Origin: an uncultured Bacteroidales bacterium
Lineage (GTDB): Bacteria; Bacteroidota; Bacteroidia; Bacteroidales; Paludibacteraceae
Assembly (NCBI GenBank): GCA_902784585.1
Contig: CACZVM010000011.1
Coordinates: 5,824 to 69,823, forward strand
Length of the DNA stretch: 64,000 bases
Direction of reading: 5' to 3'
In this document: in pieces, positions 1 through 64,000 of the stretch
Layout: every line of letters starts with the position of its first letter
Position numbering within the stretch: position 1 is the first letter of the stretch
Translations under genes and position numbers: made by a program
The notes under the pieces: model-generated
The model's input: the letters and a program-made list of their open reading frames with translations, nothing else
Databases searched by the model: none
Told to the model about the DNA's origin: nothing

Positions 1-961
1 CGCTCAACGAAGAGACAGCCACCATTCCCACTACGATCTGGATGAAGAAGAACTCCACCGGTGCAGGTACAACGATCGAAGTGATGAGGATCGTCGTGAA
101 ATGCAGGAAGAGCGCCGAACGGCTGTCGAAGAAGACGCGCGTCAGGATAGGCACCCAGGCAAAGGGAATGAGATATACCGAGAGGTTGAACTGCAAGGTA
201 AGACATGCCAAAGCGATGACGATAAACATCTGCAGGCAGAAGAAGAGAATCGTATTCGTATCGCGCAGATAAGCACGGCGGAAGACATAGAGATATACCA
301 CGAAGAGCGTGAGGAAAAGCAGTACCAGCACCGATTCACCCATGATGGAGAGTGTACGCTGACGTTGCCCGAGCGACTCATTGTCGTAGGCGCGACGGAG
401 CGACTGAAGAATCTGGTAGGAACGCTCCGTTACGATATCACCGCGATCGATGATCTTCTCCCCCTTCTGCACCAAGCCCTGAGTAGGCGAGAGCGTAGAG
501 AGCAAGTTCTCTCGCATGGATAGCGTCTTGGCGGTGTCCTGAACGAGATTTTGGCTGATCTCATAGCGATATTTATCGTAAGCCGTCTTGGGCGTATACA
601 CCTCCGACAACGGATAGGACTTAGACACCCCGTTGTTGATCACCGCAATGCGGGAGAATCCACCTTGACGGATCATCTCGTAGTCCTGCAAGGAGACAAC
701 CAACACCTCGCGCTGCACACGCGGGATATATCTAAAGTAAGGAGTGAAGGCGGACAGCAGTTTCTGCTGCTCCTCCTGCATCTGCTCATCGGTCTTGTAG
801 ATAGGAAAGTCAAATTCCGCAGTAATCATACTGTAGCCCCAGGGTTTTCCCACTTCATAGTGGTAGCGGAAGGAGTTGTTGTACCTCGGAAAAAGCAGCA
901 CAATGACTGCTGCCAGCAAAACAAAAAGACCTAAACGAAAGACATAAGAAGGTACTTTCAT
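1..961 (-). CDS. HD/HDIG-type 7TM receptor phosphohydrolase (PgpH-like), N-terminal part; gene runs off the left edge
   Basis: Own minus-strand translation from ATG at 959-961: MKVPSYVFRLGLFVLLAAVIVLLFPRYNNSFRYHYEVGKPWGY... A long extracytoplasmic region is followed by consecutive hydrophobic helices (LVLLFLTLFVVYLYVF, FFCLQMFIVIALACLTL, VYLIPFAWVPIL). It is absent from the ORF track because there is no stop in the window. Plus-strand ORFs 101..523 and 551..934 are its shadows. Confidence 0.55.
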   Translation of the reverse strand, partial: MKVPSYVFRLGLFVLLAAVIVLLFPRYNNSFRYHYEVGKPWGYSMITAEFDFPIYKTDEQMQEEQQKLLSAFTPYFRYIPRVQREVLVVSLQDYEMIRQGGFSRIAVINNGVSKSYPLSEVYTPKTAYDKYRYEISQNLVQDTAKTLSMRENLLSTLSPTQGLVQKGEKIIDRGDIVTERSYQILQSLRRAYDNESLGQRQRTLSIMGESVLVLLFLTLFVVYLYVFRRAYLRDTNTILFFCLQMFIVIALACLTLQFNLSVYLIPFAWVPILTRVFFDSRSALFLHFTTILITSIVVPAPVEFFFIQIVVGMVAVSSLS

Positions 962-962
962 A

Positions 963-2120
963 TCAGCGTTTGGATTTAAAAAATTCTTGTATCAAGGTGC
1001 GGCATTCCTGCTCCAGCACGCCCGCCGTGACGGTAGCCTTGGGATGGAACGCACGCGGTGCATAAGTGGCGTATCCTCGCTTGGGATCAGCCGCTCCATA
1101 GACGATACGGCTTATCTGCGCCCAGCCGATAGCACCGGCACACATCGCACAGGGTTCCACCGTGACGTAGAGCGTGGCATCAGGCAGGTACTTGCCTCCA
1201 AGGGTCTGCGCAGCCGCCGTGATTGCCTGTATCTCTGCGTGGGCAGTCACATCCGCAAGTGTCTCGGTGAGATTATGTCCGCGACCGATGATCTGCCCCT
1301 GCGAAACAATCACACAGCCGATAGGAATCTCGTCTGCCGCAAGCGCCTTCTCCGCCTCAGCAAGCGCGATACGCATGAAGCGTTCGTCGGCGTCGCTAAG
1401 GTCTTTAGGGTCCTTAGAGGCCTTACGGTCTTTCATGAATGCGGCCAACTCCTCCGGATGTTCCTCGAAATGATTGCCGATAACGACGATAGAGGCACCG
1501 GCATCGAAGGCGGCGTTCATCGCTTCGGGTGTGCGGATACCTCCCCCCACCACAAGAGGAACAGAAACCGCATTTTTCACCGCACGGATGATGTCGGCAG
1601 AGACAGGCGTTTTTGCACCACTTCCCGCCTCCAGATAGATCAGTTGCTTGCCCATCAGTTCTGCCGCCAGACAGACATCCACTATACGATTGACATCCGT
1701 CTGAGGAATAGGCTGAGTAGCCGTAACACGCATCGTAGAAGTCTCCACTCCGCCATCAATAAGGACATAGGCTGTAGGGAGGAAATCCAGATGCGAATCA
1801 TGGATAGCGCGTGCCGACCTAATCTGCTGACCAACAAGGTATTCCGGGTTGTTACCAGACAAGAGAGAGAGGAACAAAACGGCATCTGCCTCATAGGTAA
1901 ATTGGGACGAATTTCCGGGAAAAAGAACGACAGGAATTGGTGATTTCAGATTAGAAATTTGGGATTTCAGTTCTCTCACAAACTCCGTAGTATCCCCTCC
2001 TGTAGAACCACCGACAAAGATAAAATCAGGACGCACCTCATCGGTGATGACCAGTCGCGACAGATCCGCTTTTTCGGGATCGAGCAATAGGGCAATATTT
2101 CTGCTTTTTCTCAATTCCAT
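963..2120 (-). CDS. Fusion protein: PcrB/GGGP-synthase-family prenyltransferase (N) + tRNA-specific adenosine deaminase TadA (C)
   Basis: The N-terminal ~240 aa carry PcrB/GGGPS hallmarks (FVGGSTG, YLEAGSGA, VGGGIRTPE). The C-terminal ~140 aa carry the CDA-fold zinc motifs HAEIQAI and PCAMCAGAI. It is a single uninterrupted 385-aa ORF. Confidence 0.75.
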   Translation of the reverse strand: MELRKSRNIALLLDPEKADLSRLVITDEVRPDFIFVGGSTGGDTTEFVRELKSQISNLKSPIPVVLFPGNSSQFTYEADAVLFLSLLSGNNPEYLVGQQIRSARAIHDSHLDFLPTAYVLIDGGVETSTMRVTATQPIPQTDVNRIVDVCLAAELMGKQLIYLEAGSGAKTPVSADIIRAVKNAVSVPLVVGGGIRTPEAMNAAFDAGASIVVIGNHFEEHPEELAAFMKDRKASKDPKDLSDADERFMRIALAEAEKALAADEIPIGCVIVSQGQIIGRGHNLTETLADVTAHAEIQAITAAAQTLGGKYLPDATLYVTVEPCAMCAGAIGWAQISRIVYGAADPKRGYATYAPRAFHPKATVTAGVLEQECRTLIQEFFKSKR

Positions 2121-2713
2121 CGGAAAGTCTCTACCAGACGGATTACATCCCTGCGAAGATATTCGTATACAGGAGCCAACGAATCGGCATTAGGCGGACA
2201 ATTACAATAGACGGAAGCGCGGAAGAAATGGCGAGTGGAGTCTGTCAGAAAGAACTGACACGACGAAGCCGTATTTCCCTCCAAATCAAACAGTACACCA
2301 TATACATCCGCCTCCGGATGGGCATATTCGCGCTCAGGAATCGCCGAGGCATGAGAGGCATTGCGATAGACAAACTCCAATGCATCTTCGGTCAGTTCAC
2401 GCAAATTATTACGAACAGGTTTGTAGGAACAGTGGATCGTCGCCCGCAGCGCAGGATAATAGAGATTGATCCAATACTGCTCACCAGGTTCGTTGCGGCG
2501 CTGCACTTGTGCATTCCGCGAGAGTGCAAAATCATACGGGAACTGCGGATACTGCGAAGCAAAATCCACATAGGAAGTATCGGGCGTGGTGATCCGATAG
2601 TAGCCGTAGGGCTTGGGGGTGTTGGTTTTGCCACAAGAGGCAAAAGCCAATACCGCCAAATTAAAAATTAAAAATTTAAAATTCAAAATTCTATTTTTTC
2701 GGCCAAAGCCCAT
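2111..2713 (-). CDS. gldD: Gliding-motility/T9SS-associated lipoprotein GldD
   Basis: Lipobox LAFASC. It also has the GldD-like pattern PKPYGYYRI...VYGVLFDLEGNTASSCQFFLTDSTRHFFRASVY...PNADSLAP...ETFRW. The start is set at ATG 2713 because the promoter -7 box (2733-2740) lies inside the longer track ORF. Confidence 0.75.
   Translation of the reverse strand: MGFGRKNRILNFKFLIFNLAVLAFASCGKTNTPKPYGYYRITTPDTSYVDFASQYPQFPYDFALSRNAQVQRRNEPGEQYWINLYYPALRATIHCSYKPVRNNLRELTEDALEFVYRNASHASAIPEREYAHPEADVYGVLFDLEGNTASSCQFFLTDSTRHFFRASVYCNCPPNADSLAPVYEYLRRDVIRLVETFRWN
2658..2691. repeat. AT-rich heptad micro-array inside the gldD signal-peptide coding region
   Basis: AAATTAAAAATTAAAAATTTAAAATTCAAAATTC, which encodes RILNFKFLIFNL on the minus strand. 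Confidence 0.6.
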
Positions 2714-2732
2714 TTTACTCCAAATTACGATG

Positions 2733-2762
2733 CAAAGGTAGATATTATCGTTCAAAATTCAA
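2733..2762 (-). promoter_or_regulatory. Bacteroidota-type promoter for gldD
   Basis: On the minus strand the -7 box is TACCTTTG (2733-2740) and TTG lies about 22 nt upstream (2760-2762). Confidence 0.5.
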
Positions 2763-2779
2763 AATTCAAAATTCAAAAT
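2752..2779. repeat. (TCAAAAT)x4 perfect heptad array
   Basis: Four exact tandem copies next to or overlapping the gldD promoter -33 region. Confidence 0.8.
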
Positions 2780-2832
2780 TTTGCATTTTTGTACAAAATT
2801 GTAACTTTTTTGAAGAAAAAGTACACGCGCGT

Positions 2833-2863
2833 TTGCACATATGAAAAATTAGTTGTATATTTG
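2833..2863 (+). promoter_or_regulatory. Promoter for manC/glycogen operon
   Basis: TTG is at 2833-2835 and TATATTTG at 2856-2863, a 23-nt offset. This leaves a ~200-nt leader. Confidence 0.5.
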
Positions 2864-2949
2864 CACGATTTTTGCGAAAGACCATCCACCCCACGACAAA
2901 AACAGACAATCCGATAAATCATTCCAAATCCGACAAAACCCCGGTTTGC

Positions 2950-3008
2950 CCTCGACAATGTCTCGATAATGCCTCGATAATGCCTCGATAACACTTCGAT
3001 AACAGCCT
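2950..3008. repeat. 11-bp periodic repeat in the manC leader
   Basis: CTCGACAATGT CTCGATAATGC CTCGATAATGC CTCGATAACAC TTCGATAACAG. Confidence 0.7.
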
Positions 3009-3064
3009 GAAAATGTATCTAATAGCATTTTATTCAATTTTCGCAACAATCGCCACACCGAATC

Positions 3065-4168
3065 ATGAATATGGAGAATAACAAAAATAACTATTGCGTC
3101 ATTATGGCCGGCGGCATCGGGAGTCGTTTCTGGCCGTACAGTCGGGAAGAGAAGCCGAAGCAGTTTCTGGATTTCTTCGGTACAGGCCGCAGTCTGCTGC
3201 AGATGACGGTGGACCGTTTTCGTCCGATCGTGCCGATTGAGAACATGCTGATCGTCACCAATGTAGCATACAAGGATATTATCCTGGAGCAGATTCCCGA
3301 CATGCAGGAATCGCAGATACTCTGTGAGCCCGCACGCCGCAATACAGCGCCGTGTATCGCGTACGCCACGGCAGCTATAAAGTCGAGAGTTCTTCATGGC
3401 GCAAACGAAGAGGCCACGCCTGATGGCGCACGCATTGTAGTGGCTGCGAGCGACCATTTGATCCTGGAGGAAGAGAAATTCCGTCAGACCATATTGAAAG
3501 CGTTCGATTTTGCCGGTCTGCATAATGCAATTTGCACTCTGGGAATGTCCCCCACCCGTCCAGAAACCGGATACGGCTATATCCAACGTCAGCCGGAAGC
3601 ATCTAGTGAGGGCATTTATCCCGTGAAGGAATTTAAGGAGAAACCGAATCTGGAGACGGCGAAGAACTATCTGGCAAGCGGCGACTATCTCTGGAACAGC
3701 GGTATTTTCATCTGGAGTCTGGAGACGATAGAAAACGCGATTGCGGCCTATATGCCGGAAGTGGCGGAGATCTTCGCGAGAGGCGAAGGGATTATCGGAA
3801 CGCAGGAAGAAGGACAGTGGATAAAGGAGAACTTCCCGAAATGTCCGAACATATCGGTGGATTACGGCATCATGGAGAAGGCGGACAATGTGTTCGTGCT
3901 GCCGTCCAGTTTCGGCTGGAGTGACCTAGGCACGTGGGGCAGTCTGTATGAGTTGAGCGAGAAAGACGAACAGGGAAATGTGAGTCTGCACAGCAAGGCT
4001 CATTTCTATGAGGCAGAAGGCAATATTGTGGTGCTGGAGAAAGGCAAAACAGCAATCGTGCAGGGTGTGAGCGATATGATCATTGCAGAGGAAAGCGGTG
4101 CGCTGCTGATTTGCAAGAAAGCAGAAGAACAAAGAATCAAAGATTTCGTTAATTTACTTAATACTTAA
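3065..4168 (+). CDS. manC: Mannose-1-phosphate guanylyltransferase-type sugar-1-P nucleotidyltransferase
   Basis: N-terminus is NYCVIMAGGIGSRFWPYSREEKPKQFL (G-x-G-x-R nucleotidyltransferase signature). Length is 367 aa. Confidence 0.75.
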   Translation: MNMENNKNNYCVIMAGGIGSRFWPYSREEKPKQFLDFFGTGRSLLQMTVDRFRPIVPIENMLIVTNVAYKDIILEQIPDMQESQILCEPARRNTAPCIAYATAAIKSRVLHGANEEATPDGARIVVAASDHLILEEEKFRQTILKAFDFAGLHNAICTLGMSPTRPETGYGYIQRQPEASSEGIYPVKEFKEKPNLETAKNYLASGDYLWNSGIFIWSLETIENAIAAYMPEVAEIFARGEGIIGTQEEGQWIKENFPKCPNISVDYGIMEKADNVFVLPSSFGWSDLGTWGSLYELSEKDEQGNVSLHSKAHFYEAEGNIVVLEKGKTAIVQGVSDMIIAEESGALLICKKAEEQRIKDFVNLLNT

Positions 4169-4175
4169 ACACATC

Positions 4176-6143
4176 ATGAGTTATCTGAATTTTGACAAGA
4201 CGGTGCTTGTTAATCTGGAGCGCTCGCTTCAGAAAGAGATGATTCGAACCAACCGTGCCGGTGTGTACAACTCGACGACGCTCGTTGACTGCAACACCCG
4301 CAAGTATCACGGTCAGTTGGTGATGCCGTTGCCCGAGATGGGACCTGACAACTACGTGTTGCTCAGTTCGCTGGACGAGACAGTGATCCAGCACGGTGCC
4401 GAGTTCAACCTCGGTGTTCACCAATACGGTGAGAACACTTTTTCGCCCAACGGGCACAAGTACATCCGCGAGTTTGACTGCGAGGTGATTGCTCGCACAG
4501 TGTATCGCGTAGGCGCAATGATTCTGCAGAAAGAGCGTCTGCTCGTTAGTTTCGAACCCCGCGTATTGATTCGCTACACACTGTTGGAAAGCGGAAGTCC
4601 GACGTTGGTACGTTTCCGTCCGTTCCTGGCCTTCAGGAACGTAAACGAGCTGACGCATGAGAACTCGCTGGCCAACCCGAACATGGACGACTGCGAGAAC
4701 GGCCGCTTCAACCGCATGTATCCGGGTTTCCCGAATCTGTACATGCAGTTCAGCAAGGCAGTGGAGTATCACCACGACCCGCAGTGGTACAAGGGTATCG
4801 AGTATATGAAGGAGAAAGAGCGCGGCTATGCCTACAAAGAGGACCTGCTCGTACCGGGTTACTTCGAACTGCCGATGAAGAAAGGCGAGAGCGTCATCTT
4901 CTCCGCCGGCGTTACCGAGTGCAAGACCGGTATGCTGAAGACCATATGGAAGAAAGAGCTGGAGCGCCGTAACCGTCGCGACGACATGTTCCTGACGCTA
5001 AAGAACGCCGCAAGCCAGTTCTACAAACGCGAAGGCGACAAATGCTATCTGCTGGCCGGTTTCCCGTGGTTCCACGCTGACGCTCGCGCCACGTTCTTCA
5101 GTGTAGCAAGCTGTACGCTGGACATCGACCGTCCGGAATACTGGGATGCCATCATGAACAAGACGGCGGTGCCGGAAGTGTTGAGCTTCATGAACGGACG
5201 GATGCATGAGGTCAAGATGACCGGTATGGATGAGCCAGACGTGCTGTTGTGGTTTATCCGTGCCATTCAGAAATATGCGCACAAGTACACCGTTCGCGAG
5301 GCAGCCGACCTATACGGAGAGTTGTGTCTGAACATCATCAACTGGTATCGCAAGCAGAACCATCCGCGTGCGTGGGTTCACCAGAACGGCTTGATATGGG
5401 TGGATGGCACCCAACGTCCGGCCACATGGATGAGCGCCACCGAGAACGGTTGGCCGATCACCCCTCGTACGGGCTATGTGGTAGAGACGAACGCACTCTG
5501 GTACAATGCGATGCTCTTCACGGCGGAGATGCTGCGCGAGATGGGCAAAGAGGTGAGTGCCGACCTGATGGAGTATCAGGCAGAAATCTCGAAGGATGCC
5601 TTCGTGAAGACCTTCTGGAACGGCCTGTACCTGAACGACTACGTAGTGGACAACTATCAGAACAAAGAGGTTCGTCCGAACATGATCTGGGCAGTAGGTC
5701 TGCCCTACAGTCCGCTGGACCGCAAGCAGCAGAAAGCAGTGGTGGATATCTGCACGAAGGAACTGCTAACGCCGCGTGGTCTGCGCAGCCTGAGTCCGAA
5801 GAGCGGCAGTTACCGTCCGATGTATCAGGGCGATCCGCAGGAGCGCAACCGTCACCTGCACAACGGTATCGTATGGCCGTCCACCATCACCGCTTATTCG
5901 CGTGCTTACATGAGCGTGTACAAATACAGCGGTACGAGCTTCATGGAGCGCATGCTGGGCGGTTATGAACAAGAGTTGAGCGAACTGTGTATCGGTACGC
6001 TGAGCGAGTTCTACGACGGCAACCCGCCCTATAAGGGACACGGCGGCATGAGTTCGGCTCCGAGTGTAGCAGCAGTCATCAGCCTGCTGGATACGCTGAA
6101 GAAATATGAGAAAGAACAAGCAGAAAAGGAGGCACAGCAATGA
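4176..6143 (+). CDS. Glycogen debranching enzyme family protein (GDE N-terminal domain + amylo-alpha-1,6-glucosidase)
   Basis: A 655-aa ORF with an N-terminal region typical of bacterial/archaeal GDE_N and a C-terminal (alpha/alpha)6-type region. It sits in the GT4/GH57 glycogen context. Confidence 0.7.
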   Translation: MSYLNFDKTVLVNLERSLQKEMIRTNRAGVYNSTTLVDCNTRKYHGQLVMPLPEMGPDNYVLLSSLDETVIQHGAEFNLGVHQYGENTFSPNGHKYIREFDCEVIARTVYRVGAMILQKERLLVSFEPRVLIRYTLLESGSPTLVRFRPFLAFRNVNELTHENSLANPNMDDCENGRFNRMYPGFPNLYMQFSKAVEYHHDPQWYKGIEYMKEKERGYAYKEDLLVPGYFELPMKKGESVIFSAGVTECKTGMLKTIWKKELERRNRRDDMFLTLKNAASQFYKREGDKCYLLAGFPWFHADARATFFSVASCTLDIDRPEYWDAIMNKTAVPEVLSFMNGRMHEVKMTGMDEPDVLLWFIRAIQKYAHKYTVREAADLYGELCLNIINWYRKQNHPRAWVHQNGLIWVDGTQRPATWMSATENGWPITPRTGYVVETNALWYNAMLFTAEMLREMGKEVSADLMEYQAEISKDAFVKTFWNGLYLNDYVVDNYQNKEVRPNMIWAVGLPYSPLDRKQQKAVVDICTKELLTPRGLRSLSPKSGSYRPMYQGDPQERNRHLHNGIVWPSTITAYSRAYMSVYKYSGTSFMERMLGGYEQELSELCIGTLSEFYDGNPPYKGHGGMSSAPSVAAVISLLDTLKKYEKEQAEKEAQQ

Positions 6144-7402
6144 AAGCACTAATGTTTGGATGGGAGTTTCCTCCTCATATCCTGGGAGGTCTGGGTACAG
6201 CCAGTTATGGTCTGACCCGCGGTATGTCTGAGCAGAAAGACATGGAGATCACTTTTGTCATCCCCAAACCCTGGGGTGACGAGGATCAATCGTTCCTACG
6301 TATCATCGGTGCGAACAGTGTGCCTGTAGTATGGAAAGATGTCAACTACGACTATGTGAAAGAGCGCATGGCCGGCCGCATGAGTCCGGAGGAGTATTAC
6401 CACCTGCGTGACGGCATCCGGTACGACTACCGCCGCATCGGCACGGACGACCTGGGTTGCATCGGTTTCTCGGGCCGTTATCCCGACAACCTGATTGAGG
6501 AGATCGGCAACTATGAGGCCGTAGCAAGTGTGCTGGCGCATAGTCTGGACTTCGACATCATCCACAGCCACGACTGGTTGACCTATCCGGCCGGTGTGTT
6601 TGCCAAACATATCAGCGGTAAGCCGCTGGTGATTCACGTGCACGCGACGGATTTCGACAGAAGTCGCGGCAACGTGAACCCGACGGTCTATGCCATCGAG
6701 AAACGCGGTATGGACGAGGCCGATCATATCATATGCGTGAGCAACCTGACACGCAACACCGTGATTGAGAAATACGGCATCGATCCGCGCAAAGTCAGCA
6801 CCGTACACAACGCAGTAGAACCGCTGGCTCATCCGGAAGAGTTCACCAAACCCGAGCGCAAAGACAAACTGGTTACCTTCCTCGGCCGTATTACGATGCA
6901 GAAAGGTCCGGAGTACTTCGTCGAGGCCGCAGCCCGCGTACTAAGCAAGACTGACGGCGTGCGCTTTGTGATGGCCGGCAGCGGCGATAAGATGGCCGAG
7001 ATGATTGACCTGGTAGCCAAACGCGGTATTGCCGACAAGTTCCACTTCCCGGGCTTCATGCGCGGCAAGCAGGTACAGGAGATGCTGGCTATGAGTGATG
7101 TATATATCATGCCATCCGTAAGCGAACCGTTCGGTATCAGTCCGCTGGAGGCGATGCAGGTGGGTTGTCCGTCCATCATCAGCCATCAGTCAGGTTGCGC
7201 AGAAATTCTGCAGCATGCCATCAAGACCGACTACTGGGACATCGACGCGATGGCCGACGCCATTTATGCGATCGTCAAGTATCCGGCGATGTACAAGAGT
7301 CTGCACGAACTGGGCATGGCGGAAGTCAACAACATCAAGTGGGCGGATGCCGGACTGAAAGTGCGTCGCATCTACGACGGAGTAATTAACCATACATTAT
7401 AA
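6140..7402 (+). CDS. GT4-type glycosyltransferase, putative glycogen synthase
   Basis: The N-terminus FGWEFPPHILGGLGTASYGL is a glycogen-synthase-like GGL motif. The C-terminal half has the GT-B E-x7-E region (PSVSEPFGISPLEAM). It overlaps the upstream gene by 4 nt. Confidence 0.75.
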   Translation: MKALMFGWEFPPHILGGLGTASYGLTRGMSEQKDMEITFVIPKPWGDEDQSFLRIIGANSVPVVWKDVNYDYVKERMAGRMSPEEYYHLRDGIRYDYRRIGTDDLGCIGFSGRYPDNLIEEIGNYEAVASVLAHSLDFDIIHSHDWLTYPAGVFAKHISGKPLVIHVHATDFDRSRGNVNPTVYAIEKRGMDEADHIICVSNLTRNTVIEKYGIDPRKVSTVHNAVEPLAHPEEFTKPERKDKLVTFLGRITMQKGPEYFVEAAARVLSKTDGVRFVMAGSGDKMAEMIDLVAKRGIADKFHFPGFMRGKQVQEMLAMSDVYIMPSVSEPFGISPLEAMQVGCPSIISHQSGCAEILQHAIKTDYWDIDAMADAIYAIVKYPAMYKSLHELGMAEVNNIKWADAGLKVRRIYDGVINHTL

Positions 7403-7422
7403 ACGAACAAATTCTACTTATT

Positions 7423-8688
7423 ATGAAAAATATATGTTTGTGCTTTCAAATGCACGCACCTTATCGCCTGAAACGTTATCGTTTCTTTGAGATTGGTCAT
7501 GATCATTACTACTATGATGACATGGCCACCGAAGAGCATATCAACTGGCTGGTTCAAACCTCTTATCTGCCGCTTTGCCATACCATCAAGGACATGATCA
7601 GTCTGAGTAAGGGCAAATTCCACTGCGCACTGAGCGTTAGCGGTACGATGATTGAGATGTTCGAGCAATTCAATCCCGAGATGATTGACATCTTGAAAGA
7701 GTTGGCAGCCACCAAGTGTGTGGAGTTTCTGGCTACGCCGTACAGCTACTCGCTGGCCTCGGAGTACAACGAGAGCGAGATGAAAGAGCAGTTCAAGAAA
7801 CAAGGCGACCTGCTGGAAGGAATCTTCGGCGTGAAAGCCCAGACGGTATGGAACACCGAGTTGCTCTACACCGACGAGACCGCTTACCAGCTGAACAAAA
7901 TGGGATACAAGACTATCCTGACCGAAGGTGCGAAACATATCCTGAGTTGGAACACCCCCAACTGCGTCTACCAGTCGGCCGGTGCTCCGAAGATGAAAGT
8001 GCTGCTGCGCAACACGAATCTCAGCGACGAGTTGAGTTTCCACTTCTCGGATCCCAACTGGGCCAACTTCCCGATTGACGCAGAGAAATATGCCAACCAA
8101 CTGCAAGCCTTCCCTGAGGGTGAGGACATCATCAACATCTGGGTGGGAGCAGACACCTTTGGTGTACGTCAGAATGCAGAGTCGGGTATCTTCGACTTCC
8201 TCAAAGCACTTCCTTACTACGTACTGGAGCGCGAGATGGGCTTCCTGACTCCGGCTGAAGCAGCCAAGAAGCTGCCGGCTAACAACGTCATCTCCAGCCC
8301 GTACGCACTGACTTGGAGCGGTGAGGCAAAAGACCTGAGTATCTATGTAGGCAATGATCTGCAGCAAGAGGCTATCCACAAACTGTTTGCCGTAGCCGAG
8401 CGCGTACATCTGTGTCAGGACAAGAGCCTGAAGACCAACTGGCTGCGCCTGCAAGACGTCAACTACCTGCATAACATGAATCATATCGATCAGGGTGAGA
8501 CGCAGTATGAGTCGGCTTACGATGCGTTCATCAACTACATGAACGTACTGAGCGACTTCCTCCAGACCGTTGAGGAGCAATACCCGACCACGATCGAGAA
8601 TGAAGAACTGAACGAGTTGCTGAAGACTATCCGCAACCAAGAGGAAGAGATTCAGAAACTGCAAGCGAAACTGAAAGCGAAAAAGTAA
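7423..8688 (+). CDS. Glycoside hydrolase family 57 alpha-amylase-like protein
   Basis: N-terminus MKNICLCFQMHAPYRLKRYRFFEIGHDHYYYDD is typical of GH57. It lies in the glycogen locus. Confidence 0.75.
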   Translation: MKNICLCFQMHAPYRLKRYRFFEIGHDHYYYDDMATEEHINWLVQTSYLPLCHTIKDMISLSKGKFHCALSVSGTMIEMFEQFNPEMIDILKELAATKCVEFLATPYSYSLASEYNESEMKEQFKKQGDLLEGIFGVKAQTVWNTELLYTDETAYQLNKMGYKTILTEGAKHILSWNTPNCVYQSAGAPKMKVLLRNTNLSDELSFHFSDPNWANFPIDAEKYANQLQAFPEGEDIINIWVGADTFGVRQNAESGIFDFLKALPYYVLEREMGFLTPAEAAKKLPANNVISSPYALTWSGEAKDLSIYVGNDLQQEAIHKLFAVAERVHLCQDKSLKTNWLRLQDVNYLHNMNHIDQGETQYESAYDAFINYMNVLSDFLQTVEEQYPTTIENEELNELLKTIRNQEEEIQKLQAKLKAKK

Positions 8689-8720
8689 GTATCCTGACAA
8701 AACGTTTAGGTATAGTATTA

Positions 8721-10634
8721 GTGCTGTTAGCGGCGGCCGTCACGGCTGCCGCTAAACGGCCGCATGTACGCACGGAGGTGCGCACATGGCGCATGCCCGA
8801 TCTAAGTGCCATAGCCGACACGATTGCCTTCACCGATACGGCGATGCTCAACTACCACGACATAGATATTCAGCAACGCTATTCGCTAAGTAGCACCACC
8901 AACGGAAACGTGCTGGTGTCGCCGATAGAGAGCCGAATCATCAACGACCGTGTACATACCATAGACGATCCCTTTGCCTGGAGTCTGGCACCGTATGTGG
9001 TAACGCCGCAGCAACAACGCTTCTTCAATACCCGAACGCCCTACTCATCGATTGCTTACAAGAGAGGGTTTGTAGCCGGCCAAGAGGAAAACGACCTGAG
9101 TTTTCTGTTTACCGGCAACCTGAACCGCAGAACCAATCTTGGCTTGGAACTGGACTACCTGAGTTCGCTGGGACATTATCAACACACCTCCGGCAAACTG
9201 TTTCGCGGATCGGTATGGGGCAGCTACGACGGCACCCACTACTCGATGCACGGTGCATTCAGCTGGAGCAAACTCAGTTCGTTCGACAACGGAGGTCTGC
9301 GTGACATCAACGACCTGAAAAGCAATCTGAATACGATCAATATACCGGTACGGATGCAAGCCATGACAGGTTATCGCTACCTAAGCGGCTACCTCCACAA
9401 CCAATACACACTGACTAAAAGCCGCGAGTACCACGACACCATTACCGTGGTGGAGAATGGCCAGCAGTTGCAGAAAGATACCATCAAGACGGCCTATACA
9501 CCGCTGATGACATTCTCGCACATATTGGATATCAACAACTCGAATCGCCGCTATATAGAGCATGAGGCAAACCAGGGTTTTTACGACCATACCTATTTTG
9601 ACAGCATCGCTACACGTGACTCAACCGATGTACTGAATATCCGCAACACGATAGCGGTCAGTTTTTGCGAGGCATACAACGCCAAGTTGAAGTTCGGAGC
9701 CACCGTCTTCGCCATGAACGAATGTCAGCGTGTGCTGATGGATACGATGCCTTATGACAGCACTGATGTGTACCGATGGTACAACAACACCTACGTCGGC
9801 GGTGCCATCCACAAGCACAGCGGCAACTGGATTCGTTATCACGTAGAGGGCAAAGTATGTCTGGTGGGATATAAGATAGGTGAGTTTGACGCCACCGGAC
9901 GCATTGAGACGACGATCCCAGCCGGCAAGGACAAGCTATATATCTCGGCACGTGCATACGCCAAAAGTGAGACTCCCAATCCCTATTTGCAGCACTACCG
10001 CTCCAACCATCTATGCTGGGACAACACTTTTGGTTTTACCTATCGCTTCCTAGGCGGCGCAACGGTAGCCTATCCCACCCGTTGGGTAAAACCCCGTTTG
10101 GACTTCAGCTTTGAGAACATCACTCACCCTATTTTTTGCTCGGCGAGCGATTGGCAACCACGTCAATTCAGCGGTAGCGTGCAAGTCATCACCGCTGACC
10201 TGGGACTGGACCTGACCACACCGTGGATCAATCTGGAGAACCGCGCCGTCTTCCAGCATACGACGAACGACTCGGTAATGCCCGTCCCGATGCTGATCCT
10301 ACAGCACCGACTCTATTACCACGGCACGTGGTTCCGCGCATTAGACGCACAAATAGGTGTCGACCTGCGCTATTTCACCTACTATCACGCACCAGTGCTT
10401 TGTCCTGCCACAGGTATGTTCGCCAACCAGCAGGACACACAAATAGGAAACTATCCGTGGATGAATGTGTACGCCAGTTTCTACGTACGTTCTATTCGTC
10501 TGCGGTTCTTCTTCCACTATCAGCACCTAAGCTATTTGTTTATGGGCAAGACCGGCAACTACCTGACTATGCCGGGTTATCCTACCAACCGCGATGTATT
10601 CCGCGCCGGAGTAGCATGGCACTTTTACAACTAA
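8721..10634 (+). CDS. Putative outer-membrane porin-like beta-barrel protein
   Basis: A 637-aa, aromatic-rich ORF with alternating beta-strand patterning and a C-terminus ...FRAGVAWHFYN. The N-terminus is uncertain: a hydrophobic LGIVLVLLAAAVTAAA stretch spans the GTG start. Confidence 0.45.
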   Translation: MLLAAAVTAAAKRPHVRTEVRTWRMPDLSAIADTIAFTDTAMLNYHDIDIQQRYSLSSTTNGNVLVSPIESRIINDRVHTIDDPFAWSLAPYVVTPQQQRFFNTRTPYSSIAYKRGFVAGQEENDLSFLFTGNLNRRTNLGLELDYLSSLGHYQHTSGKLFRGSVWGSYDGTHYSMHGAFSWSKLSSFDNGGLRDINDLKSNLNTINIPVRMQAMTGYRYLSGYLHNQYTLTKSREYHDTITVVENGQQLQKDTIKTAYTPLMTFSHILDINNSNRRYIEHEANQGFYDHTYFDSIATRDSTDVLNIRNTIAVSFCEAYNAKLKFGATVFAMNECQRVLMDTMPYDSTDVYRWYNNTYVGGAIHKHSGNWIRYHVEGKVCLVGYKIGEFDATGRIETTIPAGKDKLYISARAYAKSETPNPYLQHYRSNHLCWDNTFGFTYRFLGGATVAYPTRWVKPRLDFSFENITHPIFCSASDWQPRQFSGSVQVITADLGLDLTTPWINLENRAVFQHTTNDSVMPVPMLILQHRLYYHGTWFRALDAQIGVDLRYFTYYHAPVLCPATGMFANQQDTQIGNYPWMNVYASFYVRSIRLRFFFHYQHLSYLFMGKTGNYLTMPGYPTNRDVFRAGVAWHFYN

Positions 10635-10655
10635 GACAAACCAATTTCACACGAT

Positions 10656-12941
10656 ATGTTATTGACACAAGGTCTAAACAAAATACTCTATTACGCGCAC
10701 GACGAGGCCGAACGACTGTCCTGCAAGACGATTGAGCCGGAGCATCTGCTACTGGCTATCATCCGTCTGGGTGAAGGCACAGCCTACGACCTGCTGCAAC
10801 GCACCTCCTTCCGTTCGGACGAGGCGAAGGAACAACTCGACAAAGACTTGCGTCATGAGCCTGAGTCGACGCTTGTTCCCATCACCCGCAGTGCACAAGT
10901 GGAGCGTATCTTACGCGTAGCCGAAGGCATCAGCCGCGAGTATCAGTCGGAACAGATCGGCACGGTACACCTGTTGCTGGCTATATTGCGTGATCAGATC
11001 AACAACGCAGCCGCATACCTGGAGAATGTATGGGGAGTGAGTTATCAGCAACTAGTGGAACTCTACGGCCAACCGCATCATGCATCCGAAGCACCACGCA
11101 ACGGCAACCATCAGATGGGTGACCTGAACGAAGGTTCGTGGAAAGCAGCACAGCCGCAGCCAGAGAACAAAAGCAAGAATACAACCAAGACCCTCGACAA
11201 ATACGGTCGCGACCTGACACGTATGGCAGAGGAGGGCAAACTCGATCCTATCGTAGGACGAGAAGTGGAGATAGAACGCGTCGTACAGATACTCAGTCGC
11301 CGCAAGAAGAACAACCCTATTCTGATAGGAGAACCGGGTGTAGGCAAATCGGCCATCGTAGAGGGCTTGGCACGGCGTATTGTCTCCGGCGAAGCCGGTG
11401 CGCTACAGGGTAAACGTATCGTGACTCTGGATATAGCTGCAATGGTAGCCGGTACCACGTACCGCGGACAGTTTGAAGAACGCATGAAGAATGTCATCAC
11501 GGAACTACAACAACATCCTGAGGTCATCCTCTTCATCGACGAGATACACACCCTCATTGGTGCCGGCAATGCATCCGGTTCGCTTGATGCAGCCAATATC
11601 CTCAAGCCGGCCTTGGCGAGAGGCGAAGTACAATGCGTAGGTGCAACGACGACGGCGGAGTACGCCAAGTCGATTGAGAAAGACGGTGCGCTGGAGCGTC
11701 GTTTCCAGAAAGTGCCGGTGCGCCCCACTACGGGAGAAGAGACCGTTGATATTCTAACCCGTCTAAGCGAGCACTACGGTAAATACCATCACGTCGTTTA
11801 CACGGCAGAGGTGCTCCGGGCATGCGTGTCGCTAAGCGAACGTTACCTGACAGACCGTGCTTTCCCGGACAAAGCCATCGACGTGATGGATGAAGTGGGT
11901 GCACGAAGTCACACCCGTCAGCAGGCTATCGGTGAAGACGAACAAGCAGCCTATGTAGTCACCACTGACGATGTAGCCAGTGTAGTCAGCATGATGTCGA
12001 ACGTACCGGTACAACGTGTAGCCAAAGCCGAGAACGAACAACTACGTACGATGAACGAATCGCTGCGTCGCCGCATCATCGGTCAGGACAAAGCCGTCGA
12101 GACAGTCGTGCGGGCCATCCAGCGCAGCCGTCTGGGTCTGCGCGATCCCAAACGTCCGATAGGCACCTTCTTCTTCCTTGGTCCGACGGGCGTAGGAAAG
12201 ACCTATCTGGCGCAATGTCTGGCCGAGGAGCTCTTCGGTAGCAAGGATGCCATCATCCGCTTTGACATGAGCGAGTATATGGAGAAGCACACAGTGAGTC
12301 TGCTGGTAGGAGCCCCTCCGGGATATGTAGCCCATGAGGATGGAGGCAAACTGACAGAGGCGGTGCGTCGCAAACCCTACTCCATCGTGCTCTTTGACGA
12401 GATAGAGAAAGCGCACTCCGACATCTTCAACATCCTCCTGCAGGTGCTGGACGAAGGCCGACTGACAGACCGTCAAGGTCATGTAGTGGACTTCCGCAAC
12501 ACGGTGATTGTCCTCACCAGTAATGTGGGAACGCGCCAACTCCAAGAGAACGGCGGAGGCATCGGTTTCGGCATGGGCGAACCAGACCGACATATGGCTC
12601 ATCATCTACTGCTGAAAGCGCTGCAGAAGCAGTTCCCACCAGAGTTTTTGAACCGTATTGACAACATCATCACCTTTGACCCGCTCAACCGTGAGACCAT
12701 CGCGCGCATCTTGCGCGTTGAGATTGCACTGCTACAGCAACGAATGAAGACGCAGGGCCATGCTCTGGTTGTCAGCAACGAAGCGATGGATCAACTGGTA
12801 GAGAAGAGTTATGACCATAAGAACGGTGCACGTCCCGTTAAACGCGCTGTGCAGACCTATCTGGAAGACCCGCTGACAGATATACTGCTCAGACGCCCTG
12901 ATCAGAAACGTATAACAATCAAACATATCAAACAATCATGA
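10656..12941 (+). CDS. Clp/Hsp100 AAA+ chaperone (ClpC-like ATP-binding subunit)
   Basis: It has Clp_N repeats (EPEHLLLAIIRLGEG, GTVHLLLAILRD) and two Walker A motifs (GEPGVGKSA, GPTGVGKT). The sensor/ClpB_D2-small region is also present. Confidence 0.85.
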   Translation: MLLTQGLNKILYYAHDEAERLSCKTIEPEHLLLAIIRLGEGTAYDLLQRTSFRSDEAKEQLDKDLRHEPESTLVPITRSAQVERILRVAEGISREYQSEQIGTVHLLLAILRDQINNAAAYLENVWGVSYQQLVELYGQPHHASEAPRNGNHQMGDLNEGSWKAAQPQPENKSKNTTKTLDKYGRDLTRMAEEGKLDPIVGREVEIERVVQILSRRKKNNPILIGEPGVGKSAIVEGLARRIVSGEAGALQGKRIVTLDIAAMVAGTTYRGQFEERMKNVITELQQHPEVILFIDEIHTLIGAGNASGSLDAANILKPALARGEVQCVGATTTAEYAKSIEKDGALERRFQKVPVRPTTGEETVDILTRLSEHYGKYHHVVYTAEVLRACVSLSERYLTDRAFPDKAIDVMDEVGARSHTRQQAIGEDEQAAYVVTTDDVASVVSMMSNVPVQRVAKAENEQLRTMNESLRRRIIGQDKAVETVVRAIQRSRLGLRDPKRPIGTFFFLGPTGVGKTYLAQCLAEELFGSKDAIIRFDMSEYMEKHTVSLLVGAPPGYVAHEDGGKLTEAVRRKPYSIVLFDEIEKAHSDIFNILLQVLDEGRLTDRQGHVVDFRNTVIVLTSNVGTRQLQENGGGIGFGMGEPDRHMAHHLLLKALQKQFPPEFLNRIDNIITFDPLNRETIARILRVEIALLQQRMKTQGHALVVSNEAMDQLVEKSYDHKNGARPVKRAVQTYLEDPLTDILLRRPDQKRITIKHIKQS

Positions 12942-13252
12942 CAATGGAAATTACAGACGCTAACATCAAGGATGTGATTGCGTCAGGCAAACCGGTAGTA
13001 GTAGATTTTTGGGCAGCATGGTGCGGCCCGTGCAAAATGATGCTGCCTATCCTGGAGGAACTAAGCAATGAGTACGACGGCCGCATTGTGGTAGGCAAAC
13101 TCAATGTAGATGAGAACGCAGACACCTGCGAAGAATACGGCATTATGAATATCCCTACGATGCTCTTCTTCCAGAATGGCGAACTCGTCAATCGTCACGT
13201 AGGTGCTTGCCGCAAACAGGACTTGGCACAACTTTTTGATGCTCTTTTGTAA
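12938..13252 (+). CDS. trxA: Thioredoxin
   Basis: WCGPC active site (FWAAWCGPCKMM) in a 104-aa ORF. It overlaps the clpC-like stop by 4 nt. Confidence 0.9.
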   Translation: MTMEITDANIKDVIASGKPVVVDFWAAWCGPCKMMLPILEELSNEYDGRIVVGKLNVDENADTCEEYGIMNIPTMLFFQNGELVNRHVGACRKQDLAQLFDALL

Positions 13253-13269
13253 AAAAAAAGCGAAAAGGC

Positions 13270-13300
13270 TTGCACAATTAAAAAAAAAGCAGTACCTTTG
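13270..13300 (+). promoter_or_regulatory. Promoter upstream of tRNA-Arg (and possibly rpoD)
   Basis: TTG is at 13270-13272 and A8-GCAG-TACCTTTG ends at 13300. Confidence 0.6.
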
Positions 13301-13428
13301 CGCCCTATTTTGCCTGAGTAGGCTTGGTTTGGTGTGTGCATATCGAATCAAAAGCCCTCTTAGGTATTGGTAAAGGGTAATCCCCTTCCGGCGGAGGCCG
13401 GTTTCCCCGATTAACGGGGACACCTCCG

Positions 13429-13502
13429 GGTTCGGTAGCTCAGTTGGATAGAGCAACAGCCTTCTAAGCTGTGGGTCGCGGGTTCGAATCCCGCCCGAAT
13501 CA
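13429..13502 (+). tRNA. tRNA-Arg (anticodon TCT)
   Basis: Hand-folded cloverleaf. The acceptor is GGTTCGG/CCGAATC (one G-T pair). The D-arm is TAGCTCAGTTGGATAGAGC and the anticodon loop is CTTCTAA. The T-arm is GCGGG-TTCGAAT-CCCGC, the discriminator is A, and CCA is not encoded. Confidence 0.9.
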
Positions 13503-13522
13503 CAGATTAAACAAACAACATA

Positions 13523-14383
13523 ATGCGTCAACTAAAAATCACACACTCGATCACCAATCGTGAGTCTGCATCGCTTGACAAGTATCTGCAGGAGATTGGT
13601 AGAGAGGAACTTATTTCGGTAGAAGAAGAGGTAGAACTGGCCGGACGAATTCGCAACGGCGACCGTGCTGCCTTGGAAAAACTGACCAAGAGCAACCTGC
13701 GTTTCGTAGTGTCGGTGGCCAAGCAGTACCAGAACCAAGGTCTCAGTCTGCCCGACCTGATCAACGAGGGAAACCTGGGACTGATCAAGGCAGCTGAGAA
13801 ATTTGATGAGACCCGCGGTTTCAAGTTTATCTCGTATGCCGTATGGTGGATTCGTCAATCTATTCTGCAAGCGTTGGCTGAGCAGAGCCGTATTGTTCGT
13901 CTTCCGCTCAACCAGGTAGGTTCGCTCAACAAGATCAACAAGGCATACCAGCGTTTTGAGCAAGAGCACGAGCGCAAACCTTCTGCAGAAGAGTTAGCCG
14001 ACATACTGGATATGCCGGTGGATAAGATTGCCGATACGCTGAAGATGTCGGGCCGACATGTCAGTGTGGATGCGCCGTTTGTGGAAGGAGAAGACAACAG
14101 CCTGATAGATGTGATGGTCAATGAAGACTCGCCTAATGCCGACCGCGGCCTTATCAACGAGTCGCTCAGCACAGAGATAGACCGCGCACTGGCCACCCTG
14201 ACGCCGCGTGAGGCAGATATACTGCGTAAGTTTTTCGGCATCCGTACGCCGGAGAAGACACTGGAAGAGATAGGTGACGAACTGCACCTGACGCGTGAGC
14301 GCGTACGCCAGATAAAGGAGAAAGCCATCCATAAACTGGAGAGCGGTCAACGCAGTCATATCCTGATGACCTATCTCGGTTAA
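13523..14383 (+). CDS. rpoD: Primary RNA polymerase sigma factor (short Bacteroidota sigma-A)
   Basis: Regions 2-4 are recognisable ([48 protein letters not shown]). The 286-aa length is typical of Bacteroidota RpoD. Confidence 0.9.
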
Positions 14384-14419
14384 TAAAGGATAGAGAAATA
14401 AAGAGATAAAGAAAAACGA

Positions 14420-14605
14420 TCAGTCGAACAGAGTCGGCTGGTCGTTTTCTATTTTCTTAAGGATGGCACGCATCAGCGTTTCGCGAATCAAACGACTGCG
14501 GTTGGCAACCATATAACGGTCACAGAACCGATCCAATGCCCGCTGTTCCCGGTCATTGAGCAGGATAGAGATTCTATGTGCGCGTGGCTGCTTGTTGGTG
14601 GCCAT
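14420..14605 (-). CDS. Small hypothetical protein, possible ribbon-helix-helix fold
   Basis: A 61-aa product, MATNKQPRAHRISILLNDREQRALDRFCDRY..., with a beta-strand then two-helix pattern. Its start overlaps the upstream stop (TGATG). Confidence 0.35.
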   Translation of the reverse strand: MATNKQPRAHRISILLNDREQRALDRFCDRYMVANRSRLIRETLMRAILKKIENDQPTLFD

Positions 14606-15339
14606 CAGAAATAGAGAGCACATTTGACGCCAGGCATCACCAGGTTGCGTCCGGAATAGTTGGTAAACTCATTGTCGTCAAGCACCTCGGTCACAGATAC
14701 CTTAGCCTGCTGGAACTGTACATTGAAGGTGACAGCGACAGCCGTCTTGGGATTAATCTGATAGCGATAACCGAAATCCAGTCCAGCATATAGGCCGCCC
14801 AGATAACTACTACTCAACGCTATACCGTAACCGAGCGACACGCCCACTACCGGAGCATGCTTTTGCTCCAGCACCGGAAGGCGCAAGGCCACCTGAACAG
14901 GCAGGAAATTAAATTTATCGTTCAAGAACAAGCCGTGATATCCCAATCCACCACCGATGAAGATATGACGGTCACCTATATGATGCGAACCCACCAACAG
15001 GTCGACACTAAAGGCGCCTCCCGTCTGATCTCCAGGGATGACCGCACCGCCGCCACCTAACTCCAGGAGGATGGATGCCTTCTTGGGCGTACTGATCTGC
15101 TCCACCTGCTGCTCTTGTTTCTCTTCCTCCTTTGGCTTTGCATCCGCAATGATCTCACGCACGTCAGTACGGGGGTACTGAAAACGTGCCCCATCGGCAT
15201 CTCGCAAGATGACTACTTCCTCGTTCTGGAAGATGATCGTTCCTTGCACACGTGCGCCCGTATGCAGTACTATAGTTTCTGCGCGCGCACTTAGAACAAC
15301 GAGTGCGACAACAAGCAACAGGTAGATACGTTTTTTCAT
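14605..15339 (-). CDS. Hypothetical outer-membrane beta-barrel protein
   Basis: Signal peptide MKKRIYLLLVVALVVLSARA, a Gly/aromatic-rich alternating C-terminal half, and a terminal ...KCALYF. The start is set at 15339 because the promoter -7 box (15348-15355) lies within the longer track ORF. Confidence 0.5.
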   Translation of the reverse strand: MKKRIYLLLVVALVVLSARAETIVLHTGARVQGTIIFQNEEVVILRDADGARFQYPRTDVREIIADAKPKEEEKQEQQVEQISTPKKASILLELGGGGAVIPGDQTGGAFSVDLLVGSHHIGDRHIFIGGGLGYHGLFLNDKFNFLPVQVALRLPVLEQKHAPVVGVSLGYGIALSSSYLGGLYAGLDFGYRYQINPKTAVAVTFNVQFQQAKVSVTEVLDDNEFTNYSGRNLVMPGVKCALYF

Positions 15340-15347
15340 AACTGCCG

Positions 15348-15378
15348 CAAAGGTACTGCTTTTTTTTGATATATGCAA
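15348..15378 (-). promoter_or_regulatory. Promoter for the 14605..15339 gene
   Basis: On the minus strand TTG is at 15376-15378 and A8-GCAG-TACCTTTG at 15348-15355. Confidence 0.6.
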
Positions 15379-15379
15379 A

Positions 15380-16735
15380 TTATATGAGCAAAAAATCTAT
15401 TTGGCTGCGAATAACATCCACACGTACCACCTGTACACGGACATTATCGCCAAGCAGATAACGCTGCTGCCAACCGTCAGGAAGCGTAGAGACATGTATC
15501 AATCCTTCGCAACGACTGTCGTCCAATTGGACAAAGAGCCCGAACTCGGTCACACCACTGATATGACCGGAGAACTGTTCGCCCAAATGCGCCTCCATCC
15601 ACATCGTTTGGTATTGCTTAACGCTCTCGCGTTCAGCCTGTTGTGCCTCTTGCTCGCAACCGGAGCAATGCTCGCACATCAGCTCCAACTCTTCGCGATT
15701 GAGCGACTCTTTTTTGCCCGTCAGTAGATATTTGTCCACCAGTCGATGAACCATCAGGTCGGGATAGCGACGGATAGGCGAGGTGAAGTGAGTATAATGA
15801 GTGAAAGCAAGGCCGTAGTGACCGATGTTGTAAGTAGAATAGACCGCCTTGGCCTGAGCACGAATGAGCATCATATCCAGCACTTGCTGTGCCACACGAC
15901 TGCCACGCTTCTGCTTGAAGAGGCGGAACTCCTCCATCTTGTCCTGATCGGGGATGTCATGCACACGATAGACGAACGGACGACCGCTACCTACGGACTT
16001 AGCTATGGTACGGTTGGCCAAGAGCATGAATTCCTCAATCAAGTGGTGGGACTCGTTGGGCCTATCAAAATAGATCTCTTGCGGCTTGCCCTGTTCGTCC
16101 AAGCGGAAACGTATCTCGTCCTGCTCGATAGTGAGTGCGCCGTTGGCAATACGCTCCGCACGAAGCCGAGAGGCCAACGCACCCAAGGTTCGCAGCGCGT
16201 CCTCAACATTCAGTGCCTGCTCTGCTGCCACTCTCGATGAAGTCTCGTTTCGATTCTCTCTCGTTAGTGTCTCGTTAGTCTGATTTGCCTTCTCAGGCGC
16301 CATAAGAATCTCTTGCACCTCATCATAGTTGAGCCGTGCATCCGAGCGAATGACCGTCCGGCAAATCTTATGTTTGAGCACACGCGCTTCGTCGTCCATA
16401 GTGAAGATCACCGACATACAGAGCTTGTCTTCTCCTGGCCGCAACGAGCACAGGTCATTGCACAACTCCTCAGGAAGCATAGGCAATACGCGATCCACGA
16501 GATAAACACTGGTACCACGCCGATAAGCCTCCTCGTCGACAGAAGTCCCGGGACGCACAAAGAAACTCACATCGGCAATATGCACACCTATCTGCATGGT
16601 GCCATCGTCATTGCGCACAAAAGAGAGGGCATCGTCGAAGTCTTTGGCATCCGCCGGATCGACAGTGAATGTCAACACATCGCGCATATCGCGCCGACGG
16701 ATGATTTCGGATTGTATGATCTGCTCGTTTTTCAT
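15380..16735 (-). CDS. RNase II/R-family 3'-5' exoribonuclease (RNB + S1 only)
   Basis: The RNB motifs start almost at the N-terminus (RDMRDVLTFTVDPADAKDFDDALSF). A C-terminal S1-like domain is present (FSGHISGVTEFGLFVQL). No cold-shock/OB N-terminal domains are encoded. Confidence 0.8.
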   Translation of the reverse strand: MKNEQIIQSEIIRRRDMRDVLTFTVDPADAKDFDDALSFVRNDDGTMQIGVHIADVSFFVRPGTSVDEEAYRRGTSVYLVDRVLPMLPEELCNDLCSLRPGEDKLCMSVIFTMDDEARVLKHKICRTVIRSDARLNYDEVQEILMAPEKANQTNETLTRENRNETSSRVAAEQALNVEDALRTLGALASRLRAERIANGALTIEQDEIRFRLDEQGKPQEIYFDRPNESHHLIEEFMLLANRTIAKSVGSGRPFVYRVHDIPDQDKMEEFRLFKQKRGSRVAQQVLDMMLIRAQAKAVYSTYNIGHYGLAFTHYTHFTSPIRRYPDLMVHRLVDKYLLTGKKESLNREELELMCEHCSGCEQEAQQAERESVKQYQTMWMEAHLGEQFSGHISGVTEFGLFVQLDDSRCEGLIHVSTLPDGWQQRYLLGDNVRVQVVRVDVIRSQIDFLLI

Positions 16736-16745
16736 TTTTACGCTG

Positions 16746-16776
16746 CAAATTTACTGCTTTTTTATGAATTTTGCAA
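16746..16776 (-). promoter_or_regulatory. Promoter for the RNase R-family gene
   Basis: On the minus strand TTG is at 16774-16776 and AAAAAAGCAG-TAAATTTG at 16746-16753. The ATG lies 11 nt downstream. Confidence 0.6.
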
Positions 16777-16804
16777 GTAAAAGCAGAAAAAAGTGCACAA
16801 ATAT

Positions 16805-16835
16805 TTGCGTATATGAAAAAAAAGCAGTAATTTTG
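16805..16835 (+). promoter_or_regulatory. Promoter for rplU-rpmA
   Basis: TTG is at 16805-16807 and A8-GCAG-TAATTTTG at 16828-16835. Confidence 0.6.
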
Positions 16836-16957
16836 CGCGATTTTTTGACGGAAAGGCCCGATAAGTATCGTCACGCAGCGTATGAATCTATATATGATAG
16901 CAGCGCACAGTAGCACGATCGCCGCACCGCCGTAACCCATTTAACAAACGTATTTCA

Positions 16958-17278
16958 ATGTACGCAATTGTAGAAATGAAGGGCCAGCAGTTCCGCGTAG
17001 AGGCTGGCAAGAAGTTGTTCATCAACCGCATGAACGAGCTCGAGAAGGGCGCCACGGTTGAGTTTGACAACGTACTGCTCATCGACAACGAGGGCAAAGT
17101 AAAAGTAGGTGCACCCTACGTTAAGGGCGCAAAAGTAGTTTGCGAAGTACTCGACAACGAGGCACGCGGTGAGAAGATCCGCGTCTTCCACAAGAAACGT
17201 CGTAAAGGCTATCGCAAGATGAACGGACACCGTCAGGACCTGACGAATGTCGTAGTAAAAGAGATTGTTATTGCTTAA
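16958..17278 (+). CDS. rplU: 50S ribosomal protein L21
   Basis: [24 protein letters not shown]..., 106 aa. Confidence 0.95.
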
Positions 17279-17296
17279 AAGAAAGGACAACAGAGT

Positions 17297-17560
17297 ATGG
17301 CTCACAAGAAAGGTGTCGGTAGTTCAAAGAACGGCCGTGAATCAGAAAGCAAACGCCTGGGCGTGAAGATCTTTGGTGGTCAGTTCGCTAAGGCAGGTAA
17401 CATCATCGTACGTCAACGTGGTACGGTTCACAACCCGGGTGAAAACATGGGTATGGGTAGCGACCACACTTTGTTCGCTCTCTGCGACGGTATTGTAACC
17501 TTCCGCAAGAAACGCGACAATAAGTCGTACGTCTCCATCCAGCCGATGGCTGAAGCTTAA
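17297..17560 (+). CDS. rpmA: 50S ribosomal protein L27
   Basis: [24 protein letters not shown]..., 87 aa. Confidence 0.95.
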
Positions 17561-17570
17561 TCGGCGGAGA

Positions 17571-17629
17571 CAAAATCCCAATTCTCCTACCGACAGCTTC
17601 GGCTCGAGGTGGGAGATTTTGGTTTTTTT
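17571..17629 (+). terminator. Intrinsic terminator after rpmA
   Basis: A long hairpin pairs CAAAATC..CTCCTACC with GGTGGGAGATTTTG and is followed by GTTTTTTT. Confidence 0.6.
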
Positions 17630-17651
17630 AGCAACACACAAACAACATTAT

Positions 17652-18965
17652 ATGTTAACACTCAAACAAATCTATGACGATAAAGAGGCCATCATTGCGG
17701 GTCTCGAAAAGAAACATTTCCAAGGCGCTCGCGAGGCGATAGACGAAGTGCTACGTTTGGACGCAGAGCGCAAGGCCGCGCAGCAGAAGAAAGATGCAGC
17801 TGCCGCCGAGATGAACCGTATCAGCAAATCTATCGGTATGCTGATGGCAAAAGGCCAGCACGCTGAAGCAGAGGCGGCCAAAGCCCAGACGGGTGAGCTG
17901 AAAGCACAGATACCCGAGTTGGACAAAGCGATGACGGAAGCCGAGGAAGCGCAGACCAAACTGCTGCTGACCATTCCTAACGTACCCTATGCCATTGTGC
18001 CCGAAGGAAGTTGTGCAGAGGATAACCTCGTTGTGAAATCCAATGTACCCCACCATGGTGGCGACACCGTAGGCACCTGGGTAGGGGAAGTGAATAACGA
18101 TGAGGCCAAACTTCCTCACTGGGAGTTGGCAAAGAAATACAACCTGATCGATTTTGACCTGGGCGTGAAGATCTCAGGTGCCGGTTTCCCTGTATATATC
18201 GGTCAGGGTGCGCGTCTGCAACGTGCATTGATTAACTTCTTCTTGACCGAAGCCAACAAGGCCGGTTATACCGAAATCATGCCGCCGACGGTGGTGAATG
18301 CCGCCTCCGGCTACGGCACAGGTCAGTTGCCTGACAAAGAGGGCCAGATGTACCACTGCGAGGTGGACGACTTGTATCTGATTCCCACAGCAGAAGTGCC
18401 AGTGACGAACCTCTATCGCGACGTGATCCTCGACGAGGCACAACTGCCTATCAAGAACTGCGCATACACAGAGTGTTTCCGTCGCGAAGCTGGCTCATAC
18501 GGCAAGGATGTACGCGGACTGAACCGTCTGCATGAGTTCTCGAAGATTGAGATAGTACGCATCGACACGCCTGAGCATTCTGACGCTTCGCACAAAGAGA
18601 TGCTCGAGCACGTAGAGGGTCTGCTGCAAAAACTTGAACTCCCGTACCGTATTCTTCGTCTCTCAGGCGGCGACATGAGTTTCACCGCCGCGCTCTGCTA
18701 CGACTTTGAGGTCTATAGCGAGGCACAGCACCGTTGGCTCGAAGTTTCCTCCACGAGTAATTTCGACACCTATCAGGCAAACCGTCTGAAGTGCCGTTAC
18801 CGCCGTGCAGAGGACAAGAAAGTCACGCTCTGTCACACGCTGAACGGTTCAGCCCTGGCATTGCCGCGTATCGTAGCAGCCTTGCTGGAGAACAACCAGT
18901 GCGAAGAAGGAATCCGTATCCCGAAAGCACTGCAACCGTTCTTTGGCGACGATATGATTCGATAA
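17652..18965 (+). CDS. serS: Seryl-tRNA synthetase
   Basis: It has an N-terminal coiled-coil arm and class II motifs (FRREAGSYGKDVRGLNRLHEF, TLNGSALALPR). The start is moved to ATG 17652 (MLTLKQIYDD), downstream of the rpmA terminator. Confidence 0.9.
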   Translation: MLTLKQIYDDKEAIIAGLEKKHFQGAREAIDEVLRLDAERKAAQQKKDAAAAEMNRISKSIGMLMAKGQHAEAEAAKAQTGELKAQIPELDKAMTEAEEAQTKLLLTIPNVPYAIVPEGSCAEDNLVVKSNVPHHGGDTVGTWVGEVNNDEAKLPHWELAKKYNLIDFDLGVKISGAGFPVYIGQGARLQRALINFFLTEANKAGYTEIMPPTVVNAASGYGTGQLPDKEGQMYHCEVDDLYLIPTAEVPVTNLYRDVILDEAQLPIKNCAYTECFRREAGSYGKDVRGLNRLHEFSKIEIVRIDTPEHSDASHKEMLEHVEGLLQKLELPYRILRLSGGDMSFTAALCYDFEVYSEAQHRWLEVSSTSNFDTYQANRLKCRYRRAEDKKVTLCHTLNGSALALPRIVAALLENNQCEEGIRIPKALQPFFGDDMIR

Positions 18966-18992
18966 ATAAATCACTTAACACTTCATACGACT

Positions 18993-20687
18993 ATGAGAAA
19001 AGCCCTTTTCCTGGTTTCCGCACTGTTGATCAGTCTGAGTACCCTTGCGCAAACAGACCCCTTTGAGGAGTATCGCAAGGCCTTTGACCAGTTCAAGAAC
19101 GACAAACAGGCCGAGTATGACGCCTACCGTAAAAGTCTGAACGACCAGTACGCTGAGTTCCTGCGCCAAGCATGGGAAACGTTTACCACTCACCCGGCCG
19201 ACGAGCCGGAGAAAGAGGAGATGGTGCCTCCCGTAATCTATGAAGATCCGTCGGTGCCTACGCAGGACGAAGCAGCAACTGCTCCTGAACCAACACCGGA
19301 GCAAGCACCGGAACAAGTACCGACACCGCAGGAAGAAACTCCTCTGGCTAAACAGCCGAAAGCACAAGAGGCTGAACAAACACCTGAGGCAGAGCAAGCT
19401 CCAGAACCCGAACAGGCTCCGGCTCCGCTGCCGAAAGTAGATCCGCTAAAATTGCCGACCATAACGCCTATCACGGTAAGGCCGAAGAAAGTAGATCCGA
19501 AGCCTATCCCTGTACAGCCGACGGTTGTCGTTGTGCCTGCGCCTACACCTGCACCGGAGCCGATTGCACCGGTTCAACCCAAGCCGGAGGAGAAATTCAA
19601 ACGCGAGACCATCGCTTATTACGGTACTCCTATCTCTATTGCCTTCCCACTCCAAGACGACTTGAAGCTGAAGAAAGTGAATGAGAACGGCGTAGCCGAC
19701 GCATGGAAAGAGATGGCCGACAGCAAATATGACATCACCGTCAAGACGGCGATAGATGCCCGTAAGGCAAATGCACTCTGCGACTGGTCGTATCTGGACG
19801 TACTGCGTAACGTGACGGAGAAACACTACGGTCAGACGAATGAAGCAGTACTGATGCAGGCTTATCTGATGACGCAATCAGGTTATCGTATCCGTATGGG
19901 TATGGCCGATGACAAACTGGTGCTGCTCATCGCCAGTCTCTATCATATCTACGGTATGCGTTATGTCACCCTGGACGGCACGAAATACTACATCTTCGGC
20001 AAGAAGGGCGATGCCCAATTGAAGATGTGTAAGGCAAAGTTTGAGAAAGAGCAGTCGCTCTCGTTGCAAATAGCCAATCTGCCAAAGCTGAGTGACGACC
20101 AGACTCCGCGTCGCACGCTGACCTCCAAACGCGGTGTGACAGCCGTGGTGAGCGTCAACAAGAACATGCTGAATTTCTTTGAAAAATACCCGAAGGCCTC
20201 TATCAACGGTGATTTCGGTACACGCTGGGCAGCTTTTGCCAACACCCCGCTGGAGCCGGAAGTAAAAGCACAGCTTTATCCCCCATTGAAGAAGACCATC
20301 GCCGGCATGAGCGAGCGCGACGCAGTAGGTATCCTGCTCAACTGGGTACAGACAGCTTTCACATACGGCTACGACGATCAGGTATGGGGCGGCGACCGTC
20401 CGTTCTTCGCACAAGAGACGCTCCACTATCCGTATAGCGACTGTGAAGACCGCGCTATTCTCTTCTCGCGTCTGGTACGCGACCTGGTAGGACTGGACGT
20501 GGTACTACTCTACTATCCGGGACACCTGGCTACGGCAGTGGCCTTCAACGGACAGGAGCGCGGCGACTGGTTGACCTATCAACAACGGAAATACATCGTA
20601 TGCGATCCTACATATATCAATGCCGGTGTAGGTATGACGATGCCGGGCATGGATAATAAAGAAGCCAAAGTGATTATTCTGAAATAA
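18993..20687 (+). CDS. Secreted protein with Pro/Glu/Ala-rich linker and transglutaminase-like Cys-His-Asp core
   Basis: It has a signal peptide MRKALFLVSALLISLSTLA and a ~130-aa PEAQ-rich low-complexity tract. The C-terminal region has the order DCEDRAILFSRL...YYPGHLATAV...CDPT. Confidence 0.5.
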   Translation: MRKALFLVSALLISLSTLAQTDPFEEYRKAFDQFKNDKQAEYDAYRKSLNDQYAEFLRQAWETFTTHPADEPEKEEMVPPVIYEDPSVPTQDEAATAPEPTPEQAPEQVPTPQEETPLAKQPKAQEAEQTPEAEQAPEPEQAPAPLPKVDPLKLPTITPITVRPKKVDPKPIPVQPTVVVVPAPTPAPEPIAPVQPKPEEKFKRETIAYYGTPISIAFPLQDDLKLKKVNENGVADAWKEMADSKYDITVKTAIDARKANALCDWSYLDVLRNVTEKHYGQTNEAVLMQAYLMTQSGYRIRMGMADDKLVLLIASLYHIYGMRYVTLDGTKYYIFGKKGDAQLKMCKAKFEKEQSLSLQIANLPKLSDDQTPRRTLTSKRGVTAVVSVNKNMLNFFEKYPKASINGDFGTRWAAFANTPLEPEVKAQLYPPLKKTIAGMSERDAVGILLNWVQTAFTYGYDDQVWGGDRPFFAQETLHYPYSDCEDRAILFSRLVRDLVGLDVVLLYYPGHLATAVAFNGQERGDWLTYQQRKYIVCDPTYINAGVGMTMPGMDNKEAKVIILK

Positions 20688-21197
20688 ATGAAACGTAATA
20701 TTCTCATCTTTCTCTGCGTGTTGGCAGCTGTCCTGGTGACGGCTACCATCGCATGGTACGGTTATACCTGGTATGAGCACAAGATGATGCAAGAGCCAAC
20801 CGTCAAACCGACCGATCCGTATGCCACTCATGGTGCACAGGTGCTGGAAACCAACGTACCGCCGGCTGACCCTATGATCGTCGGCAAATGGGTAAATGCC
20901 AAGAACCCGCAGTGGTATAAAGTGTACTACGACGATTACGACGGCGAAGGCTACTACTGGGGCAAAGAGTGGGACGAGAAAGAGGATGTGCAGGAAGTGG
21001 ACCTCGTCTTCCACGGTAACGGTTGGTTCCGCTGGAAAAAAGAAGGCAGACAACTGTCTGAACTGCACACGATGGATGCACGTGACGTGCCCATCGGCAA
21101 AAACTATACGATCAGTCAGTCGACAACAGACTCGCTGGCTTTCTATGAGCCTGCTTTCCGTCAGACTATTTACCTATTCACGCGCGTTAGCGAATAA
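20688..21197 (+). CDS. Hypothetical membrane-anchored protein
   Basis: N-terminal TM/signal anchor (ILIFLCVLAAVLVTATIAWY). It abuts the flanking genes and I recognise no motif. Confidence 0.4.
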   Translation: MKRNILIFLCVLAAVLVTATIAWYGYTWYEHKMMQEPTVKPTDPYATHGAQVLETNVPPADPMIVGKWVNAKNPQWYKVYYDDYDGEGYYWGKEWDEKEDVQEVDLVFHGNGWFRWKKEGRQLSELHTMDARDVPIGKNYTISQSTTDSLAFYEPAFRQTIYLFTRVSE

Positions 21198-21931
21198 TGA
21201 TGACCCGCCGACAGATCTATGATATCATTGAGACCGAGAGTCATTCCTTCTCCAGTCGCCTATACGACTGGACAATGCTCTTCTTCATCATCATAAGCCT
21301 GATCCCTCTGGCTTTTCGCGAGCAGACAACGCTGTTTGAGGTATTGGACAAAGTGTCGGTCTCAGTGTTTATCGTTGATTATCTACTGCGTTGGACTACC
21401 GCCGACATGCGCTGCTCCAAGCAGCCACGTTGGAAAGCATTTCTGCTCTACCCCTTCACGCCGTTCGCTATCATCGACCTGCTGTCGATCATTCCCTCGT
21501 TCACCTTTATCAACCGTGCTCTAAAACTATTCCGTATCACGCGTCTGCTCAAGATCTTGCGTGTGGCGCGCTTCGTACGTTACTCCTCGAATATACAATT
21601 GCTGCTGAAGGTGCTACACAAAGAGCGGCATATACTGCTCACGGTGTTCTTTATCGCCCTGTCGTATATCTTCATCACAGCGCTTATCATGTTCAACACC
21701 GAGGAGTCGACCATGTTCACCGATTTCTTTGACGCGCTCTATTGGGCAACGACAACGCTGACGACGGTAGGCTACGGCGACATCTATCCTGCCACAGACC
21801 TTGGACGCATCATCAGCATGTTCTCCGCTCTCTTCGGCGTAGCCGTCATTGCACTGCCATCGGGTGTGATCACTGCCGGTTATCTAGAAGAACTCAAGGA
21901 GCGAAAGAAAGATACGGAGCCAACCGATTGA
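21197..21931 (+). CDS. Voltage-gated-type potassium channel (ion transport protein)
   Basis: The S4-like arginine ladder is RITRLLKILRVARFVR and the K+ selectivity filter is TTVGYGD. Confidence 0.8.
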   Translation: MMTRRQIYDIIETESHSFSSRLYDWTMLFFIIISLIPLAFREQTTLFEVLDKVSVSVFIVDYLLRWTTADMRCSKQPRWKAFLLYPFTPFAIIDLLSIIPSFTFINRALKLFRITRLLKILRVARFVRYSSNIQLLLKVLHKERHILLTVFFIALSYIFITALIMFNTEESTMFTDFFDALYWATTTLTTVGYGDIYPATDLGRIISMFSALFGVAVIALPSGVITAGYLEELKERKKDTEPTD

Positions 21932-22646
21932 TATCTTCTTCCGTTAGTTCGCGCACATTGCGCAATTCGGCTATACTATCTATATGCACATGCGCTCTGC
22001 GGTATTCGTAGAGCGCTTTTGCTTGCGTAAAGCGCAGGTATGGATGGCGCGTCATCTGCTCCGGGCGGCAGCGGTTGACAGCGATGCGCTGCACGTCACG
22101 CGGGTCGGCAGTGAAGAAGCGCAAGAGCGTATCCAGTTGCAAGTCAGCCATCTCTGCGTCCAATAGTTGTGCGGGACTGCAGTAGCCGCCCAACAACTGT
22201 CCGTAGCGCATGATACGCCGTGCCTTGTAGGCACCGATGCCGCGAATGAGTCGCAACTGCGAAGTATCGGTATGATTGAGGTCGAGGATGGTATCTATCT
22301 TACGTTGCGAGGACGCATAATGCCATCCCACCGAGTCGCGCCAGAGCGAGTCGGCCAGTCGCGCGGAGTCGTAGCGCAACTGACGCTCCTGTGCCCAACG
22401 GGCAAAACGCGCATCGTCCACGCGCCGGAAAGAATCTTTCTTCTGTTCCCATCGCGCCTCACGCACTCGGCGCAAGCTATCCCGCCGCAGGCTGTCGGAC
22501 AGATGTCGCAGACTATCCGCCTCAGCCCAATAAGGATCGGAAGGAGGGATGGCTCCTGGTTGCCAGCGGATGGCAACGACGAGCCAAGCCGTCAGTGCGA
22601 TAGCGAAGAGGATCAGAGCAGCTATACGTTGTCCATGGTCTAACAT
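21894..22646 (-). CDS. ComEA-like helix-hairpin-helix DNA-binding protein
   Basis: It has an N-terminal TM anchor and two HhH-like units (LIRGIGAYKARRIMRY; RHPYLRFTQAKALYEYR). It is convergent with the channel gene and overlaps it by 38 nt. Confidence 0.55.
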   Translation of the reverse strand: MLDHGQRIAALILFAIALTAWLVVAIRWQPGAIPPSDPYWAEADSLRHLSDSLRRDSLRRVREARWEQKKDSFRRVDDARFARWAQERQLRYDSARLADSLWRDSVGWHYASSQRKIDTILDLNHTDTSQLRLIRGIGAYKARRIMRYGQLLGGYCSPAQLLDAEMADLQLDTLLRFFTADPRDVQRIAVNRCRPEQMTRHPYLRFTQAKALYEYRRAHVHIDSIAELRNVRELTEEDINRLAPYLSFAP

Positions 22647-22651
22647 AGTGA

Positions 22652-23725
22652 TCAGGGATTTACAGTACTATCTATTTGTCCATCGGCCAGATGGGTAGTG
22701 ATGACATCACCAGGACGCAGCTGACTGACCGAACGGATGACGCGTCCGTTAAGCGTCAGCAGACTATAACCGCGACGGTAGATACGCTCCGGGCTACAGG
22801 CCGTGAGTCGTTGCTCAAGCATCTCAATGCGGTGGAGTCGTACGAGTCGTTGACGGTCGGCTGTACGCCGGAGGCGCAAGAGCAGATCGTTGACGCGCGC
22901 CGCCTCTGCATCCAGACGATGGATGAGCCATTCGGCGACAGCGGTGGGAGTCTTGAGTGCCTCATGTGCCACCAGATCGAGTACACTCACGTCGCGTGTA
23001 TGTCCGATGCCGCTCAACACGGGCAGGGAGAACTGTGCGCAGACGGCACAGAGCGTATAACGATCGAAACAACTCAGGTCGGTGGTGGCACCGCCTCCGC
23101 GGATGATGGCTACCACATCCCATCGATCGGCCTCTGCTTCGACGGTCTCGAGTGCAGCAAGGATAGAAGCCTCAGCACCTTCGCCCTGCATGATAGCCTC
23201 GAAGAGTTGTGTACGGAAGTGATAACCGCTGTGCTCCAGCTGATGGATGAAGTCGCCATAGCCGGCTGCACCGGGCGATGAGATGACAGCTACACGACGG
23301 ATGAGCGTCGGCAAGGGTAGCAGTTGTTGTGCATCGAGCAGTCCATCCGCCTCCAGTTGGGCGATTGTACGCTGGCGCTGACGCGCCAAGTCGCCCAGCG
23401 TGTAACTCGGATCGATGCCTATGATGCTCAGGCTTAGACCATAGACAGCGTGCCACTGCACCTCCGCCTCGATGAGTACAGCCATACCTGCCTGAAGGCG
23501 TTGTCCGGTCTCCTGCTCAAAATACGCCATGAGTAACTCGCGGTTGCCCGCCCAACAGGTGGCACGCATCTTCGCGGACTTGCCGTCCACCAACTCGAGA
23601 TAGAGATGTCCGCCTTTCTCGCTCAGGCTACTGATTTCCGCCTGAACCCAATAGGAGGGCGCCAAACCTTCGTTGAGCAGTTCGCCTATCTCAGCGCATA
23701 GTTCGCTTAACGTGTAATGCTTCAT
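22652..23725 (-). CDS. xseA: Exodeoxyribonuclease VII large subunit
   Basis: An N-terminal OB-fold region (YWVQAEISSLSEKGGHLYLELVD) is followed by the catalytic region (VAVISSPGAAGYGDF, IRGGGA). Confidence 0.8.
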   Translation of the reverse strand: MKHYTLSELCAEIGELLNEGLAPSYWVQAEISSLSEKGGHLYLELVDGKSAKMRATCWAGNRELLMAYFEQETGQRLQAGMAVLIEAEVQWHAVYGLSLSIIGIDPSYTLGDLARQRQRTIAQLEADGLLDAQQLLPLPTLIRRVAVISSPGAAGYGDFIHQLEHSGYHFRTQLFEAIMQGEGAEASILAALETVEAEADRWDVVAIIRGGGATTDLSCFDRYTLCAVCAQFSLPVLSGIGHTRDVSVLDLVAHEALKTPTAVAEWLIHRLDAEAARVNDLLLRLRRTADRQRLVRLHRIEMLEQRLTACSPERIYRRGYSLLTLNGRVIRSVSQLRPGDVITTHLADGQIDSTVNP

Positions 23726-25097
23726 TATATCTGATATATTTCATCCAAACAATAAAAATCAAGAAGATCGCATAGTAGACAACCACCATGGGGAGTCCTA
23801 TTCCAACTTGTGTGGTGCTGCCGGGTAGGGCCTCGAGCCATCCTACGGCATGATTCATCGTCCATGCAATGCCGCGGGTAAGGTGGCCTAACCAGATTCC
23901 GAATGTAGTACCGCCCAGGGCTATCGTCAGCAGTCCGCAGGGCACTAACAGCGTGGTCAGAGGCAGGACAATGAGGTTGGTGAGCAGAAAATAATTGCTT
24001 ATCTGCCCGAAATAATACATCGTTATGGGCAATGTACCCAGTTGCGCGGCGATAGAAACAATCATAGTGCCTATTACCCATTTGAACAGACGCCATGGGA
24101 GAGTGTCTGGCAAGTCTGTAAGGTGAAGCCATCGCTCCGCCTGCTTGGCACATATGATGATAGCCGCCGTAGCAGCGAAACTGAGTTGGAAACTGACGCT
24201 CCATAGATCGAGCGGATGAACGAGGAGGATGAACACTGCTGCTGCAGCGATGGCATTGAGTGAGAATGAGCGCCGATAGGCCATGCGTCCCACCTCCACT
24301 ATCGTCACCATCAGCACGGCACGAACTACCGAGGGCGTGAGGCCTGTAAGCCATGCGTAGCCCCACATCACAGCAATAACCAGAAGGCTAATCAGCCAGC
24401 GTCCGAGGCGGTTCTCATGACGCGGACGAAATCGTCCGCCCAAGGTCAACAGTCCTAACAGCAATCCGTAGAAGATACCTGTATGCAATCCGCTGACGGC
24501 CAACACATGCGCAGCACCGGAGGCCTGGAACAGGCGGCGCAACTTAGGATCGAGATCATCCTTACAGCCTAAGGTCAATGCCCCTACTACGGCCTGCTCA
24601 TCGCCTGACAGTCCAGCCTCGGCGAGGCGGCGGTAGAGACGTTGCTGCAGGTTGGGTAGGTGGGTCTCAGACGGCCGCAGCAAGTAGCGACGGACGTAGG
24701 CGGTACCGATAAAACCGCTGCGACGCAGATAGGTAGCATAGTCGAACGTGCCGATGCTGTCGGGTCGGCGTATACGAGTGCGCGCAAGGAGCGTGTCGCC
24801 TATCTGAGGTAAGGGAAGCAAAGTGTCGTGCGGCAGATAGAGGATGACGCGACCTGAAGAGGAGAGCAGTTGCGCTTCGTAACGCTCACATCGCGCCGTA
24901 GGACGGGAAGGAGAAATAAGAAGAAACCGATAGTCACAGAGGCTATCGAGTCCCTCATATTCGGTGCGATAAAGCAGGTTGACGGGTGTATGGCGCAGGC
25001 AGGCGTAGCGCGGCCCTATATGATCACATATAAGTATTGCCGCCACCAGCGGTAGCAGCAATACAATCATCGGGTATGCTCGAATCCAGTCTCGCAT
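23691..25097 (-). CDS. comEC: ComEC/Rec2-family DNA internalisation channel protein
   Basis: Polytopic membrane protein with the ComEC competence-domain motif GAAHVLAVSGLHTGI. It overlaps xseA by 35 nt. Confidence 0.7.
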   Translation of the reverse strand: MRDWIRAYPMIVLLLPLVAAILICDHIGPRYACLRHTPVNLLYRTEYEGLDSLCDYRFLLISPSRPTARCERYEAQLLSSSGRVILYLPHDTLLPLPQIGDTLLARTRIRRPDSIGTFDYATYLRRSGFIGTAYVRRYLLRPSETHLPNLQQRLYRRLAEAGLSGDEQAVVGALTLGCKDDLDPKLRRLFQASGAAHVLAVSGLHTGIFYGLLLGLLTLGGRFRPRHENRLGRWLISLLVIAVMWGYAWLTGLTPSVVRAVLMVTIVEVGRMAYRRSFSLNAIAAAAVFILLVHPLDLWSVSFQLSFAATAAIIICAKQAERWLHLTDLPDTLPWRLFKWVIGTMIVSIAAQLGTLPITMYYFGQISNYFLLTNLIVLPLTTLLVPCGLLTIALGGTTFGIWLGHLTRGIAWTMNHAVGWLEALPGSTTQVGIGLPMVVVYYAIFLIFIVWMKYIRYNEALHVKRTMR

Positions 25098-25112
25098 ACA
25101 TGTAGCCGCGCG

Positions 25113-26564
25113 TCAGCGCACAAACTTGAATGATTTGCCTTCCGTCGTCACACCAATATAGGCGCCATGAGGCAGAGAGATGGTGTGCAGATCCTCGGTA
25201 GTAGTCATCAGCAGGCGGCCGAACACGTCGAAGACCTTCACTTCCCCGCCCACCGTATAGATTTCGTCGATGCCCTGCGGGTTGTAGGTGCGAATGCTAA
25301 CCTCATAGACACGACGGTTGATATAATCGGTCACCTCATAAGCGAAAGGATGGAAGGTGGCTGTAGACATATCCACCGTATCGCCGGCCAAAGGCACGGC
25401 GTGCGTCAAGGGATCCTCCACCGTCACTTCCGGTACTACGGTACTCAGATCACGATTCTCGGGACGTGTAATATCCAACTTGAGGCTGATGGTATTCTCC
25501 ATCTGATCTATGTCGGCAGCGACGCCGTTGAGATGGAAACTATTGATCTGCAACCATGGTAGATCCACCGTTCCGCGTTCGTCCTGCAAGTAACGAATCA
25601 CCTCATCCAACAAGGCATAGGCATCGGCTGTGAGGTGCTGACTGCTGCTGATTGCTATAGGCATGCAAATATACTTCTTTCCTCCTCTCATCGCAGCGGG
25701 CACTTCGTGCAAGAAGGTCTGAAGCGGACCGTCGGCATTGAAGTCGTCAAGATTGCGAGTATAGGCGGTAGCCAAGCAAAGGGTGCTGCCCAGATGTACA
25801 GATACGGGCATCAGGCCTTTCTTGTTGATTGACGAGAGCATCTGTATGCGGGCACCCTGTTGCCAGCCAAGGGCTTGGAAGATAGGATGGTCGGCACGTT
25901 GAACAGTGAGGAAACGGGCATTGTTGGTAATGCTACCGTTGTCGGGTTCGCCCCAAGCCAGACGGTCAGGCGAATAGGAGAACGACTTCATGTTGAGTAC
26001 GGGTCGTCCGGACGCGCCTCGTGTGACTGCGAGTATCTCTGCATTATCTGCATCGGCATCCTCGGAGATCAGTACCCAGTCATAGCGGGCGTACTCAGCC
26101 GTGGAGCGAGATTGAGCGGCTGCCTGAATAGGAATGATGTTTTTGCCTTGTGCCACCAGATGCTGATAAACGCCATCGTTGAGATAAGCCTCCGACGTCT
26201 TATAGAGATAGAGGACGGGGTGCTCGCCGATTGGCGCTGGGGTGATGGATACGGTGTAGGTATCCACTGCGCCTGTAGAAGAGGTAAGCAGATACTCCAC
26301 GGGGCCGTTGGTAAAATCCTGCGGGCCACCGGGAATGAAGTAGCTAAGGTTCGTTCCCGTAAAACGCACGGTGATGGCCGTCAGGTCCGTACCATAACGT
26401 ACTTGGCCGGAGACGGTAAGGTTGGTATCGTCAATGACGGGTGTGCCTACCATAGCAGTCCAGGTGACGGTAGTCACGCCCGAATGATCGTTCACTTTTG
26501 CAGCGGTAGTGTCAACTCCGAGGAGGAGAAGGCCGGCCAACAAAATCAGTCCTATTCGTTTCAT
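25113..26564 (-). CDS. Secreted hypothetical protein with T9SS C-terminal sorting domain
   Basis: It has a signal peptide MKRIGLILLAGLLLLG and a C-terminus ...VKVFDVFGRLLMTTTEDLHTISLPHGAYIGVTTEGKSFKFVR. The start is set at 26564 because the promoter -7 box (26592-26599) lies in the longer ORF. Confidence 0.6.
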   Translation of the reverse strand: MKRIGLILLAGLLLLGVDTTAAKVNDHSGVTTVTWTAMVGTPVIDDTNLTVSGQVRYGTDLTAITVRFTGTNLSYFIPGGPQDFTNGPVEYLLTSSTGAVDTYTVSITPAPIGEHPVLYLYKTSEAYLNDGVYQHLVAQGKNIIPIQAAAQSRSTAEYARYDWVLISEDADADNAEILAVTRGASGRPVLNMKSFSYSPDRLAWGEPDNGSITNNARFLTVQRADHPIFQALGWQQGARIQMLSSINKKGLMPVSVHLGSTLCLATAYTRNLDDFNADGPLQTFLHEVPAAMRGGKKYICMPIAISSSQHLTADAYALLDEVIRYLQDERGTVDLPWLQINSFHLNGVAADIDQMENTISLKLDITRPENRDLSTVVPEVTVEDPLTHAVPLAGDTVDMSTATFHPFAYEVTDYINRRVYEVSIRTYNPQGIDEIYTVGGEVKVFDVFGRLLMTTTEDLHTISLPHGAYIGVTTEGKSFKFVR

Positions 26565-26591
26565 GCGGTTGTTGTTTGACTTTTGCGGCTG

Positions 26592-26622
26592 CAAAAGTAC
26601 TGCTTTTTTTTCAATTATGCAA
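26592..26622 (-). promoter_or_regulatory. Promoter for T9SS cargo gene 25113..26564
   Basis: On the minus strand TTG is at 26620-26622 and A8-GCAG-TACTTTTG at 26592-26599. Confidence 0.6.
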
Positions 26623-26704
26623 GATTTTGGTACATTTTCTTAAAAAAACATAAAAACAGCCCGCATTGCTGCGAGCTGTTTGGTTATTCTATTGCCGTGC
26701 GCAA

Positions 26705-27424
26705 TTAACGAACTTGCGTACCGGTCAAGTTGAACATCTTACCGTCGCGAACGATGTAAACAACACCGTCAACAACCATCTTGTGAGCCTTCTCGGTCAG
26801 CATGATGTTCTCGATGCCCTCAGCAGGAGCTTCCTCAATCCAGAATTTCGGAATGAACTTCTGCGAAGGAACTTGGTTGAAAGCGAACTCGATGCTCTCG
26901 ATCTGGCCAGCCGGCAGAGCGATAGCGACCTCAGTAGTAGCATACTGCTCACCCAGCGTAGTGGAAGGAACAGCAAGCTCCTCACCATTCACCTTAACGA
27001 TCATTGTCTCGAGGTCACCACCGGGAGCTTCTGTCGATGTAACCAAGAATTTCAGCAGGTCACCTTCAGCTACAGTAGGCAGAGCACCTTCGAACTTAAC
27101 GTAGTTCTGGTCAGCGTCCTTCGTTGCGCCGAAATACAAGCCTACAGAACTCTCAGTAGCGCCGTCCAATTTCTTACCACGAACAGATACCGTGTACGAA
27201 GCAACTGCGGTGTAGTCATTGTCAAACTGGTTGCCACTAACGGTTTCGTTGTTTTGTGCATCATAGCCCGCAAACCACTGGCTTGCATACGGCCAGTAAC
27301 CCTTGTCCGTCTTTTGAATGTAGGTCGAGCTACGACGAGTCGACAGAGTCTCCTCAAAGAGAACCTCAGCGCTCAGAGTTGCACATGCCATTACTACAGC
27401 TACTAAAGCGAAAAACTTTTTCAT
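26705..27424 (-). CDS. Small secreted protein with T9SS C-terminal sorting domain
   Basis: It has a signal peptide MKKFFALVAVVMACATLSA and a C-terminus ...HKMVVDGVVYIVRDGKMFNLTGTQVR. Confidence 0.55.
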   Translation of the reverse strand: MKKFFALVAVVMACATLSAEVLFEETLSTRRSSTYIQKTDKGYWPYASQWFAGYDAQNNETVSGNQFDNDYTAVASYTVSVRGKKLDGATESSVGLYFGATKDADQNYVKFEGALPTVAEGDLLKFLVTSTEAPGGDLETMIVKVNGEELAVPSTTLGEQYATTEVAIALPAGQIESIEFAFNQVPSQKFIPKFWIEEAPAEGIENIMLTEKAHKMVVDGVVYIVRDGKMFNLTGTQVR

Positions 27425-27501
27425 GTTAAATAAATTTTAAAATTAATGAATTAAATTGGTTATTGTATGTTATAAAACATAGTTTACATTTTACGACGGT
27501 G

Positions 27502-27532
27502 CAAAGATAAGACATTTTTTTTATATGACCAA
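27502..27532 (-). promoter_or_regulatory. Promoter for T9SS cargo gene 26705..27424
   Basis: On the minus strand TTG is at 27530-27532 and TATCTTTG at 27502-27509. Confidence 0.5.
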
Positions 27533-27568
27533 ATAAATTTGCTTTTTTTTGCATTTTTGTCGTTTTTC

Positions 27569-27599
27569 TTGCGTAATTAAAAAAAAAGCAGTAACTTTG
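27569..27599 (+). promoter_or_regulatory. Promoter for the sigma-54 response regulator / recF
   Basis: TTG is at 27569-27571 and A9-GCAG-TAACTTTG at 27592-27599. Confidence 0.6.
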
Positions 27600-27623
27600 T
27601 CGCGTTTTTGAACACAGAAGAAG

Positions 27624-28814
27624 ATGGCTAGACTGCTGATCATAGATGACGAGCGCGGGATACGTAACACGCTGCGCGAGATACTAAGTGACGAAGGACA
27701 CGAGGTGGATGTTGCCGAGAATGGCAAACAAGGACTGGAGATGGCGCAAGCGAAAGCGTACGACCTGATCTATTCTGACATTAAGATGCCTGAGATGGAC
27801 GGCATGGAAGTGCTTAAAGCGCTGAAGAATGGTGAAAATGATGAAAATGGTGACCAGGTTGACCTGCTTAATGGTGAAGTCCCTATTGTGATGATTAGTG
27901 GGCATGGAGATGTGGAGACGGCGGTGCAGGCACTCAAGTTAGGGGCATATGATTTTCTGCTGAAGCCCCTGGATCTGAATCGTATATTGATCACGACGAA
28001 GAATGCGCTGGAGAGCAAGAGTCTGAAACAAGAGACCAAGCAGTTGCGCAAGCGCGTTGCGGCAAAGGGTCCGCAGATGGTAGGAGAAAGCCAAGCTATC
28101 ACCCGCGTACGCGAGATAATTGATAAGGTAGCGCCGACGGAGGCACGCGTGTTGATCACCGGTCCGAACGGCACGGGTAAGGAAGTGGTGGCTCATTTGA
28201 TTCACGAGAACTCGGCCCGTGCACAAGGTCCGATGGTGGAAGTGAACTGTGCGGCCATCCCGAGTGAGTTGATAGAGAGTGAGTTGTTCGGCCACATGAA
28301 GGGTTCGTTCACCGGTGCGGTGAAGGACAGGGCAGGTAAATTTGAGCAGGCGGACGGCGGCACGCTGTTTCTGGACGAGATAGGCGATATGAGTCTGGCT
28401 GCGCAGACGAAGGTGCTGCGGGCACTGCAGGAGAGCGAGATCACACGCGTCGGTTCGGACAAAGCGATCAAGGTGAACGTGCGCGTGCTGGCGGCAACGA
28501 ACAAAGATCTACAGAAAGAGATCGAGAAAGGTAATTTCAGAGAAGACCTCTTCCACCGCTTGAATGTCATTCCTATTCACGTACCGGCACTGAATGAGCG
28601 ACTGGAAGATATCCCGTTGCTGGTAGATTATTTCGTCGAACAGATATGTGCGGAACAAGGCATTGCGGCCAAGACGTTTGATGACGCGGCAATTAAGGCG
28701 CTGCAGGGGAAAGAATGGACGGGCAATATACGTCAGTTGAGAAACGTGGTGGAACGGCTGATTATTTTGGCGGGCAGTAAGATAACAGCGGAAGATGTAG
28801 AATTATACGCATAA
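27624..28814 (+). CDS. Sigma-54-dependent response regulator (receiver + AAA+), no C-terminal HTH
   Basis: The receiver is LLIIDDE...DIKMPEMDG...VMISGHG. The AAA+ domain has GPNGTGKE, the GAFTGA-like loop (GSFTGAV) and FLDEIG. The ORF ends right after the sensor II region (NIRQLRNVVERL). Confidence 0.85.
   Translation: MARLLIIDDERGIRNTLREILSDEGHEVDVAENGKQGLEMAQAKAYDLIYSDIKMPEMDGMEVLKALKNGENDENGDQVDLLNGEVPIVMISGHGDVETAVQALKLGAYDFLLKPLDLNRILITTKNALESKSLKQETKQLRKRVAAKGPQMVGESQAITRVREIIDKVAPTEARVLITGPNGTGKEVVAHLIHENSARAQGPMVEVNCAAIPSELIESELFGHMKGSFTGAVKDRAGKFEQADGGTLFLDEIGDMSLAAQTKVLRALQESEITRVGSDKAIKVNVRVLAATNKDLQKEIEKGNFREDLFHRLNVIPIHVPALNERLEDIPLLVDYFVEQICAEQGIAAKTFDDAAIKALQGKEWTGNIRQLRNVVERLIILAGSKITAEDVELYA
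27828..27879. repeat. AATGGTGA(A) triple direct repeat inside the receiver-domain coding region
   Basis: AATGGTGAAaatgatgaaAATGGTGAccaggttgacctgcttAATGGTGAA, which encodes NGENDENGDQVDLLNGE. Confidence 0.6.
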
Positions 28815-28855
28815 TTCTTAATTTTTAATTTTTAATTGAATTTAATTTCATTAAA
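28814..28855. repeat. AT-rich heptad micro-array (AATT family) spanning the recF TTG start
   Basis: TTCTTAA TTTTTAA TTTTTAA TTGAATT TAATTTC ATTAAAT. Confidence 0.6.
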
Positions 28856-30008
28856 TATTCTCAACTATCGCAATATACGCGAGGCGAGTTTGGAGTTCAG
28901 TCCGAAGCTCAACTGCTTTGTGGGCTTGAACGGGCAAGGCAAGACGAATGTGCTGGACGCTATTTATCTGCTGAGCTTTGCAAAGTCGTCATTCACCAAT
29001 CAGGACAGCCTGAACATCACCCATGGAGAGGAGATGGCGATGGTTCAGGGCGTTTATAATACAGCCTACCCCCAGCCCCTCCCTGAAGGGAAGGGAGATA
29101 ATCGCACAGTTATCTCTTGTGGACTGCGCAGAGGAGTTAAGAAGCAGTTCAGGAAGGACAAGAAGGATTATCAGCGGTTGATTGATCATATCGGATTGAT
29201 TCCGCTGGTGATGATCAGCCCGAGTGACCAACAGTTGATCGATGAGGGGAGTGACGAGAGAAGGCGGTTTATGGACGTGGTGATCAGTCAGTTGGACCGA
29301 AAATATCTGGATTGCCTGACCAAATACAACGCCCTGCTGAAACAACGTAATGCGCTGCTGAAACAACTTGCGGAGAAGCCTACCCCCGACCCCTCCCTGA
29401 AAGGAGGGGAGATTGCGGAGGATCTATTGGAGGTATTAGAATGGCAGATGGTGGAACCGGCAGAGTATATTTTTAAAGCAAGAACAAAGTTCTTTGAGGC
29501 TTTCAACCCCTATTTTGCGAGGGCATACGCACAGATTAGCGACTCAGCAGAGATTCCGAATCTCCGCTATATTTCTCAGCTCCAAGACCGCGATCTGCGA
29601 GAGGCGTACGTCAAGACGAGGCAACGGGATTTGATACTCGGCTGGACGTCGCAGGGTATCCACAAAGATGACCTTGATATGCGTCTCGGCGAGTACCCGC
29701 TCAAGCAAGTCGGCTCGCAAGGTCAGCAACGCACGTTTGTGTTGGCACTCAAATTGGCACAGGCTTTGTATTTAGGAGAATCAGGAATCGGGAATCAGGA
29801 ATCAAGACAAAAACCAATACTCTTGCTGGATGATATTTTTGACCGATTGGACAGCGAACGGGTAGAACGAATCGTGGAGATGGTACAAGGCGACGATTTC
29901 GGACAGATCTTCATCACCGATACCGACCGCCAGCACCTCACTGATATCCTCCGTCCAAATGAAAATGCGCGCATTTTCCATGTGAACGAAGGAGTAATTA
30001 AGAATTAA
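28836..30008 (+). CDS. recF: DNA replication and repair protein RecF
   Basis: It has Walker A (GLNGQGKTNVLDA), the signature SQGQQRT and Walker B (LLLDDIF). The TTG start is immediately preceded by an in-frame TAA. Confidence 0.85.
   Translation: MNLISLNILNYRNIREASLEFSPKLNCFVGLNGQGKTNVLDAIYLLSFAKSSFTNQDSLNITHGEEMAMVQGVYNTAYPQPLPEGKGDNRTVISCGLRRGVKKQFRKDKKDYQRLIDHIGLIPLVMISPSDQQLIDEGSDERRRFMDVVISQLDRKYLDCLTKYNALLKQRNALLKQLAEKPTPDPSLKGGEIAEDLLEVLEWQMVEPAEYIFKARTKFFEAFNPYFARAYAQISDSAEIPNLRYISQLQDRDLREAYVKTRQRDLILGWTSQGIHKDDLDMRLGEYPLKQVGSQGQQRTFVLALKLAQALYLGESGIGNQESRQKPILLLDDIFDRLDSERVERIVEMVQGDDFGQIFITDTDRQHLTDILRPNENARIFHVNEGVIKN
29067..29102 (+). repeat. 35-bp C/G-rich palindromic element, copy 1, in frame in recF
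   Basis: TACCCCCAGCCCCTCCCTGAAGGGAAGGGAGATAAT, which encodes YPQPLPEGKGDN. Confidence 0.7.
29381..29414 (+). repeat. 35-bp C/G-rich palindromic element, copy 2, in frame in recF
   Basis: TACCCCCGACCCCTCCCTGAAAGGAGGGGAGATT has a perfect 7-bp stem CCCCTCC/GGAGGGG. It encodes TPDPSLKGGEI. Confidence 0.7.
29778..29806. repeat. (GGAATCR)x4 heptad array in frame in recF
   Basis: GAATCAG GAATCGG GAATCAG GAATCAA G, which encodes ESGIGNQESR. Confidence 0.7.
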
Positions 30009-30030
30009 AAATTAAGAATTGAAAATCATT
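29996..30030. repeat. AATT-family heptad array spanning the recF stop and the GHL10 TTG start
   Basis: TAATTAA GAATTAA AAATTAA GAATTGA AAATCAT. Confidence 0.7.
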
Positions 30031-31254
30031 CAACGATACATATTAGTCCTTTGTCTTTTGTCCTTCAGCGTAGCGGTCTTTAGTCAAACGATATCTTTCC
30101 GTGGGGCATGGATAGCAACGGTGGCGAATATCGACTGGCCGACTCCCGAAGCCGTAGGAAACGATTCGCTGCAAAAAGCAGAGATGACGTGGATTCTCGA
30201 TTCGCTGGAGAGTCTGGGGATCAATGCCATCATCTTCCAAGTGCGGCCTACGGCCGATGCGCTGTACAAGAGTGAGTTTGAACCGGTGAGTCACTGGCTT
30301 GCAGGAAAGCAGAGCTTTCCAAATGAAGAATTAAAAATTAAAAATTACGAATTCTGGGATCCGCTTGAATGGACCATTGAGCAGGCACATTCTCGTAACA
30401 TGGAAGTACATGTATGGCTGAATCCGTATCGGGTAAATCTGGCAAAGACAGACACGTCCATGATTTGCGCAGACCACGTCTGGCGCAAGCATCCCGAGTG
30501 GTTTTGGGAGTATAATAAACAATGGTACTTTGACCCGGGATTGGACGTCACACGCGAGTGGATTTGTACTATTGTACAAGACATCGTCACGCGCTATGAT
30601 ATCCAAGCCATTCACATGGACGACTACTTCTACCCGTACCCGGCAGGCGGCAAGCTTCTTCCGGACACCAAGACTTTTGCTGCGCATCCGCGCGGTTTTA
30701 CCGACATCCGCGATTGGCGACGCAATAACGTCAACCTCGCCATCCAGGACATCAGCCGCACCATCCATGAATGCAAGCCGGAGGTGCAATTCGGCATCTC
30801 GCCTTTCGGCGTGTGGCGTAATGCGAAGGTGGATAGCACGGGCAGCGCGACGCAGGCCGGCATCACCAATTACGACGACCTCTACGCCGACATTCGCCTG
30901 TGGATTCAGCGGGGCTGGATCGACTATGTGCTACCGCAACTCTACTGGGAGATAGGCAAACGCGTCGCCGACTACGAAATCCTTGCCCACTGGTGGGCCA
31001 ACGAAGTGCGCGGTACCCGTTGCCGCCTTTATATCGGCATGGCGCCCTATCGCCTTGAGAACGCTTTGCCCAAATCCCCGTGGGGGAAGGGCAACGAGAT
31101 AGGCCGCCAGATGCGTCTCAACCGCACAATCCCCGAGATCACCGGCGAGTGTTTCTATTCAACGAGGCCGTTGTTGCGAAATCCGAGAGGTGTTTGCGAC
31201 ACGATACGACTCATTTACAAAGACGACAGGGCTGAAAATTTACCCTGGGAATAA
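30019..31254 (+). CDS. Glycosyl hydrolase-like 10 (GHL10/DUF187) family protein
   Basis: A signal peptide is followed by FRGAWIATVANIDWP and a TIM-barrel-like pattern. The start codon is TTG. Confidence 0.65.
   Translation: MKIIQRYILVLCLLSFSVAVFSQTISFRGAWIATVANIDWPTPEAVGNDSLQKAEMTWILDSLESLGINAIIFQVRPTADALYKSEFEPVSHWLAGKQSFPNEELKIKNYEFWDPLEWTIEQAHSRNMEVHVWLNPYRVNLAKTDTSMICADHVWRKHPEWFWEYNKQWYFDPGLDVTREWICTIVQDIVTRYDIQAIHMDDYFYPYPAGGKLLPDTKTFAAHPRGFTDIRDWRRNNVNLAIQDISRTIHECKPEVQFGISPFGVWRNAKVDSTGSATQAGITNYDDLYADIRLWIQRGWIDYVLPQLYWEIGKRVADYEILAHWWANEVRGTRCRLYIGMAPYRLENALPKSPWGKGNEIGRQMRLNRTIPEITGECFYSTRPLLRNPRGVCDTIRLIYKDDRAENLPWE
30326..30355. repeat. AATT-family heptad array in frame inside the GHL10 gene
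   Basis: GAAGAATTAAAAATTAAAAATTACGAATTC, which encodes EELKIKNYEF. Confidence 0.65.
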
Positions 31255-31262
31255 AAAATCAC

Positions 31263-31300
31263 AAAAAAATGGCATACAAACTTGCGTATGTCATTTTTTT
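31263..31300 (+). terminator. Intrinsic terminator after the GHL10 gene
   Basis: The 8-bp stem TGGCATAC/GTATGTCA is flanked by A7 and T7. Confidence 0.55.
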
Positions 31301-31312
31301 GTAGTACCTTTG
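31282..31312 (+). promoter_or_regulatory. Promoter for the zeta TA pair
   Basis: TTG is at 31282-31284, inside the loop of the preceding terminator. TACCTTTG is at 31305-31312. Confidence 0.55.
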
Positions 31313-31333
31313 CAGTCGCAAAGGTTTAGAATT

Positions 31334-31489
31334 ATGGATGATTATCGTTTCATAAACATTGATCAGGAGCCGACAGAGGAACAATTGGCACAATTGATGC
31401 ACGAAGTAGCCGTGGAGGCAAAAGAGCGCCACGATCGTGCTCATGCGGCATATTTTGAGCATATACGTCAAATGGCGCAAGCATTATGA
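31334..31489 (+). CDS. Putative antitoxin of the zeta-toxin-like pair
   Basis: A 51-aa acidic helical product, MDDYRFINIDQEPTEEQLAQLMHEVAVEAKERH... Its stop overlaps the start of the downstream kinase (ATGA), and its own promoter lies 22 nt upstream. Confidence 0.4.
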   Translation: MDDYRFINIDQEPTEEQLAQLMHEVAVEAKERHDRAHAAYFEHIRQMAQAL

Positions 31490-32082
31490 GAAAGCCTGTT
31501 TTGATAGTAATCGCCGGCCCTAACGGTTCTGGGAAGACTTCCACCACGCGTTTGGTGATCAAACACGAGTGGGCAGAGCAGTGTGTGTATATCAATCCTG
31601 ACGAGATCGCACAAAGCAAGTTCGGAGACTGGAATGATGTGAATGCCGTGCGTCAAGCGGTTGAGTACTGCGAAGAATGGCGGGAACAACTCTTGCGTGA
31701 GCACAAAGATTTTATCTTTGAAACGGTACTATCTTCCGATGGAAAAGTGGATTTTTTGAGACAAGCGAAAGAAGAAGGCTATTTTATTCGCATGTTCTTT
31801 ATCTGCACCGAATCACCTACCATCAATGCAGCTCGAATAGCAAACCGCGTCATGGAAGGCGGGCACGATGTACCTATTCAAAAGATTATATCACGTTACG
31901 AGAAAGCGATAATCAATGCCATCAAGGTAGCCGGCTTTGCAGATAGAGCATATTTCTATGACAACTCCATCGACAATCAAACCGCAAAATTATTATTCCG
32001 CACCGTTGATGGTAATCTCGCTAAACAATACGTAGAGGCACTCCCTCAATGGACGGAAACAATTTTTGAAACAATACGATAA
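31486..32082 (+). CDS. Zeta-toxin-family P-loop kinase
   Basis: It has the Walker A IAGPNGSGKTS. The size (198 aa) and layout are typical of the Zeta_toxin/AAA_33-like family, and it is translationally coupled to the small upstream ORF. Confidence 0.65.
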   Translation: MRKPVLIVIAGPNGSGKTSTTRLVIKHEWAEQCVYINPDEIAQSKFGDWNDVNAVRQAVEYCEEWREQLLREHKDFIFETVLSSDGKVDFLRQAKEEGYFIRMFFICTESPTINAARIANRVMEGGHDVPIQKIISRYEKAIINAIKVAGFADRAYFYDNSIDNQTAKLLFRTVDGNLAKQYVEALPQWTETIFETIR

Positions 32083-32382
32083 ACCCTCGTCGCTTGCGGA
32101 CGTAAAACAGCAAGGACAAGCGCTGGTGAGCGCTACATAGAAAAAGCGTTTGCTTTATTTGAGGAAACTGTTCATTTCTCGACAACTTGAATTTTGGCTT
32201 TCCCGAATACTGCGAAACGCTCACGTGTTCACGTGGGCTTTTTGCGTATATTGGAGCCAAAAGGGAGTCGAGACCCGAACAAACCAATATAGAAGGCAAA
32301 AAGTTCACGTTTTTGTGTGACCCATATACAATTTATTACTTAAAACCGACGAGGCGATGGGATATAACTGCCAACAACTATA

Positions 32383-32832
32383 ATGAAAAAGATATTGTTT
32401 ATTATTCTGGCTGCGCTGCCACTATTGTTTGCCTCATGCGAAAAAAAGAACGATACGAGTGTGGACAATCCAAAGAGTGATATAGGAGTGGAATGGATTG
32501 TTTATGAAAATAATGGAGAAAATTATGCCCCTTGTATGTATTTTCAAGATGGAAATCTTGTATGCCTTGAGGAAAGTAATGTTATCTGGGATAATTGGGT
32601 TTCATCTGTCGGCAAGGTAAAAAATTTGAAGGATGTCAACTATGTACCATCGGACTGGGGGAAATCAATAAAGATTGAAATAGGTCATGGCTATGTTCTT
32701 AAATACCATGAATCGTATTCTTATACTTGCTTATACACCCGTCTCCGTGTTTTGGAATACATTGACAAAGGAGAAGCAAAGGGTTATAGAATTCGTATTC
32801 AGCAGAAGTGGGATCCTCTGAGAGATGAATAA
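32383..32832 (+). CDS. Hypothetical lipoprotein
   Basis: The signal peptide with lipobox is MKKILFIILAALPLLFASC. The gene is AT-richer than its surroundings. Confidence 0.5.
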   Translation: MKKILFIILAALPLLFASCEKKNDTSVDNPKSDIGVEWIVYENNGENYAPCMYFQDGNLVCLEESNVIWDNWVSSVGKVKNLKDVNYVPSDWGKSIKIEIGHGYVLKYHESYSYTCLYTRLRVLEYIDKGEAKGYRIRIQQKWDPLRDE

Positions 32833-32840
32833 ATTTGCTT

Positions 32841-32904
32841 TGCACAAACGGAAATCCGTTGTGTGCAATGAGACAGTGGCGGCAGAAATGTCGCCGCTGT
32901 TTTT
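32841..32904 (+). terminator. Double-hairpin terminator module T1 after the lipoprotein gene
   Basis: Hairpin TGCACAAACGG-AAA-TCCGTTGTGTGCA is followed by GGCGGCA-GAAA-TGTCGCC (32878-32895) and GCTGTTTTT. Confidence 0.55.
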
Positions 32905-33140
32905 AATGCCGCATGGACTACATTCGCATTTATCGTGTATCGGGCGGGCGAAGCGATAGCGAGACGCGAGGGCGAAGAAATCGTTCGAGCGAAGCGAGAT
33001 AAGAATTGTCCGCACGCAGAGGGCGGACGCGAAGGACGACTACCGCCAACGTCCGAGCTAACAAAAGGAGCGCGGCTCATCCGATGAGCCTGAAAGAGAA
33101 GAAAGACAAGCGGCGGCAGAGATGTCGCCGCCTGTTTTTT
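32905..33140 (+). ncRNA. Candidate structured RNA unit U1 (unclassified)
   Basis: Paralog of U2. It ends in hairpin GGCTCAT-CCG-ATGAGCC (33074-33090), a purine tract GAAAGAGAAGAAAGA, hairpin GGCGGCA-GAGA-TGTCGCC (33112-33129) and a T-tract. Confidence 0.35.
33112..33140 (+). terminator. GNRA-capped terminator hairpin T2
   Basis: GGCGGCA-GAGA-TGTCGCC followed by GCCTGTTTTTT. Confidence 0.55.
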
Positions 33141-33430
33141 CTCGCAACTAACGTTACGAGCACAGGACAAAAAGGCTACACTCCGCATGGCGCCACATCC
33201 GCATTGAGCCTCTTCCGGGCGGGGCGAGACGTTTGGCTATGCTGGAATTTGATTCCAGCGCAATAGACAAAGGCTCGGACGGAAGGAGGCGAACAATGTC
33301 CACATGCAGAGGGCGGAAGCGAGACGCTAAACCGCCTATGCGGCGAGCAAACAAAAAGCGGAGCGGCGGATCACATCCGCCTGAAAGGGAAGAAAGAACT
33401 AGCGGCGGCAGGGATGTCGCCGCTTATTGT
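33141..33430 (+). ncRNA. Candidate structured RNA unit U2 (unclassified)
   Basis: Same 3' module as U1 with compensatory changes. It has hairpin GGCGGAT-CAC-ATCCGCC (33365-33381), the tract GAAAGGGAAGAAAGA, and hairpin GGCGGCA-GGGA-TGTCGCC (33404-33421). Confidence 0.35.
33404..33430 (+). terminator. GNRA-capped hairpin T3 (abuts the stop of the convergent 144-aa gene)
   Basis: GGCGGCA-GGGA-TGTCGCC followed by GCTTATTGTT. The T-tract is weaker than in T1 and T2. Confidence 0.4.
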
Positions 33431-33864
33431 TATCCGAAGGGGCGTTCTTTGCGGATGACGGCGCGGATGAAATTGTCTATGCGGGCATAGATGAGGTAGT
33501 TGCCATCTTTGTCCTTCGGAGCAATTGGATCCGGTGTGCCGTTGAGCTGGGCATAGAAACGGGCTTTATAGCCGTCTAAGAGGGCCTGTTTGTCTGCCGG
33601 AAGGGGCGTTTTGAACTTGAGGGAGTCGATGAGTTCTTTGGCGAAATGTGAAGCTGCACCGAACTGCGACATATTAGCCCGTTCACGGATAAGAGCCGGG
33701 GAAGTCTTGAAATTACGAGGAGCCGGTTTGTACGCCTCCAGACGACCGACTTTGGTTATATTGCCTTCATAGTCCCGAAAATGCTTGCGACGCTCCACCA
33801 ATCCTTCTTTGGAATGTGCTCCGCGCATCTCCAAGATGTCGGGTGTGTGTTTGATTTTAGCCAT
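33430..33864 (-). CDS. Hypothetical protein (144 aa, basic)
   Basis: An intact ORF, MAKIKHTPDILEMRGAHSKEGLVERRKHF..., with its own canonical promoter and a ~135-nt leader. I recognise no motif. Confidence 0.45.
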   Translation of the reverse strand: MAKIKHTPDILEMRGAHSKEGLVERRKHFRDYEGNITKVGRLEAYKPAPRNFKTSPALIRERANMSQFGAASHFAKELIDSLKFKTPLPADKQALLDGYKARFYAQLNGTPDPIAPKDKDGNYLIYARIDNFIRAVIRKERPFG

Positions 33865-33944
33865 ATTTACTATTCGTAGAATTTAGTTAATTCTTAATCA
33901 AGGAGGTCTTTAGTAGCAGTTTATCTGCAGATTACGCCGATAAT

Positions 33945-34000
33945 GACGCACTTATCACGTACTTATCACCAACTTATCACGCACTTATCACGCACTAATT
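33945..34000. repeat. 11-bp periodic repeat (ACTTATCAC core x4) in the leader of the 144-aa gene
   Basis: GCACTTATCAC GTACTTATCAC CAACTTATCAC GCACTTATCAC GCACTAATT. Confidence 0.75.
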
Positions 34001-34005
34001 TTGCG

Positions 34006-34036
34006 CAAAATTACTACATTTTTTCGGTTTTTGCAA
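34006..34036 (-). promoter_or_regulatory. Promoter for the 144-aa gene 33430..33864
   Basis: On the minus strand TTG is at 34034-34036 and TAATTTTG at 34006-34013. The -7 box is half of the perfect palindrome TAATTTTGCGCAAAATTA. Confidence 0.5.
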
Positions 34037-34208
34037 GAAAAAACGACCGATTTTTTAAGCATTCTATACTATATTATATATAAAATATATAATATACATA
34101 TTGCAGGCTTTTTTGAGAAAGAAAGAGGGACTCGCAACAAAAGTTACGAGCACGGGACGAAGAATTGCGATAAAATATACTATTTTTAATAAAAAATAGC
34201 GTAAACTC

Positions 34209-34239
34209 TTGCACATGTCAAAAAAAAGCAGTAACTTTG
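34209..34239 (+). promoter_or_regulatory. Promoter for the NifU-like/GGGtGRT operon
   Basis: TTG is at 34209-34211 and A8-GCAG-TAACTTTG at 34232-34239. Confidence 0.6.
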
Positions 34240-34294
34240 CACCGCAAAATGTGTGAAACATAAATTTTTAAACAAACAATACATTTAATCTAAC

Positions 34295-34954
34295 ATGATT
34301 TACTCGAAAGAAGTACAAGAAATGTGCGTTGTAGCGAAGGGTCCGAAGCATGGCCCGGCACCGATTCCCGAAGAGGGCAAATGGGTGAAGGCTACTGAGA
34401 TCAAGGACATCTCGGGTATGACGCACGGTATCGGTTGGTGTGCTCCGCAACAGGGTACATGCCTCGTGGAGACCATCGGTTGCTCGGGCATGACCCACTC
34501 GGCTGCTATGGCCGCAGAGATTCTGCCGGGCAAGACCATCCTTGAGGCACTGAACACCGACCTCGTTTGCGACGCCATCAACACCGCGATGCGCGAGTTG
34601 TTCCTGCAGATCGTTTACGGACGTACGCAGAGTGCGTTCAGCGAGGGCGGTCTGACCATCGGTGCAGGTCTGGAAGACCTCGGTAAGGGACTCGTCAGCC
34701 AGTGCGGTACGCTCTACTCCACCAAGGCTAAGGGCGTTCGTTACCTGCAGTTAACCGAAGGTTACATCACCAAGGAGTTCCTCGATGAGAACAATGAGGT
34801 TTGCGGTTACGAATACGTACATATGGGCAAGTTCATGGACGCTGTAAAGAAGGGCATGGACGCCAATGAGGCACTGAAGAGCGTTACCGGCACCTATGGT
34901 CGTACGACCAAGGAGCAAGGCGCAGTTAAATCAATTGATCCACGCAAAAACTAA
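34295..34954 (+). CDS. NifU/IscU-N-like Fe-S scaffold-related protein (partner of GGGtGRT protein)
   Basis: Cys-containing N-terminal region (GIGWCAPQQGTCLVETIGCSGMTHSAAMAAEIL...). It has a strong promoter and lies 12 nt upstream of the GGGtGRT gene. Confidence 0.55.
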   Translation: MIYSKEVQEMCVVAKGPKHGPAPIPEEGKWVKATEIKDISGMTHGIGWCAPQQGTCLVETIGCSGMTHSAAMAAEILPGKTILEALNTDLVCDAINTAMRELFLQIVYGRTQSAFSEGGLTIGAGLEDLGKGLVSQCGTLYSTKAKGVRYLQLTEGYITKEFLDENNEVCGYEYVHMGKFMDAVKKGMDANEALKSVTGTYGRTTKEQGAVKSIDPRKN

Positions 34955-34966
34955 GGAGGGAACGTT

Positions 34967-35977
34967 ATGATTCGTGAAGTAAAATTTGAGTCGCAAGACC
35001 GCCGCGAGAAACAGATTCTCGCCGCTCTGAACGCGAATGGTATCGCTTCCATCGAGGAGGCAAATCAGATTTGCGAGCAATATGGCCTCGATCCGTATAT
35101 GACTTGCGAGGAGACCCAGCGTATCTGCTTTGAGAACGCCAAGTGGGCATATGTAGTAGGTACGGCTATCGCCTTGAAGAAGGGTTGCAAGAACGCCGCT
35201 GACGCTGCCGAGGCTATCGGTATCGGTCTGCAGGCCTTCTGTATCCCGGGTTCTGTGGCTGACGACCGCAAGGTAGGTATCGGTCACGGTAACTTGGCAG
35301 CCCGTCTGCTGCGCGAGGAGACCCAGTGCTTTGCATTCCTGGCAGGCCACGAGAGCTTTGCAGCTGCTGAGGGCGCTATCAAGATTGCCGAGATGGCGAA
35401 CAAAGTTCGTAAGAACCCGCTTCGCTGCATACTGAACGGCCTCGGCAAAGACGCTGCTATGATCATCAGCCGTATCAACGGTTTCACATACGTACAGACC
35501 GAGTTCGACTACTTTACCGGAGAACTGAAAGAGGTTCGTCGCAAAGCATATTCGAACGGTCCGCGTGCGAAAGTGAACTGCTACGGTGCAGACGATGTTC
35601 GTGAGGGTGTAGCTATCCTGTGGCACGAGAACGTGGATGTCAGCATCACAGGTAACTCGACCAACCCGACGCGCTTCCAGCACCCGGTAGCAGGTACGTA
35701 TAAGAAAGAGCGTATCCTGGCAGGCAAGCCGTACTTCAGCGTAGCCAGCGGTGGTGGTACAGGTCGTACCTTGCACCCGGATAACATGGCTGCAGGTCCT
35801 GCTTCGTACGGTATGACGGATACCCTCGGCCGTATGCACAGCGATGCACAATTTGCAGGTTCGAGCTCCGTTCCGGCACACGTAGAGATGATGGGCTTCC
35901 TGGGTATCGGTAACAACCCGATGGTAGGATGCACCGTAGCTTGCGCTGTGAACGTAGCATTGGCGCTTAACAAGTAA
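34967..35977 (+). CDS. GGGtGRT-family protein (conserved, function unknown)
   Basis: It contains the family-naming motif SGGGTGRTLHP. Length is 336 aa. Confidence 0.7.
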   Translation: MIREVKFESQDRREKQILAALNANGIASIEEANQICEQYGLDPYMTCEETQRICFENAKWAYVVGTAIALKKGCKNAADAAEAIGIGLQAFCIPGSVADDRKVGIGHGNLAARLLREETQCFAFLAGHESFAAAEGAIKIAEMANKVRKNPLRCILNGLGKDAAMIISRINGFTYVQTEFDYFTGELKEVRRKAYSNGPRAKVNCYGADDVREGVAILWHENVDVSITGNSTNPTRFQHPVAGTYKKERILAGKPYFSVASGGGTGRTLHPDNMAAGPASYGMTDTLGRMHSDAQFAGSSSVPAHVEMMGFLGIGNNPMVGCTVACAVNVALALNK

Positions 35978-36037
35978 TTAAAAATTGTCATAATAAACAA
36001 TTTCCTATTTATTCACAAATTTAAACAACTTACAAGT

Positions 36038-36616
36038 ATGAAAAAGATTTTGATGCTTTGTGTAGCCGTTATGATGGCTGCAACTTCTATGAAAGCTCAA
36101 CACGAGATCGGTGGTATCGTTGGTGGTATGAACGGTCTTAGCTACAAGTACTGGTTCAACGACGCACTGGCTCTGCAGGCTGACCTCGCAGTAGGTCTGA
36201 CTGAGGCTGCTTACAAAGGCGGTAGTGCAGGTCAATATGACTTCACGATCAACCCGAACGTAGAGTATCACTTCGATCTGCCAGCTAACTTCAAGATTTA
36301 TGTCGGTGGTGGTCTCAACTTCGGTCTTTGCGACGGTCTTGGTACACATGGTGGTGCTTACAGCTTTGACCCTTCCGATTTCATGGACTACGCTCCGGCT
36401 CATCGCGCTCGCATGTCAGGTGGTTCGAGCTCCACTGTCTGTGGTAAGTTCGGCATTAACGCTATCTGCGGTGTTACCTATGACATCCAGGCTGTACCTC
36501 TGGTACTCGCTTTTGACTTCCGTCCGGGTTACGGTATGAGCTTCAGAGATTCGAAAGTAGATCCGAGTCACTTCTTCGATTGGAAACTCGCTTTCGCAGT
36601 TCGTTACAAACTCTAA
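36038..36616 (+). CDS. Small outer-membrane beta-barrel protein
   Basis: It has a signal peptide MKKILMLCVAVMMAATSMKA, alternating aromatic/Gly strands and a C-terminus ...LAFAVRYKL. A strong terminator follows. Confidence 0.6.
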   Translation: MKKILMLCVAVMMAATSMKAQHEIGGIVGGMNGLSYKYWFNDALALQADLAVGLTEAAYKGGSAGQYDFTINPNVEYHFDLPANFKIYVGGGLNFGLCDGLGTHGGAYSFDPSDFMDYAPAHRARMSGGSSSTVCGKFGINAICGVTYDIQAVPLVLAFDFRPGYGMSFRDSKVDPSHFFDWKLAFAVRYKL

Positions 36617-36632
36617 GCTGATTTTTCAAACA

Positions 36633-36670
36633 AAAAAGAACGCATATGCACACGCATGTGCGTTTTTTTT
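36633..36670 (+). terminator. Intrinsic terminator after the small OMP gene
   Basis: The 10-bp stem ACGCATATGC/GCATGTGCGT has loop ACAC and is flanked by A6 and T8. Confidence 0.65.
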
Positions 36671-36700
36671 ATATAAAGTGAAATAAAACACACAAAAAAT

Positions 36701-36731
36701 TTGCGTATATCAACTATTTTTCATATCTTTG
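36701..36731 (+). promoter_or_regulatory. Promoter for the ten-gene operon
   Basis: TTG is at 36701-36703 and TATCTTTG at 36724-36731. Confidence 0.55.
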
Positions 36732-36787
36732 CGCCCAAATAAGTTATATTTTTAGCAAAATAAGATTAAATACATCTATTTACTATC

Positions 36788-37801
36788 ATGAGCGAGTATA
36801 AGAAAAGAGGTGGTGATGTGTTGCATTGCCCTAAATGCGGCGCCATCGTGCCGGAGTCTGCGTCGGTGTGTCCCGAGTGCGGCCATGAGTTCAGCGAGAT
36901 AGAAGCCAACAGCAGTTCCATGCTACTGGCGACGCTGCTGGCCCAGACGGATGATTACGAACGTCAGTGTCAGATCATTGAGACCTTCCCGTTGCCTAAT
37001 TCGAAGGTCGATCTGCTGGAGTTTGCCACGGCACTGAAGCCCCGAATCAAGAACATCGACAACCCGCTGGCAGATGCGTATATGGTGAAATACCAGGAGT
37101 TGATTGAGAAGATCAAGACGTCGTTTGCAAAAGATCAGCAGCTGATGCGTTTTGTGAACGAGTTTGATGCGCTGTATGCTGAGATAGAAGTGAAGAAGAA
37201 GAAAGCCGACCGTCAGTACTGGTTCAGCGAGCACTCGAAGCTGCTGATCACGTCGGTGGTGATTGTTCTGGCGCTGCTGATAGGCGGCGGCGTGCTGATT
37301 GCCTTCCGCGACACAGCTGCGAACAATGCGGACCGTTGCGTGACGGCGGTGACGAAGGCGGTGGATAAGGACAACCTGAAGAAAGCCCGTAACTTCCTCG
37401 TGAGCTACAAGAAAGACAAGGATGAGGTGATCGAAGGCTACGTGACGCTGCTGAGCAAATATCTGGACGAAGGCAAGTGGGAAGACGCGAAGTCGCTGGT
37501 GGAATATTACGGCCAGGGCGAATACACCAAGCCGCTGAACAAGGGTCTGTTCAACTACCTGCTGTCGATCGGCGAATATGAACTAGCGGAGAACTATATC
37601 AACGTAGAAGAGAAGCCGACAGACAGAGAGTATTACACCTACATGGAAGAGTGCGTCAAACTGATGTGCCAGGCAGGAATGCTGAGTGAGGCGCAAGCCT
37701 TCATTGCCAAAAAGGCGTTGCACTACGCAGCCAGCTCGGGCTACTACAGCAAGACCCGCGTACAGGAGAGGCTGAACAAGATAGTCAATCAATACAAATA
37801 A
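36788..37801 (+). CDS. Operon gene 1: zinc-ribbon, single-pass membrane protein
   Basis: It has CPKCG-x13-CPECG at the N-terminus and a TM helix LLITSVVIVLALLIGGGVLIAF. The helical-repeat-like C-terminal half is predicted to be on the other side of the membrane. Confidence 0.6.
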   Translation: MSEYKKRGGDVLHCPKCGAIVPESASVCPECGHEFSEIEANSSSMLLATLLAQTDDYERQCQIIETFPLPNSKVDLLEFATALKPRIKNIDNPLADAYMVKYQELIEKIKTSFAKDQQLMRFVNEFDALYAEIEVKKKKADRQYWFSEHSKLLITSVVIVLALLIGGGVLIAFRDTAANNADRCVTAVTKAVDKDNLKKARNFLVSYKKDKDEVIEGYVTLLSKYLDEGKWEDAKSLVEYYGQGEYTKPLNKGLFNYLLSIGEYELAENYINVEEKPTDREYYTYMEECVKLMCQAGMLSEAQAFIAKKALHYAASSGYYSKTRVQERLNKIVNQYK

Positions 37802-37814
37802 TGGCACAGTTTTT

Positions 37815-37848
37815 GAATTGAGAATTATAAATTAAGAATTAAAAAAAA
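37815..37848. repeat. AATT-family heptad array between operon genes 1 and 2
   Basis: GAATTGA GAATTAT AAATTAA GAATTAA AAAAAA. Confidence 0.6.
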
Positions 37849-37857
37849 TATAGTACC

Positions 37858-39456
37858 ATGGGACTTTTTGGTTTTGGTAAGAAACATGACGGAGGCGTCA
37901 TGGACGCCATCAATGCGGATGGCATGGGTAATCACATTGTATGGCAGTGGCGCCCGAAAGGACAAGATCTGGACACGTCGAACAAAGCGAATGCTATCCG
38001 CATGGGTAGCGGTTTGCTGGTGAATGACGGCCAGGCAGCGATGTTCCTTTATCCGAACAGCAACCAGTCGGATGTCATCCTCGGCTACCACAACGACACC
38101 ATCGATTCGAGAACCGGCAACTACCCCATCCTGGCCAACATCATCGGTGCGGCCTATGACGGCAGTACGCCGTTCCAGGCACGTATCTACTTCGTGTCGA
38201 TGGAAGGTGGTATGCAGGTGAATTTCTCAACGGAAGGATTTGTAGAGACCCGTCCGTCGCAGCCGAACCTCTCGATGTACACCGTCAAGGTGGCTGTGAG
38301 CGGTTCGCTGATGTTCTCTTGTGTTCCGACTGACATGCAATTGGATTTCCTGTACAAGCAGGCACAGCAGAACGGATCGCAGATGACGTACGAGGAATTC
38401 CGCGACACGACCCTGAAAGAGGCGGTGCGTAAGATCTTCCGTATGTGCAAGGGACAGAACACCACACTGGACATGCTGCAGGACAAGATCAAAGACACCA
38501 TCAAGACCGAGTTGATCGATCGCGTAGCGAACATCCCCGACGGTATCTTTGTGCTTCACCTGAACAAGTTGACCAAACAGTTCTCACAATATATCTACGA
38601 GCAGATCTACCCGATCATGCGTGACTCGATCGGTATATGGCCGACCCGCATGAACATCACCGACATCCGTTTTGACGAGTCGACCGATGAATTCCAGATG
38701 TTGAAGCGCATCACCACGGGTCAATCGTTCAACATCAGCATGCAGAACGAAGAGAACCTGCTCAGCCAGTTGGCTACCGATGCAGCTGTTCGCAACGGCA
38801 TGGTGGCACGTCAGGCCGAGATTCAGATGGATCATCAGGAAGACATGATGGCCAGAATGCGCGAAGAGGCACAGTTTGCACAACACACGCAGACGGAGAG
38901 CACTGCTCACCGTACCGATCTGGCTTCGGAGACCGCTTATCTGGGTGCACATACCGTGAACGTACAGGGTGCAGTGATGCAGACCGGTATGGAGAACATC
39001 GGCAACATGGGCACGATGGACTTCGGTGCAGGCGACAACATGAACCCTGCCGGCATGATGATGGGCATGGGTATGGCCGCCGGTATGGCCGGTCAGATGG
39101 GTCAGATGATGAGCAACATGGGCAATGCATTCAACGCCCAAGTGGCAAAAGCCGGTGCACCCACTCCTCCGCCGATGCCGGGACAGACGCCTCCGGCACC
39201 GACCACGCCGCAGGCCCCTGCCTTCTACGTACTCAACAACAACCAGCAGATGGGTCCGTATGACATGAACACCTTGCGCCAGCTGGCTGCCTCGGGTATG
39301 CTCAACGCCCAGACGATGGTATGGACTCAAGGTATGCCGCAATGGGACGCAGCAGGTCGGGTATCGACTCTCGCGCCGCTCTTCCAAGCGCCGCAGCAGA
39401 CGCCACCGATGCCGCCGACGCCTGGTAGCATGCCACCGCCACCTCCTGCGATGTAA
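37858..39456 (+). CDS. Operon gene 2: SPFH/Band-7 protein (YdjI/COG4260-like) with Met/Gly- and Pro-rich tracts and a C-terminal GYF_2 domain
   Basis: The N-terminal pattern is IVWQWRP...IRMGSGLLVNDGQAAMF...PFQARIYFVS. Then come GMMMGMGMAAGMAGQMGQMM and PTPPPMPGQTPPAPTTPQAP. The GYF_2 signature is FYVLNNNQQMGPYDMNTLRQLAASGMLNAQTMVWTQGMPQWDAA, and the tail is PPMPPTPGSMPPPPPAM. Confidence 0.65.
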   Translation: MGLFGFGKKHDGGVMDAINADGMGNHIVWQWRPKGQDLDTSNKANAIRMGSGLLVNDGQAAMFLYPNSNQSDVILGYHNDTIDSRTGNYPILANIIGAAYDGSTPFQARIYFVSMEGGMQVNFSTEGFVETRPSQPNLSMYTVKVAVSGSLMFSCVPTDMQLDFLYKQAQQNGSQMTYEEFRDTTLKEAVRKIFRMCKGQNTTLDMLQDKIKDTIKTELIDRVANIPDGIFVLHLNKLTKQFSQYIYEQIYPIMRDSIGIWPTRMNITDIRFDESTDEFQMLKRITTGQSFNISMQNEENLLSQLATDAAVRNGMVARQAEIQMDHQEDMMARMREEAQFAQHTQTESTAHRTDLASETAYLGAHTVNVQGAVMQTGMENIGNMGTMDFGAGDNMNPAGMMMGMGMAAGMAGQMGQMMSNMGNAFNAQVAKAGAPTPPPMPGQTPPAPTTPQAPAFYVLNNNQQMGPYDMNTLRQLAASGMLNAQTMVWTQGMPQWDAAGRVSTLAPLFQAPQQTPPMPPTPGSMPPPPPAM

Positions 39457-39493
39457 TGTTGAATGTTTAATGTTGAATGTTTAATGTTGAAGG
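39451..39493. repeat. (AATGTTK)x5 heptad array between operon genes 2 and 3
   Basis: AATGTTG AATGTTT AATGTTG AATGTTT AATGTTG. It begins at the stop codon of gene 2. Confidence 0.75.
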
Positions 39494-39496
39494 AAT

Positions 39497-39871
39497 ATGA
39501 ATCCACAAGATTTTGATGCGTTACTAAGCACGCAATCAGGTTTCTACAGTCAGACCCAGATGGTGAACTCGGATGCCAACCACCAGTTGACGCAACAGGC
39601 CCTGCAGAATGTACAGGCGATGCAGACGGCCGTCCCCATGGGCAACGTGCCCGGTGTACCCGTCTCGCCGGCCTTTGAGCAGATGGCTCAGGAGCGCAAG
39701 GCGCTAGAAGCACAGTTCCATGTACTGCTGAACGGCGCCCAGAAAGGTCCGTTGACGCTGGAACAGTTGAAAGGTCTGGCTATCGCAGACGTGATTGACG
39801 AGAACACGCAGGTATGGCGTGTCGGCACCAAAGACTGGACGGATCTGAAGACCTGTCTTAATAATCTCTAA
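39497..39871 (+). CDS. Operon gene 3: small GYF_2 (DUF4339-like) domain protein
   Basis: A Gln-rich N-terminus is followed by FHVLLNGAQKGPLTLEQLKGLAIADVIDENTQVWRVGTKDWTDL. Confidence 0.55.
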   Translation: MNPQDFDALLSTQSGFYSQTQMVNSDANHQLTQQALQNVQAMQTAVPMGNVPGVPVSPAFEQMAQERKALEAQFHVLLNGAQKGPLTLEQLKGLAIADVIDENTQVWRVGTKDWTDLKTCLNNL

Positions 39872-39892
39872 TCACCCAAAAACGTGATTGAT

Positions 39893-40201
39893 ATGAACGA
39901 TTCTTCTGACATGTTCGACAAAGTAGTGGAGTTTGGCATGGGCATGGCTCTCTGTCAGCAGATTCCGCAAATGATGAATGCGGCCAGCGCAGCAGCCAAC
40001 CAACCCGCTCCGCCTCCCGTACCACAGGCCACGGCTTATTTTCTGGCTATCGAAGGCAAGCAGTATGGTCCGTTCACTGTAGATCAACTGCGTCCGTTTG
40101 TACCTACCGGCCAGATCAACGGTCAGACGCTGGTATGGTGTCAAGGGATGAGCGGATGGGAGCCCGCCTCGACCCGAGCCGACATAGCATCTATTTTATA
40201 A
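39893..40201 (+). CDS. Operon gene 4: small GYF_2 (DUF4339-like) domain protein
   Basis: It has QPAPPPVPQ followed by YFLAIEGKQYGPFTVDQLRPFVPTGQINGQTLVWCQGMSGWEPA. I prefer ATG 39893, but GTG 39884 is also possible. Confidence 0.55.
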   Translation: MNDSSDMFDKVVEFGMGMALCQQIPQMMNAASAAANQPAPPPVPQATAYFLAIEGKQYGPFTVDQLRPFVPTGQINGQTLVWCQGMSGWEPASTRADIASIL

Positions 40202-40228
40202 TTCGTTAACCGACAAATACATACAACA

Positions 40229-40567
40229 ATGAAAATCAATCCATTTCTGACGATCATTGCGCTGCTGTTCGCAGCAATCGTATCGTACGCACTTTATTCC
40301 TACTGCCACGCAGAGGCGTTACGATGGTTGATCACCCTGTTTGGCGGGGTAAGTATCTTCTTGGCATGGGCCGGTACGATCGCGGTAAGCCTGACAGAGA
40401 AAAAACGCAATGTGAATTTCAAAGTGATGAACGGTCTGTTCGCTACAGCCATCACCGCCATGCAATTGATCTTCACGTTCTCGGCTGTAAGCACGCCGAC
40501 GTATCTGCTGTGCAGCGGCGTATTGCTGCTGGTATGGCTGACGCTGGCATATGCCATGGCCAAATAA
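40229..40567 (+). CDS. Operon gene 5: 4-TM miniprotein
   Basis: Four hydrophobic helices in 112 aa (FLTIIALLFAAIVSYALY, LITLFGGVSIFLAWAGTIAV, GLFATAITAMQLIFTF, LLCSGVLLLVWLTLAYA). Confidence 0.5.
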   Translation: MKINPFLTIIALLFAAIVSYALYSYCHAEALRWLITLFGGVSIFLAWAGTIAVSLTEKKRNVNFKVMNGLFATAITAMQLIFTFSAVSTPTYLLCSGVLLLVWLTLAYAMAK

Positions 40568-40607
40568 ACGATAATTAACTTTTTATTCACCTCAAATAAC
40601 TACAATT

Positions 40608-41288
40608 ATGAAAAAACTGTTGATGGTTGCTATGGCCTTAATCATAGCGTGTGGTGTCAGCTATGCTGAAGAGAAAGACATGAAACAACTGCGCAAAGAG
40701 CGTGCAGAGTTGCGTAAACTGTCCGCAAAAGAATTCAACACCAAAGCTACCAAGGCTGCTCGCAATGAAGCAAAGGCCCTGAAGAAAGAAGGTTGGAAAG
40801 TTAATCCGGGTGCACTGCCCCTGGAGAAACAGCTGGACAACTCGTATCTGAAGCAACAGGAGTTTGACGATGATCTGTTCCCGAAGTATATCATGGCAGA
40901 CGGCAAGTCGATCGGCGAGAGCTACGAAGCTGCCCGCGCTGCTGCCACAAGTCTCGCCATCAGTTCGCTTGCCGGCCAGATTCAGACGGAGGTGGCTGCC
41001 CTGATAGAGAACACTATCGCCAACAAACAGCTTGCTCCGCAGGAGGCTGCATCTATCGTTGAGACCGTTCAATCGAGCAAGAACCTGATCACACAGTCGA
41101 TCGGACGTACGCTGCCGCTGGTAGAGTGCTATCGTGAACTGAAGAAAAACGGTAACATCGAAGTACTGGTTCGCATCGCTTACAGCGAGAAAATGGCGAA
41201 AGAGGCTGTGAAGAAAGCAGTTCGTGAAGAGCTGGAGAAGAAGGGTGAGGACCTGCACGAGAAGTTGGACAAAGCCCTTGGTTTGTAA
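40608..41288 (+). CDS. Operon gene 6: exported (possibly lipo-)protein with LPP20-like motif
   Basis: The signal is MKKLLMVAMALIIACGVSYA. It also has GKSIGESYEAARAAATSLAISSLAGQIQTEV, plus Lys/Glu-rich helices at both ends. Confidence 0.5.
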   Translation: MKKLLMVAMALIIACGVSYAEEKDMKQLRKERAELRKLSAKEFNTKATKAARNEAKALKKEGWKVNPGALPLEKQLDNSYLKQQEFDDDLFPKYIMADGKSIGESYEAARAAATSLAISSLAGQIQTEVAALIENTIANKQLAPQEAASIVETVQSSKNLITQSIGRTLPLVECYRELKKNGNIEVLVRIAYSEKMAKEAVKKAVREELEKKGEDLHEKLDKALGL

Positions 41289-41306
41289 TCCACAAAAGAA
41301 ACGTCT

Positions 41307-42233
41307 ATGAAACGTTTTCTATTCTTTGTAACGGCACTGCTGTTCCTCGGGACGGCAGTAGCCGCTGACAAAGTAATCCAATCATCCGCCAAACGAGCCC
41401 CCGGTTGGATCGGCGGCATGGGCGAAGATTATTTCATCGTGAGCGCAGAGGCGCCCACCCTGGATGAAGCCCAGCAGAAAGCCATGAACCGTGTACGCGA
41501 AGAGATCATCGCAGCTATCGCTACGCAAGTTCATTCCGCCACCTCCATCACCATTCGCGAGGTGACCGAGAACGGCGTGATTGACTCGCATAAGGACATA
41601 CAGAGTGAGGTCAGCGTAAAAGCAGCTGACATTCCCTATCTGGCCAGTATTTCACCCTCTCTGGCTAGCGATTACTACTGGGTGAAAGTACGCAGAAGCG
41701 ACAAGTCGGTGTACTACGTGTACCATATTCTCTATCCGCTTTCGGCATCCAAACTGCGCATGCTGGTGGATGAATATGACAAACAGCAGAAGCAGATCAA
41801 CGACTCGCTGCAGGCTTTTGCATCCGTCAACATGGCCAATTATGACGACCTGAACAAGATGCTGATGCAATACACAGCGCTTAGCCGCTTCGAAGCAGGA
41901 CTGCACGAGGACGACAACCGTCATGCCATCTGCAAGACGATCCTGAACGGCTACGACAAGATGCTGGCCGGCAACCTGCACATAGAGACGATTGCATCGG
42001 ACCGCCAGCAAACGACCGTCGCACTGATGTACGGTCCGAAACGCATCCAATACACGGTGGTGCCCAAGGTGAAGAGTAACTGTATGACCGCTATCCAAAC
42101 GAAAAGCGAAGGAAATGCCACCCGCATCTCCTATGACTTCGAAACCGGTTGTTACGACGACGATCAGAACTGGCTCGATGTCACCTTCACCGTCAATACG
42201 AAGAAAATATCAACACGTTGTTATATTAAGTAA
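41307..42233 (+). CDS. Operon gene 7: exported protein with LPP20-like N-terminal motif
   Basis: The signal is MKRFLFFVTALLFLGTAVA. It also has GGMGEDYFIVSAEAPTLDEAQQKAMNRVREEIIAAIATQV. Confidence 0.5.
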   Translation: MKRFLFFVTALLFLGTAVAADKVIQSSAKRAPGWIGGMGEDYFIVSAEAPTLDEAQQKAMNRVREEIIAAIATQVHSATSITIREVTENGVIDSHKDIQSEVSVKAADIPYLASISPSLASDYYWVKVRRSDKSVYYVYHILYPLSASKLRMLVDEYDKQQKQINDSLQAFASVNMANYDDLNKMLMQYTALSRFEAGLHEDDNRHAICKTILNGYDKMLAGNLHIETIASDRQQTTVALMYGPKRIQYTVVPKVKSNCMTAIQTKSEGNATRISYDFETGCYDDDQNWLDVTFTVNTKKISTRCYIK

Positions 42234-42250
42234 CCAAAAGGTTTCCTGTT

Positions 42251-43972
42251 ATGAACAAACAATTCCTACTCTTAGGGTTGACTCTGGCTCTCAGTATGTC
42301 TGCTTTTGCAGGCCAGGTGAAGAGAGAAGTCATCTCTTCGGATTATTCCCGTAATAGCGTCTCCAAAATTGCCATTGTGTATGATGACCAGTGGAATCGG
42401 GAGACCAGCCAAGGTTTTGACGCCATCGACTTCGGTGCCAAATTTGACATCAACCAGCTGCAGACTAAGACGATTCAATTGCGTGGCGCAGCACGTACGA
42501 CGGGCAACACCTCCGCACAGACCGACATCAACACCCGGACGCTGCTAACCAATTATATCAACCAGCATAATATCGGTAAGGAGATCTTCGACTACATCCT
42601 GATGGTGGATCAGAATGGCCGGTTCCACTACGACCGAATGGTAGCTCGCAGCCGTTGGAACGCCAACGATGAAGATGTCAAGTTGGACAATGCCTCGCAA
42701 GTAAAGACCATGGATGAGAACGGACCTGCTCTGCTGAAGAACAGCTACATCGTGGTGTTTGACGCCAAAGAGACACGCGTAGAGGAGAAGACCAACAGTT
42801 ACGGAGAAAGGGTCAACGAATACAAAGCCGTTGTCTCGGCATATGTCTTTAAGATTGACAATGCAGATGAGGTGATCAACAACATCTTGCACAACATGTG
42901 GATCTACGACACGGACGATGCCGCCACCGTGGCTGCCAAGCGCGAGGCATACAACAAGGTGCGTATCCCGATGCGATGCGTGACCGCACAAGCCACCTCT
43001 GCTTCATCAGAGAAATCAATGCACGAAGCCATCGCCGGCTCGTATGAGAACCTGCTGAGCAAGATGGAGAATAACATCGCCGCATGGGAAGTGAAGATCA
43101 CTCCTGAGCAAGTTCGTCCGTACATCACTGCCAAGATCGGTAAGAAAGAAGGACTGAAGAACGGTCAGCGATTCAAGATTCTGAAGAACAAGGGCGACGA
43201 AGACAAGGGCGATCTGCGTACCGTAAAAGTAGGTTACGCGCGTGTGACGACCGTGGCTGACAACAACTCAGTGGCTACCGGCAACACCGCTACTTCGTCC
43301 CTCTACCAGATCTCCGGTAAATACCTGAAGGGCACAGAGTTCCTCAAACAGAGCAACGACATCAAACTGGGTCTGAGTATCGACTACAACTACAACGGTC
43401 TGGGTTGGGACAACCAGAATGTGTTTGGTGCATTCTCGATGGTAGACCTCACGCTGGACTACCTGATGCACATCCAACGCAACGGTATCTCCCACTATGC
43501 TCGCGTCAACTTCGGTTACGATATAGCCACCAGCAAGATGCTGCGCAACGGCTACAAGAATCGGAATGACGTAAGCGAAGCCCAAGCAGAATATGCTATC
43601 AAAAACGATGAATGGTTGAAAGATGGCGTTTCGTTCTTCAACATTTCGATCGGTTATATGGTTGGATTGAAAGCAAAACAGGTATTCGAATTGCAGCCGA
43701 TGTTCAATGTAGGTGTCGATCTGCCTATTTGCCATGCCAAGGACGCCATGAGTTCTGACGAAAAGAAATCTAACTTCGGTGTATTCATCGATCCGGCCGT
43801 ACGTCTGGTATTCAACTGCGGCTACCCGTTCCAGATCTTCTTCCAAACCGACTATTGCGTCACTGTATACCAAGGTGGCACCTACAAACGACTGAATGAT
43901 AAACTAGGTGAATGCGGCCGCAAACGCAATTACGGTCTAGGTGTAGCAGCCGGTGTTAAATGGACATTCTAA
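42251..43972 (+). CDS. Operon gene 8: exported protein with C-terminal outer-membrane beta-barrel
   Basis: It has the signal MNKQFLLLGLTLALSMSAFA and a ~330-aa soluble region. The last ~220 aa have alternating-strand character and end in ...YGLGVAAGVKWTF. Confidence 0.55.
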   Translation: MNKQFLLLGLTLALSMSAFAGQVKREVISSDYSRNSVSKIAIVYDDQWNRETSQGFDAIDFGAKFDINQLQTKTIQLRGAARTTGNTSAQTDINTRTLLTNYINQHNIGKEIFDYILMVDQNGRFHYDRMVARSRWNANDEDVKLDNASQVKTMDENGPALLKNSYIVVFDAKETRVEEKTNSYGERVNEYKAVVSAYVFKIDNADEVINNILHNMWIYDTDDAATVAAKREAYNKVRIPMRCVTAQATSASSEKSMHEAIAGSYENLLSKMENNIAAWEVKITPEQVRPYITAKIGKKEGLKNGQRFKILKNKGDEDKGDLRTVKVGYARVTTVADNNSVATGNTATSSLYQISGKYLKGTEFLKQSNDIKLGLSIDYNYNGLGWDNQNVFGAFSMVDLTLDYLMHIQRNGISHYARVNFGYDIATSKMLRNGYKNRNDVSEAQAEYAIKNDEWLKDGVSFFNISIGYMVGLKAKQVFELQPMFNVGVDLPICHAKDAMSSDEKKSNFGVFIDPAVRLVFNCGYPFQIFFQTDYCVTVYQGGTYKRLNDKLGECGRKRNYGLGVAAGVKWTF

Positions 43973-43986
43973 TACGATAAGAGTAT

Positions 43987-45402
43987 ATGAAAAAGTATTT
44001 TATTTTCGCGTTGGCGATGCTGATAGCCATGCCGATGATGGCCGGCAAACCGCGTCATGCCGCTGTCTTTGACGACCCGCAGTCGTACTCGTGCATGTTT
44101 ATCAATGTAGCCACCGCCGGAACGAAGAACATCAAAGTGTCGGGTATCGCGAAGAACAAAGATGCCGCTATCGAGCGTGCAGGAATGAATGCCGTCCATA
44201 CGGCTATCTTCAACGGTATTCCCGGTGGCAACAACGGTCAACCTACCCCATCCCTGTATGGCAGTCCCGCTCCCGCACCCGAACATCAGCAATATTTTGA
44301 CAACTTCTTCAACCAAGGTCAGTATAAGATGTTTCTGACGCAAGTGTCTGCGCCCTCGGGCAAAGACATGAGTGAGGTGAAAGGTGGTGTCCAGGTGAAA
44401 GTGGAGATCCAAGTTCGTTTCGACGAATTGAGGAAGAAGCTGATCAATGACGGCATCATCAAAGGACTGACCGATGCTATAGGCAGTGCGCAGAAACCCG
44501 TGATCATGATTTTTCCGGACGAGGACTGGTGTAAGTCGCATCGTTATACGATGGCGGATGATGCCAATACGGTGGATTACAACAAAGCCTTGTCGGATGT
44601 GAACATGAAAGATCTGATCAATGAGTTCACCAATTTCATGGTAAACGTATGCGGGTATGAATGCGAAGACCTGGCTGCTACCCTCAAGGATTTCCGTAAT
44701 GAGAAAGCCTGGGGCATGGCCGATGCCGTAGATGACGGCGAAGACAAGGCCGGTGGTGCACGCGAATTGCTGGCATCGGCCGCTAACGCAGATTTCTGCA
44801 TCGAGTTCTACCCCGAGTTGCGTCAAGACGCCGGCAAACAGTATGTCATCTTCCGCATCAAAGCGGTGGATGCCAGCACCAACAAGGCGTTCTACACGAT
44901 GTCCGCTCAGGGTACCAGCACCTACGGTTCCGGCCAGATGGTGAACCAACTCAAAGAGGCGGTACTCAACATCAAGGACGAGTTCATCGGTGCGCTGCAG
45001 AAGAAGTTTGGCAACATGGCCAAGAATGGCCGTGAGATTCGCCTGCTCATCCAACGCAAAGAGACTTGTCCCGTCAATTTTGCCAAGAAATACGACGGTG
45101 ATCCGCTGTCAAGTTGGATTGAGGACTGGCTGAATGCCAAAGTGCAAACCCCGGGCTTTACCTCCGGCAAGAACACAGCGAACAGGCTGGAATACAAACA
45201 GGTGATGATACCTCTGATGAAAGAGAAGAAAAACCGCGTCACCAAACGGACGGAGTTGCGCGCACAGAGTGCCAAGGACTTTGCCAACGAACTGGCTGAC
45301 TTCATCACTGAGACCACCAACCTGCCCTGCCGTGTGGACAGCCGCAGTATGGGTAAAGCCGTTATCACGTTGGGTCAAGACGACTCAGAAATGGACGAAT
45401 AA
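43987..45402 (+). CDS. Operon gene 9: exported hypothetical protein
   Basis: The signal is MKKYFIFALAMLIAMPMMA. The N-terminal motif is VSGIAKNKDAAIERAGMNAVHTAIF, and I recognise no catalytic motif. Confidence 0.5.
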   Translation: MKKYFIFALAMLIAMPMMAGKPRHAAVFDDPQSYSCMFINVATAGTKNIKVSGIAKNKDAAIERAGMNAVHTAIFNGIPGGNNGQPTPSLYGSPAPAPEHQQYFDNFFNQGQYKMFLTQVSAPSGKDMSEVKGGVQVKVEIQVRFDELRKKLINDGIIKGLTDAIGSAQKPVIMIFPDEDWCKSHRYTMADDANTVDYNKALSDVNMKDLINEFTNFMVNVCGYECEDLAATLKDFRNEKAWGMADAVDDGEDKAGGARELLASAANADFCIEFYPELRQDAGKQYVIFRIKAVDASTNKAFYTMSAQGTSTYGSGQMVNQLKEAVLNIKDEFIGALQKKFGNMAKNGREIRLLIQRKETCPVNFAKKYDGDPLSSWIEDWLNAKVQTPGFTSGKNTANRLEYKQVMIPLMKEKKNRVTKRTELRAQSAKDFANELADFITETTNLPCRVDSRSMGKAVITLGQDDSEMDE

Positions 45403-45424
45403 ACACCAATAATCTATAGCGATT

Positions 45425-46201
45425 ATGAAAAAATTATTCTATCTAATAGCCCTTGCCGGAACACTCATCTGTTCTGCACAAGCTCAGGAACCGGCAACAA
45501 CGGATGAAGCCGCATCCATTCCTTTGTCCGCCTACATGGATCCCTCTTTATCGATTCCTCAGAGTGCCCAAAAGGTGATGATTGACAAGATGCAGAAGAT
45601 CCTGTCGAAAAACGGCCTCGTCGCCACTGAAAACGAGCGTTTTATCGTCACGGCTAACATCAATGAGCTGAATGTAGAAAAGAGCGAAACGGCTCCGGTC
45701 GTTTATATCGTTACCCTGGAGGTGAATTTCTATCTGGGCGACGGACTCGACGCTATCCTCTACTCCAGTTGTTCGACAGAAGTGAGCGGTGCCGGCGAAT
45801 CGAAGCAGAAAGCCTACATGGCTGCAGTGAAAAAGATCAAGGTGAACGATCCTATGTTCAAGGCTTTTCTGGACAAAGGCAAGGCGCGCATCTTGGTGGA
45901 GCTCAGAAGAGCGCAAGCGGCCGAAGCTCAACGGATAGCAGAAGAGGAGGCGGCCCGCGCAGCAGAGCAAGCTGAACGCGAAGCACGTGAAGCACTGGAA
46001 CGCGAAAGACAAGAGGAGCGCGAAGCGGCTGCTGAAGCAGCTCGCGAAGAAGCGGCCCGTCAGGCACCCGAAGCTGCAACCAATTCCGTAAAGACTGTTC
46101 AGGAAAAGCAGAGCGGAAAGCCGGCAAAAACCGCTGCCAAAGCCGAGGCTAAACCGGAAGAGAAACCCAACTATCAAGTGAAGGGAAAATGGTTTAAGTA
46201 A
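45425..46201 (+). CDS. Operon gene 10: exported protein with highly charged Ala/Glu/Arg coiled-coil tail
   Basis: It has the signal MKKLFYLIALAGTLICSAQA and the motif VSGAGESKQKAYMAAVKKI. The C-terminal half is RAQAAEAQRIAEEEAARAAEQAEREAREALERERQEEREAAAEAAREEAARQ. Confidence 0.5.
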   Translation: MKKLFYLIALAGTLICSAQAQEPATTDEAASIPLSAYMDPSLSIPQSAQKVMIDKMQKILSKNGLVATENERFIVTANINELNVEKSETAPVVYIVTLEVNFYLGDGLDAILYSSCSTEVSGAGESKQKAYMAAVKKIKVNDPMFKAFLDKGKARILVELRRAQAAEAQRIAEEEAARAAEQAEREAREALERERQEEREAAAEAAREEAARQAPEAATNSVKTVQEKQSGKPAKTAAKAEAKPEEKPNYQVKGKWFK

Positions 46202-46217
46202 GCTGAAGCCTCCTATA

Positions 46218-46254
46218 CAAAAACGAGCTCGTCTCCCGACGAACTCGTTTTTTT
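46218..46254. terminator. Bidirectional terminator between the ten-gene operon and pepP
   Basis: The 12-bp stem AACGAGCTCGTC/GACGAACTCGTT has loop TCCC, A5 upstream and T7 downstream. Confidence 0.65.
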
Positions 46255-46349
46255 CATATAACAAACAATCTCCTATTTATCCACTAAGAACTAGTGTTAC
46301 TTACAATAAAGCAAACACCGTGCCAAACCGGACACAGGAGATCATTTTT

Positions 46350-48125
46350 TTATTTTATCGGTGCACATTTGCGTGCCAGATAGGCTGCATCATCCGCCGA
46401 TAGCAACGGTGCTGTCTCCTGATAAACACGCTGATGGTAGGCATTAATCCATGCTATCTCCTCGTCAGTCATAAGGCTGCGATCAATCAGCTGTGTATCG
46501 TAGAAACAGAGCGTAAGGGTTTCGAATTGCAACCACTTGTCCTCGGTCGTTGTCGCCTCTGTCGGCTCCGCAGGGATGACTGTAATCAAGTTCTCCGTAC
46601 GAATACCCCATTGGCCGGTACGGTAGATACCCGGTTCGTCGGAGATAATGTGTCCTACCTCCAGCGGCGTAGGATTGTTATCGGTACGCACGTTCTGCGG
46701 CCCCTCATGGCAACCGAGGAAATGACCTACGCCGTGGCCTGTACCGTGACCGAAGGTGATGCCTGCCGCCCACATATACTGCTTGGCCAGTGCATCCAGT
46801 TGATTACCGCGCGTACCCATGGGGAAACGGACAGTAGCCAAAGCGATATGACCCTTGAGCACATAGGTGTAATCACGTTTTGCCTGCGCAGGGACGTCTC
46901 CGCCCAACCAGACGGTACGGGTGATGTCGGTAGTGCCGTTCAAGTATTGGCCTCCGCTATCAAGCAGCAACATACCCTTCGGGTGCACCACTGCGCACTG
47001 CTCTTTGGTGGCAGCGTAATGGACGATGGCTCCGTTGCCCAGATAGCCGGCTATCGTGCCGAACGACTCCTCCACGAAGTTCTCGCCCTGCTGACGGAAC
47101 GCATGCAATTTCTCCATCAGATCCCACTCTGTAAGCGTCTTGCCGTCGGCAAAAGCCTCCTCTTCCAGCCAGCGGAAGAAACGTGTCAGCGCAACGCTGT
47201 CCCGACGCATGGCAATGCGCTCGCCCTCCAGTTCGACAGCGTTCTTTTTCGCTTTGTCAATCAGGATAGGCGACTTGGTGTTCATGCGTTGGCATTCAGC
47301 AGGAATAGCCTCGTAGAGTGCCTCGTTGACCTTCGCGCCATCGAAAAGGATCGTGCCTTTCAGCCCACGGATATAGTCGAACACAGCCTCATACGGCTGT
47401 ACGCTGATGTCGTTGAAATCCAAGTAGTTCTGTGCCACAGTGTCCACCTTGGCGGCATCTACGAACAGGGTGCAATGCGCCTGTTCGAGCACTACATAAC
47501 TGATCACAACGGGGTTGTATTCCACATCATTGCCACGAATATTGAGCAACCAGGCCACTTCGTCGAGTGCGCTGATGATCATCGCATCGGCTTTCTTAGC
47601 CGCCAGGGCCTCACGCATACGCTGCAACTTACTCTCCACTGTCTCGCCGGCAAAGTCCGCACTATAGGGATAGAGCTTGTCTTGCGGGATAGCGGGACGT
47701 CCTTCAGTCCAGATAGGACGAATCAGGTCTATCGACTTCATCGTCAGCTGCTTCTGCCAGTCGGCAAAATCATTGACGCTGAACATCTCCGTATTGACGC
47801 CAACCGCACCCTCTACATGTTCAGCCAACCAGTCGATCAACTTAGGACAATCGATGTCGCTCTCGCGCATCAGTTGGATGGTCGTGCCCTGCAACTCGAT
47901 GCCAGCCTGCAGATAATAGCGGCTGTCGGTCCAGAGAAGCGCCTCATCAAGCGTCACCACCATCGTACCGCTCTCGCCGTTGAAGCCCGAAAGCCACTGC
48001 ATCTCATACCAATGGGAAGCCATATATTCACTTGCGTGCGGATCGGTTCCCGGCACTACATAGGCCGCCAAACCGGCTGCACGCATCTCTTGCCGCAACG
48101 CGGCTATTCGTTCGTTTACAGTCAT
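46350..48125 (-). CDS. pepP: Xaa-Pro aminopeptidase (M24B, three-domain type)
   Basis: It has creatinase-like N-terminal domains and M24 metal ligands in the C-terminal domain (LLDSGGQY...DITRT, HGTGHGVG, SDEPG, ENL). Confidence 0.8.
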   Translation of the reverse strand: MTVNERIAALRQEMRAAGLAAYVVPGTDPHASEYMASHWYEMQWLSGFNGESGTMVVTLDEALLWTDSRYYLQAGIELQGTTIQLMRESDIDCPKLIDWLAEHVEGAVGVNTEMFSVNDFADWQKQLTMKSIDLIRPIWTEGRPAIPQDKLYPYSADFAGETVESKLQRMREALAAKKADAMIISALDEVAWLLNIRGNDVEYNPVVISYVVLEQAHCTLFVDAAKVDTVAQNYLDFNDISVQPYEAVFDYIRGLKGTILFDGAKVNEALYEAIPAECQRMNTKSPILIDKAKKNAVELEGERIAMRRDSVALTRFFRWLEEEAFADGKTLTEWDLMEKLHAFRQQGENFVEESFGTIAGYLGNGAIVHYAATKEQCAVVHPKGMLLLDSGGQYLNGTTDITRTVWLGGDVPAQAKRDYTYVLKGHIALATVRFPMGTRGNQLDALAKQYMWAAGITFGHGTGHGVGHFLGCHEGPQNVRTDNNPTPLEVGHIISDEPGIYRTGQWGIRTENLITVIPAEPTEATTTEDKWLQFETLTLCFYDTQLIDRSLMTDEEIAWINAYHQRVYQETAPLLSADDAAYLARKCAPIK

Positions 48126-48144
48126 AGTTTGAAGAATTTTGCTG

Positions 48145-48175
48145 CAAAAATACTAAAAATCTTGCACATATGCAA
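48145..48175 (-). promoter_or_regulatory. Promoter for pepP
   Basis: On the minus strand TTG is at 48173-48175 and TATTTTTG at 48145-48152. Confidence 0.5.
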
Positions 48176-48192
48176 AAAAAGTTGTAATTTTG
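48162..48192 (+). promoter_or_regulatory. Promoter for the pdxJ-exbBD-tonB operon
   Basis: TTG is at 48162-48164 and TAATTTTG at 48185-48192. It interleaves with the divergent pepP promoter. Confidence 0.5.
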
Positions 48193-48215
48193 CAGCATAA
48201 AAATAGATAAAGACG

Positions 48216-48932
48216 ATGACGAAACTAAGTGTCAACATCAACAAGGTCGCTACGCTACGCAATGCGCGTGGAGGTAATATGCCTGACGTTCAACGTTTTG
48301 CGGTTGATTGCGAGTTGTTTGGAGCCCAAGGAATTACGGTTCATCCGCGTCCGGACGAGCGCCATATACGCAAGGAAGATGTGTATCAACTCAAGTCGAT
48401 GGTTACTACGGAACTGAACGTAGAGGGCAACCCGACGGACGAGTTTCTGGCGTTGGTGACGGACATCTGTCCGACGCAGGTGACCTTGGTGCCAGATGAC
48501 CCGAACCAACTGACCTCCAACCATGGTTGGGACACCCGCCGACACCTGGATTTTCTGAAGGGAGTGGTCAACCAGTTGCATGCCTCCCGCATCCGCGTCA
48601 GCATCTTTGTGGATCCCGACCCGGTAATGGTGGAGTATGCCTTGCGCACCGGTGCCGATCGCGTGGAGCTGTACACCGGTCCATACGCTGAGATGTATGC
48701 CGAGAACCCGAAGAAAGCCATCGACATGTATCGTCCCTCGGCGATGAAGGCGCATGAGTTGGGTCTGGGCATGAATGCCGGCCACGACCTGAACCTCAAG
48801 AACCTCAAGGCGTTCATCAAGGCTTTCCCATGGACAGCAGAGGTCAGCATCGGTCATGCTATCGTCTGCGATGCCCTCTATCTGGGTATACAAGAGACCA
48901 TTCAGGAATACCTGGACTGCTTGAAGAAATAG
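48216..48932 (+). CDS. pdxJ: Pyridoxine 5'-phosphate synthase
   Basis: MTKLSVNINKVATLRNARGG...ITVHPRPDERHI, 238 aa. Confidence 0.9.
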   Translation: MTKLSVNINKVATLRNARGGNMPDVQRFAVDCELFGAQGITVHPRPDERHIRKEDVYQLKSMVTTELNVEGNPTDEFLALVTDICPTQVTLVPDDPNQLTSNHGWDTRRHLDFLKGVVNQLHASRIRVSIFVDPDPVMVEYALRTGADRVELYTGPYAEMYAENPKKAIDMYRPSAMKAHELGLGMNAGHDLNLKNLKAFIKAFPWTAEVSIGHAIVCDALYLGIQETIQEYLDCLKK

Positions 48933-48936
48933 AATA

Positions 48937-48969
48937 GAAATCGTAAAATCGTAAATCGAAAATCTCTGA
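48937..48969. repeat. AAATCG-family micro-array between pdxJ and exbB
   Basis: GAAATCGTAAAATCGTAAATCGAAAATCTCTGA. Confidence 0.6.
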
Positions 48970-48970
48970 T

Positions 48971-49672
48971 ATGTTATTACAAATTGACACTGTAGCGCTT
49001 GCCGACGAACTGCTGCAAGCGGAAGAGCCCCTGCAAGAGGCTGCACAACAATCGATTAACCTATGGACCATGGCTCAGTATGGCGGTTGGATTATGATCA
49101 TCCTTGCGTTGCTGCTGGCTGTGGCATGTTATATCTTCATTGCCCGTCTAGTGGTCATCAAGCAGGCCACACGCGAGGACAAGTCGTTCATGGATCGCAT
49201 CCGCGACTGCATACACGAGGGTAAGATCGACTCCGCACTCAGTCTGTGCAAGCAGACGGACACCCCGTCGGCACACATGATTGAGAAAGGTATCAGTCGT
49301 ATAGGCCGCCCGATGCAAGACGTGCAGGTAGCGGTGGAGAATGTGGGCAACCTGGAGGTAGGTAAACTGGAGAAGGGACTGGTCATCATGGCCACCATCG
49401 CCGGTGGTGCACCGATGCTCGGTTTCCTCGGTACGGTACTCGGTATGGTACAGACGTTCTATAACATGGCGCAGACCTCCGGCGGACTGATTGAGATGAG
49501 TGCTCTCTCTACGGGAATGTACCAGGCCATGGTGACTACTATCGGTGGTCTGATCGTAGGTATTCTGGCGATGTTCGCCTACAACTACCTCGTAGCCCGC
49601 ATCGATCGCGTGGTACGACTGCTGGAAAGCCGCACACTGGAGTTTATGGACCTGCTGAACGAACCCGCTTAG
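48971..49672 (+). CDS. exbB: MotA/TolQ/ExbB proton-channel protein
   Basis: Three TM helices with the conserved C-terminal region (APMLGFLGTVLGMV...GGLIVGI). Confidence 0.8.
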   Translation: MLLQIDTVALADELLQAEEPLQEAAQQSINLWTMAQYGGWIMIILALLLAVACYIFIARLVVIKQATREDKSFMDRIRDCIHEGKIDSALSLCKQTDTPSAHMIEKGISRIGRPMQDVQVAVENVGNLEVGKLEKGLVIMATIAGGAPMLGFLGTVLGMVQTFYNMAQTSGGLIEMSALSTGMYQAMVTTIGGLIVGILAMFAYNYLVARIDRVVRLLESRTLEFMDLLNEPA

Positions 49673-49737
49673 TCGCAGTCACTGGCCTCGTACGAAAATT
49701 TTCGGGGCTCGAATAAAAACAAAAACCAAAAAGAAGA

Positions 49738-50148
49738 ATGGCTTTAAAAAGACGCAATAAGGTGGACGCGACTTTTGCGATGAGCTCGATGACGGACTTG
49801 GTATTCCTGCTCCTATTGTTCTTCGTCATGGCATCGACGATGTCGTTCCCCAACGATATTAAGATCAACCTCCCCACCTCGCGTGCACAGAAAGTCTCGC
49901 GTCCGCAGGTGGCCAAGGTCAGCATCGACAACCTGGGCAACTATTTTGTTGCCATCGGTAAGGCGAAGCCGGTGCAGGTTAATCCGGATGATCTAGAGGC
50001 ATACCTGAGTGAAATACAAGCATCGGACAGCACGATGTATATTGCTTTGCATGCCGACGAAGACGTGGCCTACAAAGAGGTGGTACGCGTACTCGACATC
50101 GCGAATGAGCATAAGATAAAGTTGGTAGTAGCGACAAAACGTGACTAA
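49738..50148 (+). CDS. exbD: ExbD/TolR biopolymer transport protein
   Basis: The single TM is SSMTDLVFLLLLFFV, followed by a periplasmic domain. Length is 136 aa. Confidence 0.8.
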   Translation: MALKRRNKVDATFAMSSMTDLVFLLLLFFVMASTMSFPNDIKINLPTSRAQKVSRPQVAKVSIDNLGNYFVAIGKAKPVQVNPDDLEAYLSEIQASDSTMYIALHADEDVAYKEVVRVLDIANEHKIKLVVATKRD

Positions 50149-50905
50149 GAAACAAGAACGACATATTATCGCATCCGTGGGTACGGTGCTCTTTTTGCTA
50201 GTGGTTTTCCTGCTACTATGGTTCATCTACTTGACCGCCGTAGCACCGGAACAGGAAGAAGGCGTAGAGGTGGAGTTTGCCGAGATAGAAGAACCGGAAG
50301 AGCCGGCGGCGAATGCTGCCGCTTTTGCAGAGCAGACTACCGATGCGGCTCCTGCGGCTCCCGCCTCTCCGGCAGAAGAGGTAGCCACTAGTCCTGCCCC
50401 CGGTTCAGCCGCCGAACACATCCTGTCGGAAGAGGAGACGCTGGCACTGGAACGTGCACGCAAAGAGAAAGAGGAGAAGGCGGCAGCCGAACGTGCCCGC
50501 AAGCAGAAAGAGGCGGAGGCCATCGCCAAGGCAAACGCGATGGGTTCGCTCTTCGGTAAGACCAACGGCACCAACACCGGTGGCGATGGAGACCGGCAAG
50601 GCCCAGGACAGAAAGGCAATCCTGTGGGGCACGGCTCCAACGGAGGCAACAGCTGGTCTCTGAACGGACGAGGCATACGCGGTACGCTGCCACTACCGGC
50701 CAACAACTTCAACCAGGCAGGCAAAGTGGTGGTGCAGATACGCGTCAATGCAGCCGGACAAGTGGTGTCAGCCAGCGTCATCGGCGGTGACGTCTCTGAC
50801 AAACAGACCCAACAACTCGCACTTGAGGCGGCCCGCAAGGCATCGTTCACCGAGGGCGATCATGATCAGATCGGAACAATTACCTATATATTCAAGTTAA
50901 ACTAA
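50141..50905 (+). CDS. tonB: TonB-like energy transducer
   Basis: It has an N-terminal anchor, a Pro/Ala/Glu-rich spacer and a C-terminal TonB fold (GKVVVQIRVNAAGQVVSASV...). The GTG start overlaps the exbD stop. Confidence 0.7.
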   Translation: MTKKQERHIIASVGTVLFLLVVFLLLWFIYLTAVAPEQEEGVEVEFAEIEEPEEPAANAAAFAEQTTDAAPAAPASPAEEVATSPAPGSAAEHILSEEETLALERARKEKEEKAAAERARKQKEAEAIAKANAMGSLFGKTNGTNTGGDGDRQGPGQKGNPVGHGSNGGNSWSLNGRGIRGTLPLPANNFNQAGKVVVQIRVNAAGQVVSASVIGGDVSDKQTQQLALEAARKASFTEGDHDQIGTITYIFKLN

Positions 50906-50925
50906 CACTAATCGCTTCACGATTT

Positions 50926-51453
50926 ATGAATTATCTTTTTCTTGACAACGGTTTCGAGGAAATCGAGGCTATTACCACCATCGATTTGTTACGTCGCGCG
51001 AAGATTGCGCTAACCACCGTCTCTATCACCGGCAACCCGATGGTGCTGGGCGCACACAATATAGCCGTGGAGGCCGACGGACTGATTGGTAACATTGATT
51101 TCTCCGATGCAGAGATGCTTATTCTGCCCGGTGGACAAACCAAACTAGACGACTGTTCCGCATTGTGCGAACTGCTCGTAGAGCACAACAAGGCCGACAA
51201 ACCCATCGCCGCCATCTGTGCGGCACCGATGGTGCTCGGCAAACTCGGCATACTGAAGGGCAAACAGGCCACCTGCTATCCCGGTTGCCAGGAACCGCTG
51301 GGAGAGAGTTACGTAGGCGGACTGGTGGTGGAGTCCAAAAACATCATCACAGCCAAGGGTCCCGGACTGAGTTCCGATTTCGCCTTCTGCATCATCGAGC
51401 ATCTGGCCGGTGCTGATGCCGCCGATGCCGTGTATGACGCCGCACAATACTAA
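50926..51453 (+). CDS. DJ-1/PfpI-family protein
   Basis: The nucleophile elbow is AAICAAP. Length is 175 aa. Confidence 0.8.
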   Translation: MNYLFLDNGFEEIEAITTIDLLRRAKIALTTVSITGNPMVLGAHNIAVEADGLIGNIDFSDAEMLILPGGQTKLDDCSALCELLVEHNKADKPIAAICAAPMVLGKLGILKGKQATCYPGCQEPLGESYVGGLVVESKNIITAKGPGLSSDFAFCIIEHLAGADAADAVYDAAQY

Positions 51454-51494
51454 ATCTGAACTCTGATGGCTGAATACTGACTGCTGACAGCTAA
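51452..51494. repeat. (CTGANNN)x5 heptad array after the DJ-1 gene
   Basis: CTGAACT CTGATGG CTGAATA CTGACTG CTGACAG CTAATAA. Confidence 0.7.
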
Positions 51495-51499
51495 TAAAT

Positions 51500-51532
51500 A
51501 AAAAAACAGGCACTCAATGTGTCTGTTTTTTT
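51500..51532. terminator. Bidirectional terminator between the DJ-1 gene and queE
   Basis: The stem ACAGGCAC/GTGTCTGT is flanked by A7 and T7. Confidence 0.6.
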
Positions 51533-51544
51533 ATCCCTTTCACC

Positions 51545-52198
51545 TTACCTTAGGCCTACTATTTTGTGTAGTTGTACGCTCAGGCGCCAGAAGGGATGAG
51601 CGAGTATATAACGGACGGTGTCATCGAGGTTGTCGTTGCGGTCATCTTCCCACTCGTCCACGGCATGATCGATCAGCCATTCGCCGGTAAAGCGCAGAGG
51701 TTGCAACATCCAGTGCTCAGCCTCCAGTTGCGAGCGCCACACTTCGGGGTCGTACGTGCCGGTGAAGACCACCTTTACCTCGTTCACTCTCTTCAGCGCC
51801 AACGGAGCCTGACCGCTGACGGCTGAATGCTGAAGGCTTGTTTCCTTCGGCGAACAGGTAATCCAGTCGATGCCCTCCGGCAGCGGATGCGTGCCGTTGG
51901 TCTCTATGCAGATATAAAAACCTGCGGCATGCAGCGCATCCACAAGCGGCTTATCCACCTGCAGACTGGGTTCTCCACCCGTCAGCACCACCATCTTACG
52001 TCGCGGGTTCTGCAGGTCGTAAAGGGAGCATACTTCGGCCACCACCTCGTCAGCACTCATCTCACGATAGTCGGCAAACTCCGTGTCGCACCACGGGCAA
52101 CGCAGGTTGCAACCGCTCAAGCGCACAAACACAGCGGGAATACCACTGTGTGCTCCTTCGCCTTGCAAGGTATAGAATATTTCATTAACGCGGTACAC
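51545..52198 (-). CDS. queE: 7-carboxy-7-deazaguanine synthase (radical SAM)
   Basis: It has FYTLQGEG and the radical-SAM cluster motif CNLRCPWCDT. Confidence 0.85.
   Translation of the reverse strand: MYRVNEIFYTLQGEGAHSGIPAVFVRLSGCNLRCPWCDTEFADYREMSADEVVAEVCSLYDLQNPRRKMVVLTGGEPSLQVDKPLVDALHAAGFYICIETNGTHPLPEGIDWITCSPKETSLQHSAVSGQAPLALKRVNEVKVVFTGTYDPEVWRSQLEAEHWMLQPLRFTGEWLIDHAVDEWEDDRNDNLDDTVRYILAHPFWRLSVQLHKIVGLR
51808..51837. repeat. (GCTGANN) heptad array in frame inside queE
   Basis: CCTGACC GCTGACG GCTGAAT GCTGAAG, which encodes SLQHSAVSGQ on the minus strand. Confidence 0.6.
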
Positions 52199-52530
52199 TA
52201 ATCTCTCTCGTAGATAGCGACGTTGCCTTCTGACTCCTGCACGCTCACTTTATAGCAGTTCTCCACGTGGTCGCATATCCAGCGGGCGATATTCTCTGCC
52301 GAAGGATTGATATCCAACACCTCGTTGAGATACTTATGGTCGAAGGTGTCCTTCACCACACGCTTGATATGCGTGAAGTCGGTGACCATTCCATCGCGGT
52401 TCAGCTCCTTAGCGCGACAATAGACCACGATAATCCAATTGTGGCCATGCAGACTCTCACATTTACTTTCGTACGACAGCTCCAGATTGTGCGCTGCCGA
52501 GATCTCTATTCTTTTTTCAACGTAATACAT
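52198..52530 (-). CDS. queD: 6-carboxytetrahydropterin synthase
   Basis: It has the motifs SAAHNL...CESLHGHNW. The start is set at ATG 52530 ([10 protein letters not shown]); the longer track ORF is an Arg-rich extension into queC. Confidence 0.85.
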   Translation of the reverse strand: MYYVEKRIEISAAHNLELSYESKCESLHGHNWIIVVYCRAKELNRDGMVTDFTHIKRVVKDTFDHKYLNEVLDINPSAENIARWICDHVENCYKVSVQESEGNVAIYERD

Positions 52531-53150
52531 GCTTCTCTTAATGCTTCTTCTCTTTCGCGACATGTGCCGCAGACGCCGCAGGGCTTGTCTCCGCCCTTGT
52601 AGCAGCTCCATGTCTCGTCGTAGTTGATACCCAGTTTCAGTCCGTGACGCACTATTTCCGTTTTGGAAATATTGGTATAGGGAGTGAGCAGTCGGACGCC
52701 GTTCCACGTGCCGGCCTCCACCGCACGGTCCATCGCCTCGACGAAGGCGGGTCGGCAGTCGGGATAGATCGTATGGTCGCCGGAATGGTTGGCCAGCATA
52801 ATATATTGCAGCTTCTCGTTCTCGGCAATGCCTGCCGCGATAGAGAGCATGATGCCGTTGCGGAAAGGCACGACGGTGGAACGCATATTCTCTTCGTCGT
52901 AATTACCTTCGGGGATAGCTGCTGCGCCTTCGAGCAACGACGAACGGAACAAATCCTTAAAGAAGGACAGAGCCACTATTTTATGCGGAATACCGAGCCG
53001 CTGGCAATGCAGCCGAGCGAAGGTCAATTCCTTGTCGTTATGGTTGCTGCCGTAGTGGAACGAGACCGCCAAGGCTATCCGCTCGCGGTACTCATATAGC
53101 ATCGTGGTAGAGTCCAGTCCGCCGGACAAAACTATCAGACTATCTTTCAT
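52506..53150 (-). CDS. queC: 7-cyano-7-deazaguanine synthase
   Basis: It has the PP-loop [10 protein letters not shown] and the C-terminal Cys cluster [15 protein letters not shown]. The start is set at ATG 53150. Confidence 0.85.
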
Positions 53151-53616
53151 AGGCCTTGCTAAACTGCTCGCGAAGTCGCTGGGCTTTGAGTTCCTGATGT
53201 TCGGCATCGGCGTAATTGGCAAACGGATAGATGCTAATGCCTCCACGGGGCATGAACCAGCCGGTCACCTCCAGATACTTGGGGTCCATCAGCCGCACCA
53301 GATCCTTCATGATGATGTTCACGCAGTCTTCGTGGAAGTCACCATGGTTGCGGAACGAGAAGAGGTAGAGCTTCAGGCTTTTGCTCTCCACCATACGCAC
53401 GCGCGGGATATAACTAATGTATATATGTCCGAAGTCGGGTTGTCCGGTCTTGGGGCAGAGCGTAGTGAACTCCGGGCAGTTGAAGGTGACCAGATACTCA
53501 TTCTCCGGGTGCTTGTTCTCAAAGGTCTCCAGCACGTCGGGATTGTACTGATCGCTGTATTGCACGTGTTGGTTGCCAAGCAGGGTGACACCCTGTAGTT
53601 CGTTGTCGGTTCGCAT
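53140..53616 (-). CDS. queF: NADPH-dependent 7-cyano-7-deazaguanine reductase (unimodular type)
   Basis: It has the catalytic Cys motif [14 protein letters not shown] and the downstream pattern ESKSLKLYL...FHE. Confidence 0.85.
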
Positions 53617-53640
53617 AACGGTTTTGATTTTATATCCTTC

Positions 53641-54285
53641 TTATGCCTTCATCTCCCGTATAGCCTGTTCGGGATCAGGAGCGCCGAACACGGCACTGCC
53701 GGCCACCAGCACATCTGCGCCGGCTGCAAACAGTTCGGCCGCGTTGCGGGTGTTGACGCCTCCGTCTATCTCGATGAGGGTCTGGAGTCCGCGACGCTCT
53801 ATCTCCGCCTTGATGAAGCGAATCTTATCCATGGTCTCAGGGATAAATTTCTGTCCTCCGAAGCCGGCGAAGACGGACATGAGTAATACCATATCCACCT
53901 TGTCCAGATAAGGCACCAGGCGCTTCACGTCTATATCCGGATTGATCGTGAGGCACGTACGTACGCCCTTGGACTTGATCAGGTCCAGCACAGGCAGCGG
54001 ATTGTCCACAGCCTCCAGATGGAAGCCCACCGACCAGGCACCGGCGTCGCAGAAGCGCTCTACGTATTTCTCCGGATGGACGATCATAAGATGTACGTCC
54101 AAAGGCTTGGTGCAATACTTATGCATCGGTTCCATCAGCGGGAACCCGAACGAGATATTGGGTACGAACGTACCATCCATCACATCCACGTGCAGCCAGT
54201 CGGCCTCACTGCGGTTGATCATCTGCAGGTCATCAGCCAGATGGCCGAAATCAGCCGACAGCACAGAAGGGGCAATAAGTTTCAT
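53641..54285 (-). CDS. rpe: Ribulose-phosphate 3-epimerase
   Basis: MKLIAPSVLSADFGHL...HVDVMDG...GFGGQKF. The start is set at ATG 54285, downstream of the promoter -7 box at 54307-54314. Confidence 0.9.
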   Translation of the reverse strand: MKLIAPSVLSADFGHLADDLQMINRSEADWLHVDVMDGTFVPNISFGFPLMEPMHKYCTKPLDVHLMIVHPEKYVERFCDAGAWSVGFHLEAVDNPLPVLDLIKSKGVRTCLTINPDIDVKRLVPYLDKVDMVLLMSVFAGFGGQKFIPETMDKIRFIKAEIERRGLQTLIEIDGGVNTRNAAELFAAGADVLVAGSAVFGAPDPEQAIREMKA

Positions 54286-54306
54286 CGTTGTCAAAAAATT
54301 TTTCTG

Positions 54307-54337
54307 CAAAATTACTGCTTTTTTCTCAAATATGCAA
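54307..54337 (-). promoter_or_regulatory. Promoter for the rpe-queFCDE operon
   Basis: On the minus strand TTG is at 54335-54337 and AAAAAAGCAG-TAATTTTG at 54307-54314. Confidence 0.6.
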
Positions 54338-54354
54338 AAAAAATGCACAAAAAT

Positions 54355-54385
54355 TTGGTCATGTAAAAAAAAAGCAGTACCTTTG
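54355..54385 (+). promoter_or_regulatory. Promoter for rpmH-rbfA
   Basis: TTG is at 54355-54357 and A9-GCAG-TACCTTTG at 54378-54385. Confidence 0.6.
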
Positions 54386-54454
54386 CACGCTTTTTACGTC
54401 GAGAACACATGTATAAACCCGTCCTCGTGAGAGGACACAAACAATAATTGAACA

Positions 54455-54613
54455 ATGAAACGTACATTTCAACCTTCCCAACGCAAGCGCCGTAACAAAC
54501 ACGGTTTCTTGGAGAGAATGGCTTCTGCTAACGGTCGCCGCGTGCTGGCAGCACGTCGTGCCAAAGGTCGCAAGAAACTGACCGTTGCTGACGAAGGACG
54601 CCACAAATTTTAA
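54455..54613 (+). CDS. rpmH: 50S ribosomal protein L34
   Basis: Own translation: [52 protein letters not shown] (52 aa). It is below the ORF-track size cut-off. Confidence 0.9.
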
Positions 54614-54948
54614 TGGAGTCAACTAGACAACACAAGATCGCTCGGTTGATACAAAAAGACATGAGCGACATTCTTCTGCGATACGCGCGCACGTTGCACG
54701 GAACACTTATTTCCGTCAGCGAGGTGCGCGTTTCGCCTGATCTCTCTATCGCGCACATCTATCTGTCTATCTTCCCGCAAAACAAGGTGGCGGAAACGAT
54801 GACGCTTGTCACAGAGAACACCCACCGCTTTCGCGGTGAACTCGGCACATTGGAGCGCCATCAACTGCGTATTATTCCCGAAATAATCTTCCATCTGGAC
54901 GAGACGATCGACCGGATGGAGCGCATTGATGAGTTGCTTCATGCCTAA
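54613..54948 (+). CDS. rbfA: Ribosome-binding factor A
   Basis: [22 protein letters not shown]...VSEVRVSPDLSIAHIYLS. Its start overlaps the rpmH stop (TAATG). Confidence 0.8.
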   Translation: MESTRQHKIARLIQKDMSDILLRYARTLHGTLISVSEVRVSPDLSIAHIYLSIFPQNKVAETMTLVTENTHRFRGELGTLERHQLRIIPEIIFHLDETIDRMERIDELLHA

Positions 54949-56695
54949 TCTGCATTCTTACATAGCCTGGCGTTATCTTTTCTCGCGGAAGGGACACAAC
55001 GCCATCAACATCGTCACGGGTGTCAGTACCGTGGCGGTGGCTGTCGTGACGGCAGCGATGGTATGCGTGCTGAGTGTGATGAACGGTTTCGGCACGCTGG
55101 TGGAGCATATGTTCTCCGAGTTCGATCCGGTGCTGCTCGTGGAGCGTACCGACGGCCAGGCTTTTCGCACCGACACCCTACCCGTCTCGACGCTCTATGC
55201 AATGGACGGCATCGACTACCTGAGCGGGCAACTCGAGCAGACGGCGTTGGTGCGCTACAAAGACCATCAGTTGCCGGCGCGCATCCTGGGCGTGGACAGC
55301 CTCTTCACCCGCACAGCTCATATCGACTCAATCATCAACGACGGCTTCTACAGCGTCTGGGACGGTGCGTTCGACCGTACCGTACTCGGCCGGGGACTGG
55401 CTTCACAATTGGGCGTGAACGCCCATTTCGTGGGTGCACTCCATTTGTATGCGCCTACGCGCACGGGTAGCATCAATATGCTGCGCCCCGACTTGTCGCT
55501 GCGCCACGAGCATGCCTTCATAGCCGGTACCTTCGCCGTCAACCAGATCGAGTATGACGATCAGGTCATGGTGGTAGGCATCGACCTGGCCCGACGCCTC
55601 TTCGAGTACGACAGTTGCAGCGTCACTGCCCTGCGCATCCAGCCGAAAAATGAAAAAAAATCAGAAATCATAAATCTGAAATCACAAATATCTAAAACGT
55701 TGGGATTATCCTTCAAAGTGTTAGACCGCTACGAACAGCAGGCCGACTTCTTCCGTATTTTGCGTATCGAGAAATGGCTGACGGTACTGCTGCTCTTCTT
55801 CATCCTTCTCATCGCCAGTTTTAATATCATCGGTTCTCTCTCTATGCTCATCATCGACAAGACGGAGGATATACGCATCCTCTCCCATCTGGGGGCTGAC
55901 GAACCTACTATCCGTCGCATCTTCCTTTGCGAAGGATGGCTGATCTCATCGCTGGGCGCACTGATTGGTCTGCTCGTCGGCGTGCTGCTCTGCCTGGGGC
56001 AACAGCATTTCGGTTGGCTCACGCTGGGCAACGGCATGGACTATGTCATCTCCGCCTACCCCGTGGAGGTGCAGGCGGGCGATATCGTGCTGGTAGCCGC
56101 TATCGTGCTGCTGCTCGGTCTGGTGGCCGCCTGGTACCCCTCACGTAAGATTCGTATTCCGGTAGCAGTCCTGCTGCTGGGCATCAGTCTGGCCTCGTGT
56201 ACGCCTACCCACCGTGCGCCTCGCGGAGGTCTACCCACGGAATATACCGAGGCATGGCAGACGGCCTACGGTCATTGCTATGACTCCATCCCTTCGGCGG
56301 TCGTCTCTCTCGACCTGTATAGCGACGGGCTGAGTGTGGACAACGAGGAGCACCGGATGGTCGGCACGGGGTATAACCTCTACCTCTCGGATATCTTCGT
56401 TCCCGACTCACTGCTCTCCGTCGGCACCTACCGCTCGGCCACAGGCGGCGAACCCTATACGTTCCTGCCCGGGCGCAACTGGGACGGCACCCCTACGGGC
56501 ATGTATCTGCTCTACGTGGAGGAGGGGCAACTGCAGTCGATACAAGTGCTCGACAGCGGTACGATGGTCGTTCGCGACACCACCAACCGGTTGCTCGACC
56601 TGCAGTTCACGCTCTACTACCACAACGCCTACGGCTATCGCTTACAATACACCACCCACTACCAAGGCCTGCTGCTACCATGGCAAAAAAAATAA
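54941..56695 (+). CDS. FtsX/LolE-like ABC-transporter permease fused in frame to a lipoprotein-like C-terminal domain
   Basis: The N-terminus IAWRYLFSRKGHNAINIVTGVS and four TM segments make up the permease, which ends near AAWYPSRKI. The frame continues into RIPVAVLLLGISLASC (signal peptide + lipobox) plus ~165 further residues. The start could also be 54926 or 54929. Confidence 0.65.
   Translation: MPNLHSYIAWRYLFSRKGHNAINIVTGVSTVAVAVVTAAMVCVLSVMNGFGTLVEHMFSEFDPVLLVERTDGQAFRTDTLPVSTLYAMDGIDYLSGQLEQTALVRYKDHQLPARILGVDSLFTRTAHIDSIINDGFYSVWDGAFDRTVLGRGLASQLGVNAHFVGALHLYAPTRTGSINMLRPDLSLRHEHAFIAGTFAVNQIEYDDQVMVVGIDLARRLFEYDSCSVTALRIQPKNEKKSEIINLKSQISKTLGLSFKVLDRYEQQADFFRILRIEKWLTVLLLFFILLIASFNIIGSLSMLIIDKTEDIRILSHLGADEPTIRRIFLCEGWLISSLGALIGLLVGVLLCLGQQHFGWLTLGNGMDYVISAYPVEVQAGDIVLVAAIVLLLGLVAAWYPSRKIRIPVAVLLLGISLASCTPTHRAPRGGLPTEYTEAWQTAYGHCYDSIPSAVVSLDLYSDGLSVDNEEHRMVGTGYNLYLSDIFVPDSLLSVGTYRSATGGEPYTFLPGRNWDGTPTGMYLLYVEEGQLQSIQVLDSGTMVVRDTTNRLLDLQFTLYYHNAYGYRLQYTTHYQGLLLPWQKK
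55646..55697. repeat. (AAATCNN) heptad array in frame inside the lolE-like gene
   Basis: AAATCAG AAATCAT AAATCTG AAATCAC AAATATC is preceded by an A-rich run. It encodes KNEKKSEIINLKSQISK. Confidence 0.7.
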
Positions 56696-57591
56696 GTTCC
56701 GACGAGGCGCTGCTGCGCGAATACCATACCTACCTGCGCCTGGAGCGAGGTTACTCGCCCAATACGGTAGAGGGGTATGAACAGGACCTGGAGAAGCTGC
56801 GCACCTATGCCGCCGAACTGCAGTTGGACTATGTGCACATGGAGTTTGAGCAACTCGAGGACTTCATCTTCAAGCAGTTCAAGGACACCCGTTCGGAGGC
56901 CACGCAGGCACGCATACTCGCGGGTATTCACGCCTGGTTTCGTTTTCTGCTTTACAAGGATTATATCGAGCAAGACCCCTCCGAACTGCTGGAGGGGCCG
57001 CGTAAGTCGCGTCATCTGCCTACGGTCCTCTCGCTGGACGAGGTCAACCGCATGATGGCGGCTATCGACCTGAGCAGCAACGAGGGACATCGCAACCGCG
57101 CGATGATGGAGATGCTCTACGGCAGCGGACTGCGTGTGAGCGAACTGGTCAACCTGCAGCTGAGCCATATTTACCTCAGCGACCATTATATGCTCATTGA
57201 GGGCAAGGGTAGCAAGCAACGCCTGGTACCCCTCTCTCCGGTAGCGGAGGAGTGGTTCGGCTATTGGATGCAAGAACGCAGCACGTGGCCGCTCAAGCCT
57301 GAGTCGCAGGACATCGCCTTCGTCAATCGCTACGGACGTCCGCTGACGCGTGCGATGGTATTTACCATCGTCAAACGGCTGTGTGCCGAGGCAGGTATCA
57401 GCAAGACCGTCAGTCCGCACACGCTGCGCCACTCGTTTGCCACCCATCTGCTGCAGAACGGGGCTGACCTGCGCGTCATACAACAACTGCTGGGACACGA
57501 AGACCTCGGCACTACCGAGATATACACCCACCTGAACGTACAAGACCTGCGCAACGCGGTACTGAAATGCCACCCGGCGAACAGAGGTTAA
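56680..57591 (+). CDS. xerD: Tyrosine site-specific recombinase XerD
   Basis: The catalytic residues are in order (R..., HTLRHSFATHLL, ...GHEDLGTTEIYTH). Length is 303 aa, and the flanks are housekeeping genes. Confidence 0.8.
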   Translation: MAKKISSDEALLREYHTYLRLERGYSPNTVEGYEQDLEKLRTYAAELQLDYVHMEFEQLEDFIFKQFKDTRSEATQARILAGIHAWFRFLLYKDYIEQDPSELLEGPRKSRHLPTVLSLDEVNRMMAAIDLSSNEGHRNRAMMEMLYGSGLRVSELVNLQLSHIYLSDHYMLIEGKGSKQRLVPLSPVAEEWFGYWMQERSTWPLKPESQDIAFVNRYGRPLTRAMVFTIVKRLCAEAGISKTVSPHTLRHSFATHLLQNGADLRVIQQLLGHEDLGTTEIYTHLNVQDLRNAVLKCHPANRG

Positions 57592-57618
57592 AGATGAAAG
57601 ATGAAGGATGAAAGAAAC
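57590..57618. repeat. (GATGAAR) heptad array spanning the xerD stop and the start of the next gene
   Basis: AAA GATGAAA GATGAAG GATGAAA GAAAC. Confidence 0.65.
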
Positions 57619-59988
57619 ATAGCAGGAAAGATAGGACTCATCATCCTTTCATTTTTCATTTTATATTTTTCTCCACTCTCTGCCGTCGAGACGATCATCG
57701 TCGGTGAGGTGGTGAACGAGACGACGGGCGAACCTATCCCAAACGTGAACATCCATTTTCGCGGTACGAAGATTGGCACCAGTTCGGACGAGAGCGGTGC
57801 GTATGCGCTACGCGTGGACATGACGGGCGAGGCCCAACTGGTCTTCTCCGCCGTAGGCTACTACACCCAGCGTTTTGACATCCAACCCGGTGCGATGGCA
57901 GGTCTGCAGGTGGCGATGCGCGAGAAGAGCGCGATGCTCGCCGAGGTGGTGGTGGCGCCCAATGAGAACCCTGCGCTGGAGGTGCTCCGGCAGGTACGTG
58001 CCCACCGTGCGGAGAACGACCGCAGCCTGCATGACGAACGGAGCAGCCGCGTGCAACGCGAACAGACGCTATATGTGTCGCAGATACAGAAACGCCATCT
58101 GCGCCGCGCCCTCTGGCGCAACCTGCAGGACGGCATGATTGCGCAAGCCGACTCCACCTATATCCTGCCGCTCTACCGCGAGACACAATCGTTTCTGCTG
58201 AGCGGCAAAGAGATGTGGCCGGCCAACGACCAGACACGCCAGGCGCTCATCCTCTCCGAGACCGACTACTCGTCTCTGCTAGGAGGCGAGGGCAACCTGA
58301 ATTTCTATGCCAACTCGGTCAGCCTGATGGGCCACGCCTTCCTCTCGCCGCTCGCCGCAGGCGGCAACCTATACTACCGCTATTACATAGCGGAGCCGTC
58401 AGATGTCAGCCTTCCGCTGTCAGACAAAGAGTGCGCCATCGTTTTTCGGACGCGCAACCCCTTCTACGCCACCTTCAACGGTACGATGGTCATCGACACC
58501 TCCACTTTCGCGCTGCGCGCCATCCAGGCGTACGTGCCGGCAGAGGTGGCCGTCAACTACGTCAACACCATCCATCTGAGCCAGACGCTCCTGCCCGACG
58601 GCAGCCTCGGCGAAGAGCAGCTGTCGGTCCTGCTGGATTTTGCCGTCAAGACCCAACGCGGCGGCACCGTCTTCCCCACCCTCCTGCTGACCACCCGTCT
58701 AACAGGCTCTGAAAGAGCCGATCTGACAGCAACGCGGTCGAACAGTCCGCAGGACGGTCTAACAGGCGTAGCCGATCTAACGGCCGCCACCGATTCGGCT
58801 TTTGCGGCACTAGACTCGATGCCGTTGATGCGCACCGCCAAATGGTTCGCCACCATCGCCATGACGGGGTATATACCTACGGGAACGATGGTGGACTTCG
58901 GTCATATAGAGGAGATACTTCAGGTCAACCGGCACGAGGGCGTACATATCGGTCTACCGCTGCGCACCAATGAGAAGTTCTCCAAGACCGTCAGTCTGGA
59001 GGCCTCGGTGGGTTACGGTTTCCGCGACCGCAGCGTGAAGGGCATGGGACGTGTGTCGGTCAATCTGCCTACGCCGCGCAAGAATATCCTGCAGCTGGAG
59101 TACCACGACCGCTATGTATGGTCGGAAGTGGACGATATGGACCGCCTGCTGCGCGAGAATAGCATGGGTTGGGGCAACATGGACTTCACGGCGTATGCCT
59201 TCGAGGCCCTATGGCGCGACTCGCTATGTGTCAGCACTGCGCTGCGCCAGCGCCAACTGCAGGCGCACTGGTTTGCCGACTGGACATCCAACATAGAGAC
59301 CCACGCATATATCCGTGCGGGCTGGCAGGACGGCTATGCCTACCAGTCGCTCAGCGCCATCATGCGCCTGAGTTGGGGAGAGCGCAAGTACGACGGCTAT
59401 TTCATGCGCCGTTACACCTATTCAGGCAAGTATCCTGTGCTCTACCTCGGACTCGAGACAGGCCACTGGTCAATGACCAATGACCAATCACCAACCACCA
59501 ATGCGCAAAGCGCGCTCTACGCCCACTTGCGCCTGATGCTGACCCAGCATGCCCAATTGGGCATGGGTGGAACGCTCACCTATGCACTGCAGGCGGGTGC
59601 GCTCTTCGGACGCGTACCGACCACGCTGCTCTGGCAGGCCAACGGCAACCAGGGCTATGCCTACGACCCCTACCGCTTCACGCTGCTGCACGGCAGACAG
59701 CTGCTGGCAGACAAGTACGTGGCGCTGCATACGGAGTGGAACGGCCAGGGCATACTGTTTAACATGATCCCGGGTATCCGCTGGTTGCATCTGCGCGAAC
59801 TTGTGGAAGCCAAGCTCGCCTACGGGTCGAGAGGCTCGACACCCGAACTGCCATCCGGATCACTACTCTACACAGAAATAGGCGTAGGTATTGGTAATAT
59901 CCTACGCCTATGCGACTTGTATTCAGTCTGGTCGCTCTCGCCTAACGTACAATGGGCGATGCGTTTCCGTATTCACCTGGGGCTATAA
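57601..59988 (+). CDS. CarboxypepD_reg-like domain + large beta-rich (DUF5686-like) outer-membrane-associated protein
   Basis: The N-terminus IIVGEVVNETTGEPIPNVNIHFRGTKIGTSSDESGAYALRV is a carboxypeptidase regulatory-like fold. Total length is 795 aa. Confidence 0.6.
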   Translation: MKDERNIAGKIGLIILSFFILYFSPLSAVETIIVGEVVNETTGEPIPNVNIHFRGTKIGTSSDESGAYALRVDMTGEAQLVFSAVGYYTQRFDIQPGAMAGLQVAMREKSAMLAEVVVAPNENPALEVLRQVRAHRAENDRSLHDERSSRVQREQTLYVSQIQKRHLRRALWRNLQDGMIAQADSTYILPLYRETQSFLLSGKEMWPANDQTRQALILSETDYSSLLGGEGNLNFYANSVSLMGHAFLSPLAAGGNLYYRYYIAEPSDVSLPLSDKECAIVFRTRNPFYATFNGTMVIDTSTFALRAIQAYVPAEVAVNYVNTIHLSQTLLPDGSLGEEQLSVLLDFAVKTQRGGTVFPTLLLTTRLTGSERADLTATRSNSPQDGLTGVADLTAATDSAFAALDSMPLMRTAKWFATIAMTGYIPTGTMVDFGHIEEILQVNRHEGVHIGLPLRTNEKFSKTVSLEASVGYGFRDRSVKGMGRVSVNLPTPRKNILQLEYHDRYVWSEVDDMDRLLRENSMGWGNMDFTAYAFEALWRDSLCVSTALRQRQLQAHWFADWTSNIETHAYIRAGWQDGYAYQSLSAIMRLSWGERKYDGYFMRRYTYSGKYPVLYLGLETGHWSMTNDQSPTTNAQSALYAHLRLMLTQHAQLGMGGTLTYALQAGALFGRVPTTLLWQANGNQGYAYDPYRFTLLHGRQLLADKYVALHTEWNGQGILFNMIPGIRWLHLRELVEAKLAYGSRGSTPELPSGSLLYTEIGVGIGNILRLCDLYSVWSLSPNVQWAMRFRIHLGL
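59471..59503. repeat. (CCAATSA) heptad array in frame inside the DUF5686-like gene
   Basis: CAATGAC CAATGAC CAATCAC CAACCAC CAATG, which encodes SMTNDQSPTTNA. Confidence 0.7.
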
Positions 59989-59991
59989 GCC

Positions 59992-60639
59992 TCAGATCTC
60001 CTTGCCGGTCTGCTCCTTCGCCTCGAAGGGGAAGAGGCCGAACAGTTCCGCATCGATATGATCGGTCACCCAGCGGAAGTCCTCAGGGTTATTGCCGAAC
60101 TTGATCTTATCGCCATCGACGATGAGCAGTTTGCCCTTGTAGTCCTTAATCCAATTCTCATATTTGTCGTTCAGACCCTGCAGATAGTCGATACGGATGC
60201 TGGACTCGTAGCCGCGTCCGCGTTTCTGTATCTGCGCCACCAGTGTGGGGATGGACGCACGCACATAGATGAGCAGGTCGGGCATCTTCACGAGCGACAT
60301 CATCAGGTCGAACAGATCGCGGTAGTTCTCAAAATCGCGATCGGACATGAAGCCCTGGTCGTGCAGGTTGGGCGCGAAGATACGGGCATCCTCATAGATA
60401 GTACGGTCCTGGATGATGTACTGGTCAGACTTACCTATCTCCACCACGTCCTTGAAGCGCTTGTTGAGAAAATAGATCTGCAGGTTGAACGACCAGCGTC
60501 CCATGTCAGCATAGAAATCCGACAGGTAGGGGTTGTACTCTACGCTCTCGAAACGCGGTTCCCAGCCGTAATGTTTGGCCAGCATGTTAGTCAGTGTGGT
60601 CTTGCCACAACCTATATTTCCTGCGACAGCTATATGCAT
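59992..60639 (-). CDS. Deoxynucleoside kinase (paralog 1)
   Basis: It has the P-loop VAGNIGCGKTT and the dNK pattern DRTIYED...F. Length is 215 aa. Confidence 0.8.
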   Translation of the reverse strand: MHIAVAGNIGCGKTTLTNMLAKHYGWEPRFESVEYNPYLSDFYADMGRWSFNLQIYFLNKRFKDVVEIGKSDQYIIQDRTIYEDARIFAPNLHDQGFMSDRDFENYRDLFDLMMSLVKMPDLLIYVRASIPTLVAQIQKRGRGYESSIRIDYLQGLNDKYENWIKDYKGKLLIVDGDKIKFGNNPEDFRWVTDHIDAELFGLFPFEAKEQTGKEI

Positions 60640-60644
60640 ATCTT

Positions 60645-60682
60645 TCGATTTGTGATTTTTGATTTATGATTTATGATTTCGT
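60645..60682. repeat. AAATCA-family heptad array between the two dNK genes
   Basis: The minus strand reads CGAAATC ATAAATC ATAAATC AAAAATC ACAAATC GA. It supplies the last codons and the stop of paralog 2. Confidence 0.7.
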
Positions 60683-61309
60683 CCAGTTCTGTTCGCTGAA
60701 TAGTCCGAAGAGTTCGGCATCCACCTTGTTGATCACACGACGGAAGTCCTCGGGGTTGTTCTCAAAGTCCATGCCGTCTGATTCGATGACGAGCACTCGT
60801 CCCTCGTAGCGATGGAAGATGAAGTCCTCGTATTTCTCGTTCAGGTCTTTGAGATAGTCGATCTGCATGGTCTGTTCGTAGTCGCGTCCGCGTTTCTGAA
60901 TCTGTGCGATCAGTGCGGGAACGGACTTACGCAGATAGATCATCATGTCGGGCATCTTCATCTGCGCCTTCATCAGTTCAAACAGTTCCATGAAGGTGGT
61001 GAAGTCGCGTTCGCTCAGGTCGCCTCGTTCGTAGTTGTTGCGCACGAATACGTACACGCCTTCGAAGATCGATCGGTCCTGCACGATGGTATGCGACGAG
61101 CGCTGCACCGCGAGCATGTCCTTGAAGCGTTCCTTGAGGAAATAGGTCTCCAGGCAGAATGCCCAACGGTTGATATCGCCGTAGTAGTCCTCCAAGTACG
61201 GGTTGAAGCTCACGCTCTCGAAGCGTGGCTCCCACCCGTAGTACTTGGCGAGCATCTTGGTCAGTGTCGTCTTGCCGGCACCGATATTTCCAGCGATGGC
61301 GATATACAT
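60671..61309 (-). CDS. Deoxynucleoside kinase (paralog 2)
   Basis: It has the P-loop IAGNIGAGKTT. The N-terminal ~60 residues are clearly similar to paralog 1. Confidence 0.8.
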   Translation of the reverse strand: MYIAIAGNIGAGKTTLTKMLAKYYGWEPRFESVSFNPYLEDYYGDINRWAFCLETYFLKERFKDMLAVQRSSHTIVQDRSIFEGVYVFVRNNYERGDLSERDFTTFMELFELMKAQMKMPDMMIYLRKSVPALIAQIQKRGRDYEQTMQIDYLKDLNEKYEDFIFHRYEGRVLVIESDGMDFENNPEDFRRVINKVDAELFGLFSEQNWTKS

Positions 61310-61320
61310 TCGCGTTTGGT

Positions 61321-62094
61321 TTACTCTTCTTCGGTCTGCGAAGCGGCGTAAGCGGCCAGCAGCTTCTCCTGTACGTCAGCCGGAACGAGCTGATAACTGT
61401 TGAACTGCATGGTGAACGTTGCACGTCCGCCGGTGAGCGAACTGAGCGTCGTCGAGTAGCTCGACAGCTCCTTCAGAGGCACTTGGGCTTTCAGACGGGT
61501 GAAGCTCTTCTCGGTCTCCATACCCATCACCATACCACGACGGCCGTTGATATCGCTCATCACATCACCCATGATCTCCGACGGAACGAATACCTCCAGG
61601 TCATAGACGGGTTCGAGCACCTTCGGGTTAGCCTCCTTGAAGGCCTGAGCGAAGGCGTTACGTCCTGCCAGGCGGAACGAGATTTCGTTCGAATCAACCG
61701 GGTGCATCTTACCGTCGTAGATGATCACGCGCACGTCACGTGCATACGAACCGGTCAACGGGCCTTGCTCCATACGATCCATGATACCTTTGACGATAGC
61801 GGGGATGAAGCGTGCGTCGATAGCACCACCCACGATCGAGTTGATGATGATGAGCTTGCCGCCCCACTCCAGGTTGATCTCCTGTTGGTCTTTGACGGAG
61901 ATCTTATACTCCTGATTACCAAACTTATAGGTCTCCTTAACCGGTTGACCTTCCTCGTACGGTTCAACGATCAGGTGAACCTCACCGAACTGGCCGGCAC
62001 CACCCGACTGTTTCTTATGACGATAGTCGGCACGAGCAGCCTTGGTGATCGTCTCACGATACGGGATCTTCGGCTCGAGGAACTCGATCGGCAT
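61321..62094 (-). CDS. EF-G paralog, C-terminal fragment (end of domain III, domains IV-V)
   Basis: It starts MPIEFLEPKIPYRETITK, which is the conserved YRETI junction of EF-G. Its ATG lies 1 nt after the TAA of the upstream fragment. Confidence 0.6.
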   Translation of the reverse strand: MPIEFLEPKIPYRETITKAARADYRHKKQSGGAGQFGEVHLIVEPYEEGQPVKETYKFGNQEYKISVKDQQEINLEWGGKLIIINSIVGGAIDARFIPAIVKGIMDRMEQGPLTGSYARDVRVIIYDGKMHPVDSNEISFRLAGRNAFAQAFKEANPKVLEPVYDLEVFVPSEIMGDVMSDINGRRGMVMGMETEKSFTRLKAQVPLKELSSYSTTLSSLTGGRATFTMQFNSYQLVPADVQEKLLAAYAASQTEEE

Positions 62095-62095
62095 C

Positions 62096-63403
62096 TTATC
62101 GTTGTTCCTGCTCTACTATCCATGTGGGGTCTTCCTCGTGCATACGGGTGAGCAGTGCAGCGAGTTTCTCGGCGTCGCTCTCCGTCACGGGCTTGATAGC
62201 ACGACGGTAACGCGGCTGCGGATAGCTGATCGGGGCATACTGCAGGTCGCAGCCCTTGGTATTGAGGGTGTTACCCGTACGGGTATCTTTCATCTTCACG
62301 GTAGCACCGATGTCGCCGGCAGCGAGTTCATCCACCGGTACGCGGATCGAACCGGCCACCTGATAGAGCTGCGAGATGCGCTCCTTGGAGCCGCGCTCCA
62401 TGTTCTCCAGGTCGTCGCCGTTGTGCACGGTACCCTGCATTACGCGGAAGTAGTTGACCTCACCGATATGCGGCTCTACGCTGGTCTTGAACACGTACAG
62501 GCTGGTCGGAGCCTTCGGGTCGGGAGTGACGGTCTTGCCGTCCACGGTCGGATAGCTGAACTGTGCAGGCGAGGGAGCCATGCCGTTGAGGAAGTCCATC
62601 AGGCGGCGTACACCCATGTCTTTCGCACCCGAGCAGCAGAGCACCGGATACATCGAGCCGTCGGCATATACGCACTTCAGACCCTGCATGATCTCTTCGT
62701 CGCTCAGTCCTTCGCCCAGGAACTTATCGAGCAGCGTCTCATCTGCCTCGGCAGCTTCCTCTGCCAGTGCAGCACGCATCTCCTCTACCTTGTCGGCATA
62801 CTCAGCGGGGATGTCCTTCAGTTCGGGAGCACCGCCTTCGGCCTTCCAAACCAGCATCTTTCCCTTCAGCACGTCGATCACGGCGTTGAAGCCGGCACCG
62901 GCGTTCACGGGGAACTGGATGAGGGTACACTTATTGCCAAAGTTTTCCTTCAGTTGGTTGAACGTGCGCTCGAAGTCAGCGGCCTCGTGGTCGCACTTAT
63001 TGATGACGAATGCGAGCGGTTTCTTGGATTTCTCCACGAGGCGGAAGTTGTTCTGCGTACCTACCTCTACGCCACCGTTGGCGCTCAGCACGATGAGTGC
63101 CGAACCGCACATCTGCAGGGCGGCTACCGTACCGCCGCAGAAGTCATCACTACCTGCGCAGTCAATGATGTTGAGTTTCTTGTTCTCAAACTCAAGGTTG
63201 CACACCGTCGAGAAGACGGAATAGCCATACTCTTTTTCTACCGGGAAATAGTCGCACACGGTGGATTGTGCTTCAATCGAACCGCGGCGCTTGATCACCC
63301 CGCACTCGAACAACATCGACTCCATCAAAGTCGTCTTACCGGATCCCGAACCGCCCAACATAGCGACGTTCTTGATCTCATTTGCTTGATAAACTTTAGC
63401 CAT
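62096..63403 (-). CDS. EF-G paralog, N-terminal fragment (G domain, domain II, start of domain III)
   Basis: The G1 motif is GGSGSGKTT. The pattern CDYFPVEKEYGYS / IIDCAGSDDF is typical of the Bacteroidota EF-G-like GTPase. It ends ...MHEEDPTWIVEQEQR followed by a stop. Confidence 0.65.
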   Translation of the reverse strand: MAKVYQANEIKNVAMLGGSGSGKTTLMESMLFECGVIKRRGSIEAQSTVCDYFPVEKEYGYSVFSTVCNLEFENKKLNIIDCAGSDDFCGGTVAALQMCGSALIVLSANGGVEVGTQNNFRLVEKSKKPLAFVINKCDHEAADFERTFNQLKENFGNKCTLIQFPVNAGAGFNAVIDVLKGKMLVWKAEGGAPELKDIPAEYADKVEEMRAALAEEAAEADETLLDKFLGEGLSDEEIMQGLKCVYADGSMYPVLCCSGAKDMGVRRLMDFLNGMAPSPAQFSYPTVDGKTVTPDPKAPTSLYVFKTSVEPHIGEVNYFRVMQGTVHNGDDLENMERGSKERISQLYQVAGSIRVPVDELAAGDIGATVKMKDTRTGNTLNTKGCDLQYAPISYPQPRYRRAIKPVTESDAEKLAALLTRMHEEDPTWIVEQEQR

Positions 63404-63464
63404 AATTGTGTTATTTTTTGGTATTTATAGTGCTTTTGTAAAGTCAAGTTGACAAAAACCGCTG

Positions 63465-63495
63465 CAAATTTACAACAAATATTTGGAATACACAA
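63465..63495 (-). promoter_or_regulatory. Promoter for the EF-G paralog / dNK operon
   Basis: On the minus strand TTG is at 63493-63495 and TAAATTTG at 63465-63472. Confidence 0.5.
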
Positions 63496-63617
63496 GGATT
63501 TAGGCAAAAAAAATAAATATATTTGCGTATGTCAAATTTTTTGTATAATTTTACCGTACATATATATTAATATAGCATAGACGACAAAACATCACTAACT
63601 TCAAATTTATAGTAAGT

Positions 63618-63860
63618 ATGCGAAAAATCTCCCTCTTTTTGTGCACGGTGCTGATGGCGCTTGTGCCGTAAATGGTATTGGCTCAGCAGAGCGCAATCAC
63701 CTTGTCTTTTATCGGTGCCGACGGTAGTACGGTTCGCCAGATGACAGCTACACTGGGCGAAGATTTCATCGAGCCTAGGCTGACGGCTTCCGATCCGGTG
63801 GCGCTGCGTAGCGTGACGTATTCTTCGATCAACCCGACGGTGACGTGGTCATCTATATAG
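63618..63860 (+). pseudogene. Remnant of a secreted-protein gene with an in-frame TAA inside the signal peptide
   Basis: ATG 63618 encodes MRKISLFLCTVLMALVP and is followed by TAA (63669-63671). The same frame then continues MVLAQQSAITLSF..., and the ORF ends after only 62 further codons. Confidence 0.3.
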
Positions 63861-64000
63861 ACCCGAAAACGGTATATAATTACACAAAAAAGGGGGCTTA
63901 ATATAAAAAACCTATGAGCCAGAGAGGTAATTTGTTGCCAAATGGGTAATCCGTATCATCCGCAAGAATGAAAGAATTCGGGATGTCGGCTATCTGTTTG

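Follow-up and report, generated by a model that had tools for sequence, protein, structure and literature searches.

In-frame copies of a short hairpin-containing repeat in recF and other genes of rumen Bacteroidales

The extreme case of in-frame insertion of repeats into protein-coding genes is represented by the Rickettsia palindromic elements (RPEs), studied by Ogata et al. in 2000 (as summarized in PMC10969869 and PMC3733652); the 2024 review that gives them this place (PMC10969869) does not mention Bacteroidetes. Di Nocera et al. (2013) defined the GTAG- and CGTC-tagged REP superfamilies and listed copies inside genes of several phyla, often genes for replication and repair, such as uvrA in O. 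terrae, recB in Xanthomonas, and uvrB in R. conorii (PMC3733652). According to the same work, GTAG repeats are found in Proteobacteria, Cyanobacteria, Chloroflexi, and the PVC superphylum, and Bacteroidetes carry only the CGTC type. REPINs are extragenic and occur together with a RAYT gene that is present in a single copy and has the repeat on its flanks (Bertels and Rainey 2011, PMC3116915). Finally, MITEs occasionally form in-frame fusions (PMC10969869).

The repeat described here was recognized in a window of 64,000 nucleotides (the whole stretch of DNA that was analyzed) from the metagenome-assembled genome (MAG; G000, 1.63 Mb, 79% complete) of an uncultured Bacteroidales bacterium. The original prediction, made from the sequence of the window, noted two strings of the same orientation inside the recF gene, described them as an in-frame palindromic element, likened them to RPEs, and stated that no equivalent was known from Bacteroidota. 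The last statement is too strong in general, given the intragenic GTAG and CGTC repeats of several phyla; repeats of the GTAG type are not reported from Bacteroidetes in that survey (PMC3733652). A literature search for the element sequence, its complement, and the encoded peptides found no relevant paper. Both strings are indeed located on the forward strand of a 390-aa open reading frame (ORF), at positions 29067-29102 and 29381-29414. The true unit, however, begins 4 nt earlier, with AGCC at positions 29063 and 29377. The loose ends of metagenomic contigs set the unit boundaries at approximately 29063-29098 and 29376-29412. The features of the locus are as follows.

28836-30008, forward strand: coding sequence of recF, the host gene, 390 aa (ORF and NCBIfam TIGR00611)
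29063-29098, forward strand: element copy A, 36-nt unit AGCCTACCCCCAGCCCCTCCCTGAAGGGAAGGGAGA (from loose ends at 29063 and 29097-29099 and from copy comparison)
29368-29375, forward strand: 8-nt direct repeat TTGCGGAG upstream of copy B
29377-29412, forward strand: element copy B, 36-nt unit AGCCTACCCCCGACCCCTCCCTGAAAGGAGGGGAGA (from loose ends and copy comparison)
29390-29409, forward strand: hairpin of copy B, CCCCTCC (29390-29396) and GGAGGGG (29403-29409) with the loop CTGAAA (from folding)
29413-29420, forward strand: 8-nt direct repeat TTGCGGAG downstream of copy B

The gene is intact. Its frame is kept, as had been predicted, its product scores 308.5 bits against the RecF equivalog model TIGR00611 (cutoff, 172), and the Walker A (GLNGQGKTN, residue 30), signature (SQGQQRT, residue 294), and Walker B (ILLLDD, residue 328) motifs are unbroken. 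Copies A and B, identical at 33 of 37 positions when aligned from AGCCT, lie on the same strand and use different reading frames of the element; copy A is translated as (T)AYPQPLPEGKGD and copy B as (K)PTPDPSLKGGE(I), with junction peptides such as GVYNTAYPQPLPEGK. Their composition contrasts as sharply with that of the surrounding gene as the original prediction held, with G+C contents of 66.7% and 64.9%, respectively, versus 47.5% in the remainder of recF, and the 12-mer core has two matches in the window versus 0.16 expected. Each copy had been expected to form a hairpin. This is the case for copy B, whose perfect 7-bp stem folds at −7.4 kcal/mol as DNA (z = −2.6; 3 of 200 shuffled sequences were equally stable), but not for copy A, whose imperfect hairpin, with one C·A mismatch, is no better than those of shuffled sequences (z = +0.18).

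Comparison of 44 copies yielded the 36-nt consensus AGCCTACCCCC-nn-CCCCTCCCTGAA(A/G)GGA(A/G)GGGAGA. Exactly 36 nt, or 12 codons, is both the modal length and the length of the best-preserved copies. The unit consists, in this order, of the 5′ arm AGCCTACCCCC, a spacer of 2 to 3 nt, a C/G hairpin of 7 to 8 bp with a loop of 4 to 6 nt (TGAA or CTRAAA), and the tail AGA; it is a hairpin preceded by a C-rich arm rather than the full palindrome that had been proposed. The 5′ arm is the complement of GGGGGTAGGCT, which holds a GTAG-like tag, so that on the complementary strand GTAG is found ∼8 nt away from the stem and the reverse complement reads as hairpin, spacer, and GGGG-GTAG-GCT. Four of the six reading frames are free of stop codons throughout the unit, and these four are the ones used in genes; the other two are closed by TGA or TAA in the loop (one forward frame) and by TAG from the GTAG tag (one reverse frame). 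The encoded peptides contain 18% Pro, 16% Gly, and 11% Ser, and the forms AYPxPLPEGKG and PTPxPSLKGGE recur among them. Four of the eight stem pairs have changed on both sides, and none of 500 shuffles had as many cells of this kind; however, pairing still amounted to 79% when the register was slid by one, and the register of each window had been picked by maximizing the number of pairs. Covariation of the hairpin can therefore be considered supportive but modest.

The prediction that both segments are lineage-specific insertions in surface loops was examined in a set of 19 RecF orthologs with 51 to 86% identity, 18 from the same genus and 1 from another family. The protein alignment showed neither segment in any of the 19. 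At the DNA level, site B displays a clean net gain of 27 nt relative to the five closest relatives. Site A is 42 nt longer than in a relative that lacks a loop there, but the length of this loop varies across the genus from zero to ∼20 extra residues. Hence, lineage specificity holds for both segments, whereas site A, being hypervariable in length, does not represent a clean insertion into conserved sequence. The possibility that the hypervariable loops of the relatives are decayed copies was rejected, as a search of the 19 relatives' recF loci with the element hidden Markov model (HMM) gave no significant match and no remnant. Judging from these alignments, copies A and B probably entered recF after the split of this species from the sampled relatives. 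The location in surface loops is well supported. Both segments fall into gaps (11 and 10 residues) in the alignment with the solved RecF structure, PDB 5Z67. An AlphaFold model computed from the aligned orthologs is of good overall confidence (pTM, 0.83); in it, site A forms the turn of a β-hairpin in the ATPase head, with pLDDT values below 50 at residues 79 to 87, and site B is the turn between two long helices of the arm domain (residues 155 to 180 and 190 to 235), with nonhelical residues 181 to 189 and a mean pLDDT of 57 for the block. RecF is accordingly predicted to tolerate both inserts.

The element is not confined to recF. A profile search with nhmmer detected 13 units in this genome, 12 of which are located, in both orientations, inside uninterrupted ORFs of 208 to 1,120 aa. 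The genes that carry them code for RecF (two units), Mfd (two inverted doublets with the perfect 6-nt ends AAGCCT/AGGCTT), GltX, MnmE, TsaC/Sua5, Fmt, a DUF58-vWA protein, and an OPT transporter. The sole intergenic unit (contig C2, position 70884) forms a perfect CCCCTCC/GGAGGGG hairpin that is directly followed by the T run CTTTTTAT. No pair of inverted units separated by 0.5 to 3 kb was seen among the 13. The copy in MnmE is orthologous in this genome and in the related genome G011, absent from five other relatives, and differs between the two carriers by paired changes in the stem. Activity of the family thus both preceded and followed the split of these two species. The MnmE site, like site A of RecF, is hypervariable in all relatives, so that the element may have taken the place of older loop sequence instead of adding to conserved sequence.

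At the level of the genus, which belongs to the rumen Bacteroidales and is listed at NCBI as Paludibacteraceae bacterium or uncultured Bacteroidales, a degenerate core pattern (with an estimated ∼0.002 chance matches per genome) detected the element in 74 of the 121 genomes, at 0 to 47 copies each; the reversed pattern, used as a control, had no match in any of them. Such in-frame, loop-located copies in unrelated housekeeping genes bear out the predicted RPE-like behavior. Outside the genus, matches were confined to 4 of 149 genomes in a sampling of the order and to 4 of ∼398 in a sampling of the phylum. A strict restriction to one genus was nevertheless rejected, given the matches in MAGs labeled Prevotella sp. 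and Sodaliphilus and in the isolate Prevotellamassilia timonensis An873: either the family extends to a few other gut Bacteroidales at least, or some of these labels are loose. The intragenic share of the copies is 84 to 92% (in G062, a 100%-complete relative, and in this genome, respectively). In G062, 27 of 32 copies fall within open frames of at least 150 aa versus 87% of random positions at the same loci; in the named Bacteroidales MAGs, the corresponding values are 38 of 54 copies versus 88%. The host ORFs in other Bacteroidales MAGs represent diverse genes with strong Pfam matches. An enrichment in DNA repair genes, hinted at by RecF, by Mfd, and by the published examples (PMC3733652), was considered but not supported, as the 34 host ORFs are diverse and only 2 of them are of the SMC_N type.

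Short tandem repeats occur in the vicinity of the element. In a number of Bacteroidales MAG loci (L029, L043, L054, L058, L083, L094, L095, L129, and L137), tandem arrays of 7- to 9-mers, such as GTGAAAA, GAAACACYT, AAGGTCT, GGTGATT, and GTTGAGT, directly follow the element, and the two may travel together. Head-to-tail arrays of the element itself, with CTTTTCAAA or heptamers as spacers, are seen in L058 and in L060 and L136 from P. timonensis An873; in metagenomic contigs, the end of one unit can be joined to the start of the next through a single G. Within the window, recF carries a third lineage-specific in-frame segment, GESGIGNQESRQK, at positions 29778-29804. It is a heptamer microarray (GAATCAG, 3.9 repeats), is common only to this genome and its closest relative, G005, and falls into a low-confidence loop (pLDDT below 50 at residues 320 to 322). 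AT-rich heptamer arrays adjoin or overlap the start and stop of recF (TAATTTT, 3.7 repeats, 28812-28837, and AATTAAG, 3.6 repeats, 29996-30026), and a GTCCTTT array (2.9 repeats, 30046-30065) is found in the N-terminal, signal peptide-like part of the gene that follows. One metatranscriptomic contig (run X25) is identical to recF over positions 28960-29057 and then continues into a GTTGAGT-rich heptamer insert in place of copy A; at the strain level, site A is a hotspot at which different repeats are found. In the GltX ORF (contig C3), which hosts the element, the catalytic domain contains the internally repetitive peptide KKSEIINHKSEIES, which looks like an insertion of a tandem microarray.

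The exact 19-nt core of the element is also found in Chloroflexota (Anaerolineae) and Planctomycetota (Gemmata, Frigoriglobus, and Singulisphaera). The matches in these two phyla have the arm CCTACCCCC at the same distance even though it was not part of the query; core matches in Streptomyces and Actinomadura have unrelated flanks. The motif of ∼40 nt that is shared by Bacteroidota, Chloroflexota, and Planctomycetota consists of CCTACCCCC, a spacer of 3 to 6 nt, and CCCCTCCCTGAAGGGAAGGG. The form found in Chloroflexota and Planctomycetota is often a complete long palindrome that ends with GGGGGTAGG, in which GTAG is base paired. Only 17 of 39 copies from these phyla are located in long open frames, versus 89% of random positions, so the intragenic habit is specific to the Bacteroidales lineage. 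At several Anaerolineae loci (L031, L062, L106, and L111), the element forms clustered doublets that consist of ACCTAMCCC, hairpin, spacer, inverted hairpin, and GGGTTAGGT; several such doublets can be found within a few hundred bases, in genomes without a Y1 transposase.

The likely explanation for these data is that the two recF segments belong to a short dispersed repeat, which has proliferated in one rumen Bacteroidales genus and persists inside genes, most probably as selfish or neutral DNA. With a unit of 12 codons, insertion keeps the downstream frame. New copies would land approximately at random relative to genes, and those that fall into structured regions or bring in stop codons would be cleared by purifying selection; the intragenic share of the remaining copies would then match the coding density. 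The surviving copies are indeed found in surface loops or hypervariable segments, with the host genes intact. Copying might be carried out by a trans-acting enzyme that recognizes the hairpin on single-stranded DNA or might be mediated by microhomology. Among the 44 copies, there is no general target site duplication (the longest flank match averages 3.23 nt versus 3.14 ± 0.13 nt in permuted flanks), and the flanks show a preference for a purine upstream and T or C downstream. Copy B of recF is the only one of the 44 with an 8-nt flank match, for which the chance over 44 copies is estimated at ∼0.02. No parent insertion sequence (IS)-like composite was seen in the contigs examined, and no pair of filled and empty alleles was found; we infer mobility only from the distribution of the copies.

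That the segments are an assembly or binning artifact, or an ancestral part of RecF, can practically be dismissed. The source genome is an incomplete MAG and its unitigs are broken by short repeats, as an artifact would have it, but unitigs from the source run, a bovine gut metagenome, overlap exactly across both elements. Contigs from a run of a different, later (2025) study cover positions 28836-29097, 29068-29412, and 29383-29470, and the same junctions are seen in two metatranscriptomic contigs, one that spans copy A with both of its flanks (29032-29177) and one that begins in the upstream flank of copy B and runs through this copy (29218-29411); an ancestral origin is contradicted by the absence of the segments from RecF orthologs. 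In four metagenomes, the depth at the two elements is ∼6 to 40 times that of the flanks, with heterogeneous loose ends and sharp boundaries. The metatranscriptomic contigs suggest no RNA-level removal of the element, with DNA carryover in the libraries being possible. The presence of the peptide-coding inserts in RNA-derived contigs, together with the intact host genes and the recurrence of the same few peptides, could also be taken to mean that the peptides serve these proteins as functional modules under selection, for example as flexible linkers or a binding motif. This is highly improbable, however, since the same DNA is read in four combinations of frame and orientation that give unrelated peptides, it is the DNA that is conserved, the hosts have no functional relation to one another, and the sites are low-confidence loops. 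Somewhat less remote, albeit still quite improbable, is that the element is primarily a terminator-like repeat of intergenic regions, similar to SPRITE of pneumococcus, with its intragenic copies as by-products. The perfect hairpin and T run of the single intergenic unit fit such a role, and some copies in other MAGs adjoin A or T runs (e.g., L029, L086, L060, and L136), but the intragenic majority has no T run, and with intergenic copies in the minority, termination cannot explain the distribution of the family.

Of greater weight among the alternatives, although we consider it unlikely, is a bona fide GTAG-type REP or REPIN that is copied by a RAYT acting on the hairpin and the GTAG tag in single-stranded DNA. 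The reverse complement of the unit has the expected order of parts, single units coexist with inverted doublets, whose ends in Mfd are the perfect AAGCCT/AGGCTT and which are found in other MAGs as well, general target site duplication is absent, and GTAG repeats, including intragenic ones, are known from Chloroflexi and from the PVC superphylum, to which Planctomycetes belong (PMC3733652), i.e., from the other phyla that have the motif. By definition, however, the tag of such repeats is terminal and unpaired, whereas here it lies at a distance from the stem and is base paired in the full palindromes of the other phyla; the copies are, furthermore, predominantly intragenic and not extragenic. 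Mobilization by a RAYT or another Y1 transposase was rejected because the occurrence of Y1 does not follow that of the element in this genome, in 19 genomes of the genus selected to span high and zero copy numbers, or in 7 carriers from other phyla; the control genomes gave the expected response in this search. The Y1_Tnp domain (PF01797) is missing from this genome, from the complete relative G062 (31 copies), and from most other tested high-copy genomes. The high-copy genome G053 has one marginal match with a stop codon, and the clearest match among the tested genomes of the genus is in a genome with no copies of the element. Three element-bearing Chloroflexota genomes also lack PF01797, and the Y1 loci that were fetched have no element core within ∼1.5 kb.

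The occurrence of a near-identical motif in three phyla is not accounted for by a simple expansion within one genus. A bolder reading, which we put forward as speculative, is that the element is a frame-neutral, 12-codon mobile hairpin, nearly verbatim in all three phyla, that spreads without a RAYT, by means of unrecognized trans-acting machinery or horizontal transfer, and that in one rumen genus has adapted to an almost wholly intragenic life, rewriting the surface loops of essential proteins. If so, the 8-nt repeat that flanks the young copy B of recF would be a footprint of the insertion mechanism.

If the preferred reading, a selfish or neutral repeat persisting in genes, is correct, the notion of selfish DNA inside protein-coding genes, best known from Rickettsia, extends to abundant free-living Bacteroidales of the gut and rumen. 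The case is unusually clean: the unit spans 12 codons, four of its frames are open, and genes are not depleted of copies. The element accounts for Pro/Gly-rich, lineage-specific loops of core proteins, as well as for breaks in short-read assemblies, and its copies in RecF, Mfd, GltX, MnmE, Fmt, and other proteins provide a natural catalogue of sites that tolerate insertions. With no RAYT present and a nearly identical motif in two further phyla, the element raises the question of how such tiny repeats get copied.

Among the known systems, the element resembles RPEs in being a dispersed repeat with hairpin potential that is found in frame in many unrelated housekeeping genes without breaking them, encodes short loop-forming peptides, varies in copy number among related species, and has no known dedicated transposase. 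It differs from them in its host, which is a free-living member of the rumen Bacteroidales and not an obligately intracellular alphaproteobacterium, and in its unit, 36 nt as opposed to ∼100 to 150 bp in RPE-1, with an unrelated sequence, set apart by described tags and lengths. The short RPE-4 and RPE-6 have a CGTC tag (PMC3733652); in the present element, the tag is GTAG-like, the ends are AGCCTAC...GGGAGA, and CGTC is absent. Its intragenic fraction, in addition, equals the coding density.

With the GTAG- and CGTC-tagged REPs, the element shares a short stem-loop with a tetranucleotide tag, the coexistence of single units and inverted dimers, some intragenic copies, and an occurrence in repair genes (two units in RecF and two doublets in Mfd); its 7- to 8-bp stem and 4- to 6-nt loop are within the REP criterion (a stem of 5 to 13 bp and a loop of 2 to 20 nt). 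Here, however, the tag is ∼8 nt from the stem, there is no RAYT, most of the copies and not a minority are intragenic, other MAGs show no general enrichment in repair genes, and 0 to 47 copies per genome is low for a REP-like family. Similarly to the REPIN-RAYT systems, it has inverted doublets that are able to form one long hairpin, no target site duplication, and lineage-restricted copies, but neither the extragenic location nor the repeat-flanked RAYT of those systems is found here. Like MITEs, it is a small nonautonomous repeat, with perfect 6-nt terminal inverted repeats in its doublets; its single units, with AGCCT and GGGAGA ends, have no second terminal repeat, there is no general target site duplication, and it is far shorter. 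As the element has neither the sequence and tag of RPEs nor the RAYT association and extragenic location of REPs, it is classed under in-frame palindromic repeats generally: RPE-like in behavior and GTAG REP-like in form, it belongs to the palindromic repeats that live in frame inside genes.

Follow-up and report, generated by a model that had tools for sequence, protein, structure and literature searches.

Structured intergenic repeats have been well described in Proteobacteria and Firmicutes, hardly in Bacteroidota, and not in the uncultured lineages of the rumen and gut. BIME/REP elements combine small extragenic palindromes with specific linkers into mosaics, which often lie at the 3' ends of genes and vary among strains; BIMEs are thought to act both as RNA, in 3'-end protection and termination, and as DNA. 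The ERIC repeats of enterobacteria and the BOX repeats of Streptococcus pneumoniae are non-coding, 100–300 nt long, fold stably when transcribed, and occur in either orientation between genes. BOX elements are modular (boxA-boxB(n)-boxC), and ERIC elements may carry optional internal inserts. CGTC-tagged REPs, reported in Bacteroidetes, form short stem-loops in which A-T pairs occupy fixed positions of the stem, and they have no dedicated transposase (PMC3733652). Their CGTC tag is often degraded to TGTC, and many of them are located downstream of genes, where transcription is plausible; a REP counts as tagged when its palindrome ends in the tetranucleotide GTAG (or CGTC) (PMC3733652). FopS and GibS are multi-copy paralogous sRNAs of Bacteroides, some of which are derived from 3' UTRs; FopS is about 65–70 nt long and has canonical sigma-ABfr promoters and a conserved 5' seed (PMC11697453).

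This study analyzed positions 32841-33430 of a 64-kb window, the term used here for the whole 64,000-nt stretch, which probably derives from a Paludibacteraceae genome. Re-reading the sequence located two non-coding units where the first-pass annotation had placed them, in the same orientation, with cores at 32907-33066 and 33178-33357, downstream of a zeta-toxin gene and a lipoprotein gene. Behind each core come a small hairpin, then a purine tract, and then a hairpin that is capped by a GNRA loop and has a T tail. The units had been described as paralogs alignable over their last ~130 nt; they are paralogous, but the alignment extends over their full lengths (242 and 292 nt, 77% column identity), and the start-to-start spacings are 234 and 292 nt. 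We consider it somewhat probable that this gap represents two adjacent, diverged copies of a BIME/ERIC/BOX-like mosaic structured repeat family that are read through as 3'-UTR RNA.

The element shares with BIME/REP sequences the organization outlined above. Nevertheless, it has no sequence relation to them, its stems vary from hairpin to hairpin, its arrays are direct with a purine-rich strand and no GTAG, and BIME/REP sequences offer no counterpart for its conserved core of 160–250 nt with long-range pairing. ERIC and BOX are likewise non-coding, modular or insert-bearing, and found in either orientation between genes, but they belong to another phylum and exhibit no sequence similarity, and the core of the element is a multi-helix fold with invariant single strands rather than a long imperfect palindrome. 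The resemblance to CGTC-tagged REPs lies in the Bacteroidetes host, the short stem-loops, the fixed-position A-T pairs, the TGTC form, and the lack of a dedicated transposase. Their tag, however, ends an 8–9-bp stem with 4–5-nt loops and a CCA tail, whereas the element has 7-bp stems, A-U/U-A pairs beside a 3-nt loop, and a GAC(R) motif 6–8 nt away. FopS and GibS also constitute a paralogous non-coding family in Bacteroidales and were distinguished by description rather than by sequence comparison: the element cores are 160–250 nt long, with no promoter box and no recognizable seed. ROOL, GOLLD, and raiA are similar in occurring in uncultured rumen bacteria and in combining conserved junctions with covarying stems, but they gave no match even at a permissive threshold, and the element is smaller, multi-copy, and mosaic.

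The core measures about 160–250 nt and comprises a small hairpin (P1), a junction-closing helix (P2) whose junction holds a GGGCGG box and an optional variable arm, a hairpin (H1, GUCCGC/GCGGAC), and a helix of 4–5 bp (H2) with a 12-nt loop that contains CCGCC, complementary to GGGCGG. All features described here are on the plus strand. In the core of unit 1 (32907..33066; leave-out profile E = 4e-21, with alignments), the alignments placed P1 (GGA-CUACA-UUC) at 32915-32925, the GGGCGG box X1 at 32942-32947, an optional insert of ~30 nt at about 32975-33004, H1 at 33008-33028, and the CCGCC box Y at 33043-33047; the complementarity count paired GGACG (33034-33038) with CGUCC (33050-33054) as H2. 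In the core of unit 2 (33178..33357; leave-out profile E = 7e-28), alignments and pair counts assigned P2 to CCUCUUCC (33209-33216) paired with GGAAGGAGG (33281-33289). X1 follows at 33217-33222, then a variable-arm hairpin at 33240-33260 succeeded by CAAUAGACAAAG, H1 with two mismatches at 33298-33318, and Y at 33332-33336, and H2 is weakened (ACGC versus GCGG). GCAGAGGGCGGANGCGA matched exactly at 33016 and 33306. On its sequence, unit 2 is a partly degraded copy.

The pairing partner of CCGCC was less clear than the first reading had assumed. The proposed GGCGG/CCGCC stem is ambiguous, because CCGCC fits either of two GGGCGG boxes. Variant copies with a type-2 H1 and RNAalifold favored pairing with the upstream GGGCGG plus an H1 hairpin, all partners being invariant; the local GGGCGG/CCGCC stem proposed earlier, with a pseudoknot, is a possible model. 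This invariance is partly by construction, because the DNA search pattern itself required H1 and the GGGCGG/CCGCC boxes. Two loci found independently of any DNA pattern (L077 and L079) retain CCGCC and the upstream GGGCGG, and L079 has H1 replaced. A closing helix between 5' CCGC and 3' GCGG after AACAAAA was rejected: that GCGG is part of the following module, and many copies lack it.

We then counted compensatory changes in P2, H2, and hairpins A and B across the homologues. For H2, 24 of the 28 copies contained an exact 4-bp complement within their own sequence, compared with 13% when the copies were cross-paired; both sides had changed at all four pairs (4/4), and 92% of the cells were paired. 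P2 exhibited both-side changes at 5 of 8 pairs, whereas the compensatory changes in P1 were identified by inspection. For the whole core structure, none of 500 shuffles reached the observed score, and the sequence linking the core helices was nearly invariant. In hairpins A and B, 97.8% of the cells were paired and five pairs had changed on both sides, again with 0/500 shuffles reaching the observed score. These counts bear out the earlier suggestion of selection on base-pairing and, at the level of sequence, establish covariation in P2, H2, hairpin A, and hairpin B alongside an invariant connecting sequence. The cores had folding energies only weakly better than those of shuffled sequences (z from +0.7 to -3.4) and similar on both strands.

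After the core come generic modules: small hairpins whose stems are topped by A-U/U-A pairs beneath a 3-nt loop, linkers rich in purines, and, for this window, hairpin B. In hairpin A, GGCUCAU-CCG-AUGAGCC in unit 1 (33074-33090) corresponds to GGCGGAU-CAC-AUCCGCC in unit 2 (33365-33381), and the compensatory change reported earlier was found at two stem positions. The small-hairpin census and the pair counts identified hairpin A as one of more than 30 covarying members of this module, each a distinct perfect stem. The purine tract common to both units was also recovered (CCTGAAAGNGAAGAAAGA, exact at 33089 and 33380), and motif matches delimited the purine-rich linkers as UGAAAGAGAAGAAAGACAA in unit 1 (33091..33109) and UGAAAGGGAAGAAAGAACU in unit 2 (33382..33400). 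The first-pass annotation had treated hairpin A, hairpin B, and the GGCGG/CCGCC stem as parts of one RNA unit. The two hairpins are instead modules separable from GGCGG/CCGCC; in other strains and genomes they directly follow protein genes (L001 and L032).

Hairpin B occurs in three plus-strand places, as had been reported: GCGGCGGCAGNGATGTCGCCGC, with at most 3 mismatches, was found only at 32876, 33110, and 33402, and in none of 100 shuffles. Its loops are GAAA, GAGA, and GGGA. Terminator calling recognized Rho-independent terminators on the plus strand at 32876, 33110, and 33401 (10 found in total versus 2.7 expected). Copy 1 (32876..32904; GAAA loop, T5 tail) is called as the intrinsic terminator of the lipoprotein gene. 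Copy 2 (33110..33140; GAGA loop, T6 tail), to which the pair counts also apply, is likewise called as an intrinsic terminator. Copy 3 (33401..33432; GGGA loop, 10-bp stem) abuts the stop codon (33430-33432) of the convergent 144-aa gene. Copies 1 and 2 have a good T tail, copy 3 a weak one. The terminator hairpins are specific to the plus strand, on which they have a T tail, a G·U pair that is invariant in 8/8 copies, and GNRA loops in four variants. By these sequence features, the hairpin B copies are established as predicted plus-strand terminators, in agreement with the original proposal.

Conserved single strands beside covarying stems are the classical signature of functional RNA and are unusual for selfish repeats, which counts against the repeat reading. 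The cores could be multi-copy, independently expressed ncRNA genes that serve as a protein- or ligand-binding scaffold, a ribozyme, or a conformational switch in which CCGCC alternates between the two GGGCGG boxes, with the hairpin strings and terminators as accessories; we regard this explanation as tentative and on the whole unlikely. The invariant junctions and loops agree with it, as do the plus-strand terminators with GNRA loops and G·U pairs, the tandem G·A pairs in P2 extensions, the purine-rich linkers, and the two mutually exclusive pairings of CCGCC. Bacteroidota also offer a precedent in FopS, with 14 copies, and in another family located beside transposases (PMC11697453). However, a canonical TAnnTTTG box was almost absent upstream of the copies on the element strand (29 copies, with 4 or 5 exceptions at chance level), a plus-strand terminator is missing from many copies (L052), copies are often truncated or chimeric, H1 and H2 of window unit 2 are damaged, and no gene is consistently associated. 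A universal CCGCC switch is impossible, because the copies with a type-2 H1 have no second GGGCGG box. At a still lower probability, the core might define a functional RNA class with a complex fold, new to science and belonging to uncultured Paludibacteraceae-like Bacteroidales, and together with the small-hairpin strings a possible multi-copy RNA-protein system. It would have four helices, invariant purine-rich junctions, and a long-range GGGCGG:CCGCC contact whose alternative partner may make it a conformational switch. Such a system could bind a hairpin-binding protein, as a platform or as a sponge, or it could supply the RNA part of recombination machinery by which accessory cassettes of lipoprotein and toxin-antitoxin genes are shuffled.

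Beyond the window, the family behaves like a mosaic repeat. About 30 related copies were found on rumen and gut metagenome contigs, in one Bacteroidales MAG identified by a genome scan, and at protein-anchored loci. A pattern scan of metagenomes returned 29 loci, of which about 23 were true homologues, and nhmmer added a tandem pair in L043 and three copies within 6.8 kb of L052, the densest packing observed among loci of 1–14 kb and the 64-kb window. L077, L078, and L079, which were retrieved with homologues of the 144-aa protein as anchors and without use of a DNA pattern, also carry the element. A genome scan with the AACAAAA block yielded one true match and 20 chance matches; the block is not conserved and was rejected as a hallmark of the family. 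When a leave-out profile of 18 copies, all from outside the window, was run against the 64-kb window, exactly two matches were obtained, both on the plus strand and coinciding with the two unit cores. The identity of a unit to copies on other contigs was 0.74-0.75, compared with 0.69 between unit 1 and unit 2. The pair is not private to this locus, because each unit is as close or closer to foreign copies than to its neighbor; the two paralogous units thus belong to a multi-copy mosaic repeat family rather than representing two private RNA genes. Sequence comparison places the existence of a family of uncatalogued intergenic elements in rumen and gut Bacteroidales on firm ground.

Copy structure and copy number varied considerably. 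At the window locus, the number of units in sibling strains is 0, 1, or 2. In the one-unit form the junction lies inside hairpin B, and in strains without units only the module of hairpin A, linker, and hairpin B is left there, directly after a 193-aa gene. Truncated and disrupted copies exist; the optional 30-nt insert is common to copies with differing P2 and H2 types, and modules are reassorted between copies. The intergenic regions of L052 contain about 12 hairpins each, with AAURGAC-type linkers. Small palindromes and recurrent linkers thus occur in variable extragenic arrangements, as in BIMEs. The neighboring genes are diverse and lie in either orientation, and the orientation of the element is independent of them. 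Elements are enriched at hypervariable accessory loci with toxin-antitoxin and lipoprotein genes. These comparisons firmly support, from sequence, that the copies are mosaic, sometimes truncated, and strain-variable in number.

Under the mosaic-repeat reading, plus-strand read-through from the lipoprotein gene would transcribe the units, and nested transcripts would end at the three terminators. The fold would act as RNA, forming a stable 3' end, an insulator, or a protein-binding structure. The family would spread and be reshuffled by recombination or gene conversion between copies, as with BIME, ERIC, and BOX, and its members would not act as genes each driven by its own promoter. The family joins three traits: a large, covarying conserved core, hairpin strings that are variable in sequence but perfectly paired, and a position at strain-variable loci together with genes for lipoproteins, secreted proteins, and toxin-antitoxin systems. 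If the family acts as RNA, it would represent a new motif class; if it acts as DNA, it would point to a so far undescribed mechanism of genome plasticity, in bacteria that are abundant in the gut and rumen. It accounts for breaks in assemblies and for spurious ORFs called at such loci, and it yields a ready seed alignment for an Rfam-type model.

Another alternative is a mobile or recombination element acting as DNA, in which hairpins folded in single-stranded DNA are substrates of a HUH or tyrosine transposase of the REP/REPIN-RAYT type or of a recombinase, with RNA structure incidental. We consider this improbable. Compensatory hairpin evolution has reportedly been known for REPINs, and it fits this alternative together with the mosaic arrays of small perfect palindromes, presence or absence by strain, truncation at gene-cassette junctions, the enrichment in hypervariable toxin-antitoxin and lipoprotein loci, and orientation independent of neighbors. 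A (C/T)GTC motif near the palindromes on the minus strand points the same way, as does the report of CGTC-tagged REPs in Bacteroidetes (PMC3733652). Nevertheless, the tag evidence speaks against a REP/REPIN-RAYT identity: 32833-33432 contains no GTAG, and the definition of a tagged REP does not apply, because the GAC(G/A) motif lies 6–8 nt from the stems and not at the stem end. Moreover, the stems of neighboring hairpins differ widely, unlike those of REP families, a core of 160 nt that has GNRA loops and pairs over long range does not resemble a REP, and the sole reconstructable change in copy number was homologous recombination inside hairpin B. The search for linked genes next to the copies revealed no consistent gene and no transposase. 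As an exception, an uncharacterized protein family of ~140 aa recurs in other variable loci with element copies nearby; no Pfam or NCBIfam model matched it.

Searches against known families returned no identity for the element. The covariance-model scan with Rfam 15 (4227 models), which the earlier reading had recommended, detected only a tRNA at 13429 in the whole window. At E <= 10 within 32700-33600, the best matches were M23, a 5'-UTR motif of peptidase genes (27.7 bits; threshold 41.2), and PrrB/RsmZ (22 bits; threshold 44); both fell below threshold and were rejected. Rfam returned only an unrelated DUF805b match on 20 homologous loci and no match on the L052 arrays at E <= 1. ARAGORN found no tRNA or tmRNA gene in 32000-34500, comparison with plasmid, phage, and viral sequences gave no match, and the literature on the element sequence or similar repeats yielded nothing matching. 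A MITE was rejected, as the element has no terminal inverted repeats and inverted repeats within 32700-33600 occurred only among the hairpin B copies, and so was an integron attC site, as RYYYAAC and GTTRRRY were absent from both strands of 32833-33432. A riboswitch or cis-regulatory leader was rejected because neighboring genes are unrelated and in either orientation, and a co-oriented downstream gene has its own promoter after the element. A ToxI-like type III antitoxin RNA was likewise rejected, the units being 77% alike, 242 and 292 nt long, and downstream of the zeta-toxin and lipoprotein genes.

The non-coding character of the units was also upheld. A protein-coding gene or pseudogene was rejected, as the units do not share a conserved reading frame, no Pfam match was obtained, and the protein search with the minus-strand ORF returned only one protein, itself a spurious ORF. 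Decayed 3' ends of a duplicated gene, or ordinary, partly bidirectional terminators with chance similarity, are a very improbable explanation and, for the cores, effectively refuted: although the hairpin A, linker, and hairpin B module directly follows the 193-aa gene where units are absent, and the purine tract, seen from the minus strand, would give the convergent 144-aa gene a pyrimidine tail after hairpin B, that module is the only similarity to the 193-aa gene, the cores have no nucleotide or translated similarity to it or elsewhere in the window, the indels between the units are not multiples of three, and conservation of the core extends to about 30 intergenic contexts that are unrelated.

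Two further hairpins were observed at the locus. Sequence reading revealed TTGCACAAACGG-AAAT-CCGTTGTGTGCAA past the stop codon of the lipoprotein gene (32840..32868), filling the slot that hairpin A takes in the units. In a G·U versus A·C census of the small hairpins for strand, mismatches were too few. Hairpin C (CUCGCAAC-UAAC-GUUACGAG, followed by CACAGGAC; 33141..33168) and the L032-type P2 helix have C·A mismatches, which on the minus strand would read as G·U. The similarity search within the window that identified hairpin C also located a second copy at 34131-34158.

The two non-coding units described in the first-pass annotation were confirmed by reading positions 32400-34100, where they form part of a series of features preceded by the 149-aa lipoprotein gene (32383-32832). 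A hairpin following the lipoprotein stop codon (32840-32868) and the first copy of hairpin B with its T5 tail (32876-32904, plus strand) were both read from the sequence. Unit 1 occupies the space between this copy and its hairpin A (33074-33090), which is followed by a purine tract, the second copy of hairpin B with a T6 tail (33110-33140, plus strand), and hairpin C (33141-33160). Unit 2 lies between hairpin C and a second hairpin A (33365-33381), followed by a purine tract and the third copy of hairpin B (33401-33424, plus strand), which abuts the stop codon of the convergent 144-aa gene (33430-33864, minus strand). Three matches to the hairpin B pattern were found in 64 kb, all at this locus and on the plus strand, and none in shuffled sequences; the purine tract has exactly two occurrences, as does the GCAGAGGGCGGA block. 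The two units had been aligned over their last ~130 nt; they align over their full length, at 77% identity. At 32830-32837, overlapping the lipoprotein stop codon, TAAATTTG fits the Bacteroidetes -7 consensus TAnnTTTG and is the sole plus-strand box of this type in the 700 nt preceding the units; it may start a short RNA or be a chance match.

Indels between the units destroy any shared reading frame, the unit ORFs had no Pfam matches on either strand, and no nucleotide or translated similarity to the neighboring or replaced genes was found; a coding remnant is thus excluded. A 129-aa minus-strand ORF compared with 5.8 billion proteins matched one spurious ORF only. ARAGORN revealed no tRNA or tmRNA at the units, and Rfam 15 at gathering thresholds matched neither the units nor 20 related loci. 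Permissive thresholds yielded nothing convincing, and a weak match to M23, an unrelated 5'-UTR motif, was rejected. The units were also unmatched in plasmid, phage, and viral collections. The only Rfam match in the window was a tRNA gene (13429-13502).

A metagenome scan with the pattern GTCCNCANGCAGAGGGCGG-N12-22-CCGCC retrieved 29 loci, approximately 23 of them clear homologues and almost all from rumen-type samples, and a genome scan retrieved one Bacteroidales MAG, RUG644. A profile search of the fetched loci added further copies. In one metagenome locus (L043), two tandem copies follow a lipoprotein gene, as in the window; in another (L052), three copies lie within 6.8 kb, each in a separate gap between opposite-strand genes. 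Loci obtained through homologues of the 144-aa protein, a selection independent of the DNA pattern, also hold copies, some complete and others disrupted or truncated. When the window sequences were left out of the profile, it matched the window at the two units only. Each unit was 0.74-0.75 identical to foreign copies and 0.69 to its neighbor; a recent duplication at this site therefore did not produce the pair. Paludibacteraceae and Bacteroidales MAGs encode proteins that cluster with those of the window at 90% identity or higher. The copies together define a mosaic family of structured non-coding elements that is new and absent from catalogues, carried by uncultured Bacteroidales of the rumen and gut.

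The consensus core reads, in order, ACAC-GCCGCAU, P1 (GGG-CUACA-CCC), GCAUUGAG, the P2 5' strand, box X1 (GGGCGGGG), an optional variable arm P3, GACGGA, the P2 3' strand, GCGAAU, H1 (GUCCGC-ACGCAGAGG-GCGGAC), AGCGAAG, the H2 5' strand (4-5 nt), UAAA-CCGCC-UAU, the H2 3' strand, and CGAGCC. H2 occurs as GCGG/CCGC, GGAC/GUCC, GGGC/GCCC, GGGG/CCCC, GGGC/GUCC, GGACG/CGUCC, and GGAUG/CAUCC; its strands were exact complements within 24 of 28 copies, compared with 13% of cross-pairings, and both sides changed at all four pairs. P2 occurs as CACCUCGC/GCGAGGGG, CACUUCGC/GCGAAGGG, CCUCUUCC/GGAAGGAGG (unit 2), CCCGUAUC/GAUACAGG, and GCUAAC/GUUAGC, with both-side changes at five of eight pairs. For the whole core, none of 500 shuffles reached the observed covariation and sliding the partner columns abolished pairing; the alignment used, in hand-built blocks that replace the variable arm with N padding, somewhat favors the structure. 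H1 and the GGGCGG and CCGCC boxes were invariant, partly because the search pattern required them.

A local GGCGG/CCGCC stem had been proposed earlier. RNAalifold preferred the H1 hairpin together with CCGCC paired to the upstream GGGCGG. Another hairpin replaces H1 in three copies, namely GGCGC...GCGCC in L043b and L079 and GUCCUAUC/GAUAGGAC in L052c; L043b and L079 retain both GGGCGG and CCGCC, which favors the RNAalifold model and leaves the local stem as a possible alternative conformer. Unit 2 has two H1 mismatches, a weakened H2, and a fully compensated P2, and looks like a partly degraded copy. At L078, a 144-aa-protein locus, H1 and the H2 5' region are exchanged for an unrelated segment of ~75 nt (2770-2845, minus strand), with the 3' end CCUACACCGCGAGUCC kept; the core either has received an insertion or is chimeric.

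Strings of small hairpins surround the cores and form the P3 arm inside them. In each, a stem of four to five variable base pairs topped by A-U and U-A closes a 3-nt loop, and a purine-rich linker, in which AAURGAC is frequent, lies on its 3' side. The perfect stems gathered number more than 30 distinct sequences, and each L052 gap holds approximately 12 such hairpins. Hairpin A, previously assigned to the units, belongs to this wider set. Across eight aligned 3' modules, 97.8% of cells were paired and both sides changed at five pairs. One G·U pair was kept in all hairpin B copies of this alignment, and the loops (GAAA, GAGA, GGGA, and GGAA) were GNRA throughout; together with the T tails, these features identify hairpin B as a plus-strand terminator, in agreement with the strand first proposed. 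The strand of the core and small hairpins is less certain than that of hairpin B. Mismatches in the small hairpins were too rare for comparing G·U with A·C, core folding energies were similar on both strands, and two helices contain C·A mismatches that become wobble pairs on the other strand; the purine-rich linkers and tandem G·A pairs favor the plus strand. Additional conserved sequences at L052 (380-4100, minus strand), L050, and L077 (4590-4800) comprise a palindrome, GGGATTTTTCTGTGAAAAAT, separating divergent promoters from the beginning of the hairpin arrays, and two recurrent modules, CUCGCCGAG-RNAG-CGGCGAGGAAUGGAC and CUCCGCGCUAUYACGCGGAGCAGRAAACG.

Sibling contigs, obtained by exact-protein look-up of both flanking genes, revealed four forms of the locus, which is therefore hypervariable. 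Four contigs (L003, L010, L011, and L015) share the two-unit form of the window. Two (L004 and L016) carry one unit, in which unit 1 is fused to the tail of unit 2; the junction, inside hairpin B, is a sequence signature of homologous recombination between repeats. In five (L001, L002, L006, L008, and L009), a 193-aa secreted-protein gene replaces the zeta-toxin/lipoprotein cassette and both cores, with hairpin A, the purine linker, and hairpin B immediately after it; these three elements therefore form a separable module. The remaining form (L012, L013, and L017) keeps two units and replaces the 144-aa gene; in its unit 2, a G-C pair of hairpin B has become A-U through compensated changes. 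The cassette (31289-32832) comprises a small ORF, the zeta-toxin gene, and the 149-aa lipoprotein gene, with a GC content of 0.36-0.44 against 0.55-0.60 in the flanks. The 193-aa gene is truncated in sibling contig L007.

The genes adjoining the copies are unrelated to one another and lie in either orientation; among them are genes for lipoproteins and secreted proteins, prfB, rpsF, and GtrA-like genes, named by eye from N-terminal sequences. Of 29 copies, 17 have the promoter -7 box of a divergent gene 110-500 nt upstream, and an element-strand TAnnTTTG box was almost never found upstream of these 29, the window having TAAATTTG. Some copies are truncated where they meet other genes, and the L078 copy is interrupted. 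An optional GAA-flanked insert of ~30 nt is common to copies of unlike P2 and H2 types, which indicates exchange between copies. In orientation, truncation, exchange, and scarcity of promoter boxes, the family behaves like the mosaic intergenic repeats BIME, ERIC, and BOX. Unrelated neighbors in either orientation are unlike a cis-regulatory leader.

These patterns make it somewhat probable that the family consists of repeats transcribed where copies sit in transcription units. In the window, read-through from the lipoprotein gene would end at three successive terminators; family members, if they act at all, would do so as structured RNA 3' regions, and copies would multiply and be reshuffled through recombination. 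The main rival, a genuine multi-copy functional RNA, is a tentative possibility: its expected look is that of invariant single-stranded stretches next to covarying stems, as seen here, whereas the mosaic-repeat behavior, with its near absence of element-strand promoter boxes, is not that of a set of conventional sRNA genes. A REP-type single-stranded-DNA mobile element ranks third and is improbable; its defining tag was not found at the end of the stems.

The 144-aa protein family (171 homologues, no Pfam or NCBIfam match) recurs near element copies, with members in the window, at L043 (9391-9804) and L044 (500-937), and at L070-L079. Elsewhere, it is found in another variable locus, flanked by a BatA/MoxR operon and a ~3200-aa cadherin-like protein and adjoining toxin-antitoxin pairs. 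Upstream of the start of the 144-aa gene in the window (minus strand), four to five direct repeats ACTTATCAC(G) at 33943-33995, also conserved upstream of a homologous gene in L077 (4880-4945), may bind a regulator or form a leader element. A second hairpin C with CACRGGAC (34113-34165; 87% over 31 nt to 33141-33171) follows a purine tract, GAGAAAGAAAGAGGGA, in the gap preceding the 219-aa/GGGtGRT operon. Both hairpin C copies have a plus-strand C·A mismatch that is G·U on the minus strand, and a terminator scan found the second region terminator-like on the minus strand.

Follow-up and report, generated by a model that had tools for sequence, protein, structure and literature searches.

Among the known systems closest to the operon reported here is that of Bacillus subtilis, where the pspA-ydjGHI (samGHI) genes encode together the effector PspA, a zinc-ribbon membrane protein (YdjG), a multi-TM protein (YdjH) and the SPFH protein YdjI. 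[quoted passage not shown] The combination of SPFH/Band 7 and GYF domains, with flanking proline-rich stretches and adjacent genes for TM proteins, was catalogued by Balaji and Aravind (2007) in their paper on the RAGNYA fold, although this is an architecture listing with one Rhodopirellula example and describes no operon, partners or function (PMC2034487). A bacterial-type GYF domain is also found in GltJ (ZnR-linker-GYF-TM) of the Myxococcus xanthus Agl-Glt focal-adhesion machinery, accompanied by a cytoplasmic-side zinc ribbon; a proline-rich sequence is the ligand of the GltJ GYF domain, and about 44% of bacterial GYF proteins combine the domain with a zinc ribbon (PMC11135422). On the periplasmic side the comparable proteins are scaffold, ring or oligomer formers that lie beneath the outer membrane, namely FlgT (Vibrio H-ring, PDB 3w1e/8z5n), CsgG, PelC, LpoB and GNA1162/DUF799.

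The operon lies within the window (the whole 64,000-nucleotide stretch analysed), and its genes fall into two groups, module A (g1–g5) and module B (g6–g10). Its features are as follows.

36646..36671, plus strand: hairpin followed by T8 (36646-36663) that ends the preceding outer-membrane-protein gene; 5′ boundary of the transcription unit
36701..36731, plus strand: candidate promoter of the Bacteroidota type, with -33 TTG at 36701-36703 and -7 TATCTTTG at 36724-36731
36788-37801, plus strand: g1, zinc-ribbon protein with one TM helix
37858-39456, plus strand: g2, SPFH-GYF protein
39497-39871, plus strand: g3, small GYF_2 protein
39884-40201, plus strand: g4, small GYF_2 protein
40229-40567, plus strand: g5, miniprotein with about four predicted TM helices
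40608-41288, plus strand: g6, exported lipoprotein
41307-42233, plus strand: g7, exported protein
42251-43972, plus strand: g8, exported protein with a predicted beta-barrel
43987-45402, plus strand: g9, exported DUF6175 protein
45425-46201, plus strand: g10, exported protein
45845..46162, no strand: interval with the right-hand recombination junction of the g8–g10 swap, inside g10
46219..46256, no strand: predicted intrinsic terminator hairpin with A-tract and T-run flanks (-16.8 kcal/mol, z = -6.3)

The ten co-directional ORFs all occur where a sequence-only reading had placed them, with gaps of 12-56 nt (successively 56, 40, 12, 27, 40, 18, 17, 14 and 22 nt from g1 to g10). The motifs of the single upstream promoter that it proposed are present in the sequence as a candidate promoter. 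Its statement that there is no internal TAnnTTTG box is incorrect, with one plus-strand copy (TATCTTTG, 38544-38551) lying within g2; the motif is enriched in the window (45 copies versus 24 expected), and chance alone would give about 1-2 copies in 9.5 kb. The single strong 3′ hairpin is likewise recovered; it is common to the operon and the convergent pepP gene, is kept in relatives, and is plausibly bidirectional because of the A-tract on its 5′ side. Gene spacing, together with the promoter and terminator motifs, suggests that g1–g10 are co-transcribed. The flanks of the operon in the window are housekeeping genes (GGGtGRT, pepP, pdxJ and exbBD), with exbB/exbD 3 kb downstream and the convergent pepP gene as well as pdxJ in between.

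The module A proteins correspond closely to their first description. The g1 product begins with a CPxCG...CPxCG zinc ribbon (UPF0547, 32 bits; Zn_Ribbon_1, 27.6 bits), followed by a conserved cytoplasmic domain (approximately residues 43-150), one TM helix (residues 153-171) and, on the periplasmic side, a domain of about 160 aa that is lineage-specific. The g2 product has no predicted TM helix and is a soluble SPFH protein; its SPFH domain, of the YdjI/SamI type (Band_7_1, 50 bits, above threshold), leads into a helical region and then a conserved tract rich in Met and Gly (~371-430), after which the GYF_2 domain (457-505; 62 bits) sits between two proline-rich segments, one before it at 432-455 and a tail at 513-532. 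The proline tracts of g2 are kept family-wide, and a proline tract precedes every GYF domain of the operon (e.g. QPAPPPVPQ, immediately N-terminal to the GYF_2 domain of g4). Both g3 and g4 encode small cytoplasmic GYF_2 proteins (44.5 and 61.9 bits, respectively), and g5 encodes a 112-aa protein with about four predicted TM helices that matched no Pfam family and whose gene is a conserved neighbour of SPFH-GYF at about 39 Bacteroidales and spirochaete loci.

The parallel drawn earlier with Bacillus YdjG and YdjI is apt, and extends to YdjH (PMC8581546; bioRxiv 10.64898/2026.02.06.704340). By analogy g1 is the counterpart of YdjG/SamG, and g5 is possibly a functional analogue of YdjH/SamH, with both likened by layout. 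The operon resembles, in its layout, a SamGHI unit with GYF replacing the zinc finger, such that the GYF domain and proline tracts of g2 stand where YdjI has its C-terminal adaptor. It differs from its Bacillus counterpart in having two additional small GYF proteins (g3 and g4), a diderm host and, in this lineage, exported genes, and in the absence of PspA, which was found neither in the operon by profile search nor among the neighbour families listed. Relative to GltJ, the zinc ribbon and GYF domains are on separate polypeptides, GltJ has no SPFH partner, and the operon has no other Glt/Agl components.

At least 425 species-level genomes carry module A, spread over Bacteroidales, spirochaetes and Clostridia. 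Among the 80 SPFH-GYF genome loci used for comparison, the gene for the zinc-ribbon TM protein (zinc ribbon plus cytoplasmic domain) and the SPFH-GYF gene are together in nearly all, so that the proposed pairing of a zinc-ribbon membrane protein with a YdjI-type SPFH protein is conserved; the small GYF genes and the 4-TM gene are present in most Bacteroidales and spirochaete loci, and the position of the zinc-ribbon gene within the module varies. This pattern of co-occurrence points to a functional unit. Contrary to the earlier suggestion, it is not specific to the Bacteroidota, and turns up also in spirochaetes (Treponema among them), Clostridia, Ruminococcus and a Bacilli MAG. The module A neighbourhoods are otherwise heterogeneous, containing housekeeping genes, MobA/TnpV and defence genes.

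All five module B products have hydrophobic N-terminal signal sequences, in line with their initial reading as signal-peptide proteins, and no homology to characterised pathways was found, which agrees with the absence of a recognisable function noted at the outset. The g6 product is an exported lipoprotein found in the closest clade only; its lipobox cysteine (Cys15) is invariant, and a match to LPP20 was rejected as sub-threshold (14.9 bits versus a cut-off of 25.9). The g7 product belongs to an unnamed family of exported proteins that comprises 351 clusters at 50% identity and falls into two length classes, about 305 and about 430 aa. The model of g8 (pLDDT 85.5) predicts a signal peptide, FlgT-like periplasmic alpha/beta domains and, at the C-terminus, an OmpX/OmpA-like barrel of eight strands whose last residues are GVKWTF, which confirms the terminal barrel of the sequence-only reading; matches are to the FlgT/LPHT ring (E = 5e-7 to 7e-7) and, for the barrel, to Ail/OmpX/OmpA (TM-score 0.5-0.6 on target), and no Pfam domain was found in any g8 homologue. 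The g9 product is a clear DUF6175 member (180 bits, the profile matching full-length), in which a signal peptide and an N-terminal domain precede DUF6175; the N-terminal domain is a separate gene in some other lineages, and a full-text literature search yielded no paper naming the DUF6175 family. Its predicted fold is of the FlgT/GNA1162/CsgG/PelC/LpoB/TolB-N type. The modelled folds of g9 and of the N-terminal part of g8 thus match those of FlgT, CsgG, PelC, LpoB and GNA1162/DUF799, and module B has lipoprotein and barrel anchors as do the FlgT/CsgG/PelC/LpoB-type systems; however, sequence similarity is undetectable, and the global TM-scores of the FlgT, CsgG and PelC matches are low (0.17-0.28 for FlgT) for what is a common small alpha/beta fold. 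The surroundings of the operon contain no flagellar, curli or Pel genes. The g10 product is exported, with an N-terminal alpha/beta domain, a conserved C-terminal YQVKGKWFK and an E/A/R-rich low-complexity tract where its homologues have a Cys-containing helical domain. Structure and family searches gave no assignment for g6, g7 or g10.

The operon is a composite of two separable modules, whose combination is restricted to a few lineages of gut Bacteroidales. The full ten-gene arrangement is kept in nine related species-level genomes, and to that extent co-conservation holds; beyond these it breaks down, with 68 of the 80 SPFH-GYF loci having no homologue of g6–g10 within 10 kb, and only the other 12 having module B inside that distance. 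Members of the g7–g10 families also occur as stand-alone cassettes away from any SPFH gene, and some of the stand-alone g8-g9-g10 cassettes carry a g7 homologue. Module B nonetheless adjoins module A at no fewer than four separate positions of the SPFH tree, with very short gaps, with A first in the window's clade and B first at L022, L015, L011, L089 and L103 (L089 and L103 are, with L102, among the g7-family loci). Because the adjacency recurs in two gene orders a functional link is plausible, and because 68 loci are without module B any such coupling is facultative at best. The only obvious connector would be the periplasmic domain of g1, yet this does not track the exported module, not being conserved in other B-linked lineages and being present in some B-less loci.

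The g8–g10 genes were swapped in by recombination, a paralogous cassette taking the same operon position while the 3′ end and terminator were retained. Their products share 21-41% identity with the paralogues they replaced, compared to 58-83% between g1–g7 and their relatives. Positions 45527-45844 match stand-alone cassettes only (65-70%), and positions 46163-46298 find their only matches (80-93%) at the 3′ operon end in SPFH-linked relatives.

We tentatively favour, at a little under an even chance, an SPFH/GYF scaffold at the inner membrane that acts in envelope maintenance and is coupled, facultatively, to a periplasmic assembly anchored in the outer membrane. Module A would be a SamGHI/YdjGHI-like scaffold, in which g1 and g5 act as membrane receptors recruiting soluble g2, which may then oligomerise on the cytoplasmic face of the inner membrane, with multivalent contacts between the GYF domains and proline tracts of g2, g3 and g4 building or tuning the assembly. 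Module B would form a presumably oligomeric periplasmic assembly, anchored in the outer membrane by lipoprotein g6 and the g8 barrel, with the modelled g8 N-terminal domains and g9 as its body. The two modules, probably transcribed together in this lineage, would probably serve one envelope condition (stress, maintenance or remodelling), and physical coupling is possible.

An unlikely but credible alternative is that the modules are unrelated neighbours, an outer-membrane/periplasmic cassette having landed behind the SPFH operon, where it is transcribed by read-through but has no function in common with it. Each module does occur independently, the cassette is recombinationally mobile, and the surroundings of module A are otherwise varied; however, the repeated short-gap adjacency in two orientations is hard to put down to chance because the family is uncommon, and after the swap a cassette of the same family still occupies the same position. 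We consider it improbable that all ten products form one obligate envelope-spanning complex, with g1 (and g5) bridging the SPFH/GYF platform to the periplasm and outer membrane. The tight packing between one promoter and one terminator, the nine complete arrangements, the association in a second gene order, the g1 periplasmic domain, and an outer-membrane barrel with modelled folds typical of ring-forming proteins are all consistent with it, but most module A loci have no module B, many B cassettes have no nearby module A, module A is present in single-membrane Clostridia and Bacilli, g8–g10 were exchanged for paralogues while g1–g7 stay close to their relatives, and the g1 domain does not follow module B. 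Of the trans-envelope machine in the sequence-only reading, a functional link between the modules is plausible; a dedicated or obligate machine is not demonstrated.

It is very unlikely that module A works at the membrane in conflict or phage defence, as the system itself or as its sensor/scaffold, with variable partners, including the exported cassette, as effectors or exclusion factors. At other loci defence genes do lie beside or inside the core, including PD-T4-3 (three loci, E down to 1e-72), PDC-S26-like PD-(D/E)XK and GIY-YIG_2 proteins; about 10 of 136 non-core neighbours match PADLOC (a raw count), mobile-element genes are among the neighbours, and the patchy distribution of module A across phyla of gut bacteria suggests horizontal transfer. 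None of the ten operon proteins matches any PADLOC model, however, PD-T4-3 works as a stand-alone gene, and the flanks in the window are housekeeping genes. It is extremely unlikely that the operon encodes an envelope-spanning apparatus of the Glt/Nfs type for motility or surface transport, with g1 and the GYF proteins as a split GltJ: the best NCBIfam and PDB matches of the GYF domains are to GltJ, whose ZnR-GYF-TM layout (PMC11135422), the outer-membrane barrel, the periplasmic proteins and the downstream exbB/exbD would all fit, but g4 scores 47 bits against the 450-bit GltJ cut-off, so only the GYF domain matches, profile searches of the operon detected no homologues of GltA-K, AglRQS, MglA or AglZ, and exbBD is set apart by convergent pepP and by pdxJ. 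With regard to gene boundaries, g4 more likely starts at ATG 39893 (102 aa) than at 39884, since its homologues are 102-103 aa long.

The sequence-only reading had described a ten-gene operon in this part of the window, and this observation was confirmed as a whole. The ten reading frames (g1–g10) lie on the forward strand at the coordinates first read, separated by 56, 40, 12, 27, 40, 18, 17, 14 and 22 nt, and are presumably transcribed together from one promoter in the window's lineage. The first five genes are referred to as module A (the SPFH/GYF core) and the last five, encoding exported proteins, as module B.

Features of the operon and its borders
36646–36663, hairpin followed by T8, terminating the preceding outer-membrane-protein gene
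36701 (TTG) and 36724–36731 (TATCTTTG), + strand, promoter candidate from the sequence, 3′ of the upstream hairpin
36788–37801, + strand, g1, zinc-ribbon protein
37858–39456, + strand, g2, SPFH-GYF protein
39497–39871, + strand, g3, small GYF protein
39884–40201, + strand, g4, small GYF protein
40229–40567, + strand, g5, 4-TM miniprotein
40608–41288, + strand, g6, exported protein
41307–42233, + strand, g7, exported protein
42251–43972, + strand, g8, exported protein, barrel gene
43987–45402, + strand, g9, exported protein, DUF6175
45425–46201, + strand, g10, exported protein
about 46219–46256, A-tract, hairpin and T-run (−16.8 kcal/mol, z = −6.3), facing the convergent aminopeptidase gene

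The TAnnTTTG box is over-represented in the window (45 observed versus 24 ± 5 expected). The claim that the operon has no internal copy needs correction, as one more forward-strand TATCTTTG is present at 38544–38551 within the g2 coding sequence; it is probably a chance match, the number being close to chance expectation. The start of g4 is more probably the ATG at 39893, giving a product of 102 amino acids, the same as its homologues. Rfam and tRNA scans gave no match in or close to the operon.

The domain calls made for module A all stand. The g1 product has a zinc ribbon and one transmembrane helix, and the cytoplasmic domain kept among its homologues spans residues ∼43–150. The g2 product combines Band_7_1 and GYF_2 domains with a Met/Gly-rich tract and two proline tracts, and has no transmembrane helix; it lacks any hydrophobic segment, and is thus a soluble protein without its own membrane anchor. 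Its match to Band_7_1 (PF13421; 50.3 bits against a 24-bit cut-off, profile positions 8–127 of 211) is present in all 120 listed homologues, and YdjI itself is presumably a member of the same family. GYF_2 (PF14237) is found in g2, g3 and g4 (62, 44.5 and 61.9 bits respectively; cut-off 25.8), each GYF domain is preceded by a proline tract, and g5 has about four transmembrane helices. The Met/Gly-rich tract of g2 (38968–39150, residues ∼371–430) has 15 Met and 14 Gly among 65 residues, and contains an NPAGMMxGM motif with residues invariant across Bacteroidales, spirochaetes and Clostridia; both this NPAGMM-type tract and the g2 proline tracts are conserved across the whole family. The Met/Gly-rich tract may offer a surface that binds membranes or peptides.

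SPFH proteins are membrane organisers across all domains of life; studies of the YdjI/SamI branch are, to our knowledge, confined to Bacillus, where its partner is PspA. Bacillus YdjI depends on two membrane proteins, YdjG (with a zinc ribbon) and YdjH, for its arrival at the membrane, where it recruits PspA (PMC8581546; bioRxiv 10.64898/2026.02.06.704340). Module A appears analogous to YdjGHI/SamGHI in placing an SPFH gene beside genes for a zinc-ribbon membrane protein (g1) and a second integral membrane protein (g5). It differs in that the C-terminal adaptor of g2 is a GYF_2 domain and in the presence of dedicated small GYF proteins. A PspA domain was not found in any of the ten products by Pfam and NCBIfam profile searches, nor was PspA among the families shown for 136 neighbours of SPFH-GYF loci. 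Module A is an SPFH module of the SamGHI kind that uses GYF adaptors, and its architecture has been catalogued before, with the SPFH and GYF combination, flanking proline tracts and transmembrane-protein neighbours already listed in 2007 (PMC2034487). About 44% of bacterial GYF proteins also have a zinc ribbon (PMC11135422).

This sister arrangement of the YdjI/SamI SPFH system, with a GYF adaptor, small GYF proteins of its own and no PspA, is widespread. A g2-anchored search of species-representative genomes matched at least 425 loci, so that SPFH-GYF is carried by at least 425 species-level genomes, mostly of gut and rumen anaerobes. The 80 loci retrieved for study come from Bacteroidales (Prevotella, Alistipes, Muribaculaceae, Bacteroides and Paludibacteraceae), Treponema and other spirochaetes, Clostridia, Lachnospiraceae and Ruminococcus flavefaciens, together with one Bacilli MAG and one Algoriphagus MAG. 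A gene for a zinc ribbon, conserved cytoplasmic domain and transmembrane helix accompanies SPFH-GYF in nearly all 80, either ahead of the SPFH gene or behind the 4-TM gene, and most loci of Bacteroidales and spirochaetes also encode the 4-TM miniprotein and small GYF proteins. Genomes nearest to the window are uncultured Bacteroidales/Paludibacteraceae MAGs, several from ruminant gut, with g2 products 50–72% identical to that of the window, and the window DNA is matched at 98–100% by JGI metagenome contig Ga0310786_10000027 (228 kb) and by Logan assemblies. We note that one locus, L013, in a record titled Dialister sp. CAG:486, has a typical Bacteroidales-type core (zinc ribbon, SPFH-GYF, two GYF proteins and 4-TM) and clusters in the SPFH tree with MAGs of Bacteroidales and Paludibacteraceae, which suggests a binning error or horizontal transfer.

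A defence role for module A is conceivable but improbable. Genes related to PD-T4-3 (E down to 1e-72), PDC-S26-like PD-(D/E)XK genes and GIY-YIG_2 genes occur directly upstream of or inside the core in several other loci, and mobile-element genes (MobA/MobL, TnpV, T4SS) are among the neighbours elsewhere, both being uncontrolled observations. Against this, none of the ten proteins matched a PADLOC-DB v2 model at E < 0.003.

Defence-type genes upstream of or within the core in loci of other genomes
L037, 8450–9169
L069, 534–1295
L074, 8380–9138
L035, 11–1198
L050, 463–2464
L052, 7509–9987

The signal sequences reported for g6–g10 are present in all five products. The g6 lipobox cysteine is invariant, and its match to LPP20 (PF02169) is under threshold (14.9 bits versus a gathering score of 25.9); the g7 family is sizeable (351 clusters at 50% identity) and is not represented in Pfam. 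The terminal beta-barrel claimed for g8 appears in its structure model (pLDDT 85.5) as eight antiparallel strands at residues 373–572, the sequence ending in GVKWTF, and Foldseek aligns it with Ail, OmpX and OmpA (probability 1.00, TM-score 0.5–0.6 on the target), predicting an 8-stranded outer-membrane barrel of the OmpX/OmpA/Ail type. The N-terminal alpha/beta domains of g8 match FlgT of the Vibrio H-ring, and the g9 model (pLDDT 77) matches FlgT, GNA1162, CT253, CsgG, PelC, LpoB and the TolB N-terminal domain, a class of periplasmic, outer-membrane-proximal proteins of which several form rings. The FlgT matches have Foldseek E values of 5e-7 (g8) and 1e-5 (g9), but TM-scores of only 0.17–0.28, and flagellar genes were not found in the operon or its flanks; as judged from the models, the likeness of g8 and g9 to FlgT is one of fold only and not of family membership. 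As g9 matches DUF6175 (PF19672) over profile positions 2–293 of 293 (180.4 bits versus a cut-off of 23), we hypothesise from the model that DUF6175 falls in the FlgT/CsgG/PelC/LpoB-like fold class. This is the first structural hypothesis for the family, and a literature search found no paper naming DUF6175. The exported cassette is an uncharacterised module, now with a model-based structural hypothesis.

Sequence searches against the PDB with g8 and g9, and with g6, g7 and g10 profiles, gave nothing meaningful. In profile–profile comparison among the g6 to g10 families the signal peptides alone aligned, so the module B families are not shown to be paralogues. Comparison of the g9 model with viral structures gave no informative match; the weak BFVD matches include five uncharacterised proteins of one ‘viral’ contig, Myoviridae sp. 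ctLnO19 (A0A8S5NZX9, NZY6, NZX2, P175, P1R0), which may contain a similar cassette or be mis-assigned bacterial DNA. In several lineages the N-terminal domain of g9 (∼170 amino acids) and the DUF6175 domain are separate adjacent genes, and L084 has one more copy of the N-terminal domain, as a gene by itself, at 7584–8066. Some relatives also encode an extra exported protein of 398–400 amino acids between g7 and the barrel gene, with a Gly-rich, collagen-like tail (GKGGKGGKGGEGG...) and no counterpart in the window.

Variant module B genes in other loci
L008, 12548–14024, split g9
L022, 736–2252, split g9
L089, 10820–12323, split g9
L102, 1827–3338, split g9
L103, 3332–4864, split g9
L004, 7250–8446, extra exported gene
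L005, 14528–15730, extra exported gene
L001, 7910–9106, extra exported gene

Module B is found both with and without module A. Profile searches placed g6–g10 homologues within 10 kb of SPFH-GYF in 12 of the 80 loci, and a metagenome scan with a narrower DUF6175 alignment gave 12 loci. From g9- and g8-anchored searches, g8-g9-g10 is a cassette of its own, ordered either g8-g9-g10 or g9-g10-g8 and at times with a g7 homologue or a two-gene g9; in L084, L085, L088, L096–L101 and L102 it occurs by itself, any SPFH gene being absent for 10 kb around. Where the modules adjoin, all nine species-level relatives of the window have A followed by B, and the reverse order is seen in L022, L015, L011 and the deep-branching pair L089/L103 (g8′, g9N′, DUF6175, g10′, ZnR-TM, SPFH-GYF, GYF, 4-TM, g7′; primes denote homologues). 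In a neighbour-joining tree of SPFH-GYF proteins the loci with a linked module B are scattered over at least four distinct positions, surrounded by B-less relatives. That the two modules are neighbours by pure accident is made less likely by the recurrence of their adjacency in two gene orders, and such recurrence, whatever the order, is classically taken to indicate a functional link; as a minority of loci show it, the link is facultative, and we regard the coupling as a lead, not a result. That an outer-membrane/periplasmic cassette of DUF6175 and three unnamed families is joined to module A recurrently, though facultatively, suggests a possible way to tie an inner-membrane scaffold to the outer envelope.

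The cassette in the window has itself been replaced. In relatives sharing 58–83% identity in g1–g7, the cassette at this position has only 21% (g8), 27% (g9) and 41% (g10) identity to that of the window and includes an additional gene for a 398-amino-acid protein; stand-alone cassettes are much closer (58%, 67% and 58% respectively). At the DNA level (45527–46298, compared with L084 and L091–L095 versus L004, L007–L009 and L026), the N-terminal part of g10 (45527–45844) matches the stand-alone type only, and the last ∼13 codons with the terminator (46163–46298) match the operon end of the relatives only, at 80–93%; a conserved YQVKGKWFK peptide is located at this relatives-type 3′ end. Because the protein identities and the DNA matches of the two g10 parts agree, the g8–g10 body must have been exchanged by recombination. 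An E/A/R-rich low-complexity tract stands where all g10 homologues have a Cys-containing helical domain, and on these alignments the right-hand junction lies within it, g10 being a recombinant. A composition profile showed no anomaly across the swapped cassette. This exchange, together with the modularity and the monoderm carriers of module A, argues against all ten products forming an obligate trans-envelope machine.

We propose that g1 and g5 would anchor an oligomeric g2 platform at the cytoplasmic face of the inner membrane, with contacts between GYF domains and proline tracts, both inside g2 and to g3 and g4, building, cross-linking or capping it; the GYF domain of GltJ binds a proline-rich sequence of AglZ (PMC11135422). 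Module B would be a periplasmic assembly tethered to the outer membrane, and both modules, under one promoter, would probably serve one envelope-maintenance or stress task in the window's lineage. Physical coupling through the g1 periplasmic domain is possible but unsupported, because the distribution of homologues of this domain does not follow that of module B, and it has been downgraded as a specific connector. The sequence-only interpretation, a trans-envelope scaffold or maintenance machine peculiar to Bacteroidota, is partly supported: the Bacillus-like pair joined to GYF proteins stands, and the ten-protein unity and the taxonomic restriction do not. We consider it improbable that, in some gut Bacteroidales, a g2–g4 SPFH/GYF cage or platform with g1 and g5 as its anchors has a physical connection through the periplasm to an outer-membrane-anchored FlgT/CsgG-like ring of g6–g10; if true, non-flagellated bacteria would have an envelope-spanning scaffold not known before, with an interchangeable outer module possibly under diversifying selection. 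The locus breaks no known rule, and its function is one that we infer. A Glt-like motility apparatus was rejected, as the GltJ profile (NF033761) gives at best 47 bits (g4) against a 450-bit cut-off and in the GYF region only, and GltJ has its zinc ribbon, GYF domain, transmembrane and periplasmic regions in one chain, whereas here zinc ribbon and GYF are on different proteins.

The operon is flanked by housekeeping genes, with a GGGtGRT protein upstream and pepP, pdxJ, exbB/exbD and queuosine genes downstream. The GGGtGRT-family protein (34967–35977) is unusually strongly conserved, with ∼98% identity to the corresponding proteins of relatives in which the operon proteins share just 50–72%. 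Further upstream, at 31190–32082, a 99-amino-acid reading frame has a 4-nt overlap with the beginning of the gene for a 198-amino-acid P-loop protein (GPNGSGKTS), a pair that from its sequence looks toxin–antitoxin-like, perhaps of the zeta-toxin/AAA type, and the ∼2.2 kb that comes next (32083–34294) contains short reading frames only.
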